Shown here one piece after another: positions 1-58,362 of a DNA stretch of 58,362 nt. Under the pieces are notes generated by a model, which did no database searches, was not told where the DNA came from, and saw only the letters and a program-made list of their open reading frames with translations. The stretch comes from a virus (lineage: Duplodnaviria; Caudoviricetes): positions 1 to 58,362 of the IMG/VR virus record IMGVR_UViG_3300037882_000558; one strand, written 5' to 3'. Both the position numbers and the translations under genes were made by a program. Position 1 is the stretch's first letter, and each line of letters begins with the position of its first letter.

Positions 1-1392
1 ATCGTAATTAACAAGTTGCTGAGAGAGCGCAATCTTGATATCTGGGCTAAGCTTAAACTTGTTTTTCTCGATCCGGCGTTTACTAATCTATACGCAGCGA
101 TTAAGAGACACTACGATAGGTATAGCGAACTTCCATCATTTGATGACCTAGAAGTATCTCTAAGAGAAGGCCCTGCATTAACAACGTTAGCTACAATTAA
201 ATTAGCTGACGAACCAGATATCTCTGCCGAAATTGCACTAGATGCATTAATCGATCAGTATACTCAATCAGAGACAGTAAGACAGTTAGATAGGTTCCTT
301 GACAAATTACCTATTTATGATACTGCAGAAATTAAAGAAAATCTAGCTGGTATAGTACTAGCACTAGATGAAAAAACGCTTACTACCGAAGGCGTTTACC
401 ACATGGGCGACATTCTCTTATTCAAGAATGACGCTGAATTAGCACGTGACCGTGTACATTTAGGTCTAAATAATACTTTTGATGCAGTATTAGCAGGTGT
501 AGCACGTCAAGAATTAGTATTAATTGGCGGACCTCGCGGTTCAGGTAAGTCAATTATCTGTAGCAATATTGCAGTTAATCAGTACCAAGCTGGTAACGTA
601 TGCCCGTATTTCACAATCGAAATGATTGCACATGAAACTATGGAACGTAACTTCAGTATTTTAGCCGACGTACCTATTCAGAACCTAAAGCAGAATAAGT
701 TAACCAGTGAAGAACTATTGCGAGTTATTAAAGCTCGTGCAGGTATGTTTGACGACAGTGCAGACCTGGTTGCAGAATTCATGCGTACAGGCGATAAGTT
801 TGCGTTTGAAAGTAAGCTAATTCGCGAGAAGAAACTACGTGAAGATGGTCAAATGATCATTATTGACGATAGAGCGCTTACGCTAACAAATCTAGATTTA
901 CACCTAGGAAAAATTAAGTCAAAGTTTGGGGATAAATTCAAGGTAGCGGTAGTAGACTATTTGAATCAAATCCACGTAGAAGGAGCCAATCAGTTTGACT
1001 GGCAGCCTCAAGTTATCGTCTCTAAAAAGATGAAAGAACTTGCACGTAAGTACGATATTGTTATGTTCAGTCCTTATCAGATTGATGCAGTTGGTGAAGC
1101 CAGATTCGCAAAAGGTATTCTAGATGCAGCTGACATTGCATTGTTAATGAAGCCACATGATAAGGAAACTGGGGCTATTTCTTTTGAAACCACAAAAATT
1201 CGTGGCGGTAAAGAAATGAAGTTTACAAGCGGTATTAATTGGGATTCTCTGAGAATTAGCCCTATACCTATTGAGCAGCCTCAAGATAGTGAACAACCAA
1301 AAGAACAAAAAATCAAAAGAGCTGGAAAAGCAAAAACAACTAACATAGAGAAAACGGACGACTCAGCGTCAGATATACCACCATGGGCCTAA
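1..1392 (+). CDS. Replicative DNA helicase, DnaB/SF4-like (T5-type); 5' end lies outside the window
   Basis: Walker A GGPRGSGKS, Walker B VVDYLN, C-terminal KIRGG; frame is open back to base 1; lies upstream of primase as in T5. Confidence 0.9.
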   Translation: MVINKLLRERNLDIWAKLKLVFLDPAFTNLYAAIKRHYDRYSELPSFDDLEVSLREGPALTTLATIKLADEPDISAEIALDALIDQYTQSETVRQLDRFLDKLPIYDTAEIKENLAGIVLALDEKTLTTEGVYHMGDILLFKNDAELARDRVHLGLNNTFDAVLAGVARQELVLIGGPRGSGKSIICSNIAVNQYQAGNVCPYFTIEMIAHETMERNFSILADVPIQNLKQNKLTSEELLRVIKARAGMFDDSADLVAEFMRTGDKFAFESKLIREKKLREDGQMIIIDDRALTLTNLDLHLGKIKSKFGDKFKVAVVDYLNQIHVEGANQFDWQPQVIVSKKMKELARKYDIVMFSPYQIDAVGEARFAKGILDAADIALLMKPHDKETGAISFETTKIRGGKEMKFTSGINWDSLRISPIPIEQPQDSEQPKEQKIKRAGKAKTTNIEKTDDSASDIPPWA

Positions 1393-1823
1393 TTACACAA
1401 ATCAAACAAGATCAGCTAGCTGCTAGAAAGCTAAAAGTTAGTGTTATAGTTAATCTTCTTACTACCTTAATTGGCGAAGCTGAAATGGTTAGTAAGAATG
1501 CAGGTACACCCGCCCCTTCAGATGATGAAGTTCTAGCAGTAATTAAAAAGTTCCTAAAAGGAATTAATGAAACCTTAAAGCTTACTACAGATGCGGAGAA
1601 AATTAGAACTCTAGAACAAGAAGCTAAAATGCTCTCTAAGTACCTACCTGCTGAATTAACTGCAGAACAGTTAAAGGAAATCATTGGTGCGCAAATAGTT
1701 CTTAATCCAGGTATTAAGCAAAGCGGTTTAATGGCATTTTTAAAGACTGCATACGGTACTGCTGTAAACGGTAAAGTTGCCTCAACTATTGTAAAAGAGT
1801 TACTAGATGGATCACGTATTTGA
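1383..1823 (+). CDS. GatB/YqeY-domain protein
   Basis: Pattern IKQDQLAARK...SDDEVLAVIKK...LSKYLPAELTAEQL...GKVASTIVKELL matches the YqeY family. Confidence 0.8.
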   Translation: MGLITQIKQDQLAARKLKVSVIVNLLTTLIGEAEMVSKNAGTPAPSDDEVLAVIKKFLKGINETLKLTTDAEKIRTLEQEAKMLSKYLPAELTAEQLKEIIGAQIVLNPGIKQSGLMAFLKTAYGTAVNGKVASTIVKELLDGSRI

Positions 1824-2670
1824 GTTACTAAAGAAGAAAGGCGTTCCGTTCACAGTATCGGGACGTGACTTCGTAGTATCCTGTTTAAATCCAGAACATA
1901 CGGATAAGAATCCGTCTTGTCGTATTGATAAAGTAACAGGTGTAACTCACTGTCTATCCTGCGGTTTTAAAACTAACATCTTTAAGTTTTTTGGTATTAC
2001 GGGAGCGCAACGCTCTGTAAAAATTGCTAAACTTAAAGAGAAATTAGCAGATTTATACGCTAATACTAATGGATTAGACTTACCAGAAGGTTCTGTACCT
2101 TATACTAAAGTATTTAGAGGTATTAGCAAGAGTACTCTTGCTAAGTTTGGTGCTTTCTATAATAACCGAGAAGACTTAGCGGACCGTATATTTTTTCCTG
2201 TAGTTAATATTCGTGGAAAAACACAAGTATTTATTGGAAGACATTTAATGTCAGAAGGTAACCCACGTTACCTTTTTCATCCAGCACATACTGCGCCAAA
2301 TCTACTACCATGCGTATACCTTAAAAAGTATAGTTCCATGATCTTAGTAGAAGGTATCTTTGACATGTTAAATCTGCATGATAAAGGTATTGAGAATTGC
2401 TCATGTACTTTCGGTACTAGTACAATGCAGAATAATACATCTGAAAAGATGTTACCATTTAAAACAATGGGTATTACAAAAGTCTTTATCTTATATGATG
2501 GAGATAAAGCAGGCCGAGATGCAGCTAAAAAGATCAAGCCACTAATCGAAGAACTTGATTTTATAGTTGAAATCATAGATTTACCAGATGACAGCGATCC
2601 TGGCGATTTAAACCAAGAGGACGTAGATCAAATTAAAGCGTATATTAATGAAGAAAATAGCGATCATTGA
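1807..2670 (+). CDS. DNA primase (CHC2 zinc finger + TOPRIM)
   Basis: CLNPEHTDKNPSC...CLSCG zinc finger; VEGIFD and YDGDKAG TOPRIM motifs. Confidence 0.93.
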   Translation: MDHVFELLKKKGVPFTVSGRDFVVSCLNPEHTDKNPSCRIDKVTGVTHCLSCGFKTNIFKFFGITGAQRSVKIAKLKEKLADLYANTNGLDLPEGSVPYTKVFRGISKSTLAKFGAFYNNREDLADRIFFPVVNIRGKTQVFIGRHLMSEGNPRYLFHPAHTAPNLLPCVYLKKYSSMILVEGIFDMLNLHDKGIENCSCTFGTSTMQNNTSEKMLPFKTMGITKVFILYDGDKAGRDAAKKIKPLIEELDFIVEIIDLPDDSDPGDLNQEDVDQIKAYINEENSDH

Positions 2671-4951
2671 CAAACAACCTTCGAGAAATAACTATGCACA
2701 ATATTTCCCGTTTGAGTTTGATCACTACCATATGTCGAGTGTTCCAGTACCTAAGCTACTCAAGAAAGACGTTGACTTAGTAGTAGACCTAGACCCGTAT
2801 GATATGGTTATTCTAGTAGGTTCAGAGGCTGCTAAAGAGTACGCTAAGATTACCTCGGTAACCAATTATGCAGGACAGCTAGTAAACGGTAAATTTATAG
2901 CGATTACTAATCCCGCTATGTTGCATTTTAAACCTGAAGGTAAACCTGATTTTGAGCGAGCTGTAGGTAAGATTCTTAAGTATTATGAAGGTGTACTTAC
3001 AAATAGTAGTGAATCAGGTGACTTCAAAGGTATTAATAATTCCGAAGAAGCACTAGAGTACTTACTAGAAATCTTAAACTCAGAAGCTAAATATGTGGCT
3101 GCTGACACGGAAACCACATCACTTTATCCTCGCGATGGTTATGTACTAGGGTTATCTCTTAGTTATAAATTAAAGCACGGTAGATATATCCTTACGGATA
3201 TTCTAGACGAGCGTCATATTGATCTGTTACAGCGAATCTTTAAAGAAAAAGTTATCGTATTCCATAACTTAAAGTTCGATTATAAAATGATTCATTACCA
3301 TCTTGGATTAGAGTTTAATCGCTCAGATATTCACGATACAATGGTAATGCATTATGTACTAGATGAAAACGACTCACATGGCTTGAAAGAGTTGGCTTTA
3401 AAGTATACCGACTACGGTGACTATGACGCAGAACTAGATACATTTAAAAAGCAATACTGTGCAGATCACGGTATTAAGCAAGAAGACTTCACATACGATC
3501 TCATCCCTTATCATATTATGTGTAAGTATGCTAGTATAGATACTGCTGTAACTTTAGAGTTATTCTTTAAGTTCCACCCTATTATTGAAAAGAGCGATAA
3601 GTTTAGATTTGTATACCGTGATATCTTAATCAGAGGTACTCTATTCCTAATGGATATGGAGGAAGTAGGTATCCCTATCCATAGAGAACGTATGGAAGCC
3701 ACGGGTATTTACTTAGATACTCAAATCGAAGAAGCTAAACAAGAAGTTTTTGCCTTCGAAGCTATTAAGCAATTTGAAGCAGATAGCGGAAAGATTTTTA
3801 ATCCAAATTCAGTACCTATGTTACGTACGATACTGTTTGATTATTTAAATCTTACTCCCACAGGAAAACTAACTAAGACAGGAGCATTATCTACTGATGT
3901 AGAAGTGCTAGAAGAACTTAGTAGTGAACACCCACTTCCTGCGGCAATTTTAAAAGTAAGGCAATTAGGTAAGATTCGTAGCTCTTATGTTGCCAAAATT
4001 CTACCGGAGCTTGACAGAGATGGACGTATTCGTACTAACTTTAATCTCATTTTTACCACATCTGGGCGTTTATCTAGCTCAGGTAAGTTTAATGCTCAAC
4101 AAATTCCTAGAGATTCTCCAATTAAAGGATGTATTCACGCACCGGCAGGATACAAGATTGTTTCTCAAGACTTAGCAACAGCTGAAATGTATTATGCAGC
4201 CGTCCTAAGTAAAGATAAGAATCTGCAGAAAGTATTTATTGACGGTGGGGACTTCCACTCTAGTATTGCTAAGATGGTTTTCAAATTGGAAGCTGCTGTA
4301 GAACATATTAAGGAGTTACATAAGTTAGAACGGCAAAGTAGTAAAGCTGTTTCTTTCGGTATTCTATTCGGTTCAGGGCCTGCAAAGGTTATGGAAAGCG
4401 TGAATAAAGAAGGTGGTAATATGACTCTCTTTGAAGCTAAAGAAGTCATTGCAGATTACTACAATACATTTAAGCAACTAAAGCGTTGGCTTAATGATCG
4501 TAAGACATTTATTGAAACAAATGGGTACACTTACTCTCATTTCGGACGTAAGCGTCGCCTAGTAAATGTATTTAGCTCAGATAAGGGCATTGCCGCCCAC
4601 GAAGTACGTTCAGGTATTAATGCAGAAATCCAATCACTAGCATCTGATATGAATCTACTAGGTGCTATGGATACTCATGATGAGTGCAAAAAGAAAGGCA
4701 TAGATGCTAAAATCTTCATGCTAGTGCATGACTCCATTGTAGCACTAGTAAAAGATGAAGATGTAGAGTGTTATTGTGAAATCTTGAAGAGGAATACTCA
4801 GAAAGATCGCGGATGTAATATTCCACTATGCCCTATTGGGGTAGACCAAGAAATTGGTAATGATTACTCCTTCGGCGGTTTCGACAAAAAATACGATATT
4901 ATAGATTCAGAACAAGGACCTATGCTACGTGTCAAACCTAAGTCTAAGTGA
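2648..4951 (+). CDS. Family A DNA polymerase with 3'-5' exonuclease (T5-type)
   Basis: ExoI DTET, ExoII HNLKFD, ExoIII YASID; TTSGRLSS; motif A DLATAE; motif B RQSSKAVSFGILFG; motif C VHDS. Confidence 0.96.
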   Translation: MKKIAIIDKQPSRNNYAQYFPFEFDHYHMSSVPVPKLLKKDVDLVVDLDPYDMVILVGSEAAKEYAKITSVTNYAGQLVNGKFIAITNPAMLHFKPEGKPDFERAVGKILKYYEGVLTNSSESGDFKGINNSEEALEYLLEILNSEAKYVAADTETTSLYPRDGYVLGLSLSYKLKHGRYILTDILDERHIDLLQRIFKEKVIVFHNLKFDYKMIHYHLGLEFNRSDIHDTMVMHYVLDENDSHGLKELALKYTDYGDYDAELDTFKKQYCADHGIKQEDFTYDLIPYHIMCKYASIDTAVTLELFFKFHPIIEKSDKFRFVYRDILIRGTLFLMDMEEVGIPIHRERMEATGIYLDTQIEEAKQEVFAFEAIKQFEADSGKIFNPNSVPMLRTILFDYLNLTPTGKLTKTGALSTDVEVLEELSSEHPLPAAILKVRQLGKIRSSYVAKILPELDRDGRIRTNFNLIFTTSGRLSSSGKFNAQQIPRDSPIKGCIHAPAGYKIVSQDLATAEMYYAAVLSKDKNLQKVFIDGGDFHSSIAKMVFKLEAAVEHIKELHKLERQSSKAVSFGILFGSGPAKVMESVNKEGGNMTLFEAKEVIADYYNTFKQLKRWLNDRKTFIETNGYTYSHFGRKRRLVNVFSSDKGIAAHEVRSGINAEIQSLASDMNLLGAMDTHDECKKKGIDAKIFMLVHDSIVALVKDEDVECYCEILKRNTQKDRGCNIPLCPIGVDQEIGNDYSFGGFDKKYDIIDSEQGPMLRVKPKSK

Positions 4952-5462
4952 AATAACATTTCCTGTATTTAGATTAGGGGAAGTAGAGCCTATAGTTGAA
5001 AATGGTGCTACTTTTTATATGTCCTTAACTGAAGACGGAGATGAAAGAACATATCATCTCCGTCTTATAGACGATAAAAAGATAAAAGGCAAAAGTTTAG
5101 CAACTAGACGTATAGCTCTAATAACTAATGGACGTAAAGTTCAAAGGATTAGTAGAGCTTTTTTCTTTATAGGTGATTTTCTTAAATCAAGTAAAAGTAC
5201 TACTTGGTTTATAGACTATAAAGGTATATTATTCAACTATAAAAAATCTAAATACGTACCCTTAATCTACAAAAAGATAGACAAAATCATACGTTTACCT
5301 AGTGGTGGTGCAATCATTGAAGTGGCCGGTACTAGGTATAAAGTATTATTCGCCCCTAAACTGGACGAGTTGTACGTAGGTTTACTAATAATAGGTACAG
5401 GACAAAGTTTATTATATGGCGTATACAAAGAAAAGCATAAAGACTCTAGGCGTATGATATAA
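4929..5462 (+). CDS. Conserved T5-like hypothetical protein between polymerase and D10
   Basis: Syntenic position; FPVFRL and FIDYKG...YKKS motifs resemble the T5 counterpart. Confidence 0.7.
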   Translation: MSNLSLSEITFPVFRLGEVEPIVENGATFYMSLTEDGDERTYHLRLIDDKKIKGKSLATRRIALITNGRKVQRISRAFFFIGDFLKSSKSTTWFIDYKGILFNYKKSKYVPLIYKKIDKIIRLPSGGAIIEVAGTRYKVLFAPKLDELYVGLLIIGTGQSLLYGVYKEKHKDSRRMI

Positions 5463-6758
5463 ATGGGCAGAGCAATAATTTCAAATAGAATCTTTATACA
5501 GGTACCTCCTGATGGCCCTAAAGAGCTTATGGAGGCTCTTACTTATAAGATTGAACAAAAAGCACATGGAAGAAACGGTAAATCTAAAACTGTAGAAGTT
5601 ATACGTAATTATAAAGTTGTAAAAGCCGGAGTACTATCTTTACCTCAAGGTAGACAAGATTTAATCCCTGAAGACTATGTAGTAGACGATAGGCGTATTT
5701 TTAATGAAGTACCCTGGCCAGAAGCTAAATACCCATTAAGAGAGGGTCAGCAAGAAGTATACGATAAGGCAGATGATACACTATTCTTAAATGCTAAAGT
5801 TGGTTGGGGTAAGACATTTACTGCATTACATATTGCTAAAAAATTCAGCCAAAAGACACTAGTAATTACACATACCACTGCTCTTCGCGATCAGTGGGTT
5901 AAAGAAATAGAAACACTTTTCGGCTGCAAGCCGGGAATTATAGGTTCGGGTAAATTTGATATTGAAGATCATTTTATCGTAGTAGGTAATGTACAAACAG
6001 TAGTTAAAATGCTAGATGTTTTAGCAAAAGAATTTGGTACTGTTATAATGGATGAAGCCCACCATTGTCCTGCTACTACATTTACTGCGGTAATTGATAG
6101 TTTTCATGCACGTTATCGTATTGCTCTAAGCGGCACAATGCTTCGTAAAGATGGTAAGCACATTGTATTCCCAGATTACTTTGGAAATACAGTATTCAAA
6201 CCAGCTCAAAGTCATACACTTAACCCCAAAGTTAAATTATTGAAGACCGGAGTAGTTTTACGTGGCGCCAATTGGGCTGAAAAAATCAATAATCTTTTAT
6301 ACGATCCAGACTATCAAGAGTTAATAGCCACTACGGCTTTGTTTTATCTAAATCATGGACATAAAGTACTTATTACAGGTAGTAGAGTCGAATTCTTACA
6401 ACGAATCCAGGAGTTAATTGGTGACACATGCGTACTTATTACTGGGGAGGTTGGTTTCGAAGAGCGAACGCGACTCCTTGAAAAAATCGAAGCAGGAGAA
6501 GCCACTTGCATATCTGCTAGTCGGCAAATCTTCACAGAAGGTATTTCCTGTAATCCGCTCAGTTGCGTAATACTAGCAGAACCTACTAGTAACCCTATAT
6601 TACTAGAACAGTTAATAGGTCGTATTCAGCGTTTATGGCCTGACAAGCTATATCCGCTAGTAGTAGACCTACAATTTAACGGACCTGCAGAACGTAGACA
6701 GAATAATATGCGAGTAGCATTTTACAACCAACAAAATTGGGAAATTGACATAGTATGA
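5463..6758 (+). CDS. D10: SF2 DEAH helicase (T5 D10/UvsW-like)
   Basis: GWGKT, MDEAHH, LSGT and QLIGRIQR motifs; T5 synteny. Confidence 0.92.
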   Translation: MGRAIISNRIFIQVPPDGPKELMEALTYKIEQKAHGRNGKSKTVEVIRNYKVVKAGVLSLPQGRQDLIPEDYVVDDRRIFNEVPWPEAKYPLREGQQEVYDKADDTLFLNAKVGWGKTFTALHIAKKFSQKTLVITHTTALRDQWVKEIETLFGCKPGIIGSGKFDIEDHFIVVGNVQTVVKMLDVLAKEFGTVIMDEAHHCPATTFTAVIDSFHARYRIALSGTMLRKDGKHIVFPDYFGNTVFKPAQSHTLNPKVKLLKTGVVLRGANWAEKINNLLYDPDYQELIATTALFYLNHGHKVLITGSRVEFLQRIQELIGDTCVLITGEVGFEERTRLLEKIEAGEATCISASRQIFTEGISCNPLSCVILAEPTSNPILLEQLIGRIQRLWPDKLYPLVVDLQFNGPAERRQNNMRVAFYNQQNWEIDIV

Positions 6759-7054
6759 CAGTATTAGAGCTTTTAATTATAGTTTATATATTATCTCTAA
6801 CAGTGACGTTAATAGCACATATTAGAGATAATATTGATAGTATTAAATCAGATATTAGTAGATGTCGTGATACCTGGTACTCTCCACGAGTAACAATAGG
6901 TAGTTTATTAAGAGACCTACTTGTAATTATATGTCCTATAGTAAATACTGTAGCAGCTATTATATATTTACTTATGTTTATGGAATGGACCTGGAATAGT
7001 TTCTTCCCGAATTTATTTCGTATTCCCTTAATACCTCCAAAAACAAAGACTTGA
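6755..7054 (+). CDS. Small membrane protein
   Basis: Two hydrophobic segments; ATGA overlap with D10 stop. Confidence 0.65.
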   Translation: MTVLELLIIVYILSLTVTLIAHIRDNIDSIKSDISRCRDTWYSPRVTIGSLLRDLLVIICPIVNTVAAIIYLLMFMEWTWNSFFPNLFRIPLIPPKTKT

Positions 7055-7079
7055 TTAAAACTTTCTGATTTGCTATAAT
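7051..7079 (+). promoter_or_regulatory. Sigma70-type promoter
   Basis: TTGATT-N17-TATAAT with TG extension, upstream of the NAD cluster. Confidence 0.75.
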
Positions 7080-7109
7080 GTTTACATCGAATCAGAAAGC
7101 AATTAAGGA

Positions 7110-7298
7110 ATGAAGTACCGTTATTATATTACCGATACCTTTGATGGAGAAATTAAAGGTACTAATGAAACTGCATTAGTCAATCAACTTCGCGGGTGTC
7201 AGGAATATTTTATCCTTGATACTGAAATTGATTGCTGGCTGCAAATGGACAGAAATCTACCTATTAAGAATTATAGAGATGCGCATTTACATAATTAA
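7110..7298 (+). CDS. Hypothetical protein
   Basis: 62-aa ORF directly after the promoter; AAGGA immediately upstream. Confidence 0.6.
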   Translation: MKYRYYITDTFDGEIKGTNETALVNQLRGCQEYFILDTEIDCWLQMDRNLPIKNYRDAHLHN

Positions 7299-7530
7299 AA
7301 TCTATAATCTTAATAACGGATTGGTACCGCCTATTAAGATTTCGTCCCGTTTTAAGTCTTGGTTGTATTTACGTTTAGCATACTTAGTAGTAGATACTTA
7401 CGGTAGAGTTACAGCTGCAAAATCAGATCAGTTTGATTTTGAAGTAGTAGATTCAGAAGGTATTCACATACTAGGTATTACCGAGGAGGAATTCATACAT
7501 GATGGGTTCCTATTATCAACACAACATTAA
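7279..7530 (+). CDS. Hypothetical protein (likely start ATG 7279)
   Basis: In-frame ATG of the 7216..7530 ORF; fills the gap before natV. Confidence 0.55.
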   Translation: MRIYIIKIYNLNNGLVPPIKISSRFKSWLYLRLAYLVVDTYGRVTAAKSDQFDFEVVDSEGIHILGITEEEFIHDGFLLSTQH

Positions 7531-7545
7531 TTAGCAGGAGCTGCT

Positions 7546-8553
7546 ATGAAGAAAATTTTAGGTGTAGTTATTGGCCGTTTCCAAGTCCCTGGTGGGCTTC
7601 ACGAAGGCCATAAATTCCTATTTAACAGCATTTTAGATAATTGCGATGAGCTACTAGTCTTACTAGGCTCAGCAAATCGGCCACGTTCCGTGGCAAATCC
7701 GTTCACTTATCTAGAGCGCGAAATTAATATCCGGGTTACACTAACCGAAGAGCAAAATGCCCGTACTACCTTTCTCCCACTGAACGATTACAAGTATAGT
7801 AATACGCAATGGATGGCAGACGTAGATGCTAGTATTAAGAAGTATAAGAAGTTTAGGGATTTGGACGTTAACCTATTTGGACACTTTAAAGAAGGTAATA
7901 ACTACCTAAAGTGGTTTCCTCAATATAAGTACCAAAATGTCGAATCTAGTCTGGAAATTACAGGTACAGCAATTCGTGGCCAATTTAAGCACTTACTACC
8001 GGCTAGTGTGGTTAATGATATGGACTATTTTGAAGCAGAAACCGCACGCTTTCAAAACTATCCGTATCCTGAATCTTTAAACTTTAATTGCGCTGATGCA
8101 ATCCTAGAATGTCAAGGGCATATCCTACTTATTAAGCGAGGGCACCCTCCTGGTGTAGGAAACTGGGCACTTCCAGGCGGTTTCAAGAACCGTAACGAGA
8201 CCTTCCAAGATGCTGCTATTCGTGAATTAATGGAAGAAACCAATGTACGTGTACCTAAAAAGGTGCTACTAGGTAGTATTAAGTCAACTACCTTATTTGA
8301 TAGCCCTCATCGTGCTGCAGCTGGTATTCCTCGTAATACTTTAGCAGTACATATTGTAGTAGAACCTGATCCTGATGGAAGCCTTCCCCGCGCTAACGGG
8401 TCGGATGATGCAGCTGAGGCTAAGTGGGTTCCTATTGCAGCCATTCTTAACGATTACCCGCTACACGATGACCACGCAGATATTATTTCTGTAGTCACAA
8501 AGTCAATGCCAGTTATTGCTTTTGCTAACGCAAGGATCATGAATGGCTATTGA
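7546..8553 (+). CDS. natV: Bifunctional NMN adenylyltransferase / Nudix ADP-ribose pyrophosphatase (NadM-Nudix, NatV-like)
   Basis: GRFQ..LHEGH (HxGH), GSAN, NPFTYLER; Nudix box GGFKNRNETFQDAAIRELMEET; DHADII; SD AGGAG. Confidence 0.93.
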   Translation: MKKILGVVIGRFQVPGGLHEGHKFLFNSILDNCDELLVLLGSANRPRSVANPFTYLEREINIRVTLTEEQNARTTFLPLNDYKYSNTQWMADVDASIKKYKKFRDLDVNLFGHFKEGNNYLKWFPQYKYQNVESSLEITGTAIRGQFKHLLPASVVNDMDYFEAETARFQNYPYPESLNFNCADAILECQGHILLIKRGHPPGVGNWALPGGFKNRNETFQDAAIRELMEETNVRVPKKVLLGSIKSTTLFDSPHRAAAGIPRNTLAVHIVVEPDPDGSLPRANGSDDAAEAKWVPIAAILNDYPLHDDHADIISVVTKSMPVIAFANARIMNGY

Positions 8554-8740
8554 AATTATCCGGCGCGGGTCTTTACCAGAAGAAAAGAAGTATACATGTA
8601 CCTGCGCTAAGTGTAATACAATTTTTAATTTTCTACAGAAAGATGCAGAATACCACAAAGGTTCTGACGACTTGGATTCACCATCGTTAAGAATTCTATG
8701 TCCGCTTTGCCTTTCTACTCAACACATTTACGATATTTGA
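8543..8740 (+). CDS. Small zinc-ribbon protein
   Basis: CAKC...CPLC; overlaps the natV stop. Confidence 0.65.
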   Translation: MAIEIIRRGSLPEEKKYTCTCAKCNTIFNFLQKDAEYHKGSDDLDSPSLRILCPLCLSTQHIYDI

Positions 8741-8751
8741 AGGAGTTTCAA

Positions 8752-10131
8752 ATGAACCTTATTAATTCTATTTTATTCAACGTTGACAGCTATAAAGTTT
8801 CCATGTGGAAGCAGTATCCGGAAGGTACTGAAGTTGTTTATAGTTACATCGAAGCCCGTGGTGGTGATCTAAGTACCGAAGTTCTTTTCTTTGGTCTGCA
8901 AGCCTTTATTAAAGATTATCTCTTAAAGCCTGTTACAGCAGCCGAAGTTGCACTAGCTGACAAGTATTGGACTGCTCACGGTGAGCCTTTCAATCGTGCT
9001 GGTTGGGATTATATTGTTGAAAAGCATAATGGTCTACTTCCTATCCGTATTAAAGCGGCTAAGGAAGGTCTAGTAATTCCTAGTAAGAATGTACTGGCTA
9101 CTATTGAAAATACTGACCCTAATGTACCGTGGCTTACCACTTGGGTTGAAACAGCGATGCTACGCGGCATCTGGTATCCTTCTAGTGTAGCTACTATTAG
9201 TTACAAAATTAAGAAGTTAATCGCACACTATCTTGAAAAGACGGGTGATCCTAGTTTACTACCATTCAAGCTACATGACTTCGGTGCTCGCGGTTGTAGT
9301 TCAAATGAAACCGCATCACTAGGCGGGATGGCTCACCTAGTTAACTTTATGGGGACTGATACTTATGTTGCAGTACTTAAGGCAGTTGAAACTTACGGTG
9401 CTGATGTGGCTAGTACGGGTTTCAGTATTCCAGCTGCGGAACACTCTACTATCACAAGCTGGGGGCGCGATTCCGAAGCTGACGCTTACCTTAACATGGT
9501 ACGACAATTCAGTAAGCCAGGAAGTATCTATGCCGTCGTCTCAGATAGCTACGACATCTACAACGCCTGCAAGCTCTGGGGGGGCGATCTTAAAGATAGC
9601 GTTATCCAATCGGGCGGAACACTTGTAATTCGCCCGGATAGTGGAGAACCTACTGAAGTTCTACCTAAGATGCTAACCATTCTAGATGAGCAATTTGGTA
9701 GCGAAGTCAATAGCAAGGGCTTTAAAGTACTTAACAATGTTCGCCTAATCTGGGGTGATGGTATTAACCACAAGAGCATTTGGGCTATCCTAAGTTGTTT
9801 CTTCCAACTAGGATGGTCCGTAGATAATATTGTGTTTGGTATGGGTGGTGCCCTACTTGGTCGCGTGCAACGCGACGACCTTGGGTGGGCAATGAAGTGT
9901 TCTGCTATTCGTGTAAACGGTGAATGGCGCGACGTATTCAAGGATCCAATTACCGCTCGTGGTAAGGCTAGCAAGAAGGGTCGTGTTACACTCTATAAAG
10001 AGGCTGCAAATAGTGCCTACTACTCAGGTGTAGAAGATTGGCCGCCTAGTGAATTAGAACTAGTTTTTCAGGACGGTATTCTAGTTCGTGATATGACTTT
10101 TACTGAAGTGAGGGCAAATGCCACAATCTAA
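8752..10131 (+). CDS. nadV: Nicotinamide phosphoribosyltransferase (NAMPT)
   Basis: DSYKVSM, HDFGARG, SIPAAEHS, VSDSYD, IRPDSG, GDG, FGMGG and WAMKCS motifs; SD AAGGAG before ATG 8752. Confidence 0.96.
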   Translation: MNLINSILFNVDSYKVSMWKQYPEGTEVVYSYIEARGGDLSTEVLFFGLQAFIKDYLLKPVTAAEVALADKYWTAHGEPFNRAGWDYIVEKHNGLLPIRIKAAKEGLVIPSKNVLATIENTDPNVPWLTTWVETAMLRGIWYPSSVATISYKIKKLIAHYLEKTGDPSLLPFKLHDFGARGCSSNETASLGGMAHLVNFMGTDTYVAVLKAVETYGADVASTGFSIPAAEHSTITSWGRDSEADAYLNMVRQFSKPGSIYAVVSDSYDIYNACKLWGGDLKDSVIQSGGTLVIRPDSGEPTEVLPKMLTILDEQFGSEVNSKGFKVLNNVRLIWGDGINHKSIWAILSCFFQLGWSVDNIVFGMGGALLGRVQRDDLGWAMKCSAIRVNGEWRDVFKDPITARGKASKKGRVTLYKEAANSAYYSGVEDWPPSELELVFQDGILVRDMTFTEVRANATI

Positions 10132-10561
10132 AACTGGTGTAGCTTTTTTACTACCTGCATATTATATCCATGATTCGAAAGTAGCCGACCATCTTTTTCT
10201 AGCTATTTCACGTAGGAACGATCCTGAATTATTTGGTATTCCCGGCGGGAAGGTAGATCCTGGCGAATCTGAGTTAGAGGCAGTCCAACGAGAAACTGAT
10301 GAAGAAGTAGCTTTACTAGGCTCCTCAGATCAGTTTCAGACTATCTATTCAGGACTATGTGTTGATTATTGGGTTACAGGGTACCTATGGGTAGGTACTA
10401 AAATCAATCTAAATCATCTAGCAGCAGAGCCAGGTCTAGAATTAAAGTGGCTCTCTAGAGAAGAGCTTTGCGATCCACTTATCTCTCCATTCTCTGAATA
10501 TAACAAGAAAATCTTTAAAGCATACGATGATTGGTTAAAGCATAATGCCACACTTCACTAG
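10118..10561 (+). CDS. Stand-alone Nudix hydrolase
   Basis: Nudix box PGGKVDPGESELEAVQRETDEEV. Confidence 0.85.
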   Translation: MPQSKTGVAFLLPAYYIHDSKVADHLFLAISRRNDPELFGIPGGKVDPGESELEAVQRETDEEVALLGSSDQFQTIYSGLCVDYWVTGYLWVGTKINLNHLAAEPGLELKWLSREELCDPLISPFSEYNKKIFKAYDDWLKHNATLH

Positions 10562-10832
10562 AACTATGATGCTGGAGGCTTTAGACGAGCTTCCTAATGC
10601 GGAATATTTTGCCGTACTTGATTTAGTAGGTGCTATGGCTACAAAGCTAATGGATTCAGGGCGTAAAGGTTTCCAAGAAATTGATGCCAGAACCTTGAGT
10701 TTACAACTACAAGATTGCGTAGCAAAAGGTGATCCAGTAGACGTAGCTAATTACTGTGCTTTTCTACAGTTCAAAGAACAAAAGATTGACCTACCCTCAG
10801 CCGATGAAATATTACAAGACTGGTTAAAGTAA
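10545..10832 (+). CDS. Hypothetical helical protein (KGDPVDVANY motif, possibly MazG-like)
   Basis: KGDPVDVANYCAFL motif recurs in phage proteins; the fold assignment is an inference. Confidence 0.55.
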   Translation: MPHFTRTMMLEALDELPNAEYFAVLDLVGAMATKLMDSGRKGFQEIDARTLSLQLQDCVAKGDPVDVANYCAFLQFKEQKIDLPSADEILQDWLK

Positions 10833-10859
10833 TAATCACGAACACTAATAAAATTGCAC

Positions 10860-10888
10860 TTGCGTAGACAATACGCAAGTGCTATAAT
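10860..10888 (+). promoter_or_regulatory. Sigma70-type promoter with an embedded palindrome
   Basis: TTGCGT-N17-TATAAT; perfect 11-bp inverted repeat at 10856-10882. Confidence 0.75.
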
Positions 10889-10906
10889 AACTACTTACTT
10901 TCAAGA

Positions 10907-11272
10907 ATGATTCTATTATTCAATCTCCAGCAATTAGAGACACAAGCAGAAAATAATTCACGAAAGTTTTTACAACTCTTTGGACAGGTAGTAACAGGTC
11001 CAAAGAGTTTACTTGCGCCAAAAACACGCAAGATACTTGCAGGAACTAATTTTATTCTAAACCCTGTACCGTTATTGACTACTACCGTCGATCCTAACTT
11101 TGTTATACAGTACATTAAATTAGCGGGAATGCGAGACTATGCTCTTTATAAATTGTTTGGTAGTAAATCACTACCCCTCTCTTATTTCCCTGATGTGGAT
11201 TTAAATAAGTTAAAAAACAACACGTTATTAGATATAACAGCAACAGATATAAATTTTAAATACGAAAGATAA
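10907..11272 (+). CDS. Conserved T5-like protein preceding D11
   Basis: QYIKLAGMRDY...NTLL..INFKYE pattern; syntenic position. Confidence 0.7.
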   Translation: MILLFNLQQLETQAENNSRKFLQLFGQVVTGPKSLLAPKTRKILAGTNFILNPVPLLTTTVDPNFVIQYIKLAGMRDYALYKLFGSKSLPLSYFPDVDLNKLKNNTLLDITATDINFKYER

Positions 11273-11278
11273 GACAAA

Positions 11279-11926
11279 ATGGCTTTAAGTTTTTCAAACA
11301 CCAAGGGTAAGGCAGTTTCCAACAAGGTTGAGTCCTATGAATATAAGGACGGCGAACAGACACTACGCTTAGTAGGCGGCATTCTACCCAAGTATGTGTA
11401 CTGGGTAAAGGGTACTAATAATAAAGATATCCCTATTGAATGCCTAGCATTTGATCGTGAACTAGAAAAGTTCACTAATACTGAAGTAGACCACGTTACT
11501 AGCTTCTACCCAGATAAGAAGTGTTCATGGGCTTATGTTATTAACTGTATCGATCCTAAGGACGGTAAGGTTAAGGCGCTAAACCTAAAGAAGAAGTTAT
11601 TCGAACAGATTATTGGCGCTGCCGAGAATCTAGGCGATCCTACCGATCCAGATACTGGTTGGGATATTGTATTCAAGAAGGTTAAGACAGGTCCTCTAGC
11701 TTTCAACGTTGAATACACTCTTAATGCTTTCAAGCTAAAGCCACGTGCTCTAAACGAAGCAGAACGTGAAGCAGTAGCTGCTGCCAAGAGTATTGACGAA
11801 AAGTTCCCTCGTGCTACTCCTGCTGAAGTTCTAGCTCTATTAGAGAAGCTAGCTCGCGGAGCCTCTGAGGAAGAAGAAGGTGGAGAAGGTGCTCCAGCTA
11901 CTCCTGAAGAAGCTAAAGACCTATAA
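11279..11926 (+). CDS. D11: ssDNA-binding protein (T5 D11-like)
   Basis: LRLVGGILPKYVYW, LKKKLFEQI, GDPTDPDTGWDIVF and FNVEY motifs; acidic C-terminal tail. Confidence 0.88.
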   Translation: MALSFSNTKGKAVSNKVESYEYKDGEQTLRLVGGILPKYVYWVKGTNNKDIPIECLAFDRELEKFTNTEVDHVTSFYPDKKCSWAYVINCIDPKDGKVKALNLKKKLFEQIIGAAENLGDPTDPDTGWDIVFKKVKTGPLAFNVEYTLNAFKLKPRALNEAEREAVAAAKSIDEKFPRATPAEVLALLEKLARGASEEEEGGEGAPATPEEAKDL

Positions 11927-11933
11927 TTAAATT

Positions 11934-11967
11934 AGCCGCTATAGTTGAAAAGCTATAGCGGCTTTTC
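11934..11967 (+). terminator. Rho-independent terminator
   Basis: AGCCGCTATAG / CTATAGCGGCT stem followed by a T-run. Confidence 0.8.
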
Positions 11968-11982
11968 TCACTGGAAATATTA

Positions 11983-12930
11983 ATGAAAGTATTAGTTAGC
12001 GCAGATTGGCACATTAAACTAGGGACAAAGAATATTCCCGATGCCTGGGCTGTTAATCGTTATAGAATATTATTTGCAGAATTACATAGGTTAGAGCAAA
12101 GCGTAGATAGACATTTGATCTTAGGTGACGTATTTGATCGTTTACCTAAAATGGAAGAGTTAGAGCTGTTCTTAGACTACGTTATAGGCTGTAGAGTAAA
12201 AACTATAATTATTCCTGGTAATCATGAAGCCTTAAAGCGTAATACAACGTTTTTAACTCACTTAAAATCCACGGTTACAAAGCTCAACCCACTAGTAAGA
12301 ATTATTGATGAATATCATTCTGAAGACGGTATTGACTATATTCCTTATAATCGCTTAAAAGAATATAGACCGGATGATATTGATTTTCATAATCGTATTT
12401 TATGCACACACGTTCGTGGGGAAATCCCCCCACATGTAAAACCTGAAATAAATCTAAACTTATTTAGTCGCTGGGATGTAGTACTAGCAGGTGACTTACA
12501 TTCTTATGAAAATTCTCAGTTAAATATCCTTTATCCGGGCTCTCCTGTATCGACTAGTTTCCATAGAAGTCATGTTGATACAGGAGTTATCTATTTTGAT
12601 ACGGAAACTTTAGAACATTCATGGATTAAATTAGAAGTACCTCAGCTTATCCGTAAGACTTTAAAAGCAGGAGATGAGGCATTAGCTACACCCTACCATC
12701 ATACCATTTATGAGGTGGAAGGTAACTTAGCAGAACTTTCCTCACTAGAAGATAATGAACTAGTAGAAAAGAAAGTCACAAAACGAACAACAGATACAGC
12801 TCTTATCTTAGACTCAGAAATGAGTATTGAAACGGAATTAGCTGAATATTTAACTTATATTCTTGAACTCGGTGAGACTGAGGTTCAAGAAGTTTTAATG
12901 GAATATGCCAATCATGCAAATAAAATCTAG
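11983..12930 (+). CDS. D12: SbcD/Mre11-like nuclease subunit (T5 D12)
   Basis: ADWH, GDVFD, PGNHE, AGDLH and YPGSP metallophosphoesterase motifs. Confidence 0.92.
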   Translation: MKVLVSADWHIKLGTKNIPDAWAVNRYRILFAELHRLEQSVDRHLILGDVFDRLPKMEELELFLDYVIGCRVKTIIIPGNHEALKRNTTFLTHLKSTVTKLNPLVRIIDEYHSEDGIDYIPYNRLKEYRPDDIDFHNRILCTHVRGEIPPHVKPEINLNLFSRWDVVLAGDLHSYENSQLNILYPGSPVSTSFHRSHVDTGVIYFDTETLEHSWIKLEVPQLIRKTLKAGDEALATPYHHTIYEVEGNLAELSSLEDNELVEKKVTKRTTDTALILDSEMSIETELAEYLTYILELGETEVQEVLMEYANHANKI

Positions 12931-13153
12931 TATTGTATACTCACAACCTAATTGTGTTGCCTGTGTAGCAGCTAAGCACCTTTTAGCTTCTAAAGGTTAC
13001 TCAATTGAGGAACGCCTAATTGATGGTAAAACCTGGACGCTGCAGGATGTTCAGAAGGAATTTGGGCATGTACGTAGTGTTCCACAAGTATCTATCAATG
13101 GCCGCATTATTGGCGGATTAGATATGTTAAGAAAGTATCTGGAACGTGGATGA
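12905..13153 (+). CDS. Glutaredoxin
   Basis: YSQPNCVAC, RSVPQV and IGG motifs. Confidence 0.88.
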   Translation: MPIMQIKSSIVYSQPNCVACVAAKHLLASKGYSIEERLIDGKTWTLQDVQKEFGHVRSVPQVSINGRIIGGLDMLRKYLERG

Positions 13154-13480
13154 AAACAGCAGTTGTAGGTTCTAGAGACTTTTATAACTACCCTGACTTA
13201 TTCTTAGAACTAGAAAAGCATGATATTACAGAGATAGTATCTGGTGGTGCTAGAGGTGCTGATCAGTTAGCACAGCAATATGCTGCAGAACGTCTTATAC
13301 CTATGACTGTATTTTTACCTGATTGGGATAGGTACGGTAAAGCAGCTGGCATGATTAGAAATAAAGCTATAAGATGCCGAGCATGTTATAGCTTTCTGGA
13401 ACGGATTCAGTAAAGGTACTGCTAATTCTATTCAATTAGCTAAAAAACTAAATAAAAGGCTTACAATAATCGTAACATGA
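13150..13480 (+). pseudogene. SLOG-family (DUF2493/YspA-like) protein split by a frameshift near 13372
   Basis: VGSRDF, VSGGARGAD and AGMIRN in the first frame; DAEHVIAFWNGFSKGTANSIQLAKK continues in the +1 frame and ends at TGA 13480, overlapping the D13 ATG. Confidence 0.8.
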
Positions 13481-15279
13481 TTAATATTGAAACACTAGAA
13501 TGGTCCTATGCTTTTTCGTATGGGCCTAATAATAAGATTGACTTCTCAGAAAATCCATTACTTCAATTAGTGGGTAAAAATGGTCATGGGAAGACTAGTA
13601 TAGCCTCTATCTTAGAAGAAGGTATATACAATAAGAACTCCAAAGGTATCAAGAAATCAGATATCTTAAACAGATATACAACAGAGAAAGCTTATACCAT
13701 TTCGGTAGGTTTTACTAAAGATACCGATGTCTATAGAATTGAAACTAGACGAGGTTCTACACAGACTGTTAAGTTATTTAAGAATAATCTAGATGTTTCA
13801 GCGCATACTTCTACAGCTACATATAGGCTGATTGAAGAAACTATGGGTATGGATCATAGAACATTCGCTCAGATTATTTATCAATCTTCTGCATCTAGTT
13901 TAGAGTTTTTAACTGCTACTGACTCTAACCGTAAGAAATTTTTAATTGATCTACTTGATCTAAGTATTTATCCGGAGACTTGTGAAGTATTTAAAGCTAC
14001 AGCTAAACAGTTGGAAACTGAAGTTACATCTGTTAATGCTAAAATTGATTCTGCGAATTCGTGGCTAAAGAAAAACGCAACAATAGATTTAACCCCAAAA
14101 CCAGTAGTTAAGGTAAAAGAAGCCCCTAGAAGTTTATACGATCAGATCGGTGAATTGAAAGCTCAGCTAAGTAATATCACTAATTTAAATAAGCGTACTA
14201 TTCAGAACAATGAATATGCCAAGCTTATGCGTAACATTGATGTAGTACCTCCAGGCCCTAAGCCAGTACATCCAATGTTACAAGCTTTAAAGGGCGAGAA
14301 ATTAAGTTTATCTGGCATACAGCAGTCTTCTAAAGCTTTACTTAGTAAGTTAGGTGCCATTGCTTCCTCTACTACATGTCCTACATGTTTACAGGATATA
14401 GATGCTTGCAAACGAGATGCAATTATCCTACAAAGTCAAACTAGTAAAGACGTAACTACATCTCGTATTGCAGAAATAGATAAACTATTTGCAGAAATGC
14501 AACGTGAAGATAGTCAGTGGGCAGCTAGAGTAGCTGTATTAGAAGAATACGAGCGTTACAATGCTTTATTCGATCCTGAAATGTCTTCAGAATTGCTAGA
14601 TCGTGAAGCAATCGTGAATCAAATTTCAGCACTTGAGGCAGAGGTTAAAAAGATTGAATTAGAGATTTCTTTTGCACAAACCGCAAATAGGTCAGCTGAG
14701 GCACATAATGCCAAGATTTCTGTTATTACTGAACAGATTGCTGAATTTAACGAAGAATTAGTTACTTTAAACGCTAGACTTAAAGTATTATTAAAAGAAT
14801 TAAATAATACTCAGGTTCTTGTTAAAGCATTCGGACCTAATGGTATAGTAGCGTATAAGATCGAGTGTTTAGTTAAAGACCTAGAAGAACAGACTAACTT
14901 ATACCTAACTGAGCTATCTGATGGCAGATTTCAGTTGCGTTTTGAAGTATCTACTAGTGATAAATTAAATGTAGTTATTACAGACAATGGTAACGATATT
15001 GATATTTTAGCATTGTCCAGTGGTGAGCGCGCACGAGTAAACGTAGCTACACTACTAGGTATTCGTAAGCTATTACAGTCTCTATCCAATAACAGAATTA
15101 ATTTGTTATTCCTAGATGAAACCATTGAGAATCTAGACGTGGACGGTAAGGAAAAACTAGTAGAAGTTCTACTACAAGAAGAGCATTTAAATACTGTATT
15201 AATCTCTCATTCCTTCACACATCCGCTCATTGAGAAATTGAATATAATTAAAACAAATAACATTTCGAGGATTGAATGA
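13477..15279 (+). CDS. D13: SbcC/Rad50-like ATPase (T5 D13)
   Basis: GKNGHGKT, zinc hook CPTC, signature LSSGE, FLDE, ISH; long coiled coil. Confidence 0.94.
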   Translation: MINIETLEWSYAFSYGPNNKIDFSENPLLQLVGKNGHGKTSIASILEEGIYNKNSKGIKKSDILNRYTTEKAYTISVGFTKDTDVYRIETRRGSTQTVKLFKNNLDVSAHTSTATYRLIEETMGMDHRTFAQIIYQSSASSLEFLTATDSNRKKFLIDLLDLSIYPETCEVFKATAKQLETEVTSVNAKIDSANSWLKKNATIDLTPKPVVKVKEAPRSLYDQIGELKAQLSNITNLNKRTIQNNEYAKLMRNIDVVPPGPKPVHPMLQALKGEKLSLSGIQQSSKALLSKLGAIASSTTCPTCLQDIDACKRDAIILQSQTSKDVTTSRIAEIDKLFAEMQREDSQWAARVAVLEEYERYNALFDPEMSSELLDREAIVNQISALEAEVKKIELEISFAQTANRSAEAHNAKISVITEQIAEFNEELVTLNARLKVLLKELNNTQVLVKAFGPNGIVAYKIECLVKDLEEQTNLYLTELSDGRFQLRFEVSTSDKLNVVITDNGNDIDILALSSGERARVNVATLLGIRKLLQSLSNNRINLLFLDETIENLDVDGKEKLVEVLLQEEHLNTVLISHSFTHPLIEKLNIIKTNNISRIE

Positions 15280-15974
15280 GAAGTATAGAAGCTAGATACG
15301 GCAAGATTTGGTATTACGGCAAAGACGAATACGTAGGTAGAAGCCTTCACAATTATGGTGAATTTAGTGGCGAAGAGTGTGAAATAATTAACTCACTAGC
15401 CACAGGAACATGCTTAGACATTGGTGCCAACATAGGAGTTATGTCTCAGATGTTAACTTACTACGGTAAAGAATGTGTTGCCTTTGAGCCTCAACCGGAA
15501 ATATTTAAGCTATTAGAACTAAACTTTGAAGGTTTAAAATTTAACGTTGCCTTAGGTTCGGAATCCGGTACTGCAAAAATGCCTAGGCTTCGTTATGGTA
15601 CTAAGTGCAATTATGGCGGTATTTCGCTAAATACTCGTAGCGAACTAGGTAGCTACGATGTACCAGTAATGACTCTGGATTCTTTACAAATAGCTAGCGT
15701 TGGTTTTATCAAGATTGACGTAGAAGGTTGGGAACAAGAGGTACTTAAAGGTGCCTCCGAAACTATTTCCCAGTACAAGCCTGTTATGTACATCGAAGAT
15801 GACAGACTCGAAAAACGAGCAAGCTTGCGCCAGTACATAAACTACCTAGGCTACGATATTGAAGTTAGCGAGCCCCCACTATTCCGCCCTAACAACTTCT
15901 TTAATAATCCTAAAAATATTTGGGATAAGAATTACGTAAGTTGTAATTTGATTTGTAGGCCTCGCCATGGTTAA
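15276..15974 (+). CDS. FkbM-family SAM-dependent methyltransferase
   Basis: LDIGANIG, AFEPQPE, FIKIDVEGWE..VLKGA; N-terminal DEYVGRSL.YGEFS. Confidence 0.9.
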   Translation: MRSIEARYGKIWYYGKDEYVGRSLHNYGEFSGEECEIINSLATGTCLDIGANIGVMSQMLTYYGKECVAFEPQPEIFKLLELNFEGLKFNVALGSESGTAKMPRLRYGTKCNYGGISLNTRSELGSYDVPVMTLDSLQIASVGFIKIDVEGWEQEVLKGASETISQYKPVMYIEDDRLEKRASLRQYINYLGYDIEVSEPPLFRPNNFFNNPKNIWDKNYVSCNLICRPRHG

Positions 15975-16419
15975 TCCAAGAGATAAAGGAGCTAGAGGTG
16001 AAACTCTGGCTCGTGATTTGTTAAGAAAACATACAGGATTAAACTGGGAGCGTGTTCCAGGTTCCGGTGCTTTAGATGAAAAACACGGAATGAAAGGGGA
16101 CTTGTATGTTCCTAACGAAAAAAATTACTATGCAGTCGAAGTTAAGAACTATGAAGAAGATCACCTTAATAGCACGCTTCTCACTAGTAAGACTCCTCAG
16201 CTTATTGAATTCTGGCAGCAAGCGGTTAGACAGGGGATTCAGACTAATAAAAAACCACTCTTGATCTTTAAGTTTAATCGTAGTAAAATGTTTGTTGCAT
16301 TTGAAGAAATGCCTTCTGCAAACTACCGAAACTTATTCGTAAACATTAATGGTTACGAGTTTTATACGTCATTACTAGAAGACTATCTAGTAAATGAAAA
16401 ACCTAAATTTATAGCCTAA
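15967..16419 (+). CDS. D14: Holliday junction resolvase-like PD-(D/E)xK nuclease (T5 D14)
   Basis: KGARGE, RVPGSGA, KGDL, VEVKNY and WQQAVRQ motifs. Confidence 0.88.
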   Translation: MVNPRDKGARGETLARDLLRKHTGLNWERVPGSGALDEKHGMKGDLYVPNEKNYYAVEVKNYEEDHLNSTLLTSKTPQLIEFWQQAVRQGIQTNKKPLLIFKFNRSKMFVAFEEMPSANYRNLFVNINGYEFYTSLLEDYLVNEKPKFIA

Positions 16420-17276
16420 TGTCAAAAACATTCCAAAATATAGCAGAACTAGAGCCCGGTACACTAATGATAGTAGATGCTCTTAACTTAGCTTTCCGTT
16501 ATAAACATTCACGACAGCTAAACTTTAAAGACGACTATATGAAGACTGTAGAAAGTCTTCGTAAATCTTATAAAGCTAAATATGTAATTATAGCTTGTGA
16601 TCAAGGTAGTAGTAGCTACCGTAAAGAATTATTCCCGGATTACAAGGGTAACCGAGAAGAGCTACGTGCCAATCAAACAGCTGAAGAAGCTTTAGAATTT
16701 AAACTATTCTTTGAAGAATTCAATGCTACTATGCAAGCGTATAGAGATATGGAAAAATTCCCTCTATTACGTTTCCCAGGCGTAGAAGCTGACGATATCG
16801 CCGGATACATTGTTAAGACAGTACCAGATCATTTCCCTATTGATAATATTTGGCTGATTTCCTCAGACCGAGACTGGGACTTGTTAGTGGCCTTAGGCGT
16901 AGCTAATCGGTTTAGTTATGTAACCCGTAAAGAAGTTACATACGATAATTGGAATACTCATTACGATTGTGAGCCCGACCAATATATCAGCATTAAATGT
17001 CTACAGGGCGATAGTGGCGATAATGTGCCTGGAGTTGACGGCTTAGGTCCTGTACGCTCTGCTGCATTAGTTAAACAATATGGTACTACTTACGATATTA
17101 TTGCTAATCTACCCCTACCTGGTAAAGCTAAGTATATTCAAAACTTAAATCAATTCGGTGCAGATGCACTCTTATTAAACTATAAATTAATGGATCTAGT
17201 AGAATTCTCGGAAGAAGCTGTTGGAGCTGAAAACTGTGAATTCATAGATCAAGTATTAAAGGATTACATTAAATGA
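16419..17276 (+). CDS. D15: 5'-3' flap endonuclease (T5 D15)
   Basis: VDALNLAFR, YKGNR, EADD, SSDRDW and GDSGDNVPGV motifs. Confidence 0.94.
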   Translation: MSKTFQNIAELEPGTLMIVDALNLAFRYKHSRQLNFKDDYMKTVESLRKSYKAKYVIIACDQGSSSYRKELFPDYKGNREELRANQTAEEALEFKLFFEEFNATMQAYRDMEKFPLLRFPGVEADDIAGYIVKTVPDHFPIDNIWLISSDRDWDLLVALGVANRFSYVTRKEVTYDNWNTHYDCEPDQYISIKCLQGDSGDNVPGVDGLGPVRSAALVKQYGTTYDIIANLPLPGKAKYIQNLNQFGADALLLNYKLMDLVEFSEEAVGAENCEFIDQVLKDYIK

Positions 17277-17704
17277 AATTAGACATTAGAGTAAATGATT
17301 TACGTCTAATACCTACTAGAGCTAACCCAACCGATGCTGGTTGGGATTTATATTGCAGAGCTGATCGTACATTTGCTCCCGGCGAAAAACATTTAGTAGA
17401 TACAGGTTTACAGATACGTATTCCAAAATACTTTGTGGGTCTATTAGTACCTCGTTCTAGTTTGCAAAAGAAAGGTCTAATACTAGCCAATAGTGTAGGT
17501 ATTATTGATGCAGATTATCGTGGTAATATCTTTGCAGCCTTAAAGAATATTGGTGATAAGACCGTTACCATTGAAGCTAACGAACGATTTGTACAGCTGC
17601 TAATCGTACCAGTTGTACTAGCTGAAGCTAACGTTGTTATTGAAACAGATGATGTGTGGAACGATACTTCCCGCGGAGTGGGTGGCTTTGGGAGTACTGG
17701 ATGA
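17273..17704 (+). CDS. dut: Trimeric dUTPase
   Basis: AGWDL, PRSS, GIIDADYRG, QL and RGVGGFGSTG motifs. Confidence 0.96.
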   Translation: MKLDIRVNDLRLIPTRANPTDAGWDLYCRADRTFAPGEKHLVDTGLQIRIPKYFVGLLVPRSSLQKKGLILANSVGIIDADYRGNIFAALKNIGDKTVTIEANERFVQLLIVPVVLAEANVVIETDDVWNDTSRGVGGFGSTG

Positions 17705-17829
17705 GAGCATACTGGTATTGGCCTGCTAAATTGAGCCTTTGGGTATTTCCTACACTAAAGGCGTTGAGATACGTAGAGTATGTAGAAAAGAACCTAGTAT
17801 GCGATAATTGTGGAAGAAAATATGACTAA
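17701..17829 (+). CDS. 42-aa ORF below the ORF-track cutoff (MRAYWYWPAK...VCDNCGRKYD)
   Basis: ATGA overlap with the dut stop; GGGAG upstream; its stop overlaps the next gene's ATG region. Confidence 0.5.
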   Translation: MRAYWYWPAKLSLWVFPTLKALRYVEYVEKNLVCDNCGRKYD

Positions 17830-18037
17830 AACTGTCCGAATTGAAAATGCAGACACAGGTACTGCATACCACGTAAGAGTTACGACGCAAGAACGTCTGT
17901 ATAACCATGAAACTCAGGCGCTATCGCCTGAATGGACTGATACAAATACTAGAATTCTAAGTTACCCTACCGAAATGCTTAGTGATTACTTAACTAACTC
18001 TAAGCGTTTCCTTATTGAAGAAGTGAGCAAAGATTAA
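17822..18037 (+). CDS. Hypothetical protein (MTKTVRIENAD...)
   Basis: In-frame ATG 17822; TAATG coupling to the RNR gene. Confidence 0.65.
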   Translation: MTKTVRIENADTGTAYHVRVTTQERLYNHETQALSPEWTDTNTRILSYPTEMLSDYLTNSKRFLIEEVSKD

Positions 18038-19938
18038 TGCAAGATACCATTTACGAAACATTTATTTCCAAATCACGATACGCTCGCTACCTTGAGATTG
18101 AACAACGTAGAGAAAACTGGACTGAATCAGTTGATCGTTACTTTACGTTTATGGAAGAGCATCTACTAGAACAGTACGACTACTTAGTAGACCTAGATAA
18201 AATCGAAGCACTAAAGCAGCTAGTAAAAGATAAAGAAATCTTACCTAGTATGCGCTCTATTATGACTGCAGGAGAAGCACTTGAGCGTGATAACACAGCA
18301 GGATATAACTGTTCCTACTTGCCTGTCGACAATCCAGTTGCGTTTGACGAAGCAATGTTTATCCTCCTATGCGGAACGGGAGTTGGATTCTCTGTTGAGC
18401 GACAATACGTTAACCAGCTACCAGAAGTCCCAAGTAGAATCTACCCCTCTGACACTTTTATCGTTGTACACGACTCTAAAGAAGGTTGGGCTAAGTCGCT
18501 TCGTCAGCTGGTGGCCTTACTATATAGTGGAGAAGCAGCCAAGTGGGATGTATCCAATGTACGAAGAGCCGGAGAAAGACTTAAAACCTTCGGTGGTCGT
18601 GCTTCCGGACCCGCGCCGCTGGAAGATTTATTCCGCTTCGTCACTCGCATTTTTAAGGGTGCACAAGGTAGAAAGCTTACTTCCCTTGAATGCCATGACA
18701 TAATGTGTAAGATTGGTGAAGTTGTAGTAGTAGGCGGCGTACGCCGCTCAGCTATGATTTCGCTATCAAACCTAAGCGATGACCGTATGCGTCACGCTAA
18801 GAGTGGTGCATGGTGGGAGCAGAATGGTCAACGTGCTCTTGCCAATAACTCTGCTTGTTACACCGAACGTCCTGACGTAGGAGTTTTTATGCAAGAGTGG
18901 CTTTCCCTTTACGAGTCTAAATCGGGCGAACGCGGTATCTTTAATAGAGAAGCGGCTAAGAAGATTGCTGCAAAGAACGGTCGCCGTGATATAAATTATG
19001 ATTTCGGTACCAATCCATGCTCAGAGATTATTCTTCGACCATACCAATTCTGTAATTTAAGTACAGTTATCGTGCGTGCTAATGATACAGTAGAGTATCT
19101 AACTTACAAGTCTAAGATGGCTGCTATCTTAGGGACTTGGCAATCTACTTTAACTAATTTCCCCTACCTACGTAAAGTTTGGGAAACTAATACTAAAGAA
19201 GAGCGCTTACTAGGTGTGTCTATGACAGGTATTCTAGACAATCACTTATTTAACGATCCCGAGGATAAGGAACTACCTGGTCGTTTAGAAGCAATTAGAG
19301 ATAGTGCTATTGCTTCTAATGCTGATGAAGCTACACTAATTGGTATTAACGCTTCAGTAGCTGTTACAGCTATTAAGCCAGAAGGTACTACTTCGCAGCT
19401 AACCGATTCAGCTAGTGGTATGCATACTCGTCATAGTGAATTCTATATTCGTAGAATTCGTGGGGACGTAAAAGACCCACTTACACAATTTATGATCAAG
19501 GCAGGCGTTCCTGCTGAACCTTGTGTAATGAAGCCAGATACTACTGTTGTATTTAGTTTCGCTAAGAAAGCCCCCCACGGCGCGTTAGTACGAGAGGATC
19601 TAACTGCTATTGAGCACTTAAAACTTTGGCTACTATTCCAACGTCATTACTGTGAGCACAAGCCTTCAGTTACTATTTCTGTAAGTGAAAAAGAGTGGCC
19701 AGCAGTAGGCGCGTTCGTCTGGGAATACTTTGATGAAATGAGTGGAGTAAGCTTCTTACCTTATGATGGTGGTAGCTACCGTCAAGCTCCTTATGAAGAA
19801 TGTACTGAAGAAGAGTACTTAGCCCTACTAGCTAAAATTCCTGCGGATGTTGATTGGGATGCACTAGTAGAAGAAACCGATAACGTTGAAGGTACGCAAA
19901 CTTTGGCATGTAGTGCCAACGGCTGCGAAATCCAGTAA
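18037..19938 (+). CDS. nrdJ: Class II (adenosylcobalamin-dependent) ribonucleotide reductase
   Basis: LPSMR, YNCSY, GTGVGFS, GGVRRSAMISL, TNPCSEI, KPEGT and EHKPSVT motifs; C-terminal CSANGC redox pair; no beta-subunit gene nearby. Confidence 0.93.
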   Translation: MQDTIYETFISKSRYARYLEIEQRRENWTESVDRYFTFMEEHLLEQYDYLVDLDKIEALKQLVKDKEILPSMRSIMTAGEALERDNTAGYNCSYLPVDNPVAFDEAMFILLCGTGVGFSVERQYVNQLPEVPSRIYPSDTFIVVHDSKEGWAKSLRQLVALLYSGEAAKWDVSNVRRAGERLKTFGGRASGPAPLEDLFRFVTRIFKGAQGRKLTSLECHDIMCKIGEVVVVGGVRRSAMISLSNLSDDRMRHAKSGAWWEQNGQRALANNSACYTERPDVGVFMQEWLSLYESKSGERGIFNREAAKKIAAKNGRRDINYDFGTNPCSEIILRPYQFCNLSTVIVRANDTVEYLTYKSKMAAILGTWQSTLTNFPYLRKVWETNTKEERLLGVSMTGILDNHLFNDPEDKELPGRLEAIRDSAIASNADEATLIGINASVAVTAIKPEGTTSQLTDSASGMHTRHSEFYIRRIRGDVKDPLTQFMIKAGVPAEPCVMKPDTTVVFSFAKKAPHGALVREDLTAIEHLKLWLLFQRHYCEHKPSVTISVSEKEWPAVGAFVWEYFDEMSGVSFLPYDGGSYRQAPYEECTEEEYLALLAKIPADVDWDALVEETDNVEGTQTLACSANGCEIQ

Positions 19939-19948
19939 AGGAAAACAA

Positions 19949-20242
19949 ATGGAAGAAAAAGAGTTAGAGACATTAATCCAATCTAAAGGATTGAATGCCC
20001 CGAGGTTAACACCTGAAGATATTGATGCTGTTATTGTAGGTGAAACATACACTATTCTACCTAGTGGTAAAGTTATGGTATGTGAACTAACACTACGAAA
20101 TGGATTCACTGTAAGAGGTGAGTCCGCTACTGTTAGTAAAGCTAACTTCGATGAAGAAATCGGACGACGACTTTCCCGAGGGAATGCACGTAACAAGATT
20201 TGGGAGTTAGAAGGTTATCTGTTACAAGAAATAACTCGTTAA
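19949..20242 (+). CDS. N4 gp49/Sf6 gp66-family protein
   Basis: APRLT, CELTLRNGFTVRGESA, NFDEEIGR and IWELEGYLL motifs; SD AAGGA before ATG 19949. Confidence 0.85.
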   Translation: MEEKELETLIQSKGLNAPRLTPEDIDAVIVGETYTILPSGKVMVCELTLRNGFTVRGESATVSKANFDEEIGRRLSRGNARNKIWELEGYLLQEITR

Positions 20243-20247
20243 GACGT

Positions 20248-20282
20248 AAAAAAGCCCCTAAGATTGCTCTTAGGGGCTTTTT
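20248..20282. terminator. Bidirectional terminator between the converging early and late modules
   Basis: AAAAAAGCCCCTAAGA-ttgc-TCTTAGGGGCTTTTT. Confidence 0.88.
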
Positions 20283-20284
20283 GT

Positions 20285-20461
20285 TTATTCCTTAATAGGA
20301 AATGGTGCTTTTAAACAATATAGCAAACGAGTAGTTGAAGGCATCCTTATAGTACCCGATTCATTACTAGGACCACAAAATCTTAATAACACTGCAGGTC
20401 TTGGAGGTGGTGTAATATTTAAATTACCTGTTATCTGTTTAATAGCAGATTGTATATTCAT
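20285..20461 (-). CDS. Small hypothetical protein
   Basis: ATG 20461 overlaps the upstream stop (TAATG). Confidence 0.5.
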   Translation of the reverse strand: MNIQSAIKQITGNLNITPPPRPAVLLRFCGPSNESGTIRMPSTTRLLYCLKAPFPIKE

Positions 20462-21777
20462 TACCAAGCACCAGAAGAAGTTAATTTATTGAACCACTCT
20501 TTAGCAAATGCAGGGTATTGGCTAGCCTGTACGTGAGGAGCATTACTACCTGAGATAGCGGTAGCAGGAGGCTCTGGGTATGTTACAACATTTCGGCCCC
20601 ATAGTTCGTATAAGTCACCACCACGAATAACATTGGCAGGAGTAACAAAACCACTAGCAAATGCATCTGAAATACCTAACTGTAAGGTACGATAAGTATC
20701 TACGTATACAGGATCGTCAAATACAGCAGCATTTGGACTAAAGCAAGTGAAACCTAATGCTACTTTGTAACCTTGAGCAGTAAAATAGTTAACCATGTTA
20801 CGTATAGCAACTGCGTACCATCCACGCACCGTAGGTTGACTAACTAATGCTCCTTGAGCATCCGATTGACCGTTTGCCATAAATACCCAACGTTCTCGAA
20901 CGAAAGGTATAGCATCTAGAGCTGCTTTAGTTCTTGCAAGTAAACCTAGTGGATCGAAACCAAACTCACCTGAAGCAAGAGGCTTGAATAGTGTAAGTGC
21001 TCCTACAGAAGTAGCTATACAAGTCCAAGTAACAGTGTTATCAGGGATTACATCATTAAGGGCCGCTGTTGACATAGTACTAGGTTGTGTAGCTCCTGTT
21101 ACTTGTGAGCCTACAGGGATGATGTAGTCAATATTAATAGCACCACCGCCAGAAGGAATAGCTACGCCACTATTATTACAAGCATAACGAGCACGACCTG
21201 TAGTACAACGGAATACTCGTGTACCAACTAAAATAACGTCACCATAATCTCCGGAATCCCCGGTACCAATACTAGCGCGTTGACCGAAATATGCGGTAGA
21301 GGCAGACCACTGACCTACTTGGCCTGTCCACTGTTTAATAAAGCTACTACCACCAATAGCGCAATTAGCCCATTTAATATTCCAACCCCTCTGACTTAAA
21401 AAATCATCAAGTAAAGGAATTACAGAACCTAGTGCTGTAACTGCAGGTGCTATAGGATCTGTTAGGCCGTTAACATTAAATGCAGTAGTCCAAGCTACAG
21501 TACCGGGACCTTCCCAAGTACGTGCAGATCCACGTTCATTACTTTGACCTACCATAGCTACTGCTCGCATCCCGTTAATTCCGGGAGTAGCTTTAAGCTT
21601 GTACTTGGATACAACTGGTACACCATTTACATATTTCTGTAAAGTTACACCATCATTAAAAGCATCTAGTACGCTTATAGGCGAACCATTACTAACAATA
21701 TCCCCGTAAGGAGCTATCGTATAACCACTAATAGTTAGAGTATTAGCGGTTAGGTTATCATAATTATATACATCCAT
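20461..21777 (-). CDS. SGNH/SASA-like esterase with a carbohydrate-binding-like insert; probably virion-associated
   Basis: MVGQSNE block I, CAIGGSS, NGQSDA, C-terminal APH; WSASTAY...FRCTTG module. Confidence 0.7.
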   Translation of the reverse strand: MDVYNYDNLTANTLTISGYTIAPYGDIVSNGSPISVLDAFNDGVTLQKYVNGVPVVSKYKLKATPGINGMRAVAMVGQSNERGSARTWEGPGTVAWTTAFNVNGLTDPIAPAVTALGSVIPLLDDFLSQRGWNIKWANCAIGGSSFIKQWTGQVGQWSASTAYFGQRASIGTGDSGDYGDVILVGTRVFRCTTGRARYACNNSGVAIPSGGGAINIDYIIPVGSQVTGATQPSTMSTAALNDVIPDNTVTWTCIATSVGALTLFKPLASGEFGFDPLGLLARTKAALDAIPFVRERWVFMANGQSDAQGALVSQPTVRGWYAVAIRNMVNYFTAQGYKVALGFTCFSPNAAVFDDPVYVDTYRTLQLGISDAFASGFVTPANVIRGGDLYELWGRNVVTYPEPPATAISGSNAPHVQASQYPAFAKEWFNKLTSSGAW

Positions 21778-21789
21778 TTTATTTCTTTC

Positions 21790-22058
21790 TTAATCAGACA
21801 CAAAGCTCTTAAGTAGGCCATGTCTATCTGCAGTTATTTCTTTTACCCCAAAGCCGTCTCTAAGCAGCTTATTTAAATTTAACCAATCTCTTTTGGTTAT
21901 AGTTGCCGAATTGGACTTTAGGAACGAGTGTACAAATACTACACCTGGGGATAGGAACTCTACTTGAGCAATAGCAACAAAAGGAGATGATTCTCGAAAG
22001 AACCATCTCCTTCGTATCCGCGTATTGTTAAGCTAGTTATCTGGGCATGCCAGTTCAT
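21790..22058 (-). pseudogene. Hypothetical gene split by a 1-nt frameshift near 21985
   Basis: ATG coupled to the phoH stop gives MNWHAQITSLTIRGYEGDGSFEN, then TAG; the -1 frame has no start of its own and continues PFVAIAQVEF...ADRHGLLKSFVSD to TAA 21790. Confidence 0.6.
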
Positions 22059-22750
22059 TAATTTCTATATGCCATAATTACGGCCTTACACATTTTGCTA
22101 CGTACGATATCAGAATCTAAGAACTCTACAATTTCAACACCTTCGATATTTTCTAATCTATCGATAGCGTCTTCGAATCCCGAATCATGGATATCGGATT
22201 GGTCTTGATCTCCTGAAAAGATCATTTTGCAATTCTTTCCAATTCTGGAAAGCATCATTTTCATTTCTTCTTTTGTAGCGTTCTGCATTTCATCAGCTAG
22301 AACAATACAATTCTCAAAGGTCATACCTCTCATAAATCCTAGAGGTACTGGCTCAATTGTTTTATCTTTTAAACAATAATCGTAGAAACCAGGTCCTAAA
22401 GCCTTTTTAAAGATATTGTCAAATGGTTGTAAGTATGGGGCGTACTTTTCACTTAGTTCACCCGGTAAAAATCCTAAACCTTTACCCGTTTCTACGTTAG
22501 GGCGAGTAAGTACTATTTTACTTACTCGCTTGTGATATAACTCACTAGCAGCATACTGGGCTGCGATATATGTTTTCCCTGTTCCGGCACTGCCCATACC
22601 AAAAATTATCGAATTGTTTTTTAGGGCATTAAGATAAGCTTCTTGTATGTAATTTAAAGGTACTACTTCCTTAAATTGTTGACTATAATAAGAATTAGTA
22701 ACAACAGTTTGTTGTTCTCTACGAGCGCGTTTACCGGAGTTTCTTGCCAT
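22058..22750 (-). CDS. phoH: PhoH-family ATPase
   Basis: GSAGTGKTY, LGFLPG, FMRGMTF, DEMQN, GDQDQSD and DIVRS motifs. Confidence 0.95.
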   Translation of the reverse strand: MARNSGKRARREQQTVVTNSYYSQQFKEVVPLNYIQEAYLNALKNNSIIFGMGSAGTGKTYIAAQYAASELYHKRVSKIVLTRPNVETGKGLGFLPGELSEKYAPYLQPFDNIFKKALGPGFYDYCLKDKTIEPVPLGFMRGMTFENCIVLADEMQNATKEEMKMMLSRIGKNCKMIFSGDQDQSDIHDSGFEDAIDRLENIEGVEIVEFLDSDIVRSKMCKAVIMAYRN

Positions 22751-22784
22751 GTATGCCTTTGTTAGTTAATAAGAAACGTACTCT

Positions 22785-24673
22785 TTAAGCACGTTTTTCA
22801 ATACGTGCTTCACTCATTAACACTCTAATGATAGAATTCTCGGATCCAGTACCTAAACCACCTTCAAGATAGGCTAAGAGACTAGTTTGACCTGCAGGAA
22901 TTTTCCACCAAGGTGTTCTCATAATACCCGTTTTATTGCTATATACTTGTGAGGCGGGAGTAATAAAAGAACTCTTCCCGCCGTCTGCTGTAAAGGAAAA
23001 TAAACTATCAATGGTAGCACCGGGACGTAGGGCTAGCATAATACTACGCCAATTAGAATCTAAGGCGTGTACCCTCATAGATAAGCGAACCCAATCACCT
23101 GCCACTAAACCTACAGATGCTAGTGTAACTGTTTGTTGAAAAGTTATACGTTCTTGAGTTGTAACTGTACCGCCTACAGTACCCTGTAAGTACTGCCAGT
23201 CTGATCGTGACTCTAGATTTGGTAAAGGTAGTATACCTAACCATGCCGCAGCATTATCGCTTGTAGAGGCCCAAGGTACTGTATTCCATGTAGGCGCTGC
23301 AGTTCCTGCTGTGCCCGCTGTAGTACAAACATAATGTAAACCAGTACGATAAGTAGGTAATACAATATCTCCAAGTGCATATGTTGTATTCGCTCTCCAA
23401 ATCTTAGGAACACCAGAAATTTTGCGAGCAGTACAAGTAACGTTTGCACCCGGTGTATTAACTGTCCAGCTAGAGGCTACTTGTCCTTGCGGTAGTCCGG
23501 CAGTAGAACCTGCAGATGTATGAGTACCACTAGAACCAGCCATAGCTCCGTTAGTAATATAATTATCAGTACTCAAAGAAGTAGCGCTATAAGGACGTAA
23601 TTTTATGTAAGGTCTAATTAGTTCAGCTGCTTTTCTAGCAATTTTATCAGCACCGATAGCGGTCCAGTGAGTGCCGTCCACTAGATCAGTGGCACTGCCT
23701 GTATCAGTAGCAGGGTCATTAATAAGACTATAAACAGGTACTAAAACTACAGAACCCCTATTAGCCACGGCATTTCTAAGTCCGGTATTATATACGCGTA
23801 AAAATGTCTGTCTAGTAGAATCCATTGATCCTTGTGGGTGTTCTTCATTAATAATAACGAATATACCTGCTGCTGCTAAGATATCTAATATAGCTATAGT
23901 ATTGGCTAAAGATACATTAGGATCTCTACCTTGAGCCATATCATTAATGCCTATAGTTACTTTAGCATGTGAATAAGGGGCTAGATTTAAAGTACGTAAT
24001 AAAGCTAAAGTGCTTGAAGTTTCATGACCTGGCACACATAGATTAACAACATCCGACCAAGGCTGTTCAAGACTTGAACAGAATTCACTAACACTACCTG
24101 CAGCTCCTTGAATTGCGTCAATAGTAACGCATAAGCTGCTTCCGCTATATCCTGTGGTAGCTACAACAGCATTAACAAGATAATCATAGTCTGGTGCATC
24201 TAAAGGTACTGAAATGGTACCTGTAGATGTAGTAACACTAGTGAAGTCAAACCAACGATTACGCAATGGGGCCTGCACTGGTGCATCTGGATCAATTAAT
24301 ATTCGCTGACCTGCAGGAATATTATGAGGAGCTGTAAAGGTGATTAGCGCTGTACCAGCAGGAGTACCTGCGGAAATAGCAGAAATAGTTTTTACCCAAC
24401 CACCTAAAGCCGGGAAAGGTACAGGAGATCTAGCATCTCTAGAATCTCCTATTACAAGTAATTTAGTACCTACTTGTATAACGCTTTTATTATTAAGCTC
24501 TATTGCTTTAGCAGGTACACCATTTAAATATTTTTGTAAGGAAATACCATCATTATAACTATCTAATATTCCAATAGTTACCCCATTGCTTACTATCTCT
24601 CCATAAGGTGGAATATTATACCCACCTATACCAGTGTATTACTGGTTAAATTATCATAACTATATACATCCAT
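22785..24673 (-). pseudogene. Second SGNH hydrolase/virion protein, paralogous N-terminus to 20461..21777, with a frameshift at codon 15
   Basis: MDVYSYDNLTSNTLV then TAG; the -1 frame continues IGGYNIPPYGEIVSNG...VIGDS...GIND...DGTHW into the 497-aa ORF. Confidence 0.8.
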
Positions 24674-24675
24674 TT

Positions 24676-25119
24676 TTATTCCTTAAACAGTTTTTGTTCT
24701 GCTAATCTTCGGCGAGTTAAGCCAGCTACTACCTTACCACCAGCTTTATTCCATTTAGGGAATTCGTTAGCTGCGCCAACATAATCTTTAGCATTTAATT
24801 TTTTTAATAACGTACTAGATGCGAATGCTGTAACACCTAGGTTATACGCAAAGCTTGTTAAAGCATCAAATTGATTTTGAGTAAGAGGTACTTTGGCTAG
24901 TTGATTTACACCGTTCTCATATTCCACTAGAGTAGCTTGCAACAATGCGATTGCTTGTCCTTCGCTAATAGCAGGATCATTAATGGTGACTCTCTTACCA
25001 CTAGGATATCTAGTGGACCCATAACCAATAGTAGGTACACCTACAATATCTAGATAAGGTTTGCTTTCGAAACCTTCAAAATCAGTAATTAGGCCGATGC
25101 CGTTAAGACTTGTCTTCAT
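24676..25119 (-). CDS. Endolysin, GH24 phage lysozyme
   Basis: FEG...YLDIVGVPTIGYGST, QNQFDALTSFAYNLG, GLTRRRLAE. Confidence 0.95.
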   Translation of the reverse strand: MKTSLNGIGLITDFEGFESKPYLDIVGVPTIGYGSTRYPSGKRVTINDPAISEGQAIALLQATLVEYENGVNQLAKVPLTQNQFDALTSFAYNLGVTAFASSTLLKKLNAKDYVGAANEFPKWNKAGGKVVAGLTRRRLAEQKLFKE

Positions 25120-25327
25120 TTACTTCTACACTCGGTTGGGTTACTACTCGACCTAAAATACCTAACCCTAGCAGTACTAGGGTTATAGTAGTTACTAGGG
25201 TAGGGTTAATACTAGCAAGCATTGCTGGAGGTAGTGTTTGCCAAGCTCCTTGAATAGCTAGTGCTAAAGTCATTGCTTGAACACTTATCATCTTGTAAGC
25301 TTTTTTCCAATTTGGGATAAGTTTCAT
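25103..25327 (-). CDS. Holin
   Basis: MKLIPNWKKAYKMISVQ, two transmembrane segments, adjacent to the endolysin. Confidence 0.75.
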   Translation of the reverse strand: MKLIPNWKKAYKMISVQAMTLALAIQGAWQTLPPAMLASINPTLVTTITLVLLGLGILGRVVTQPSVEVNEDKS

Positions 25328-25611
25328 TTGGAATCCTTATTTGAGAACTTTTTCAGTAGTTCTACAGAGCCTTGCTGCTTGTTAAAGCACTCGGCATAAA
25401 TTTTTACGTCTTCGGCTTTATTAGCCAAAATTTGTTCAAAACTAGCCCCTTCTAACAATGAGGAAAGACCTGGTTTACACAATTCAAACGCCTTAGGGTC
25501 TAAAACTACGACTCTATCGGGCGGAACTACTGGCGGAACTTTTTTAGCAAATAAGCTACATCCGTTTAATAGGGATAAACTAATTACAATGCTTAGAACT
25601 AGTTTTTTCAT
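25324..25611 (-). CDS. o-spanin (Rz1-like lipoprotein)
   Basis: Signal peptide with lipobox LLNG-C, Pro-rich stretch, extra cysteines. Confidence 0.75.
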   Translation of the reverse strand: MKKLVLSIVISLSLLNGCSLFAKKVPPVVPPDRVVVLDPKAFELCKPGLSSLLEGASFEQILANKAEDVKIYAECFNKQQGSVELLKKFSNKDSK

Positions 25612-25973
25612 TGTTTGGTCCCTGCAGAAACAAGGGAGTTATAACTATTTATAAAATTCTCAGATAAGGTACACTCACCATTTTTTACAATGACAAGGGG
25701 CTTATCTTTAGATAATACTAAGATTTGATTTATCTTACCATCTAGTAGTTTGGCTTTACTATCATTAAGTTCTATTAATTTAGTACTGCTAATCTGTAGA
25801 TCTACTATATGAGTATCTATTGTTTTGGTATACTCTGCCCATCTTTGCTCATAGCGTTGAGATACATCTCGTTCTGCACGAGTATAAACCGCATTATATG
25901 CAAAATAAAGAATTGAAGTAAGGCATATAGCTATTACTATCTGTTTAGAGTATTTAAGAAACCAAATAAGCAT
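25608..25973 (-). CDS. i-spanin (Rz-like)
   Basis: N-terminal transmembrane segment, helical region, C-terminal Cys; directly upstream of the lipoprotein. Confidence 0.7.
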   Translation of the reverse strand: MLIWFLKYSKQIVIAICLTSILYFAYNAVYTRAERDVSQRYEQRWAEYTKTIDTHIVDLQISSTKLIELNDSKAKLLDGKINQILVLSKDKPLVIVKNGECTLSENFINSYNSLVSAGTKQ

Positions 25974-26376
25974 CTGTTGTCGTCTGTGTAATATAGACGT
26001 CCGTTTTAGTGAGGGTTATTACTTTGTCAAGTAAAAGTAATAGGTTACCTTTATGGACAACAGGTTCAGAGCCTACATTGTATTGATAAGAGGTAGAAAT
26101 AGTTATATTATTCATCTGATATATAGCTCCTACACTACTTTGACTAAGCTGACTTAATATAGCGCTTAATAATTGATGTAATTGTGTTATTATAGCAGTA
26201 CTACTGCTACTAAGTCTAACACTGGCTGCACATACTAAATTAAGCACCTTAACAATAGTCGAGGTGCTTGAAATAGCAGATTGGTTATTAGAAGATAGCC
26301 CCAGAGTGTGTACTAATGTAATTGCTCTAGGACTACTAGTATTAGTTTGACTACATGGGGCTACGATTAAATCCAT
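25954..26376 (-). CDS. Ser/Thr-rich hypothetical protein
   Basis: 140-aa ORF tightly packed in the late operon. Confidence 0.55.
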   Translation of the reverse strand: MDLIVAPCSQTNTSSPRAITLVHTLGLSSNNQSAISSTSTIVKVLNLVCAASVRLSSSSTAIITQLHQLLSAILSQLSQSSVGAIYQMNNITISTSYQYNVGSEPVVHKGNLLLLLDKVITLTKTDVYITQTTTDAYLVS

Positions 26377-26378
26377 AA

Positions 26379-26759
26379 TTAGGTAGGCTGATTAGCTGTA
26401 TACGTAATTGCAGGGAAATTAACACCATTACCTGAAGTAACTACCTGGTCACTTGTTTCATCAGTTACCCAGATTACATTAGCAGTACCATCTGTAAAAG
26501 CTACGTGAAGATTAGGAGTAGCTCCCGAATTTGCTATAGCTGTACCGCTTTTTGCACCTGAGGTTAGTACCCTATTACTACCACTTGAGGATAAGGTGTA
26601 ATCACCGTTAACCATAGTAATACTAGCAATTATATTTGAAACTACTGTGGCGTAGGAATCACCTGCAGCATACGCTTTTATTAAAAGCATACGTGTAGCA
26701 TTATTTTTAATATCATTCAGGCCGTTATCTAATACGCCTGATCTTACCCATTTTGCCAT
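26379..26759 (-). CDS. Putative virion structural protein
   Basis: MAKWV..VLDNGL...VTSGNGVNFPAITYT pattern seen in phage tail-associated genes; SD AAGGAAG. Confidence 0.6.
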   Translation of the reverse strand: MAKWVRSGVLDNGLNDIKNNATRMLLIKAYAAGDSYATVVSNIIASITMVNGDYTLSSSGSNRVLTSGAKSGTAIANSGATPNLHVAFTDGTANVIWVTDETSDQVVTSGNGVNFPAITYTANQPT

Positions 26760-26768
26760 TATGCTTCC

Positions 26769-27359
26769 TTATCTAGTAACTTCTTTTACTAAGGTAACAT
26801 TACCTACTAGTAATTCCGAAACATTAGGGCCACTTATTACTTCTAAGCTATATACCGCTGTTTTAAAGTCGTAAGCTGCGGTTACTGTAGCGGAGATTAG
26901 AATAGTAATAGTACTAGTAGCTGAATCAATAACTATCTTACCATTTTCAGTAGTAAGTTCATCGATTACTGTAGTAGAATCTGCTGTAGCACGTATTTGC
27001 ATTCTAGCTGTAAGACCTACTACACTTACAGGTTGCTTGTATACTAGCTGACCACCAGTAGTATAAGCAGGATAGCTAATACTATTTTCAGAATTTATAG
27101 TAACAGTATTCGTATCTGTAGCATATGCTGTATAATATTCCTCAGCATCGCTATTTATATTCTTCATTCCGTTTACATTAACTATCTGAAATCTCCAACC
27201 ACGTGGAATACCGTGTGACGGGGCAGTTACTACAACTGGCGCAGCTTGAGTAATCGCAGTGATAGCAACATAAACAAAGTCAGCACTTTCCCAACGTAAT
27301 ATTTGCTGAAAAGTGCTGCCTTGATATATCTTCAAGTTTAATTTGGTAGGTATTTGCAT
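26769..27359 (-). CDS. Tail/baseplate-associated protein (BppU-like ends with an FCCH-like insert)
   Basis: LKIYQGSTF...ARMQIR...AVYSLEV...GNVTLVKEVTR; ITAITQAAPVVVTAPSHG insert; start ATG 27359 lies downstream of the promoter. Confidence 0.65.
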   Translation of the reverse strand: MQIPTKLNLKIYQGSTFQQILRWESADFVYVAITAITQAAPVVVTAPSHGIPRGWRFQIVNVNGMKNINSDAEEYYTAYATDTNTVTINSENSISYPAYTTGGQLVYKQPVSVVGLTARMQIRATADSTTVIDELTTENGKIVIDSATSTITILISATVTAAYDFKTAVYSLEVISGPNVSELLVGNVTLVKEVTR

Positions 27360-27385
27360 AAAGATAGTTCCTCTATTTTGTACCA

Positions 27386-27414
27386 ATTATAACATAGAGG
27401 TACAAAACAGTCAA
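27386..27414 (-). promoter_or_regulatory. Late sigma70-type promoter driving the lysis/accessory block
   Basis: TTGACT-N17-TATAAT with upstream A-tract. Confidence 0.8.
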
Positions 27415-27431
27415 GCATTTTATTATACCTA

Positions 27432-28337
27432 CTATAGTTCTTCTATTTCTACCGTAGAGCTATAGAAATTTAAAGTAGGATGGGTGATAGCATTCAAGTT
27501 TTTAAATTTACCGTAGATTTGATAACTACGTTCTTTTTCGTAATCTAAAATATTATTAGGAAATAAGCTTACAAATACTGGTTTTCTGAGACCTACTCTC
27601 TTACAGATTTTTTCCATAATCTGCCTATCGCTATCAGTTAACCAAGTAAGATCAAATTTTAACGAATTATAGGTAACACCGTACTTAGTGATTAAGTCCC
27701 CAGATTCCGTTCTATTATTTGTACTAGAATCGCTAGTTTGTAGACTTATACCGTAGCCGGTATTATAAATTGGGGTCCAGGAAGCTCCTACTATTAAATG
27801 AGACATGGAAATATTCTGATTAGTATTGCCAGTATCGTTTATTTGTATAATTAGACAGGTAACAGATGTAGGTACTGGTTCAGGTAAGAATACTCTTATA
27901 GTATCAGCAGATAGGCCGTAACTAGTAGATAGCGTAGTATAATTTACACTGTCTTTATTAGAACTATACGGTCTGCAGCTAATAGGCCCACTTGACCACA
28001 ATGGTGTACCAGTTGCAGTTCCGTCTATAGTAGGACTACCTACTGTACCGTCTAGTACAGGAGTAAAAGTGTAACCCAATACTGTTATAGTAGCATTAAC
28101 AGTTAAATTAGTAAATGTACCTACAATAGTATCTATACCGGAAGGTAGAGTAGGTATATCGTCCAATCTTAAATTAACCCGTACGGTACTAGAGCCAGCA
28201 GGAGCACTTCTCCATATATAAGATCGCTGCTCTTTCTTTAAATTAGAAACATTTAAAGAGCCTATAGTACTAGAAGCTGCTAGTGTGGCTAGTTCTACTA
28301 CATTTTGATATACAATTTTTAAGTTATTTTGTGCCAT
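27432..28337 (-). CDS. Distal-tail/tail-tip-like protein
   Basis: RTESGDL...LKFDLTWL...VGLRKPVFVSLFP...IYGK...VEIEEL resembles siphophage Dit-like proteins. Confidence 0.6.
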   Translation of the reverse strand: MAQNNLKIVYQNVVELATLAASSTIGSLNVSNLKKEQRSYIWRSAPAGSSTVRVNLRLDDIPTLPSGIDTIVGTFTNLTVNATITVLGYTFTPVLDGTVGSPTIDGTATGTPLWSSGPISCRPYSSNKDSVNYTTLSTSYGLSADTIRVFLPEPVPTSVTCLIIQINDTGNTNQNISMSHLIVGASWTPIYNTGYGISLQTSDSSTNNRTESGDLITKYGVTYNSLKFDLTWLTDSDRQIMEKICKRVGLRKPVFVSLFPNNILDYEKERSYQIYGKFKNLNAITHPTLNFYSSTVEIEEL

Positions 28338-28338
28338 A

Positions 28339-28878
28339 TTACTCCTGCGGCCAGGTTATAGCATCTACCTTTTCAGTAGTATCTGTAGTTTCTGCCATTA
28401 ATTGTTGGTACAGTGTATCTGATATCTCTATTAAACTTTGACGCCTATTCGAAATATCTAAACCTATTTGAGCTAAATCCTGAAAGGATAAGGTTCGCAT
28501 TACATTATCGTAACAGCGCCAAAGCTTAGTAGTTTCACCACTTATCTGCATACCCATTACTGATCCAATAATATTAATAATACTATCTCCGTCAGTATTT
28601 ATAAAGAAATCGCTGAAAGCAATAGGTTTAGAATCTAATTCTTGACGTTTTGCTTTCAACTGCTCCCATTTCTTTTCTTTATAGGTATGTAAAGATACAG
28701 GATCTTTCCATACTACAAGATTATTTATATAGTGAGGTTGCCAACCTGGAAAAGGTTTAGTTTCTAAACCAGCCCAATAAGGTACATTGACCCACCCGGG
28801 AGCTAACATATCAGGGTCAATGTCTGAATTTAAGACACCTATAATTAAGGTGCCTTCTAATTTAATGTATGTTGCCAT
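28339..28878 (-). CDS. DUF4376-like tail fibre assembly protein
   Basis: KKWEQLKAKR...WRCYDNVMRTLS...VDAITWP. Confidence 0.7.
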   Translation of the reverse strand: MATYIKLEGTLIIGVLNSDIDPDMLAPGWVNVPYWAGLETKPFPGWQPHYINNLVVWKDPVSLHTYKEKKWEQLKAKRQELDSKPIAFSDFFINTDGDSIINIIGSVMGMQISGETTKLWRCYDNVMRTLSFQDLAQIGLDISNRRQSLIEISDTLYQQLMAETTDTTEKVDAITWPQE

Positions 28879-28880
28879 TT

Positions 28881-29111
28881 TTATTCTGCTTGAGCTTTAG
28901 TTACTGCTTCACGAATGCCGGAAAATTCAGCTTCTAGCTCCGCATCCGTTTTACCTTTAGGGGAGAAAGTAGTTAAATAAGGATTTTTACTAACTCCTGG
29001 CACATATTTAACTACAGGAGTTTTATCTTTAACGGAAGTAGTAGCTACAGTAGTGCAGGCACTAGATAATACTAGAAGGGCGGATAGAAATAATAAACGA
29101 ATATGTTTCAT
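28881..29111 (-). CDS. Small lipoprotein in the tail-tip region (Cor/Llp-like candidate)
   Basis: MKHIRLLFLSALLVLSSA-C lipobox. Confidence 0.6.
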   Translation of the reverse strand: MKHIRLLFLSALLVLSSACTTVATTSVKDKTPVVKYVPGVSKNPYLTTFSPKGKTDAELEAEFSGIREAVTKAQAE

Positions 29112-29130
29112 TGAATTGTCCAAGTTAAAA

Positions 29131-29757
29131 TTAAGGGATAGGCCAAATAAATTCAGGGAAATTAATGGCGTTTACTTCTTGTTCTGTAGTAGCAGCTTCT
29201 ATATCGTCAACTAATTCGCCATTAATGCGTATTAAAGCAGCGCGACGATCAGCCATACTAGAGCCGATCTCAATTAGATCCTGTATAGTGAGTGTTCTCC
29301 ATACATTGTCTGAACATCTCCAATCTATCGTAGTTAGGTTTTTAGCCTGCATTTTCATTACAGAGCCCATAATATCAATAACACTACGTTCAGTACTATC
29401 TATAAAAAAATCCGCATAAGAAATAGGAGCGTAATCATATTGATCTCGAATAGCTTTAAAAGACATAACTTTTCTGGCTTTTAAAGAATCTAACTGATTT
29501 CCTGTATCTAATATTGATATAGCCCCAATAAATGCTTCGTTATTTTGAATAACCGCTTCAAAACCTACTAATAAATTAGTAGCATCTAATGGTATGTACC
29601 ATGTCCATTGTGCTGCTTTGCCCTCTAAAAATTTCTCAGAACTTATGTAGCTGCGAACACATATAACTAAATCAGGGAATTTCCCCTCTAGATTTTCTAC
29701 ACGATGGTAAGTAGTTGTCACCCCATTAGGTGTGGTTATATTTTTTATTAATGCCAT
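29131..29757 (-). CDS. DUF4376-like tail fibre assembly protein
   Basis: WRCSDNVWRTLT...IEAATTEQEVNAINFP; paralogous C-terminus to 28339..28878. Confidence 0.7.
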   Translation of the reverse strand: MALIKNITTPNGVTTTYHRVENLEGKFPDLVICVRSYISSEKFLEGKAAQWTWYIPLDATNLLVGFEAVIQNNEAFIGAISILDTGNQLDSLKARKVMSFKAIRDQYDYAPISYADFFIDSTERSVIDIMGSVMKMQAKNLTTIDWRCSDNVWRTLTIQDLIEIGSSMADRRAALIRINGELVDDIEAATTEQEVNAINFPEFIWPIP

Positions 29758-29766
29758 TATTGTACC

Positions 29767-30582
29767 TTAAGAAAGACGAGTACCGTCTAGAACCAGAACA
29801 TTTCCTGGTTCTAGGTATGTTTCATAATAATCGTAAAGATTGTCATAATCGCGCGGATAGCGATTTACTATGAATCTACGACGTCGAATCCTTCCAGATA
29901 CTAAGGAAAGACCCCAGGAATCTTGCCATATATCTTCTAGACTACCTTCTGCAGTAGCAGTACCTCCTCCATACGTATTAGATATAATAACAGGTCTTGC
30001 TACGGGCGAAGCTCCTAAATCTTCGCCATCATATATTAAATCTAAAGCATTACTAGGTGTCCAAGCTCCTGAGGGTGGGAAGCTAAGTGTTTGAGCGCTA
30101 CCTATACTTATAACGCTTTTAATTGTCATAGCCTCTTGAGAAGTACTAAAAGCTACTTTATTATCGGCAGTATAAAGTACAAGACCATATTCACCTGCCG
30201 TCGGTGCAGAGTAAGGCCCAAACACATGAATTTTAGGAGTCTGCAAACTTAAATGGGATATATCATCTAAATTAGTGGCGGCATCTTGGACTGAAAATAA
30301 AGAAAACTCCCATCTGTTACTACCAGCATATCTAGCATAGTTAGCTACTACTATTCCACTTTGTAGTTCTATACCAAAAACGGGGGCGTCTGTTGAATTA
30401 GACATAGTATACTCGTAAATCCAATTATCTAAGAACCCGTAAGTATAACCACCCCCATCATAAGTTAGTAACGTAGCAGAAGTATTTAGTGTGGCTAACC
30501 CTAAATATCTATAGCCTTGCGTAGCATCACTAACTGTTAGTTCATTACCTTGGTTTACACAAGTAAAGCCATAATTTGCCAT
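29767..30582 (-). CDS. Tail tip / receptor-binding accessory protein
   Basis: MANYGF..N and YGLVLYTADNKVAFST motifs typical of genes following a central fibre. Confidence 0.6.
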   Translation of the reverse strand: MANYGFTCVNQGNELTVSDATQGYRYLGLATLNTSATLLTYDGGGYTYGFLDNWIYEYTMSNSTDAPVFGIELQSGIVVANYARYAGSNRWEFSLFSVQDAATNLDDISHLSLQTPKIHVFGPYSAPTAGEYGLVLYTADNKVAFSTSQEAMTIKSVISIGSAQTLSFPPSGAWTPSNALDLIYDGEDLGASPVARPVIISNTYGGGTATAEGSLEDIWQDSWGLSLVSGRIRRRRFIVNRYPRDYDNLYDYYETYLEPGNVLVLDGTRLS

Positions 30583-30861
30583 TTATTTAACCATATTAAT
30601 GTAAGTTGCACGAAAGTCATCAGCATAAGGAAAGGCAGGAATAGTAACACGAGGATAGCCTAGAGCGTAATCCCAGTAGGGAATTACGCTACCCCCTTGT
30701 TGGAAGGTCATACCAGTTAACCCAGCAAACATAGGGAATGAAAATACTTGTTCAGTAGTCTGACCTTGTACAACATTACAAACCCAGCCACCTTGTCTGG
30801 TTAAAGAATTGTATATTTCATTACCTGCACTATCCCATACTTGTAAGCCATAATCGCTCAT
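30583..30861 (-). CDS. Small tail-tip protein
   Basis: MSDYGLQVWDSAGNEIYNS motif. Confidence 0.6.
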   Translation of the reverse strand: MSDYGLQVWDSAGNEIYNSLTRQGGWVCNVVQGQTTEQVFSFPMFAGLTGMTFQQGGSVIPYWDYALGYPRVTIPAFPYADDFRATYINMVK

Positions 30862-33800
30862 AGTAACCCTAATCTAACACGTCTATTATTAAAATCATCA
30901 TAAACTTCAATTCTATTTGAAGTTACTTGAACACGCCCTGTAGAAGTAGCTCCATCCTTAATAACATCTGTTAAAGCAGCAACTGTTAGATTACTAGCTG
31001 TTAACTGACCTATATGAGCGGAACGAATTAAAGCGGAAGTCATAACAACATCCCAGGTAGTCTGATTAAAACTACCATTTAAATTAGTACCGATAGTAGC
31101 ACCTACAGTAGCCCCATTGGCAGGTCTATTACCGTCGTTGTTAGCAACGCTTGACCAGTTAGCAGTTGTAGCTGCAGTATTAATTGAAGGTACTAATGCT
31201 GAATTAGCGACTTCTGTACCACTACCACTACCTATACCTGTAATAACGTTGTCTGAAATTGCGATGCTATCATTTCTAAGTATACTAGGAGCATTGGTAG
31301 CGTCTGTTTTAACGGCTCCGATACCAACAGGGGTTACACCCCCGACGGCGGAAGGTCCTCCGGATGTAGATATAGTACCATCAGCATTAACTGTAATACC
31401 AATATTATCATTTCGAAGTATAGTATCACTAGGCTTACCTGCAATATTAGTATTCCAATTAGCCCCTAAGGTAGCATCTAAATCACCTGCATAACCTAGT
31501 TGTCTAGTAGAAAGTGCCGGGCCTGGAGCATAAGGCGAAGGCCCTTCTTGGTTTACAGACACACGCTCAAATTGAGGAGCAGCCATCCATATCCAGCTCT
31601 CGGCGGAACCTCCTGACCAGGTATTATATTTACGAATATAAGGACAAGCTACAGTGGCCCCTGAAGGTACTGTAGCTATTGCAAATATTCTTGCATAGGA
31701 ACCTAAAGTATCTGCAGAGCCTTGCAATCCAGGAGTATTAGGTAATTCTGTAGTAGTAATTAAGTTACCTGAGGTGTCAAACCAGCTAATACCCCCACCA
31801 GTATTACTTCTATGTGCTTGAGCATAGTAAGAAAAACAATACTTTGATCCTGCAACTACAGGGATACCATAATTTCTACCCCAGCTACCCATTGGGTAGA
31901 AGTCAATAACAGGTGTATTGTTATCCCCACTAGCAATATTATTTTGGTGCATAACTAAATTTCTAGTAGTTATACCATATAATGTGTAGCTACTACTAAA
32001 TATATTACTAGACCATTGTAGCCCTACGTCTATTGCTATATCTCCTGCTTGGATACCTGAGCCCCAGGTCATTGCAGATTGTTGATCACTATTAGGTATT
32101 AGGTTCTGACCTACAACTTGATAAGTATTATCAACCTGTACACCTGAGGTTCCTATATTGCTTAACACACCTCCATTTACTGTAATAGTTTGGTTTAATA
32201 AAGCACTTTGTTCAAAGTACTCACGTAAACTAGGTTCTGTACCGTCTACTACGTTAATAAATGGTATACCAAATACAGCATTATTATTATAACTAGTGTA
32301 AAACTGGTAAGCTCTATGACCTACAGCTTGAATATCTCCACCACCAGAAGTAAAGCAGTAATTTGTACCTCCAGATATTTTTATACCGGTTCTGCAATCC
32401 CAAACACCGGCACTTTCACTAGTATTAGCTCCTGAACCTGCTGGAAATATATAACCTACAAATAAGTACCAGCGATCTGTACTCATTGAGCTTTTACCTA
32501 ATGTTGCAAAATATGGGTTACCATTAGGATTAGTAGTATTTAAATCTGATACATTACTAGTACCCCAATACATAGTACCGTCAGATCCCCCAGTATTACG
32601 AATAGGTACAGCAAATCTATAGGTACGATTTGCATTTAGAGATATGCCATAAGCACCCCAGCCACCGCCAGAATTACTGTCTCCAGTAGTTTCTTGACAG
32701 TACCATACAATATCATTATTACCTTTAGGGCCTGTAAATGATCCACCTAAATCAAGAGTACTAACTATTCGGTTATACTCACCATTTTGTGACCAAGGAA
32801 TAGCCGCATCTCGTTTCCACCAGCTAGTATCAATTAAATTATTCTTAATTGAATCGTCTGAAGGTCGTCCGTTTACATAAGTCCATGCTAAACCGGCACT
32901 ACCACCGCTAGCATCTAAGATTACGGTACCGTCAGGTTTGCGAATAGTTAAACCATTAGCATTAATCTGTGAAGCAGTTAACTGACCACGAATAATAGCG
33001 GCATCAAATTCAGCTGCACCATTCCCTGAAATCATCCAACCTAAAGCACCTGCTAGATAATTAGAACTGCTTAATGTATTACCTACTTGTAAGGACCCTG
33101 TAGTAACCTTACTTCCTGTTACACTATCGATCTTTGCATTAGTAATGGCCGCATCTGCTATAATAGCACTACCTGCAGTAATAGTACCTACAGCCATTTT
33201 AGCGGCAGTAACAGTACCGTCAACAATTAAACTTGCATCATTTAATTTTTCAACTGAAAAATCAGCATACCAGGCCTCACCAGTATAGGCACTTCTATCA
33301 GCCCAAGGTCCGAATACTAAACTAGTAGCTCCGGTAACTATTGTTGTAGTTACTGTTATACGTTGCCATCCTGCAGTATTAGTAGAACCTACATCGGTAT
33401 GTAAAGAGGCACCACCAGAAGGAGAAAATTGTAAGGATACTAACCCTAAACTACCTGAACCTGCTCCTTTATTAACCAATACAGATATTTTATACTGTTC
33501 ACCTGCTACTACAGGTATAGGGATTGCAAAAGTATTATCCCTAGAGTTGAACTCCGAAGCATATGAGACAGGGCAACCACCAGGAACTGCCGGGTCTGTA
33601 AAAACTAATCTACGTACAAAACCCGCCCAGCCAGTAGTACCTGATTCAAAAGAAGGGTCTACTGCTAATGATTTAGGTGAAATTAATACATGTTGAGCTC
33701 TTACAGCGCCAGCAGCTAATTCACTAACGCCAATAGCGGCTGCAGCTACTTTACCAAATACTACACTGTTATTTTTTAAGTCACCACCGTCTACTTCTAA

Positions 33801-34721
33801 AGTCCAGGCTGATCCCGTATATCTATATAATTTATTATCTGTAGTTAGGAATACCATTCTACCTTGCACATTACCTGTACTAGGTAGTTCTGCAAAAATT
33901 TCGGGAGGGCGAATACCTGCGGCAAATTTAGCAATAGTTAACGAACCATCCGCTATATCACCTACTCTGGCTTTACTAATAGTATAAGACCTATTAGCGA
34001 CATAAGCTGTAGCCCCATTAACATCTCTAATAGTGATAGTAAATACAATAGTACCAGTATCTACAGCTAGAGGCATAGCTGTAACATTAGCCATGAGGAA
34101 CTCGGTAGCGTTGTTAGAAACACTACCTAAAGTTATAGAGTTAGTAGGAGATACAACATAAGCAACTGAGAAAGTATTTGCACCTGAGGCACCATAATTA
34201 AGAGAGGTATTACCTAACTTGGCACTAATAGTAGTATCTGTACCTGCAAAAGATGCTACTGTTCCATCACCCGAGGCATTTATAACTGCGAATATTCTTG
34301 AAATATCAATAGTGTAAGGGTCATTAGCTTCTACAGTATAAGCAATATCTACTGTAGATACTGCACTACCTTTAATACCTCCATCTGCAATACAACGTAC
34401 TTTAAGACTTGTACTACTAGTAGGGCTTAATAATGCAATAAAATTAGCACTACTAAGAGTAACCACATTAGTAGAAACATAACCACTAGGCATTGTTGTC
34501 CACGTAGTAGGGTTTCTATTAACACTATATTCCCAGGTATATGTTGGGCTACTACCTAGGTTAGTAACAACCGCAGTAATTGTGCCTGAAGTAGGCGTTA
34601 CTGCTGCGTTATTTTTTGGTTGCGTAAATAGCGCTGTACTAAGTGAAAGACCTAAAAGAGGTGTGGTAACTCTGGTACCATTAGCTAGAGCTAAGTCTCT
34701 TTCATTTTGAATTATAGCCAT
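30858..34721 (-). CDS. Central tail fibre / host-specificity protein
   Basis: ADAAITNAKI and GWMISGNGAAEF (DUF1983-like) motifs, carbohydrate-binding-like domains, C-terminal NRIEVYDDFNNRRVRLGLL as in J-like fibres. Confidence 0.8.
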   Translation of the reverse strand: MAIIQNERDLALANGTRVTTPLLGLSLSTALFTQPKNNAAVTPTSGTITAVVTNLGSSPTYTWEYSVNRNPTTWTTMPSGYVSTNVVTLSSANFIALLSPTSSTSLKVRCIADGGIKGSAVSTVDIAYTVEANDPYTIDISRIFAVINASGDGTVASFAGTDTTISAKLGNTSLNYGASGANTFSVAYVVSPTNSITLGSVSNNATEFLMANVTAMPLAVDTGTIVFTITIRDVNGATAYVANRSYTISKARVGDIADGSLTIAKFAAGIRPPEIFAELPSTGNVQGRMVFLTTDNKLYRYTGSAWTLEVDGGDLKNNSVVFGKVAAAAIGVSELAAGAVRAQHVLISPKSLAVDPSFESGTTGWAGFVRRLVFTDPAVPGGCPVSYASEFNSRDNTFAIPIPVVAGEQYKISVLVNKGAGSGSLGLVSLQFSPSGGASLHTDVGSTNTAGWQRITVTTTIVTGATSLVFGPWADRSAYTGEAWYADFSVEKLNDASLIVDGTVTAAKMAVGTITAGSAIIADAAITNAKIDSVTGSKVTTGSLQVGNTLSSSNYLAGALGWMISGNGAAEFDAAIIRGQLTASQINANGLTIRKPDGTVILDASGGSAGLAWTYVNGRPSDDSIKNNLIDTSWWKRDAAIPWSQNGEYNRIVSTLDLGGSFTGPKGNNDIVWYCQETTGDSNSGGGWGAYGISLNANRTYRFAVPIRNTGGSDGTMYWGTSNVSDLNTTNPNGNPYFATLGKSSMSTDRWYLFVGYIFPAGSGANTSESAGVWDCRTGIKISGGTNYCFTSGGGDIQAVGHRAYQFYTSYNNNAVFGIPFINVVDGTEPSLREYFEQSALLNQTITVNGGVLSNIGTSGVQVDNTYQVVGQNLIPNSDQQSAMTWGSGIQAGDIAIDVGLQWSSNIFSSSYTLYGITTRNLVMHQNNIASGDNNTPVIDFYPMGSWGRNYGIPVVAGSKYCFSYYAQAHRSNTGGGISWFDTSGNLITTTELPNTPGLQGSADTLGSYARIFAIATVPSGATVACPYIRKYNTWSGGSAESWIWMAAPQFERVSVNQEGPSPYAPGPALSTRQLGYAGDLDATLGANWNTNIAGKPSDTILRNDNIGITVNADGTISTSGGPSAVGGVTPVGIGAVKTDATNAPSILRNDSIAISDNVITGIGSGSGTEVANSALVPSINTAATTANWSSVANNDGNRPANGATVGATIGTNLNGSFNQTTWDVVMTSALIRSAHIGQLTASNLTVAALTDVIKDGATSTGRVQVTSNRIEVYDDFNNRRVRLGLL

Positions 34722-36287
34722 TTATACCTCTATTAATTCTACGTATACCGTGCCTTGCGACCAGTTAGGGCTTAAGGATACAACTTGAGTGTCCTTGCCA
34801 TTGGCTAGGCCAAATTTATTACTTAAAGATTCAAGATATACGTATTGTCCTAATTGTAAGGACATCATTTTTGTTGTACAGGTCATTCCGTACACATTTC
34901 TAGGAACTTTGGAGAAATTATTCAATCTTAGTGCTTCTGCCTGGGCACTAGATTTTTGAATAAGATAAGTGTTTTTCTCTGTAGGTTCAATATTTAGCAA
35001 ATACTGGGATTGTACTGTAGAATCTGTAGCTACATCAGTAGTTAACCACTCTAATCCAAATAACTCTTTATGGGCCTCTGGTATGTCTGTTACTAAACCT
35101 TCCTGTACTGTCCAGTTTTTAGAATAACCTAATTTAGTAGAGGCCTTAACTTCTGTCCTTCTAACAATATTTAGAGTATTATTAAGTATGTCTGCATCGC
35201 TAATAGTAGTATCACTAGCAAGTGCATCACCTATTCTTAGTATTTGTAATTTACCTGCACGTGTAAAATAAACCTGAGCACCTACACTAGCACAGATACT
35301 CTGTATTAATTCTAATTTATTTATTTTACTGGTGATGTAAATACCTATAGGCTGACTGTTAGCTACTTCGAAAGCTCTTAAATTTACTAAATCTAATTCG
35401 AAAGAGTTTAATAACGAATCTACTTTACCGTATTGTGTAGCTATTACAGTAATAATATTTGCAATATTATTAATATAACTAGTAGCGGAAAAACCAGTAG
35501 TTAAATCTATAGACTTTTTAGTACCTTGTACACTAACAGTGCAAGTACCCACAAGAGGCCTATATAGTCTAAACGTACCTGTTGTTAAATTAATAGTGGC
35601 GCCATTTATAGTACCATCGTATCTATGAATTGGTACTCCATTATCTCTTATTTCTGTTATCTGCTCATTACCATCATAGCTATATAAATACTCTAAAGTA
35701 GCAGGGTCTATTAATATAGGAGTTATATTATGGGCTTCTCCGAATACTAACGGTTTTAGAGAAGCTTTATTAGTCTGACCTCCTGCCCAAGTACCGTAAG
35801 TACCTATAATAACTTCACTAACAGGAGTATTAAGTTTGGCGGCTTTATCTGCTATTTTAATATTTATAACTGAAGAATTAGAACTATCAATACCTGAAAC
35901 CATACCATTTAGTATTAGGCTAAAATTAGCATCTATATCCTCTAAAATATCAGATACCCAAGAAGGGTCACCATAGTATATTTTTATAGGTCTATTGTTC
36001 CAAATATATTTAGACGGGTCTAGCCAACTGTCGTATTCGTGATTAGAGTTATTTAACTCTATATCCCCAAATCTTAAGGATAAGGATCCGTCTAAGCTAA
36101 TAGACTCATCTAATTGAGGACTTGCGTTAATAATAGGGTTAAAGACAACCTGCCCATCCTGAGTATTATATCCAGCATTAGATAGATATACTGAAATATC
36201 TGCGTTAGCGACTAAATCAAATACTGTTACTACTGCTAGAATACATCTAGCTGCCGGTGATTCCAGCCAATCTTGGGAATATGCCAT
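34722..36287 (-). CDS. Baseplate hub / tail-tip protein
   Basis: KPLVFGEAHNITP, EIRDNGVP, GTFRL, LGYSKNWTVQ; directly after the tape measure gene; start ATG 36287. Confidence 0.7.
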   Translation of the reverse strand: MAYSQDWLESPAARCILAVVTVFDLVANADISVYLSNAGYNTQDGQVVFNPIINASPQLDESISLDGSLSLRFGDIELNNSNHEYDSWLDPSKYIWNNRPIKIYYGDPSWVSDILEDIDANFSLILNGMVSGIDSSNSSVINIKIADKAAKLNTPVSEVIIGTYGTWAGGQTNKASLKPLVFGEAHNITPILIDPATLEYLYSYDGNEQITEIRDNGVPIHRYDGTINGATINLTTGTFRLYRPLVGTCTVSVQGTKKSIDLTTGFSATSYINNIANIITVIATQYGKVDSLLNSFELDLVNLRAFEVANSQPIGIYITSKINKLELIQSICASVGAQVYFTRAGKLQILRIGDALASDTTISDADILNNTLNIVRRTEVKASTKLGYSKNWTVQEGLVTDIPEAHKELFGLEWLTTDVATDSTVQSQYLLNIEPTEKNTYLIQKSSAQAEALRLNNFSKVPRNVYGMTCTTKMMSLQLGQYVYLESLSNKFGLANGKDTQVVSLSPNWSQGTVYVELIEV

Positions 36288-36306
36288 TCTCTCTTTAATC
36301 CTATAG

Positions 36307-36340
36307 AAAAGCACGGTATAGGTTTTATACCGTGCTTTTT
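36307..36340 (-). terminator. Terminator after the tape measure gene
   Basis: GCACGGTATA / TATACCGTGC stem flanked by A and T runs. Confidence 0.8.
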
Positions 36341-36341
36341 G

Positions 36342-39300
36342 TTACACTAATTTAAAGTTACTACGTTCTTTCCAAATTGTAGTATCTTTTGACGAAGTAG
36401 TTACTGCTTCTGTCATTTTGTCTGAATTTTCAATAGACGTAGCTATCAAATCTCCAGTTTGTATATTTTGCTCTGCTCTAAGCTGCGCAACTTCTTTACG
36501 TAGGTTCACTAGTTCGGAAACTATTGAATTAGTAAAGTTATCAAATGCGGAACCAGATGAATTAGCTGATATTGCTCTATCGATATCCTTGAAATTAGTG
36601 ATTTCAGGACCACCTTCTACAGCAGAACTATAAGTGCCCATGTATCCGTCAGGTACAAAAGCCGCTTGAGCTCTAGGAGGTTCAACATATCCTGGTACGT
36701 TAGGTCCTGCTAAGGCCCCTACAGGTAAGGAAACGTCGGAAGGTAGGCCTACTTTTGCACCTGCCGCTACGGCGGCCAATTGTAGGTATTGTTGCAGCAA
36801 TTGAGCGGTTGTTTCAGTATTAGTATTAATTAGGTTTAAGAATGAAACTGAACTATCTAATGCAGCTAACTGCAATTCTGCAGTTGTTTTATCATTAGTA
36901 AGTGCTCCCGTTACTCCGTCTAATATAGAGTTAACTAAATTAAAGTCGGCGGAATACTTATCAGAGCTAGCAAATATGATTCTAGAAGCCTCTAAGAAAG
37001 CTGAAGAAGCATTAGGTAAGTCTCCAAGAGCCTTATCTTTTGCTGCCTTCTGCTCATCCGTATTAGCTACGGATGAGGCTATTCTTGCAGTTTCTTGTAA
37101 TGCTTTCTTTACCTCATTATACTTATCTTGAGGAGACAGTATAGATGTAGCACCAGTAAGTAATGAACCCTTAAAATCTTTTAGTGATGTAATAAAAGAA
37201 CCTACATTACTAATAGTTGTCTTTAGTGCTGCTGACTCATTTTCGTAAGCTGTTTTTAGTTTATCTTTAGCATCTGCTTCATCTTGTAAAGCGTATATAT
37301 ATTTCTGCATAGGACGTAATAGTTCGTCCATAGCGTCTAGTTCTATTTGTCTACTTAGTGCGATAGCTTCTACAGTTCTTCCTTCTAATTCAAGGATTTG
37401 AATGTATAGTCTTAGAGATTCTTCTCTTCTTTCTTCTAGAGACAGTGCTTTCGAAGTAGAAGCATATACTTCTGCGAAAGCTGGCGCTAGTTGAATTAAT
37501 GAAGCATATAGTTCTTGCTGTTTAGGAATAGTAAGATCAAGACCTTTTATAAAGGCTTTAAACTCGTCCCTACTATCTATTAGAGGTATACTCATATCCC
37601 CGAACTCAGCACCTAATGCAGCTAATGTATCTGTTACATTCTTCTGTACAGGAGCTAAACGTTCTGCTTCAGTTAAGAATTCTTCTCTAAAGAATTTTAC
37701 CTGATCTGTGAAAGAGGATAAACCTCCAGTAAGAGTTAATAATGATTCAGAGGCTTCGAAAGATAGGCTAGTTAAGGAAATACCTATACTATCCAACGCC
37801 ACTTTTACTTTGTCATTACTATCTACTACTCTAACTACAGTTTCGAATAATCCTTCACCAAATTTTTGATATTCTTTTAAGCTACTAAATAGAGCTGTTG
37901 ATGCACCATCTAGAATATTACTTATTATTGCGTCAAATTCTTTTTCTAAGTCTTCCCCCGTTAAACCTCTTAGACTAGCCAATTGGTCAACCTTAACATT
38001 ACTTAAGGTTCCTAATACTTGGTCTACAGATAAACCTATTTTGCTACCTATTTGAATAAATGCTGCTCCAGCATTTGCAAAGATATCAGTAATCTGCCCT
38101 GTTATCTTACTATCTAAACCAGCATAGTTGGTAACAATAGCTTCTGAAGTCTTCTTTACTAATCCGAATAGGGCTTTAGAAGTAGTAGTAACTTTTAGAG
38201 TTTCATAAGCCTGGACGCTATTAGTAATACCATCCATTAGGTCTTTGAAAGTACCAGATAATTTAATACCTGAATCTAGTATTTCAGTACTAACTTTCTT
38301 GGAACCAAAAATACTACCTAATAAACTACCAGTTAATCCACCAAAGAATTTATCTAAAGGATTAAGAATACTATTAATCGAGGCTGCTAATCCAGAAGTA
38401 GTTTTAGTAGAACTAAAGTCTTCTTTTAATCCTGAAATGCTTCCTGAACGAATACCCGAAATACTATATAAACTAATAGCGGCTTTGTTAATACCTTGAT
38501 CAATACTCTGTAAGGTTTCAAGAATGCTTTTATCATACCCTAACCCATCAATAATATTATCTTTAATTAACTTTAAGGAGTTGTCAATACTAGCTGATTT
38601 AGCTGAAGCATCTCCAAGTACTCCGCCACCGTTTTCTACTTTTTTACCGTTTACGAAAGAGTAGCCTGTACCTTGTACTTCTTGACGATCTTTAGAAGTC
38701 ATACCAGCTAAGCTAATAGATTTAGTGTTCCCACCTCCTATTTGACTTATTAGACCACCTACTAGTGCGGCTACTGCAGCTCCAGCTGCAATATTTGCAG
38801 GGAAAGGTAAGCTTGCTATAGTTTTAACAACAGCAGCAATACCGTCAGCAGTTGCTCTAATACCACTATTTATAACAGAAGACTTAGTTCCTACAGCATC
38901 GGCTATAAGTGCTTCTACTTTCATAGCTAGTGAAGCTAAATGTAGTGCTTGTTCAATTGCGTGAAAAGCTTTATAAGCAGCAGTCTTCTCAGAGAACATA
39001 CTAGCTGCAGCGCCAGCAGTACTACCGTAGTAGTCAAGATCTGATTCTAGCTTTTTATCGTTTTCTTGTTGAGTTAAGCGTGTTTGTTCTTTTTCGAAAT
39101 CTGCAGCAGAACCACCCTTCTTCAAGGCGTCAACTCGTTTCTTATTAAACTCTTCTTCAATTTTTGCTCGCTTAGATGCATTGTCTTTAGTAGCTTTTAA
39201 TATGGATTGCATAGCAGTACCGAAGTTTTTACCTACAGTACCAAATACACCGGAAAGAGTATCAGTAAGTTCTACTAACTTCTCCATTTGGTCGTTGTAT

Positions 39301-42300
39301 TTAGCTTGCTCCATTCTAGCGTCTTTAGTAATATCTAAACCGCGTAATTTTGCGGCATTAGCATTATTAGCTAGTTCTACTTGTTTAGATGCTTCTAAGT
39401 TAATTTGCTGTGATTGGCTTAAGGCTTGTGAATCAATATCCAAAGATATTTGCTTTATTTGACTAGGATCTGTAACACCTGCTGTGGCTTGTGTTTTTTG
39501 TACTTCTGTTTGAGCTTTAAGGGCGATAAGCTTAGATTCTGATTCGAATCTTATCGCTGTCAGTTTATTATTTAGTTCTAAAGAAGCGGCTTCTCTATCT
39601 AGATAACCTTGTTGTTCTACTGCTAAAGTCTCAGAAATATTACCTAACTGTTGTTTAGCAGTTAGTCTTGCTGTTTCTATAGATAATAGATTTTGTTGTT
39701 GCTCTTGACTTATTTGAGCATCTAACTTTTCATTAGAAAGTCTTTGCTGAGCAATGGCTTCTTCATTCTTAATTAGGCGTATCTTATCTTCTGCACCAAG
39801 TAAAGCATTTCTTAATCTCAATTGTTCTTGAGCTAAGACATTTTGCTTTTGTTGTACTGAAATACCTTCTTTTAACTTATTAGCAGCCTCAATTTGACCT
39901 TCGGCTATAAGTTGCGATATTCTAGTATTTTTCTGATTTAGATCGAATACTTGTTGTGAAGTTAATTTTTCTACTTCTCTAGCTCTAATAGACGCTCTTG
40001 CTTCTAATTCTCTATTTAAAAGGGACTTATCCGCTATTATAGCTCCTGCTGTAGCTAATTTTAGCCTATCTGCTTCTATTGTTTTTAATTCAATGCCAGA
40101 TTGAATTAACTTCTGAGTATTATCAAAACCTTCTTGGGCAGTACCACGAGCTGCAGTAATATCTGAAGATCTTCTATCCCCAGCTAAACCTGCTTTCTGT
40201 GCTTTAAACCCTAGAGTAGCTTCGAAAAGACCTCTTAAGATTTTTTGTGATTCAGGAGCAAGACTTAGGAAGCCTTCAGAAGTTTCTAATTTACCTGAAC
40301 GGAAGTCGTCTAAAGCTCTAGCTAAGCTAGCACTAATCTTAGGTAGACCAGCTAATTCTTTATTCTCAGCTTCGGTTCTTGAAGATCCTTTTTCTGTTAA
40401 AGTTCTTTCTCTGGACTCTATAGAACTTTGTTCAATAGCAATCGCTGCTTTTTCTTGAACTTCGATTAGTTTAAGGTTAGTATTAATTAAGCGTTCTTGA
40501 ACGTCAATCTCTTGCTTACGTAGAATATTAGTAGCTGCCGCAGTACCAGTTCCACTAGAGCCGGCTAGAACAGTCTTAGATACTTCTACACCTGCCTTGG
40601 CAATAGCGTCGTTAATACCTTGTGCCAAAAGCATTACACCCTTAGTTAAGGTTGCCTCACCCAAGCTTTGGAACTGAGATACTAGTTCTTTGGCTCTTTC
40701 TTCTAGTACACGTTTTTCTGCAGAAGCCCATTCCATAATACGCTTAGAGTCTAGACGTACTTGAGGATTGTAAGGATTTGCATTTAGTGCTTTTTCAGCT
40801 CTTTGACGTGCCTGATCAATTACACCTGTTTGTTCTTTATTCTTATTTAGTTCTGCAGTAATACTTAAAAGACGCTCAGCAGTTGCAGGATCTAATAGTT
40901 TTAGTTTATCAACTTTACCAGCTATGCTGTTTAACTGCACTAGTGCATTCTTTGTACTAGTAAAACTAGAGGTTAAGGTGTTGCCTAAACCTACTAAAGA
41001 AGAACCTAGTTTGCTTAAGGGACTATTAGGAGATAGTGAAGTAGTTAAGTCACCATACGCCTTACTTACAGCAGAGAAAGAATCTTCAACAGATTTTAAC
41101 TCTCTGGCTGCCTTTATACTACCTTCGGCTAACTGTTCCTGTGCCTTTGCAATAGCTTGAATGTTACTAATTATCTTTTCCGGATCGGCACTCTTTGTAA
41201 TAGCTTTAGCTATACCGCCCTGACTTAGGTCTAAAGTACCTAGTATACTTGTTAACTTAGTCTGGAAAGCTGTTCTGGCCTGTTCGTCATCTATTGCACG
41301 AATAGATTCTACAACGCTGGAAGCAATTTCTTTAGAAGCTACATCTGCAATACCCCTACCTACACCAGACTTAAACCCGTCAATAAAACGATCGAATCCA
41401 CTAGAGGCTGCGTCTAATTTAACAAGACTACTGACTAGGTTTTTAGTATTGCTTACTAAATCTTCCATAGCATTTGCTGAAGCAATTACTGATTCTGAAC
41501 TTAGTATTTTACCAACTTCCTTAGCTGCGATAGCATCTAATGTTCTATTAAGGGAGGCAGTACTTTCTTCTAAAGAACTTACTGCAGCAGAGAACTTTGC
41601 AGCTTCTTTAGCATTTTTGCTAAAGGCGAAACTTAGTAGTTCATAAGCAACAACTGCTAAGCCTACGTAAACTAATACATTCTGTAGGCTAGAAGCTAAA
41701 CCGATAAATCCTGTGGTTAAGATACTAGCAGTAGCACTGGCCTTTGCTAGTCCTGCTTGTAATGGTGTAAAGGTACCTGCTTGTTGGGCCTTCTTAATAG
41801 ACTCACCCATTTCAGTATACGCAACACGTAGCCCTAAAGCCTGCGTTGTTTCGATAGCCATACTCTTAATATTACGTTCAGTAGCTTCTCTTTGCGCTTT
41901 ATCACGTAGTTCAATTTGTCTACGTACTGCAGCGTTAGAGTTTAATAGTTCGTTTAGTCTTTGGGTTTCTCTTGCGGCATTATTTGCTTTTGCAGAGTCC
42001 ACTTTAGCTTGCTGTTCTTCGAAAGCCTTTTCAGCTCTTTGTGACTCAATAATAGCATTAGCAATGTTAGCATAGCCTTGAGCTACTTTAGTTTGCTTAC
42101 TACCTAGTTCTTGTAGTTTAGCTATTTGATCTTTTGTTATTTCTTGAGGTGCTACATTCTTAATCTCGTCAAGAATTTTTGCACCACCTTTACCTTTGCG
42201 ACTAGCTAGTAGAGTTTGTAGCTTACCTTCGGCTTTGTCAACTACGTCTACTCTTGCTTGTGCTTGTTCTTCTAAGGCCTTTAACTCATTTGATAGACGG

Positions 42301-43409
42301 GTTCTTATATTTGCCAACTCTATCTTAGCTAACTTCTTTGCACCTTCTTCAGCTCGGGCTACACGTACTTCGGCTACTTTACCTGCTTCTTCAGCAGCTT
42401 TAGCGGCGTTTTCTCTTATAGCGCCAATAGCCGGTAGAGCTTGCTTTAGTAGAGTTACACCAATTAGACCCACGGCTGCGCTTAGAGCAGTAGGACTTTG
42501 TGCAAGTAGTCCAACTAAGGGTCCGAATACTTTGTTAACAGCTTCTAAACCTACTTGAATTATGTCCTTTAAAGAACCAAGTAGCTTAGAGTAAGGGTTA
42601 GCATCGATCTTGATTGAACCGAACTTAGCTTCACCTTCTGAAAGAACAGCATTAGCAAATGCTTGTCTCTTTTCAAAGTCTGTTACACTTGCAGCAGTTT
42701 TACCTACTGATCTAGCATAGTTTCTAGTAGCTTCGTCAACTTTAACTAAGATACCAAGTTCGTCTAGTAATTCTGGTTCTATCTTTGTAATACCACGGGT
42801 TAGACGACTTACTGAATCAGTAAGATCTCTACCTAGTGCTAAAGATGCTTGCTTAGCTACTGTGGTTAGGCGTAAGATTTGGTCTGAAGCAATACCTGCA
42901 CTACTAGCTTGGGCTACTACTTGCATAGACTCTGCTAGTGATAGTGCGTTATCTGATAGTTGTTGGACCTGCTTTGAAAGTGAAGTTAAGTTTTTACCTG
43001 ATTGAGCACCAATTTGCTCAAGACCTTTAAGCATGTTGGTAGTATCAGAGGCTTTTGATAGCGCTGTAAATGCAGCACTTACAGCGAATACGTTAGCTGC
43101 AAATGTAGCGTATAATCTTACTAAACCGCCTAAACCTTGGGCCTGCTGCGCGAAGTCGCGAGCAGCCGCACCTGTTCCACCTGCGGAGCGTTGCTTACCG
43201 TAGTCAATGTTTTCCTGAGTTGTAGTAGCTCTAGACTTTCCTGCTGCTAAAAGTGCTTGGCCGCCCCCTTGGGCCGCCTTACCTGCACCAGTAGCTGCGA
43301 TAGCTACTCTATTTAGAGCAGCGGCTGCTTTGTCTGCATCTGTGGTAACCTGCTTTAAGGTACTGCCATCATCTACATTAACAATATGGTTCGTAATTGA
43401 ACTTGCCAT
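36342..43409 (-). CDS. Tape measure protein (2355 aa)
   Basis: Long Ala/Leu-rich helical ORF; T5 pb2-like N-terminus (GLVRLYATFAANVFA, KIEPELLDELGI); follows the tail chaperones. Confidence 0.92.
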   Translation of the reverse strand: MASSITNHIVNVDDGSTLKQVTTDADKAAAALNRVAIAATGAGKAAQGGGQALLAAGKSRATTTQENIDYGKQRSAGGTGAAARDFAQQAQGLGGLVRLYATFAANVFAVSAAFTALSKASDTTNMLKGLEQIGAQSGKNLTSLSKQVQQLSDNALSLAESMQVVAQASSAGIASDQILRLTTVAKQASLALGRDLTDSVSRLTRGITKIEPELLDELGILVKVDEATRNYARSVGKTAASVTDFEKRQAFANAVLSEGEAKFGSIKIDANPYSKLLGSLKDIIQVGLEAVNKVFGPLVGLLAQSPTALSAAVGLIGVTLLKQALPAIGAIRENAAKAAEEAGKVAEVRVARAEEGAKKLAKIELANIRTRLSNELKALEEQAQARVDVVDKAEGKLQTLLASRKGKGGAKILDEIKNVAPQEITKDQIAKLQELGSKQTKVAQGYANIANAIIESQRAEKAFEEQQAKVDSAKANNAARETQRLNELLNSNAAVRRQIELRDKAQREATERNIKSMAIETTQALGLRVAYTEMGESIKKAQQAGTFTPLQAGLAKASATASILTTGFIGLASSLQNVLVYVGLAVVAYELLSFAFSKNAKEAAKFSAAVSSLEESTASLNRTLDAIAAKEVGKILSSESVIASANAMEDLVSNTKNLVSSLVKLDAASSGFDRFIDGFKSGVGRGIADVASKEIASSVVESIRAIDDEQARTAFQTKLTSILGTLDLSQGGIAKAITKSADPEKIISNIQAIAKAQEQLAEGSIKAARELKSVEDSFSAVSKAYGDLTTSLSPNSPLSKLGSSLVGLGNTLTSSFTSTKNALVQLNSIAGKVDKLKLLDPATAERLLSITAELNKNKEQTGVIDQARQRAEKALNANPYNPQVRLDSKRIMEWASAEKRVLEERAKELVSQFQSLGEATLTKGVMLLAQGINDAIAKAGVEVSKTVLAGSSGTGTAAATNILRKQEIDVQERLINTNLKLIEVQEKAAIAIEQSSIESRERTLTEKGSSRTEAENKELAGLPKISASLARALDDFRSGKLETSEGFLSLAPESQKILRGLFEATLGFKAQKAGLAGDRRSSDITAARGTAQEGFDNTQKLIQSGIELKTIEADRLKLATAGAIIADKSLLNRELEARASIRAREVEKLTSQQVFDLNQKNTRISQLIAEGQIEAANKLKEGISVQQKQNVLAQEQLRLRNALLGAEDKIRLIKNEEAIAQQRLSNEKLDAQISQEQQQNLLSIETARLTAKQQLGNISETLAVEQQGYLDREAASLELNNKLTAIRFESESKLIALKAQTEVQKTQATAGVTDPSQIKQISLDIDSQALSQSQQINLEASKQVELANNANAAKLRGLDITKDARMEQAKYNDQMEKLVELTDTLSGVFGTVGKNFGTAMQSILKATKDNASKRAKIEEEFNKKRVDALKKGGSAADFEKEQTRLTQQENDKKLESDLDYYGSTAGAAASMFSEKTAAYKAFHAIEQALHLASLAMKVEALIADAVGTKSSVINSGIRATADGIAAVVKTIASLPFPANIAAGAAVAALVGGLISQIGGGNTKSISLAGMTSKDRQEVQGTGYSFVNGKKVENGGGVLGDASAKSASIDNSLKLIKDNIIDGLGYDKSILETLQSIDQGINKAAISLYSISGIRSGSISGLKEDFSSTKTTSGLAASINSILNPLDKFFGGLTGSLLGSIFGSKKVSTEILDSGIKLSGTFKDLMDGITNSVQAYETLKVTTTSKALFGLVKKTSEAIVTNYAGLDSKITGQITDIFANAGAAFIQIGSKIGLSVDQVLGTLSNVKVDQLASLRGLTGEDLEKEFDAIISNILDGASTALFSSLKEYQKFGEGLFETVVRVVDSNDKVKVALDSIGISLTSLSFEASESLLTLTGGLSSFTDQVKFFREEFLTEAERLAPVQKNVTDTLAALGAEFGDMSIPLIDSRDEFKAFIKGLDLTIPKQQELYASLIQLAPAFAEVYASTSKALSLEERREESLRLYIQILELEGRTVEAIALSRQIELDAMDELLRPMQKYIYALQDEADAKDKLKTAYENESAALKTTISNVGSFITSLKDFKGSLLTGATSILSPQDKYNEVKKALQETARIASSVANTDEQKAAKDKALGDLPNASSAFLEASRIIFASSDKYSADFNLVNSILDGVTGALTNDKTTAELQLAALDSSVSFLNLINTNTETTAQLLQQYLQLAAVAAGAKVGLPSDVSLPVGALAGPNVPGYVEPPRAQAAFVPDGYMGTYSSAVEGGPEITNFKDIDRAISANSSGSAFDNFTNSIVSELVNLRKEVAQLRAEQNIQTGDLIATSIENSDKMTEAVTTSSKDTTIWKERSNFKLV

Positions 43410-43476
43410 GCTTTCTCCCTACGAAAGGATTTCTTTCGTACTTAAATTCTATAGATGCACTTGCATCGACCTAGTG

Positions 43477-43505
43477 ATTATACCTTAAAGGGTAATATAT
43501 GTCAA
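43477..43505 (-). promoter_or_regulatory. Late promoter upstream of the tape measure gene
   Basis: TTGACA-N17-TATAAT perfect consensus with A-tract. Confidence 0.85.
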
Positions 43506-43535
43506 GTATATATTTTTCTGAGGAGGTGCAGACGT

Positions 43536-43562
43536 AAAAAAGCCTCCTTTAAGGAGGCTTTT
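43536..43562 (-). terminator. Terminator after the tail chaperones
   Basis: AAAAAAGCCTCCTT-T-AAGGAGGCTTTT. Confidence 0.8.
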
Positions 43563-43866
43563 ACTTATTCGGTTTAGCATTTTTTATCGCTTCTGCACGA
43601 ATCCTATCAATTTCAAGTATTGTTTGAAACATGTACTTTCTTTCGTCCGTAGCAACATCAAACATCTCAAATATATCTTTAATACCTGTAAGATTTTTTC
43701 CAATATACTTACCAGACATATAGTCCCAATTATCTTGTAGATAGCGGTATATACGTAAAGCTTCTTGAATCTCAGTAGGCAAGTCATCGAACTCTATAGG
43801 TATTTCAGAATCTATAGGTTCGCTACCCAATGCTTCACACATTTCAAAATACTGATCACGAGTCAT
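43561..43866 (-). CDS. Tail assembly chaperone, C-terminal (T-like) part
   Basis: YFEMCEALGSEP, LQDNWDYMSGKYIGK; frame is open upstream to the slippery site. Confidence 0.8.
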   Translation of the reverse strand: MTRDQYFEMCEALGSEPIDSEIPIEFDDLPTEIQEALRIYRYLQDNWDYMSGKYIGKNLTGIKDIFEMFDVATDERKYMFQTILEIDRIRAEAIKNAKPNK

Positions 43867-43907
43867 ACTAACAGTGGAATTCTGGTAGTATGACTCGAGT
43901 TGTCTAA

Positions 43908-44333
43908 TTACTTCGACTTGCTGCTGTTCGGAAAATTTGCTAGGTCGCCTGCTTGTTCAGTTACCCAAGCATCAAAATTACCGGAGGCCTTCATTAAGTA
44001 CAGAGCATTATCTTCTGTATAGTCTAGTTCGGAGTTTAGATCCGCAGCACCTAGGTCTACAGGAGCTAGTTGTTCTAGATAGGCTAGTTTTAAGCCGGAC
44101 CATCCCTTAATAGTAGCACCTACATATAGAGATAAGAATAGATCATCGTTGATTTCTTCAACTGGCTGTCTATTCTTGAAAGTCGTCTTAGTAGCTTTCT
44201 TACGAATATTTTGTAGAGTATCGCGAGCTAGGAAAGATAGTTGCACCTTAAATCCGGGGAATCCTGGGAATTCGGCTTCAACAGTCTTACTAGGTACTAG
44301 AAGTTGCTTTAGGGAAAGAGTTACTGTACTCAT
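43908..44333 (-). CDS. Tail assembly chaperone (G-like)
   Basis: Lies between the major tail protein and tape measure genes; IKGWSGL and FDAWV motifs. Confidence 0.82.
   Translation of the reverse strand: MSTVTLSLKQLLVPSKTVEAEFPGFPGFKVQLSFLARDTLQNIRKKATKTTFKNRQPVEEINDDLFLSLYVGATIKGWSGLKLAYLEQLAPVDLGAADLNSELDYTEDNALYLMKASGNFDAWVTEQAGDLANFPNSSKSK
43932..43938 (-). other. Programmed -1 frameshift slippery site A AAT TTT
   Basis: X XXY YYZ heptamer near the end of the G-like ORF; the -1 frame reads SEQQQVEVIRQLESYYQNSTVS into the next ORF without a stop. Confidence 0.85.
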
Positions 44334-44370
44334 GAAATTGGTATCCTTAATTTTTATAATTACCGTTTTT

Positions 44371-44400
44371 AAAAAGAGGATACGGGTGCTACCCGTATCC
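44371..44400 (-). terminator. Terminator after the major tail protein gene
   Basis: GGATACGGGT-agc-ACCCGTATCC followed by TCTTTTT on the minus strand. Confidence 0.8.
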
Positions 44401-44414
44401 TGTAAACTCAGCTA

Positions 44415-45860
44415 TTAAGTCGCTGAGATATTTGTAAAGTAACGAATCTGTAGATCGTTAGCCTTAGTCAAGTCGAATGATTGGCTACCCTGTGTATCAG
44501 GTGTGAAGCCTTGCGCGTTGAAGTTAATTGTGGTAGCAACAACGTCAGCGATATTAACTTGAGGAACTTGTAGGGAAGCTCCAGGCATTTCGAACTCAAC
44601 GCGTACTGCGTTTGATCCGCCACCTAATTCAAGCTGTACACGGAACTTAGGTTCAACAGAGTTAGCGTTAATAATATCTGATAGTAGTTTACCGGTATTG
44701 TTACCTTCCGAAGCGCCAGTACGTAGATAAGCAGTTACGTTACCTGAAACAGCTCTATTACCTGGGAAGTAACCAATCGCTTGATTAATAACACCTAGGT
44801 TACTAGGTACAAGGTAAGTTACGTTATTAGCGATGGTTAGGTTACCACCAGTAATAGCGATTGTGTAAGTTGTTGCAGAAGTAAAGTCTGAACCACCAAT
44901 GTTACTTTGTAGTGACATTGTTGATAGCTTATTAGTAATATAAGGTGCATTAGCAATGCTAGGAGCTGCTGTAGTAGAACTTAGTAGTGCGGTTGCAAGA
45001 GCAGGACCGTTAGTAGTTAGTTCTTTAAGCTTAGTACCCTTACCAGTCCATGCTACAGTAGCAATAGCATCTAGACCGAAGTCGATTGATGCTTGGTCTA
45101 AGAAGCAATTGTCTACTGCATAAACTACGCTGTCAACAACGAATAGTAGACCGAACTTTTGGAATGCGTTTCTGTTAGAACCCATGGTGCTAACATAGCT
45201 AAATTGTCCGCTTGCGGTTCCTACAGGACCTGGAGCCCATTGACCTGTGTAGGCCTTTGAGGTACCAACAGTAGCGGTTGTTCCAGCTGCTGCAGCTGGG
45301 GCACGTGCATATTCTACAGTATAAGTACTACCTGAAGGAATAGCTGTAATTTTAACTGCGTTGTTGAAGGTACTCTGACCTGCTGCAGTAATACCTGCAA
45401 TACTGAAAGTATCACCAACACCTAGAGTGTAAGTACCGTTAACTAGTGCACTAGGAGATACAATAGTTGCTACTGAAGTAGCTGTAGTACTACGAACGAT
45501 AGAAGTAGGTGTAACACCTGCATCAATTGCGTAAGCACCTAGTAGTGCATTGAATAGGACCTTTTCTTGCGGAGCTACTAGACTGCTTACACCGTTAGGA
45601 CGAATATAAGTAGAGAAAGTAAAGTCTACAGGATCTAGCTGTGTATTGAAAGAACGTTGACCTCGAACGGGGATGTTACCACCTTCCGAAATCGTAATTG
45701 TTTGTTGTTGAGTACCTTGACTGAATGAATATCCGTCAAGTACCGCGATTTCCCAAGTATTTGTATTTGTGAAACCTGTTAACGAATCGGAAATAGCACC
45801 AGTGCTATCAACGTTTGTGGTGAAATATACCTTAGTATTTCTACTTAGATTAATAGCCAT
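44415..45860 (-). CDS. Major tail tube protein (T5 pb6-like)
   Basis: LSRNTKVY, VLDGYSFSQ, FSTYIRP, DFGLDAIATVAW, NLTIANNVTYL and GNRAVSGNVTAYL motifs. Confidence 0.9.
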   Translation of the reverse strand: MAINLSRNTKVYFTTNVDSTGAISDSLTGFTNTNTWEIAVLDGYSFSQGTQQQTITISEGGNIPVRGQRSFNTQLDPVDFTFSTYIRPNGVSSLVAPQEKVLFNALLGAYAIDAGVTPTSIVRSTTATSVATIVSPSALVNGTYTLGVGDTFSIAGITAAGQSTFNNAVKITAIPSGSTYTVEYARAPAAAAGTTATVGTSKAYTGQWAPGPVGTASGQFSYVSTMGSNRNAFQKFGLLFVVDSVVYAVDNCFLDQASIDFGLDAIATVAWTGKGTKLKELTTNGPALATALLSSTTAAPSIANAPYITNKLSTMSLQSNIGGSDFTSATTYTIAITGGNLTIANNVTYLVPSNLGVINQAIGYFPGNRAVSGNVTAYLRTGASEGNNTGKLLSDIINANSVEPKFRVQLELGGGSNAVRVEFEMPGASLQVPQVNIADVVATTINFNAQGFTPDTQGSQSFDLTKANDLQIRYFTNISAT

Positions 45861-45927
45861 ATCTTCTCCTAAAAGAGATTTTTGGTATTATTAGGTGTTG
45901 CTAGATATTTATCTGCGTAACCATTTT

Positions 45928-46371
45928 TTACCGTTGCATAATTGGGTATCTTACTTGAAGGTTTATCTCACCTACACCGTAGGGGGCAAGTAAACCTTCG
46001 TCTGTTGTAATAGAGGTTATTAACATTTCAGTAGTTTCGTATGCTTTAGTGGCATCGTATACTAAATCTCTATTTTCATTGATTACATTCTCAACATCTT
46101 CTAGAAGACCTTCTAAGAGTTGTTGTGCATCTTCTCCTTTAACATATACCTTTACAGATACAGCTAGGAAGCCCCATGTTTGATTGGAGGGCAAATATTG
46201 TCTTGACTCACCACCTGCTACTACATATATACAAGGAAAATTATTAACTTCATCCCAAAACTTAAGAAAGGGATAAGAAGCTTCGTATAAATTGGAGTTG
46301 AAACCAGTAGAGCCGTCAATACTTTTAAACTTTTCAGCTAGTGCCTTTACTATAGAAGTACGACGACTCAT
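45928..46371 (-). CDS. Tail terminator protein
   Basis: MSRRTSIVKAL, FWDEVNNFP and SITTDEGLLAPYGVGEI, as in T5-like p142. Confidence 0.85.
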   Translation of the reverse strand: MSRRTSIVKALAEKFKSIDGSTGFNSNLYEASYPFLKFWDEVNNFPCIYVVAGGESRQYLPSNQTWGFLAVSVKVYVKGEDAQQLLEGLLEDVENVINENRDLVYDATKAYETTEMLITSITTDEGLLAPYGVGEINLQVRYPIMQR

Positions 46372-47672
46372 ATTGGAACTGCCTTTAATCTATTTTTAAC
46401 AACCTCGCCAGCTACTTCTCGTATACTTCTAGCAATTAGCAGCTTAGGGTCGCGTGATCTTGGAAACTGTTGGGCGCCGCCTCCAGAAAAGGTAGCGTAA
46501 GGGTTTTTCATATAAGTATAGAAGGCAGTAATCATACCTTCACGAGATAAAGATAGCCTTTTTACTTGAACTGACGTTGCGAAACGTCCGGTTCTGTAGT
46601 TAAGTATATCTTTTCTATTACCGTTACCCATATTAGCGGCTACCACATTAACTAAATGTGCTTGCAGTAGCGACTGTAAATTAACTAAATTATAAGTACT
46701 AGCTCTATTAACTACACTTCTGTAGAGGGGGCTGGCTTTATCAATTATTACATCCAGCTTACCTTGAATAGTATCTTTAATAGTAGGTATCTTAATAACA
46801 CCTACTGAGTTCGTTACTTTAAGATTCTTAAAAGGAGCAAGTACTTGATGAGCTATTTCCTCTTGCATACTGCGAGAGAAGTGAATATCTGCCAGTATGC
46901 CTGTTAAATCTTTGGATATCTTTTCAGCTGCTGTTTTAGTCCAGGCAGCATTTTCGCCACCTTCCTGAATAATTACTATGTTAGCACCAACGCTTACCAA
47001 ACCCTTTTTAAAGGAAGCAGTAAGTTGCCCGCCTATTTGAGTACTGTATTCAGTATTTACAGTAAAGTCTTCGTAACTGCTTACAGCATCTTGAACTTCT
47101 TGTAGAACTTTAATTTGCTCTAGTGTTAGATTGCTTTGTGCTGAATTTAAATAAGCACCGACTGTTTTGGCACTTTGTTCAATCTGTATTGAAGTAGGGC
47201 TAGTACCTATTGATTTATTATTGAAATCAATATCTGTGTAGCCTAGGTCAAATCCAGAGGTAGAATCTTTTAAGTAACTAGCTATCTGAATATTTAAAAA
47301 ATCCTTGAATAGGTAATTACGAATACTTTGGTAACTATTAGCACTTGAGGCTAGAACACCTATTAGTTTATTTCTTGAATATACTAATGCAGGAACATAT
47401 TGATATAAATTACTAGTATCTAGTTTAATAGCTCCATAATAGAGCTTACCATAACGAGAATCTATTCTTCGTTTGGTTTTACTGACTGCGTATTTTTCTA
47501 TATCCTGAGCAACCCGTTCAACTGAGATACCTGGTTTCAGTTTACCTTTAAGACTAACACTAAGCGCATCTACATTAAGAGGTAAAAAGAAAGCTTTACT
47601 ATTTAAGTTAGTAATAGCTCTATTAACAGTATTTTTTCTCAATAAGTTTTGAACAGTGCTTAATTCACTCAT
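46368..47672 (-). CDS. Tail completion / neck protein (T5 p143-like C-terminus)
   Basis: LNYRTGRFATSV, YTYMKNPYATF and RDPKLLIARSIRE motifs. Confidence 0.75.
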   Translation of the reverse strand: MSELSTVQNLLRKNTVNRAITNLNSKAFFLPLNVDALSVSLKGKLKPGISVERVAQDIEKYAVSKTKRRIDSRYGKLYYGAIKLDTSNLYQYVPALVYSRNKLIGVLASSANSYQSIRNYLFKDFLNIQIASYLKDSTSGFDLGYTDIDFNNKSIGTSPTSIQIEQSAKTVGAYLNSAQSNLTLEQIKVLQEVQDAVSSYEDFTVNTEYSTQIGGQLTASFKKGLVSVGANIVIIQEGGENAAWTKTAAEKISKDLTGILADIHFSRSMQEEIAHQVLAPFKNLKVTNSVGVIKIPTIKDTIQGKLDVIIDKASPLYRSVVNRASTYNLVNLQSLLQAHLVNVVAANMGNGNRKDILNYRTGRFATSVQVKRLSLSREGMITAFYTYMKNPYATFSGGGAQQFPRSRDPKLLIARSIREVAGEVVKNRLKAVPI

Positions 47673-47673
47673 G

Positions 47674-48249
47674 TTATAACCAATGTGCTGTATACGCGTT
47701 CAAGGTACGCTGAATAGCTGAAGGTAGTTTTGAACTTGTTACGAATTCGACTTTACTTCCGTTAGTACCGGGAGACTTATCAGAATGTACTGCACTATCA
47801 TTCTTTAGGTAGAATGAAATAGTATCAAAAACAGCTAGCTTTAGATCAGCAGGTAATTCCGTATAACCAGCGTTATAAGTTACTCTATAACCATTAGGCA
47901 TTCTAGTGAATGAAGGGTATGTTTCTAGAGAAATAGGCTTAACAGACTGCGATTCGATATCAAATACGTAATCAGTATATTCTACTAATTCAGTATAAGT
48001 ATTACCATAATCTGCTGATTTTTCTACCGAGAGTACAGCAATAACTGGTGCTTCTAATAAGATTAGCTCTGCTCCGCCACTATATATCTGAGTGTAGGGA
48101 TCATCTACATAATCAATTAGTCTACTCTTACATACTGTCTTTATTACTTCGCTAACCTTAGGGATTAATGACTTTAATATAGTATCCTGAGCAGGACTTA
48201 GTATACCAGCATATGCTTTATACTCTGTAAGAGTTACAAGATCTGCCAT
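47674..48249 (-). CDS. Head completion / head-tail connector
   Basis: LVTLTEYKAY, VTYNAGY..LPADLKLA; directly after the capsid gene. Confidence 0.82.
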   Translation of the reverse strand: MADLVTLTEYKAYAGILSPAQDTILKSLIPKVSEVIKTVCKSRLIDYVDDPYTQIYSGGAELILLEAPVIAVLSVEKSADYGNTYTELVEYTDYVFDIESQSVKPISLETYPSFTRMPNGYRVTYNAGYTELPADLKLAVFDTISFYLKNDSAVHSDKSPGTNGSKVEFVTSSKLPSAIQRTLNAYTAHWL

Positions 48250-48292
48250 TATTTATCCTTATCTTTTAGAAACCCACACAAAATGGGTTTGT

Positions 48293-48316
48293 AAAAGATG
48301 GGGCCGAAGCCCCATC
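48293..48316 (-). terminator. Terminator after the capsid gene
   Basis: GATGGGGC-TTCG-GCCCCATC-TTTT (UUCG loop). Confidence 0.85.
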
Positions 48317-48325
48317 AGTGTTAGA

Positions 48326-50254
48326 TTAACTCCAACGGAAGGTTGATACGCCTTGACCAAGGTTAGTGGTAACCTGGGTTAGACCAGTACGTAGCGAAGC
48401 TACTAGTACCTTGCGTTGTGTTTCAACCATGTCTTGAGTATCGAAACGTAGACCACGTTGGTTACCTGCTAGGAAGTTACCAGGAGCTACAGCGATAGCA
48501 CCAATGTTAGTAGATGCAGTATTTGCACCACCGGCCTTAGTTGGGAACTCAGCTGATACGATTACAGGTGAATTACCGATGCTACCTACTTGACCAGTTA
48601 GTAGGGTCGCTGAGGTACCAACCTTATCCATTGTCTGGAATAGGGTATCGTCTAATAGATCGTAATAGATTTCAGTAGAAACGATATAGGTTAGTTCAGC
48701 AGGATCAAGACCCCAAGCACCTAGGTCCTTACGTAGTGAACGTAAGTTAGCAACAGAAGCAGCACCAGTGTTGGTAGCTACAACGGCTGAAGTGGTGTCA
48801 TATAGCGCAAGACCCTTAACAGGATCAGCACCAGAACCAGCACCTAATAGGTATGCTTTGTCCATTGAACGTGCTACACGGCGAACCATAGCATCACGAA
48901 CGATAGGTAGTAGAACGATTAGTGAGTCTTCTTCTTCTTCAAAGTTCATGTACTCTAGGGTAGCTAGTTTGTAAGCATTTAGAGTAATTTCCTTCAATTG
49001 GTGAGTTTGTGCTGCACCAGGAGAAGCGGTAGTACCGAACTGAGCGTTAGTAACCCAAGTAGCTAGACCAGCTTCAGGGTTTACTGGAATTGTCATTACG
49101 TTGGTCTGCATAGCGATGTTGCGTAATAGAGGCGCAACAACTAAACGACGACGTACTTCAGCTTCCATATTTAGCGAAACTTGTAGTTCCCAAGTTGCTG
49201 ATGCAACGTGAGGACCAACCTTTTCTACTAGACTACGTCCGAACTTGGTGTCAGTAACAGCCTTGCCGGTAATCTTTGATAGTAGAACAGCCTTTTCGAT
49301 TTCGGCGTAGGTTAGTTCGCCGTTCTTGTTGTCGCTGAATTGCATCTTACTCTTTTGAATAGTAGCAATTTCAGCAGCTTTTTCAGCTAGTTGTGCTTGT
49401 AGGCCTTCGAGCATGCTCTTGGCACCAGCAGTTTGTTCTTCGATACGCTTGGTAGCTTCAGCTAATAGCTTTTCGGCTCCGGTATCTAGAGTTTCAATAC
49501 GTGCTGCAACAGCTTTTTCGACCTTAGTATTAAAGTCTTTTTCTGCCTGAGCAACAGCAGCAGCTTCAGCGGTAGCCTTAGCTTGAGCAGCCATAATAGC
49601 TTCTGCAGTCTTGCGAGCGGTTTCAGCTAGCATTTTTTCGATTTCTTCTGGATTCATATTCCATTCCTTGGGTGAGTTGCCTTTTTTCACTACTGCTGAA
49701 GATTCTAGCCCTTTAGCTGCTTCGTCATTAGTTGTAAATTGGGTCTTAAATTGCTTATAATCATCAGCACTTTCAAATGCTTTTGATAAACTAAAAAGAG
49801 TATTTTGATTACAAGGAACTGATACTACTGAGATTTCTACTAGTTCTAGTTCTTTAATAACAAACAACTCTGTTGCTGAATTGTACTCAGCATCAATGAT
49901 TCGGAATCCGATGCTAAATGCTGTAATAATTCCATCTTTGATAAGATTGAACACTTCTGCTGCTGCAGAAATTCTTGCTTTTATCCAAAGACCTCTGCTA
50001 TCTACCTTGCTCTCGACCATTCGTCCAATAGGATGATCGTAGTCGTGCTGAGATAGGATAATAGGGTTCTTTAAATAATTTACCATGCCTGCTTCCCAAA
50101 CTCCGGGAGGTACAACATCACCGGCTCTATCTACATCGTTAGTACTTGCGTAACCTTCAATGAAAATATTCTCGATCTTGCCGTCTGCAGTAGGTAAATC
50201 TTCTTTGGTAATAAAAGCACTATTTAAATGTAGTACTTTTGTTTTAGCTACCAT
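48326..50254 (-). CDS. Prohead protease fused in frame to an HK97-fold major capsid protein
   Basis: IEGYAST, DRAGD, PIILSQH, AFSIGF, EISVVSVPCN (protease), then a coiled-coil delta domain and T5 pb8-like capsid (IPVNPEAG, EEEEDSLI); no stop between them. Confidence 0.9.
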   Translation of the reverse strand: MVAKTKVLHLNSAFITKEDLPTADGKIENIFIEGYASTNDVDRAGDVVPPGVWEAGMVNYLKNPIILSQHDYDHPIGRMVESKVDSRGLWIKARISAAAEVFNLIKDGIITAFSIGFRIIDAEYNSATELFVIKELELVEISVVSVPCNQNTLFSLSKAFESADDYKQFKTQFTTNDEAAKGLESSAVVKKGNSPKEWNMNPEEIEKMLAETARKTAEAIMAAQAKATAEAAAVAQAEKDFNTKVEKAVAARIETLDTGAEKLLAEATKRIEEQTAGAKSMLEGLQAQLAEKAAEIATIQKSKMQFSDNKNGELTYAEIEKAVLLSKITGKAVTDTKFGRSLVEKVGPHVASATWELQVSLNMEAEVRRRLVVAPLLRNIAMQTNVMTIPVNPEAGLATWVTNAQFGTTASPGAAQTHQLKEITLNAYKLATLEYMNFEEEEDSLIVLLPIVRDAMVRRVARSMDKAYLLGAGSGADPVKGLALYDTTSAVVATNTGAASVANLRSLRKDLGAWGLDPAELTYIVSTEIYYDLLDDTLFQTMDKVGTSATLLTGQVGSIGNSPVIVSAEFPTKAGGANTASTNIGAIAVAPGNFLAGNQRGLRFDTQDMVETQRKVLVASLRTGLTQVTTNLGQGVSTFRWS

Positions 50255-50255
50255 G

Positions 50256-51455
50256 TCACTCCTTTGGTGTTGCTTTAGGAGCCCCGCCTTGGCTAGGGTC
50301 CGCTGCAGAACCTGCTATATTAGCAGGTATACGAAGTTTGTCAGAACTAGGATCTTTATCTTTTTCGTATCTTAATTCTACTCTAGCTTCATTTGGTGTT
50401 AACACACCACCGTTGACTAAGGTAGTAAAATATTGGGATATTTCTCTTAGTTCAGGTTGTAACGCCGAAACGTTACTTGTAATTGCCGAAATATCGTAAC
50501 CAAAATAACGTTCCATTGCTGAAACAAAATTAGTTACAATTGGCATTACTGTTTCTAAATAGAACAGTCTTAAATTAGGGGAAATATTTGCGTTATTACC
50601 ACCATCAAGTAAGATAGGTGGAACGCCTAAAGCTTTAAGTATTTTCTCATCGTGAGCAACAATACTAGCAGCAAAATCCATTTCCTGGAAGTTCATGTTA
50701 GATAGTGGGTGAGGCTTCAATCCACTATCTAAAATCATAGGACGACGAGCGCCAGACTTATGACTATATCTCTGTACCCAACCAGCTATTGTTTTCTCTT
50801 TAGCAATAGGGCTAAGTGTATTATCTGTTGTAAGTATTAGACCACCGGTGGCGCCATTCTCAAAGAACTGTTCTTGGAATGACTGCATTTTGTACAGTGT
50901 ATCAATACTTCTATTTGCTGACTCTAATCTGCTAGAACCTCTATATACAGAGCTAGAACTCAAGTCGCGAATATGAATTACTTCGTCAGGCCTAAAGGTT
51001 ATAGTACCGTTATATGTATAACTAGCAATAAAAGTCTTTTGGTCTGTATTTATAAATACGTTGTGGGCTGGTAGATGGTATAAGAATGCACCATCGTAAT
51101 ATATGAATATATTACCCTCAAGTAGGAAATCTGTGAATAGACTCATCTTAAAGTCTATTGATGATTGATAAGGATTGGGTCTGTGGTTTAATAGATTAAA
51201 CAAAGCTTTTTGCTTTGTTCCATTAACTGTACCTTCGATTACCTTATCTTTAATATCGTAATCTAAACTGGCTGCAGCGTTAACAATCATGCTAACACCG
51301 CGGTTTACGCTTTCTAATTTCTCGAATGCTGCAAGGTACGACAGTTTCGCATCTGACCCAATATTAACACCTTGTTCAAAAGATATTAATTGTTGCGCAG
51401 GATTTAACTTCGACTCACTATCCGAGAACCATGATACTGGATTATACCATTTCAT
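50256..51455 (-). CDS. Portal protein (HK97 family)
   Basis: LLNHRPNPYQ, LLEGN, FFENGA, LGVPPILL and LTPNEAR motifs. Confidence 0.93.
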   Translation of the reverse strand: MKWYNPVSWFSDSESKLNPAQQLISFEQGVNIGSDAKLSYLAAFEKLESVNRGVSMIVNAAASLDYDIKDKVIEGTVNGTKQKALFNLLNHRPNPYQSSIDFKMSLFTDFLLEGNIFIYYDGAFLYHLPAHNVFINTDQKTFIASYTYNGTITFRPDEVIHIRDLSSSSVYRGSSRLESANRSIDTLYKMQSFQEQFFENGATGGLILTTDNTLSPIAKEKTIAGWVQRYSHKSGARRPMILDSGLKPHPLSNMNFQEMDFAASIVAHDEKILKALGVPPILLDGGNNANISPNLRLFYLETVMPIVTNFVSAMERYFGYDISAITSNVSALQPELREISQYFTTLVNGGVLTPNEARVELRYEKDKDPSSDKLRIPANIAGSAADPSQGGAPKATPKE

Positions 51456-51463
51456 GTTGTTCC

Positions 51464-51898
51464 TTAATAGAATTTAGCAAAACTAGATAAGGATGTTACC
51501 TGTTTGGCAGGTTCTTCACCAGATTCAATTTTAGCTTTTTGTAGGTCAATCCATCTCTGCTGTTTAGGTACAGAACTAGGGGTGGGTGCTTTACCGTAAA
51601 TACCGTGTAGCTTTACGTGATGCCTATTACATAGTGTATAAACAAGATCGTAAATCTCCGTGTGATGCTCCGCGATAAAATCATCTCTAACTGCTAAAAT
51701 ACCTTCGTCTGTAGAAATATCAAATTGATTTCTATCAGCCCAGTTATTTAAAAGCAAAGTAATGGAGTGAAGGTGATGTAGTTCCAGATCTTGGTCTGAA
51801 CCACAGATAAAACAATGGGACTGTTTTTCATAGGCTTTTTTAGCCTTATCTCTAACCCACTTAACTGGTATGCGATTATTATTGGTATTCTTTGCCAT
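51464..51898 (-). CDS. HNH endonuclease (T5 nicking-enzyme-like)
   Basis: KWVRDKAK, CFICG, LELHH, TLCNRHHVKLH; between terminase and portal as in T5. Confidence 0.82.
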   Translation of the reverse strand: MAKNTNNNRIPVKWVRDKAKKAYEKQSHCFICGSDQDLELHHLHSITLLLNNWADRNQFDISTDEGILAVRDDFIAEHHTEIYDLVYTLCNRHHVKLHGIYGKAPTPSSVPKQQRWIDLQKAKIESGEEPAKQVTSLSSFAKFY

Positions 51899-51925
51899 TC
51901 TGGGACCGAATTTTCGAATTTCCTT

Positions 51926-51954
51926 ATTATAGCACTCACCCCACCAGTTGTCAA
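51926..51954 (-). promoter_or_regulatory. Late promoter for the head genes
   Basis: TTGACA-N17-TATAAT with TG extension and A-tract. Confidence 0.85.
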
Positions 51955-51976
51955 TACCTAAATTTTCTCACCCTGC

Positions 51977-52014
51977 AAAAGAAAACCTCCTAAGCGGCAA
52001 AGCTTAGGAGGTTT
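51977..52014 (-). terminator. Terminator after the terminase block
   Basis: AAACCTCCTAAGC / GCTTAGGAGGTTT stem followed by a T-rich tail on the minus strand. Confidence 0.75.
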
Positions 52015-52369
52015 GTAGTGCTAAGGTAATATCTATTAAAGAGCAGTGCCTATATTCGAGTATCTTTTCTATCTGAGCAGGGCTGAGCCTAGATAGCTCG
52101 TTAAAAGGCGTGGTAGTATTTAAACAAATGTCCTTAGGGTAATTGTGTATCGAAGCAGTTTCTAGAGTATTTAAGAAATCCTTATGACACTCTAGGAGTA
52201 CAAATGTTTCGGGATCACCGAATTTATTCCACTCATTTTGCAAACACTTGGCAGCTCTATAAAACCTGAAGTCTTTAAAGTGTTGAGCCCAGCGTGCTTC
52301 GATATCTACACTTTGACCTATATAAACTTTACCCGAATAGAACTTTAGAAGATAAATTCCACAGGTCAT
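52004..52369 (-). CDS. Free-standing GIY-YIG endonuclease
   Basis: CGIYLL...VYIGQS.DIEARWAQH...LETASI...LN. Confidence 0.85.
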   Translation of the reverse strand: MTCGIYLLKFYSGKVYIGQSVDIEARWAQHFKDFRFYRAAKCLQNEWNKFGDPETFVLLECHKDFLNTLETASIHNYPKDICLNTTTPFNELSRLSPAQIEKILEYRHCSLIDITLALQTS

Positions 52370-53664
52370 ATAGTGTAGCTATATAGGGCATAACGAATTG
52401 CGTCACCGATGTCAGAGAAGTCATGTTTTGGTTTTTCTTTAGTTAAGGTTTCACGGGTATCCCAAGCATACTGGTCAAACATGGTGAGTACATGTTTGCA
52501 GTGCGGGGCAACTTTCAAACGACCCTGTTCTACTAGGGTCTGTACATAAGCAATACCTGGTAATACATCTTTTTTAGCTTTAATTGTAGCGATATCGTAG
52601 GTATAGGCTAAGTCAGCACCAAACTGAGCCGCGGCCGAGTCGATGAATAATGCGTCAACTTTATACTTATGTAACATTTCAGCAATGCGATCAGCATGTT
52701 TAGCTGTTACAGTATTGGATTCCAAGTACTCATCTACGATATGGAAAGTATCATCATAGTCATCATAAGCAATTACAGCAAAGGCTGTAGGGTCTTTATA
52801 TCCGGGGTCTAGCCCAGCTATAAATTCTATTCGGCCCTTAGGTTCAAATTCGCAAATGCTAGACTGTGGAAGCTGATAGATCTGCCCTTCGAACACTGTA
52901 AACGAAGCCATGTATTCTTGTTCAAAGTGGTTGCGTGACATAGTCTTACGAGCTTCGTTGACGTCTTTTTCCGACATACGCTCGTTTTCAGTATAGTCAG
53001 CATGTAGAGATACCCATTCAGGGTATTCGTCACTAAAACCACGTTGGTAGTATTCACTAAACCAGTTATTTTTACCGCGAGGTGTAGAAATAAAGATGGC
53101 CTTTGAGTTAGGACGGTCTAGAGTAGGGCGTAGCGCAACTTCAAACGCCTCTCGGGCATCTGCCCCAAGCGCAGCTTCGTCGAAGATAATCAAGTCATAC
53201 GAACGTCCAACGCAACTATCTACAGTTCCAATAGAACCCATACGAATGGTCGAACCATTCTCTAGTTCAATTACACGATCTTTAAGATTGTCTTTTGCTA
53301 CTTCTAGGTCAAAAGTACGGATTAACTTACGTTGTAATTCAAACGAGATAGACGATAACGAAAAGTTAGGCGACATGATTAAAACATTACAGCCAGGCAT
53401 TAAGTCAACTAATTGACCAATAATGTTAGCAATGAATGTTTTACCAAGACGCCTACTTAACGCAGCTACAACAAATCGAAAAAGAGGGTTGTTAACTGCG
53501 TTAATTAGCGCAATTTGGGGTCGGTTGATTTCTTCCCATGCGTTCTTACCATTAAAGTTTAATAGCTTAAGATAAGGAACAATCGGAAGTTTTATGAATC
53601 GTTCAGTAACAGGAAACTCAGTTACAAAATCTCTATCAATGCCTTCACGTGATATGGTCAACAT
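52366..53664 (-). CDS. Terminase large subunit
   Basis: SRRLGKT, IIFDEAA, ISTPRG, FEQEY, GLDPG and DAIRYA motifs. Confidence 0.95.
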   Translation of the reverse strand: MLTISREGIDRDFVTEFPVTERFIKLPIVPYLKLLNFNGKNAWEEINRPQIALINAVNNPLFRFVVAALSRRLGKTFIANIIGQLVDLMPGCNVLIMSPNFSLSSISFELQRKLIRTFDLEVAKDNLKDRVIELENGSTIRMGSIGTVDSCVGRSYDLIIFDEAALGADAREAFEVALRPTLDRPNSKAIFISTPRGKNNWFSEYYQRGFSDEYPEWVSLHADYTENERMSEKDVNEARKTMSRNHFEQEYMASFTVFEGQIYQLPQSSICEFEPKGRIEFIAGLDPGYKDPTAFAVIAYDDYDDTFHIVDEYLESNTVTAKHADRIAEMLHKYKVDALFIDSAAAQFGADLAYTYDIATIKAKKDVLPGIAYVQTLVEQGRLKVAPHCKHVLTMFDQYAWDTRETLTKEKPKHDFSDIGDAIRYALYSYTI

Positions 53665-54964
53665 GTATTACACTCTCCTGTACTTCCGTTAGCGTAGCCC
53701 AAGGAGCTAGAGGTTTAACTAACACTATCTTTTCCTGCGTTAGTAATTCTTTGTAAACTGCAATCATGGGTGCTTCTAGGACTCGCTGACGATATAATTC
53801 AACCACGTGATCCATGGTTTTCTCCCATGAACCTAAATTGCGGATAATTCTTACCGAAGGATACCACGGAGTGGTAGATCCACTATTACCCCAACGGAAG
53901 TCGGTTTCTAGCAAAGGCTGAATCATCCAGCATTCTACACCTAGAGAACCACAAAGGTGAACAATGGAGGTATCCACAGTTATTACTAAATCTAGCTGCG
54001 AAACCAAGCGAATGGTTTGATCCCAATCTGTAATTTTGTGATTTCTAATATAACTAGGATGAGTATTATTAAGAGACAGGTTATGCAAAGTAGCAAGATT
54101 AGAGAGGCCCCTAAAATAGCCAGCAGACATAGAACGATTTGCATTATTAGCATGAGTGGCAGAACCAGCCCATACAATACCAACGCCTTCAAGAGGAACA
54201 TGTTTAGGCTTTCTTAAATGGGCTAACCAAGTAGCTGGCGCACTACTAATACCAAATATCTGTGCTAGTGAGCAAATTGGCACACCGTATCCACTAGGCA
54301 CACGCACACATTCCCAACGACTAAAAAATATATCTAACGAAGGGTCGCACATTACTGTGACTTTATCGCAAAAGGCTTCAAGCAAGTGTATATAGCGACC
54401 AAACATTAACTTATCACCAATGCCTTGTTCTGCTAGTACGCAAATTTCGTGGACATGACTAACACCATCCCAGCGCAGTGTATACTTTAAGTCAATGGGA
54501 TTACTATTACGGCGAAAACGATATTCGTAGTCAGCCCATGCACTAGGCCAATCAATCTCACCACGGTCGAACCCCATGCGCAAAGTTGCATTACCTCGAT
54601 TCCATACGGCATCATAGTGTAGTGGATCAGCCTGTAAACATTGATTATAATGTTGAATAGCCAGAGCATCGCGACCATAACGATAGTGCATTAAGCCAAT
54701 GTTATTTTCAGCTAGACTATAAGACTCTACACGACGACCGTTTAAAAATGGTAAATCGGGACTATTAGCTTTGACATAACATTCAATAGCCTTACGATCA
54801 TCACCAGCTAGGCGATAAGCATTACCCATGTTTAAGTACAATTCCTTAAACAGCATAGTACCGCTATGCTGAAATGCACTTTCGCACTTCTTAAAATAAA
54901 CTAGAGCTTTTTGGCCTTTATTGGCTTCTAGTAATCTGGTTGCTCTGTTATAGTGTTCTAGCAT
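53645..54964 (-). CDS. TPR-repeat glycosyltransferase (GT-B, GT9-like C-terminus)
   Basis: TPR repeats (LYLNMGNAY, AENNIGLMHY, AVWNRG); EQGIGD..MFGRY, GIVWAGS, LDLVITVDTSIVHLCGSLG and PWYPSVR motifs. Confidence 0.85.
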   Translation of the reverse strand: MLEHYNRATRLLEANKGQKALVYFKKCESAFQHSGTMLFKELYLNMGNAYRLAGDDRKAIECYVKANSPDLPFLNGRRVESYSLAENNIGLMHYRYGRDALAIQHYNQCLQADPLHYDAVWNRGNATLRMGFDRGEIDWPSAWADYEYRFRRNSNPIDLKYTLRWDGVSHVHEICVLAEQGIGDKLMFGRYIHLLEAFCDKVTVMCDPSLDIFFSRWECVRVPSGYGVPICSLAQIFGISSAPATWLAHLRKPKHVPLEGVGIVWAGSATHANNANRSMSAGYFRGLSNLATLHNLSLNNTHPSYIRNHKITDWDQTIRLVSQLDLVITVDTSIVHLCGSLGVECWMIQPLLETDFRWGNSGSTTPWYPSVRIIRNLGSWEKTMDHVVELYRQRVLEAPMIAVYKELLTQEKIVLVKPLAPWATLTEVQESVIHVDHIT

Positions 54965-55442
54965 CGGGGTTTAGTAATCTTTCTACAAGGGAGGCGTAGT
55001 TGCTACCATCGCCATTTATTTGAATATTGTTTTGGGTCTTGATTTCGCGCTTATCAGTTTCTTTTTCCAGTGCTAGTTTCTTAATTTCTAGCTCTAGCAA
55101 TTCTTTGGTAAACTTGTGCGATAGGGTAAGGATTTCTAAGATATCTTTGTTTGACCCAATATCTGCTTCGTCCATTTCCTGGAACTTCTTTTCAATAATA
55201 GCGTCTAAAGCCTGTCGCATCTTAAACCGGTTATTGAATCCGGCATTAAAGAATACGTTGTCTACATAGGCTCGGACCTCGCGGCGGTTCAAGATTTTAG
55301 TAACTATATCTGGGGTAGTATCTAATTCTTGGGCTACCTTGGCAATATCTGGAGTTAGCAAATAGCAGTTGGCTATTTCTAAGGCTTCTGGGCTGATCTC
55401 GATGGCTTCAGCAGGATGAGCAGTGGGTAAGTTTTCAGACAT
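54948..55442 (-). CDS. Terminase small subunit (T5-like)
   Basis: ISPEALEIANCYL, EVRAYVDNVF..GFNNR, SNKDILEIL and NYASLVERL motifs. Confidence 0.85.
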   Translation of the reverse strand: MSENLPTAHPAEAIEISPEALEIANCYLLTPDIAKVAQELDTTPDIVTKILNRREVRAYVDNVFFNAGFNNRFKMRQALDAIIEKKFQEMDEADIGSNKDILEILTLSHKFTKELLELEIKKLALEKETDKREIKTQNNIQINGDGSNYASLVERLLNPDARTL

Positions 55443-55464
55443 AAGATTCCTGTAATTTGTTCAA

Positions 55465-55493
55465 ATTATAGCACGAGGGGACGTGAGGGGCAA
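55465..55493 (-). promoter_or_regulatory. Late promoter for the terminase operon
   Basis: TTGCCC-N17-TATAAT with TG extension and upstream AAAATTT. Confidence 0.75.
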
Positions 55494-55560
55494 GGGGGAA
55501 ATTTTGGACGCTTGGGAAGTTTTTGATAACTAATGGAAACTGTGTAAACTGCTATGTAGA

Positions 55561-55647
55561 ATGGCACCTAAAGTTGTGTGTTAATTGCTATGGCACCTAA
55601 AGTTGTGTGTTAATTGCTATGTGCAATGGCACCTAAAGTTGTGTGTT
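55561..55647. repeat. Tandem direct repeat, 29-bp unit, two full copies plus one partial
   Basis: ATGGCACCTAAAGTTGTGTGTTAATTGCT at 55561 and 55590; a 22-bp partial copy at 55626. Confidence 0.95.
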
Positions 55648-55903
55648 GAAATACCTGTAATTAGGCCGTGAAGATGGGTTGGCCTCCGGGGGTTGTAACC
55701 AAGTCTCGGAACCGGCCCTATTGTCTCATACCTGGCCGGCGGCGTCAACCTGGGATAAACCCTAAGATGCAAAAATAATACACTACTGTATAAAACATCA
55801 GTAGCTCTAAAACGCACTAGAACGGCCTCTAAGGCGTTTAAACCTTTTTGGCCACTACCTCCTAGGAGACATGTTATCTGCCAAGCCTGCGGCCGTTAAC
55901 ACA

Positions 55904-55967
55904 TTATCCACACCCCATTTCATAGGAGAATTTGGGGTTGCAAACAAGTTATCAAGCCTGTGGATAA
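55904..55967. promoter_or_regulatory. Inverted pair of consensus DnaA boxes
   Basis: TTATCCACA at 55904-55912 and TGTGGATAA at 55959-55967. Confidence 0.75.
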
Positions 55968-56298
55968 CACACATCTTGTTACAATATAGGGTAAGTACCA
56001 GGAACAGGGTAAACCCCTATGGTTTGGGAAATTTGGCATGGTAGGCAATACCCCTGCTTGCTGTAAGGCTTTTATCTAACATATTGGGCAAGTATAGGCA
56101 AGTAGGGACATACCCTATACTAATGAAACCTGGCACACCATAAGCTTTGGCTATACTATCAACACCTGGCAGACCATAGGCCTGGGCTATCGGCGTGCTA
56201 TACCATCAGCGGCTTAGGGTCAAGTAGGGATAAACACCTATACCGCCTGGCGCTGGTCGCGGTATGCTGTTTACTCAACTTCTGGAATTGGACTCTAT

Positions 56299-56385
56299 AT
56301 GTTGCTCCGCTCCTCCCTCCTAGTTACCCGCGCCATGCTGGAAGCCCTCGCCGAAAAGCGCGCATTCTCTAAGGTGACAGCATGA
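56299..56385 (+). CDS. 28-aa pre-early-type ORF
   Basis: First ORF after the putative promoter; ATGA coupling to the next ORF. Confidence 0.4.
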   Translation: MLLRSSLLVTRAMLEALAEKRAFSKVTA

Positions 56386-56540
56386 GACAAGAACGCAAAG
56401 CAGAGTATTTCCCGCAGTACCATCAAACAACCCACATAGGCGAACATTTCGCAACCCCTGCAAAGCCTCGCCGGCAAAAGCAGAAACAAAAGCGCGGTTT
56501 TTCCTTTCGCAACCTTTTCAAAACTGGGGCCATCAAATGA
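56382..56540 (+). CDS. 52-aa basic ORF
   Basis: MRQERKAEYF...; AAGGTG upstream; ATGA overlaps at both ends. Confidence 0.5.
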   Translation: MRQERKAEYFPQYHQTTHIGEHFATPAKPRRQKQKQKRGFSFRNLFKTGAIK

Positions 56541-56656
56541 ATTTCATTCTTTGGATTCTGGCATTCGCTGCACTCTGCTGGATTGGTAGCGTAGTTTGGG
56601 GCGAGATTCTGGACGGTCTGGAAGAACTCGCGCAATATATGCGCAATAGACGCTAA
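56537..56656 (+). CDS. 39-aa membrane peptide
   Basis: MNFILWILAFAALCWIGSVVWG...; coupled to its neighbours. Confidence 0.5.
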   Translation: MNFILWILAFAALCWIGSVVWGEILDGLEELAQYMRNRR

Positions 56657-56657
56657 A

Positions 56658-56889
56658 ATGGAAACGCTGGCGGTTATACTGTTAGCGTTTTCACCTATGC
56701 TAATCATCGGTTATTTAAATGACCCGCTATTTATTTCTAGCCGGTGCGTGGTTATGCGCTACTGGCTTTGTTGTGTTTGGGTTGCTTGCATTCTGTGTCG
56801 GCACAATCCCGGACATACTCAAGCGCGACCGATTCGCGTATGGGTTTCTTTGCGCTAACATTGTGGGACTAATCCGGCTTTGCATTTAA
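56658..56889 (+). CDS. Hydrophobic small ORF(s): 56658..56858 and/or 56719..56889
   Basis: Two overlapping hydrophobic frames; the second ends right at the terminator; cannot tell which is real. Confidence 0.35.
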
Positions 56890-56920
56890 AAATCGGCGCA
56901 AGCCGATTTTTTGTTGTTTT
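56888..56920 (+). terminator. Rho-independent terminator
   Basis: AAAAATCGGC-GCAA-GCCGATTTTTT (GNRA loop). Confidence 0.85.
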
Positions 56921-57059
56921 TGCGCAACATGCGCCAAAATGAGGCGCACTCCGCCGAACTAATTATAACATGGAAACCCTGGGCCTAGACTAGGTGTTTT
57001 CACCTATAACGCCTGGCGCGTTGTGTGATATGCTTGCGATTCACGGACTAGGGGCATAA

Positions 57060-57275
57060 ATGCAAACCCTTGAATATGTAAAATCGTGCGTGCAATTCGC
57101 GCGGCAAGCGCGACGCGATGCACGGCGAGCTAAAGCCGCGCGCTGCTGGTTGCAAGCGTTCGAGCTTAACAAAAAATGCGCAAGCTGGTTAAACGAAGCA
57201 CGCGAAGTTAAGCAATACGGTATTCACGGCAAGCCGGAAAACGTATATAATCCGGCCGATTCTCTCAACTTTTAA
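57060..57275 (+). CDS. Hypothetical basic protein
   Basis: 71-aa ORF with AGGGG upstream, following the second putative pre-early promoter. Confidence 0.6.
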   Translation: MQTLEYVKSCVQFARQARRDARRAKAARCWLQAFELNKKCASWLNEAREVKQYGIHGKPENVYNPADSLNF

Positions 57276-57287
57276 AGGTTTTATATT

Positions 57288-57770
57288 ATGCCCGCAATTC
57301 GCAAACTTCGCATTTATGACATGGACGGAACAATTGTTTGTTCACTCCACCGATATAAAACAGTTACCCATGCTGACGGTATCGAACGCATAGATTTGAC
57401 ATACTGGCGCGAAAATGAATACCGCGCGCTTGATGATAGTTTGTTGCCCGCTGCCGAACAATATAAAGCCGATTTGTTGGCGGACGATACTTTTGTCGTC
57501 ATTGCTACGGCGCGGGTATTGAATGCACCGGATAGGCAATTTATCCGGGATATTCTCGGGCAACCAGATCATATTATCTCGCGTGCTGCAAATGATACTC
57601 GCAGCGGCGGATTACTTAAAGTTTTGGGCCTGAAAAAGTTACTTAACTTGAAACAGTTTGCCGATATTCGTGACGTGTTGTTTTATGAAGACAACGTTAC
57701 TTATCTCAAAACTGTTTGCGATTTTTTCGGCATTACTGGCGTTTATGTCCCTAGCAAACAAGGACACTAG
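57288..57770 (+). CDS. HAD-superfamily phosphatase
   Basis: IYDMDGT (motif I), ATAR (II), K (III), FYEDN (IV). Confidence 0.8.
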   Translation: MPAIRKLRIYDMDGTIVCSLHRYKTVTHADGIERIDLTYWRENEYRALDDSLLPAAEQYKADLLADDTFVVIATARVLNAPDRQFIRDILGQPDHIISRAANDTRSGGLLKVLGLKKLLNLKQFADIRDVLFYEDNVTYLKTVCDFFGITGVYVPSKQGH

Positions 57771-57844
57771 AAAAACGTGGTACACTGTCGCTAGGCTTTG
57801 GCGCGTGGCCTAGAATACGCGCTCACACCTTAAAAGGTTAAAAA

Positions 57845-58362
57845 ATGCTTGACAAAAACGCAATCCTGATTTTGGCGGCCGAACTGGGCTATTTCAAAAG
57901 CAAAAGCGCGGAAAAGAAAACCGCCATTGCTGAAGAACTGGTAACGAATTGGAACCAAGAAAACGCGGAAGAACAAACCGATTTCCCGGCCGTGCTGGCC
58001 GTGCTGAATGAGGAAAGCGAAAAGCGCAGCGCGGCAAGCCGTAGGCGTGAAGCCGCGCGACTCAAGCGCGAAGAACAAAAGGCAAATAAGCCGGTTTCTG
58101 GCGGTTTCGATGATATCGACGGGCATATCCAAAAACTGGAAATGCCCGCATCCGGTGTTTTTGTCGTTAGCACGGCGCAAAACAATACGGACGTGAACCC
58201 GCAATTTTGGGCCGCGCTGCAAAACTATTGCGAAGCGCGCGGCGCGACTCTGCTGGTTGCCAAAACCACCTACAACAAAAACGGGTTTCTGCAACCTGAC
58301 GTAGAAGCCACGGGCGAAGAACTTTGGTATGCCCCCGAGGTCAAGCCGTACCTGATTCAAGG
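57845..58362 (+). CDS. A1: T5 A1-like pre-early protein (DNA transfer/host DNA degradation); 3' end outside the window
   Basis: Not in the ORF track because it has no stop; translates MLDKNAILIL...FVVSTAQNNTDVNPQFWAALQNYC...LLVAKTTYNKNGF, matching the A1 N-terminal motifs. Confidence 0.8.
   Translation, partial: MLDKNAILILAAELGYFKSKSAEKKTAIAEELVTNWNQENAEEQTDFPAVLAVLNEESEKRSAASRRREAARLKREEQKANKPVSGGFDDIDGHIQKLEMPASGVFVVSTAQNNTDVNPQFWAALQNYCEARGATLLVAKTTYNKNGFLQPDVEATGEELWYAPEVKPYLIQ

Follow-up and report, generated by a model that had tools for sequence, protein, structure and literature searches.

Our computational analysis of the 58,362-nt stretch of DNA considered here (the window), from an uncultivated T5-like phage, shows that the protein encoded between its two terminase genes, terS and terL, is a TPR glycosyltransferase with a GT9-like catalytic domain, that its gene (hereafter GT) is an accessory cassette and not a core gene, and that it is linked to an FkbM-family methyltransferase and co-distributes with an insert in the tail tube protein. 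We tentatively propose that GT glycosylates virion proteins late in infection, most likely the tail tube, in concert with methylation by FkbM.

The GT gene (439 aa; 53645..54964, on the minus strand like every feature below except the methyltransferase) encodes ~3.5 TPRs and a complete GT-B domain, and the ORF, Pfam TPR matches and an AF2 model with a pLDDT of 92.7 confirm the preliminary description of a complete TPR plus GT-B enzyme between terS and terL. The N-terminal TPR domain (residues ~1-155; 54500..54964) is made of 8 helices, and N45, N88 and N122 each place an Asn at the equivalent TPR position, invariant in an alignment of 44 family sequences spanning 40-84% identity. In the same 44 sequences the GT-B catalytic domain (residues ~165-395; 53780..54472) possesses four groups of invariant residues (E179, Q180, G181, G183 and D184; H271, N273, R277 and S278; D331, T332, H336 and G339; D355, F356, R357 and W358). 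The C-terminal extension (residues 396-439; 53648..53779), which contains the terL overlap, is poorly conserved; the alignments of most homologues stop at residue ~387-398, and the pLDDT falls to 63 at the C-terminal end.

The TPR-GT architecture had been likened to that of O-GlcNAc transferase (OGT)-like enzymes, and in a Foldseek search with the whole model OGT and SPINDLY (SPY; GT41) were the top matches (E ~1e-7). However, a structural search with the catalytic domain ranked GT9 enzymes 1-4, with WaaC, WaaF and TibC as top matches, and GT9 enzymes superpose at 3.1 Å, OGT and SPY only at 11-19 Å rmsd; a Pfam scan of the protein gave no GT41 match at E<=0.1. The catalytic domain is GT9-like, not OGT-like. 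The GT9 profile PF01075 aligned with residues 313-342 alone of the window protein, at 13.4 bits (E 0.05), which falls short of its gathering cut-off of 22; it was matched at E<=0.01 by 14/44 family members, the best at 1.3e-5. In a profile search the D-T-S-x-V-H motif of GT aligned with the D-T-G-x-x-H sugar-nucleotide motif of WaaC (E 0.13), and the invariant EQGxGD motif, which comes after strand 171-177, ends in D184, a candidate counterpart of the WaaC catalytic Asp. Profile searches of the PDB with the GT protein returned TPR proteins only, or one marginal WaaC match, NCBIfam gave weak TPR matches only, and the protein matched 0 PHROGs families.

GT overlaps both terminase genes, as first described: the 3' end of terS (164 aa; 54948..55442; phrog_3802, E 6e-30) covers its start by 17 nt, and the 5' end of terL (432 aa; 52366..53664; Terminase_6N/6C in Pfam) covers its end by 20 nt. 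A GIY-YIG homing-endonuclease-like gene (52004..52369; Pfam GIY-YIG E 6e-6, PHROG homing endonuclease) would be the final member of a putative terS-GT-terL-GIY unit, and is directly followed by a terminator-like hairpin with a 13-bp stem and a T tract (51983..52014); from terS down to this hairpin we found no minus-strand terminator-like site. A promoter-like site (TTGCCC-17-TATAAT with TG; 55465..55493; consensus match 10/12) sits ~23 nt before terS begins, and is weak alone because 13 such sites were found across the region against 12.5 expected. The promoter and terminator calls are weak consensus matches, and a single transcription unit is plausible, in line with the earlier claim of late expression from the terminase promoter. 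GT would be translated from a late terS-GT-terL message. Rfam and tRNA scans of the whole window gave no matches.

Homologues of the GT protein numbered 1045 at E<=1e-3 among 3971 candidates, and the wider GT subfamily comprises 39,513 cluster representatives at the same threshold; among 50,697 records of cultured phages there were 2 weak protein matches only and no DNA match. Of the T5-clade loci selected by GT, 57/57 have the gene flanked by the two packaging genes, with terS directly 5' of it in all 43 loci having enough sequence. We also collected relatives of terL, by an alignment query (a single terL protein query returned none), and counted the 70 with both terminase genes among the best 80 of at least 596 relatives: 14 carry the GT cassette, in 38 terS abuts terL, and in 18 the junction holds other cargo, including GT2 and GT47-like glycosyltransferases and aldolase/epimerase-like and esterase-like proteins. 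The terS|terL junction, with such cargo, is therefore an insertion hotspot, and GT, at 14/70 in this set of best relatives, is an accessory cassette and is not fixed in the lineage. The unvarying position of GT between terS and terL, together with the scaffolding role that TPR proteins often play, might suggest a scaffold or chaperone for the terminase or capsid, or an enzyme glycosylating a non-virion phage protein, with the GT domain regulatory or vestigial. This is quite improbable, as most close relatives lack the cassette and yet package their DNA normally (terS abutting terL in 38/70 of the set drawn from the best 80 of at least 596), 44 sequences sharing 40-84% identity keep the putative catalytic and nucleotide-sugar motifs unchanged, and in bacteria the GT domain also occurs without terminase neighbours.

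The window encodes an FkbM-family methyltransferase (15276..15974, plus strand; PF05050, E 2.9e-19) within a replication/repair module 38 kb from GT, and the functional tie between the two that was posited at the outset is supported by their arrangement elsewhere. In 26/57 GT-selected loci the interval from GT to terL holds a homologue of the window FkbM (46-59% identity), FkbM and the GT domain are fused in a single ORF in an unrelated phage (L070), and a Halarcobacter genome pairs FkbM with a TPR-GT; FkbM was found in 0/5 GT-less contigs, one of them 96% complete. Two further loci (L052 and L055) carry Methyltransf_23, a different SAM methyltransferase, directly after GT and beside a capsid gene, such that GT and a methyltransferase stand together in or beside structural genes both in these two loci and in the 26/57. 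These observations suggest that FkbM, relocated in this window to the replication/repair module, is the likely partner enzyme of GT. The position of the window FkbM among DNA repair genes and that of GT between packaging genes in 57/57 T5-clade loci could also be taken to mean that, as protection from restriction, a modified base receives a sugar from the GT-B domain and a methyl group from FkbM at packaging, and phage DNA glucosyltransferases are themselves GT-B enzymes. We consider this highly improbable: TPR modules bind proteins or peptides, neither the window nor the set of GT+-specific genes in G001, a complete genome, includes a hydroxymethylase or thymidylate-synthase-like gene, a general hotspot with unrelated cargo accounts for the junction position, and the cellular relatives of GT associate with protein substrates.

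The tail tube protein (481 aa, T5 pb6-like; 44415..45860) contains a ~100-aa, Ser/Thr-enriched beta-barrel insertion domain at residues ~110-207 (45240..45533), our candidate glycan acceptor. We found this insert in 28/28 GT+ genomes versus 3/19 GT- genomes, and none of the other window genes tracks GT presence. The association reflects only ~2 well-supported independent transitions; an independent-contrast test of GT against the insert yielded 1 starred pair, and 4 on the best tree, which is too few, and a single GT- clade was compatible with an AU test (p 0.42). A predicted complex of GT with tube residues 100-232 scored 0.02 (mark 0.32; run without controls), which speaks neither for nor against binding. 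The capsid was considered as an acceptor and set aside, there being no GT+-specific insertion of >=4 residues in the protease-MCP, portal, head completion, terminator or terS proteins, and neither the window nor the ORFs of G001 yielded a gene for a dedicated co-occurring acceptor or a sugar pathway. The link first proposed between GT and two SGNH esterases is not supported: one weak match is all that was found, it is not common to the relatives, and a second esterase was not found.

In 13 sampled bacterial loci, homologues of GT neighbour flagellin and FliD (L158), FliS/FlaG (L155), an autotransporter and TPR-sulfotransferase (L096 and L131) and a C39-ABC/HlyD exporter of type I secretion (L114), and in unrelated phages the GT gene adjoins MCP, portal, terminase or adaptor genes. 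Combined with the tube insert, these secretion-linked neighbours and phage structural-module contexts strengthen the original idea that a TPR-GT enzyme acts on protein; that the resulting glycan is carried by the virion we infer. The links to flagellins and autotransporters might also direct attention to the host, in that GT could add sugar to a protein that the host secretes or displays on its surface (flagellin, pilin or autotransporter) or, at the cytoplasmic face, to the inner core of the LPS, which would block superinfection or keep progeny off debris, something that T5 achieves by other means. In keeping with this, the GT9 fold is that of the LPS heptosyltransferases, the patchy accessory distribution resembles that of many host-interaction genes, and the alternative junction cargo (GT2, GT47-like, aldolase/epimerase-like and esterase-like) could act on envelope glycans. 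A host-directed role is nonetheless unlikely in our view, as translational coupling to the terminase genes points to late synthesis with little time for envelope remodelling, the N-terminal half of the GT-B domain is small and preceded by TPRs, unlike lipid-A-binding WaaC, the gene resides within the head and packaging modules of other phages, and it co-distributes with a feature of a virion protein.

Under the virion glycosylation model that we tentatively prefer, GT would be a soluble, cytoplasmic, two-module protein glycosyltransferase, residing at the terS|terL recombination hotspot of an aquatic T5-like clade, whose short TPR superhelix picks the protein acceptor and whose GT9-like GT-B domain moves a host-made nucleotide sugar onto it. 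ADP-heptose is the default donor of the GT9 family; heptose-pathway genes were found neither in the window nor among the GT+-specific genes of G001. FkbM would most likely O-methylate the transferred sugar. The target would most likely be a virion protein synthesised concurrently, with the beta-barrel domain of the tail tube as the best candidate, and the finished tail would bear a (methylated) glycan coat. We can only speculate, and with some doubt, that terS|terL is a swap site for interchangeable virion glyco-typing cassettes, where the TPR-GT9 and FkbM pair, as a portable system of two enzymes, recognises the tube beta-barrel by means of its TPR and coats the entire tail with methylated sugar, and enzyme and acceptor are gained and lost jointly.

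Several known systems share parts of this design. OGT and SPINDLY (GT41) similarly place TPRs before a GT-B domain, and OGT has an asparagine ladder, which the conserved TPR Asn residues of the phage GT recall. The GT9 LPS heptosyltransferases WaaC and WaaF lack TPRs and act on lipid A-Kdo, and their N-terminal half is much larger than that of the phage GT. TibC, one of the top fold matches, is a protein heptosyltransferase; as far as the sources cited describe them, TibC/AAH (BAHT) enzymes are iron-containing dodecamers without TPRs (title of PDB 4rap; a reference in PMC7591256). Alike in layout are also the FlmG-class flagellin O-glycosyltransferases of Caulobacter and Brevundimonas, portrayed in the cited accounts as soluble cytoplasmic enzymes with an N-terminal TPR part that binds the acceptor and a C-terminal GT-B part that sets donor specificity (PMC7591256; bioRxiv 10.1101/2022.03.25.485807), and the bacterial relatives of the phage GT adjoin flagellin, FliD, FliS or FlaG in 2/13 loci. 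FlmG is larger (596 aa with ~313 aa of TPRs, versus 439 aa with ~155), its gene is chromosomal, and it transfers pseudaminic or legionaminic acid to flagellin. Strong GT-domain matches occurred in 10/31 Caulobacteraceae genomes, and the four regions examined by tblastn lacked flagellin. Moreover, mycobacteriophages are described as encoding glycosyltransferase and O-methyltransferase cassettes whose targets are subunits of the capsid and the tail tube (PMC11600133 and PMC12619734, citing Freeman et al. 2023), a phage-encoded pairing like the one here. Those cassettes serve phages of Actinobacteria, comprise three tandem glycosyltransferases of other families and place glycans at subunit C-termini. 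The phage studied here has one TPR-GT9 enzyme at terS|terL and a candidate internal acceptor domain.

To our knowledge, the phages so far shown to glycosylate their virions with enzymes of their own are actinobacteriophages, in which this modification changes recognition by the immune system. We find that a TPR-GT9-like enzyme partnered by a methyltransferase is widespread among uncultivated aquatic phages, T5-like, P22-like and others, and the terS|terL hotspot for sugar-active cargo should be of use in virome annotation. If our proposal is true, virion glycosylation would extend to phages of Gram-negative hosts, a compact, soluble two-module enzyme, its TPR binding the acceptor and its GT-B specific for the donor, would become available with a small, defined acceptor domain, an attractive prospect for glyco-engineering, and a very large uncharacterised GT subfamily (the 39,513 representatives above) would gain its first function. 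The more doubtful swap-cassette version, if true, would make this the first virion glycosylation system described for phages of Gram-negative bacteria and the first guided by a TPR.

We found that the minus-strand ORF at 53645..54964 (439 aa), which the preliminary description had placed in overlap with both terminase genes, is genuine; the overlap is 17 nt with terS and 20 nt with terL. Since terS and terL are in contact in Vibrio phage 234P1, with no gene between them, this glycosyltransferase gene (GT) represents an insertion when compared with the cultured relatives. In the protein TPR_1 and TPR_2 score above their Pfam cut-offs, the sole catalytic hint by Pfam is PF01075 at 13.4 bits (under its cut-off of 22), and a PHROGs search gave no match. 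A confident AlphaFold2 model based on 44 homologues (pLDDT 92.7, pTM 0.90) has eight TPR helices (residues 1-151) and, C-terminal to these, two Rossmann-like halves (171-260 and 261-395). Invariant residues are concentrated in two GT motifs, EQGxGD, past the first strand, and DTSxVH, which aligns to the matching sugar-nucleotide motif of the GT9 LPS heptosyltransferase WaaC. The earlier likening to OGT therefore holds for the architecture, which is OGT- or FlmG-like, whereas the catalytic domain is heptosyltransferase-like. Each TPR has an invariant Asn at the equivalent position (N45, N88 and N122), and these presumably resemble the peptide-binding asparagine ladder of OGT. Of 3971 candidates from a word-indexed search with the protein, 1045 were homologues at E<=1e-3, and none of these had an informative name. 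A profile restricted to the GT domain matched 39,513 cluster representatives, 31,317 of them at E<=1e-10, and some of the matched proteins are 1000-3140 aa long and contain 2-6 copies in tandem; bacterial giants of up to 3140 aa with 5-6 copies are apparently uncharacterised. Cultured-phage records yielded only two weak matches, and uncharacterised phage proteins resembling this one are present in BFVD, some of them labelled GT9 or Aah/TibC-like. The fold of GT is ordinary, and its architecture is unusual for a phage.

The 58,362-bp viral contig, with an estimated completeness of 55%, carries T5-like replication genes (DnaB-like helicase, primase, family A polymerase, SbcCD-like proteins and flap endonuclease) and structural genes (pb6-like tube, T5 p143-like protein and portal). 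The terL of the contig reaches 48.8% identity at most with those of cultured phages, the closest being Vibrio Demerecviridae of 113-118 kb. The S78 prohead protease and major capsid protein (MCP) form a single fused 642-aa ORF (48326-50254), kept at 638-660 aa in 7/7 compared relatives, with a similar fusion in the unrelated loci L052 and L055. An NAD-salvage module at 7546-10561, made up of a NUDIX-NAMPT (nicotinamide phosphoribosyltransferase)-NUDIX cluster, is matched in none of seven related large contigs (0/7). The ribonucleotide reductase-like ORF at 18037-19938 shares 79% identity with the relative G012 and only ~25% with others, and its sequence suggests module exchange. The tape-measure position is occupied by a 2355-aa ORF (36342-43409), unusual in length for a siphophage and 36-61% identical in relatives.

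A promoter-like TTGCCC-17-TATAAT lies immediately 5' of terS, with promoter consensus matches showing no excess here (13 found vs 12.5 expected in shuffles), and the first terminator-like hairpin on this strand is past the GIY-YIG gene that itself follows terL, which fits a single terS-GT-terL-GIY message. Directly upstream of the promoter-like site are three direct repeats of ~42 nt (55541-55647; 69-100% identical, spaced by 29 and 36 nt), which could serve in regulation or in recognition by the terminase. The surrounding ~1.6 kb (~55450-57060) holds no ORF of >=100 aa, has a GC of 0.475 vs ~0.38, contains scattered direct and inverted repeats, and gave no match in tRNA and Rfam scans.

Among 80 IMG/VR loci selected by GT, the gene is directly upstream of a T5-like terL (identity >=50%) in 57, and terS is immediately 5' of it in 43/43 with enough sequence, although near-duplicates among the loci mean that these counts overstate independence; the rest comprise 21 from other viruses and 2 under the tblastn threshold. 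Two loci (L036 and L048) carry tandem GT paralogues. The reverse search, by terL alone, gave at least 596 matches, and among the best 80 of these were 70 loci with both terS and terL, where GT was present in 14, terS abutted terL (gap <=142 nt) in 38, and other cargo was found in 18. These 18 hold 30 ORFs in total, namely GT2 glycosyltransferases (3 loci), a weak GT47/RXYLT1-like match (1), class II aldolase/epimerase-like proteins (4), metallophosphoesterases (3), small GDSL-like proteins under the Pfam cut-off (3), an Fe-S protein (1), GIY-YIG endonucleases (2) and proteins with no family assigned (6). Loci highlighted for alternative cargo in relatives without GT are L181, L183, L196, L230, L166, L174 and L192. 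The GT domain was absent throughout five contigs without GT at the junction, one of them 96% complete, and likewise from five further ones; GT is an accessory gene. Based on the junction counts, the varied cargo and the GT-less contigs, its conserved position reflects a hotspot for cargo, much of it sugar-active enzymes, and no mechanistic tie to packaging is needed. This glyco-cargo hotspot at the terS/terL boundary is newly noted. The terminase is flanked by homing-endonuclease-like genes, which may explain the plasticity of the junction; besides GIY-YIG, an HNH-like gene (51464-51898), preceded by a perfect sigma-70 consensus (TTGACA-17-TATAAT with TG, 51926-51954), sits between terL/GIY-YIG and portal.

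In the window the FkbM-family methyltransferase gene (15276..15974) is located between SbcC-like and PDDEXK genes, and 26 of the 57 T5-like terL loci have a homologue placed between GT and terL. This adjacency is scattered on a quick terL tree, with at least six changes forced by supported branches. The sole complete GT-bearing genome without a junction FkbM (G001) has one elsewhere; none was found in four incomplete GT-bearing genomes (61-86% complete) lacking it at the junction, nor in five GT-less contigs (0/5). A single 620-aa ORF in L070, a locus from an unrelated phage, fuses an FkbM domain (32% identity to that of the window, E 2e-28) to the last TPR and a GT domain (26%, E 5e-19) retaining both motifs. 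Moreover, a Halarcobacter genome has a TPR-GT homologue directly preceded by FkbM, and in L052 and L055 GT is followed by a different SAM methyltransferase. The adjacency, the fusion and the GT-less contigs bear out the proposed GT-FkbM association, and because of the scatter, the fusion and these further pairs, pairing with a methyltransferase is recurrent and independent, and also dispensable.

When the window was compared with large contigs, four with GT and three without, the split was tracked by the GT gene only (4/4 vs 0/3); capsid, portal and other core proteins had no GT-specific indels, and the pb6-like tube protein was 480-492 aa with GT vs 379-392 aa without. Across 47 genomes (28 with GT, 19 without), the tube segment at window residues 100-230 spans 113-146 aa in 28/28 vs 34-44 aa in 16/19, the GT-less exceptions being G073 (132 aa, window-like), G075 (69 aa) and G076 (213 aa). 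The terL tree needs four GT changes, only one forced by supported branches, and a single GT-less clade is not rejected by the AU test (p 0.42), while the tube-core tree needs two, both supported; all trees come from quick searches. The second lineage includes G073, which retains the insert in the absence of GT, and its sisters, which lack both. The association of GT with the insert is mostly a clade pattern. In tube proteins of GT-less relatives, extra domains of other kinds occur at different sites; G076, G079, G086 and G087 (L309-L312) have large insertions, either of +100 to +180 aa (window residues 230-300) or of +130 to +165 aa (300-400), and thus tube decoration domains vary greatly within this clade. 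Instead of being the candidate glycan acceptor, the insert could equally well serve as a glycan-binding adhesion domain.

Further clues to the acceptor come from gene neighbourhoods. Bacterial homologues (identity <=32%) are longer, with more TPRs, and 13 of their loci were sampled (70 ORFs scanned). Two of these belong to flagellar clusters: in Noviherbaspirillum the homologue immediately precedes flagellin and FliD, and in Desulfobacter it adjoins FliS/FlaG. Two Xanthobacter loci (L096 and L131) hold an autotransporter, TPR-sulfotransferase, TPR-GT9 string, and one Burkholderia locus (L126) three tandem TPR-GT9 paralogues, both apparently uncharacterised; a C39-ABC/HlyD exporter comes after one homologue and a PseB-like dehydratase before another, and the remaining neighbours were uninformative. 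In other phage lineages GT follows protease-MCP in L052; in L055 it is close to MCP and accompanied by a GT1 enzyme; in L067 and L072 it has terminase on one side and a P22-like portal on the other; and in L073 an adaptor-like gene is nearby.

We infer the activity, acceptor, donor and methylation target of GT as follows. The protein would be translated late from the terminase message, its short TPR would dock a structural protein by a segment that is extended or at the surface, the tube insert being the best candidate, the GT9-like domain would move a host nucleotide sugar onto Ser or Thr, and FkbM, where present, would methylate the sugar. No phage-encoded donor pathway was seen in the window or among the G001 ORFs. 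Among the closest working analogues is FlmG, with the same modular logic, in which flagellin is bound by the TPR and the donor is set by the GT-B domain (PMC7591256; bioRxiv 10.1101/2022.03.25.485807). Others are the autotransporter heptosyltransferases TibC/AAH, which have the same fold and act on proteins, and mycobacteriophage GT plus O-methyltransferase cassettes, which are cited as modifying capsid and tail tube (PMC11600133, PMC12619734). Our literature search on Demerecviridae/T5-like glycosyltransferase, tetratricopeptide and FkbM, and on FlmG with heptosyltransferase, found no description of this cassette, which brings with it a testable acceptor hypothesis.
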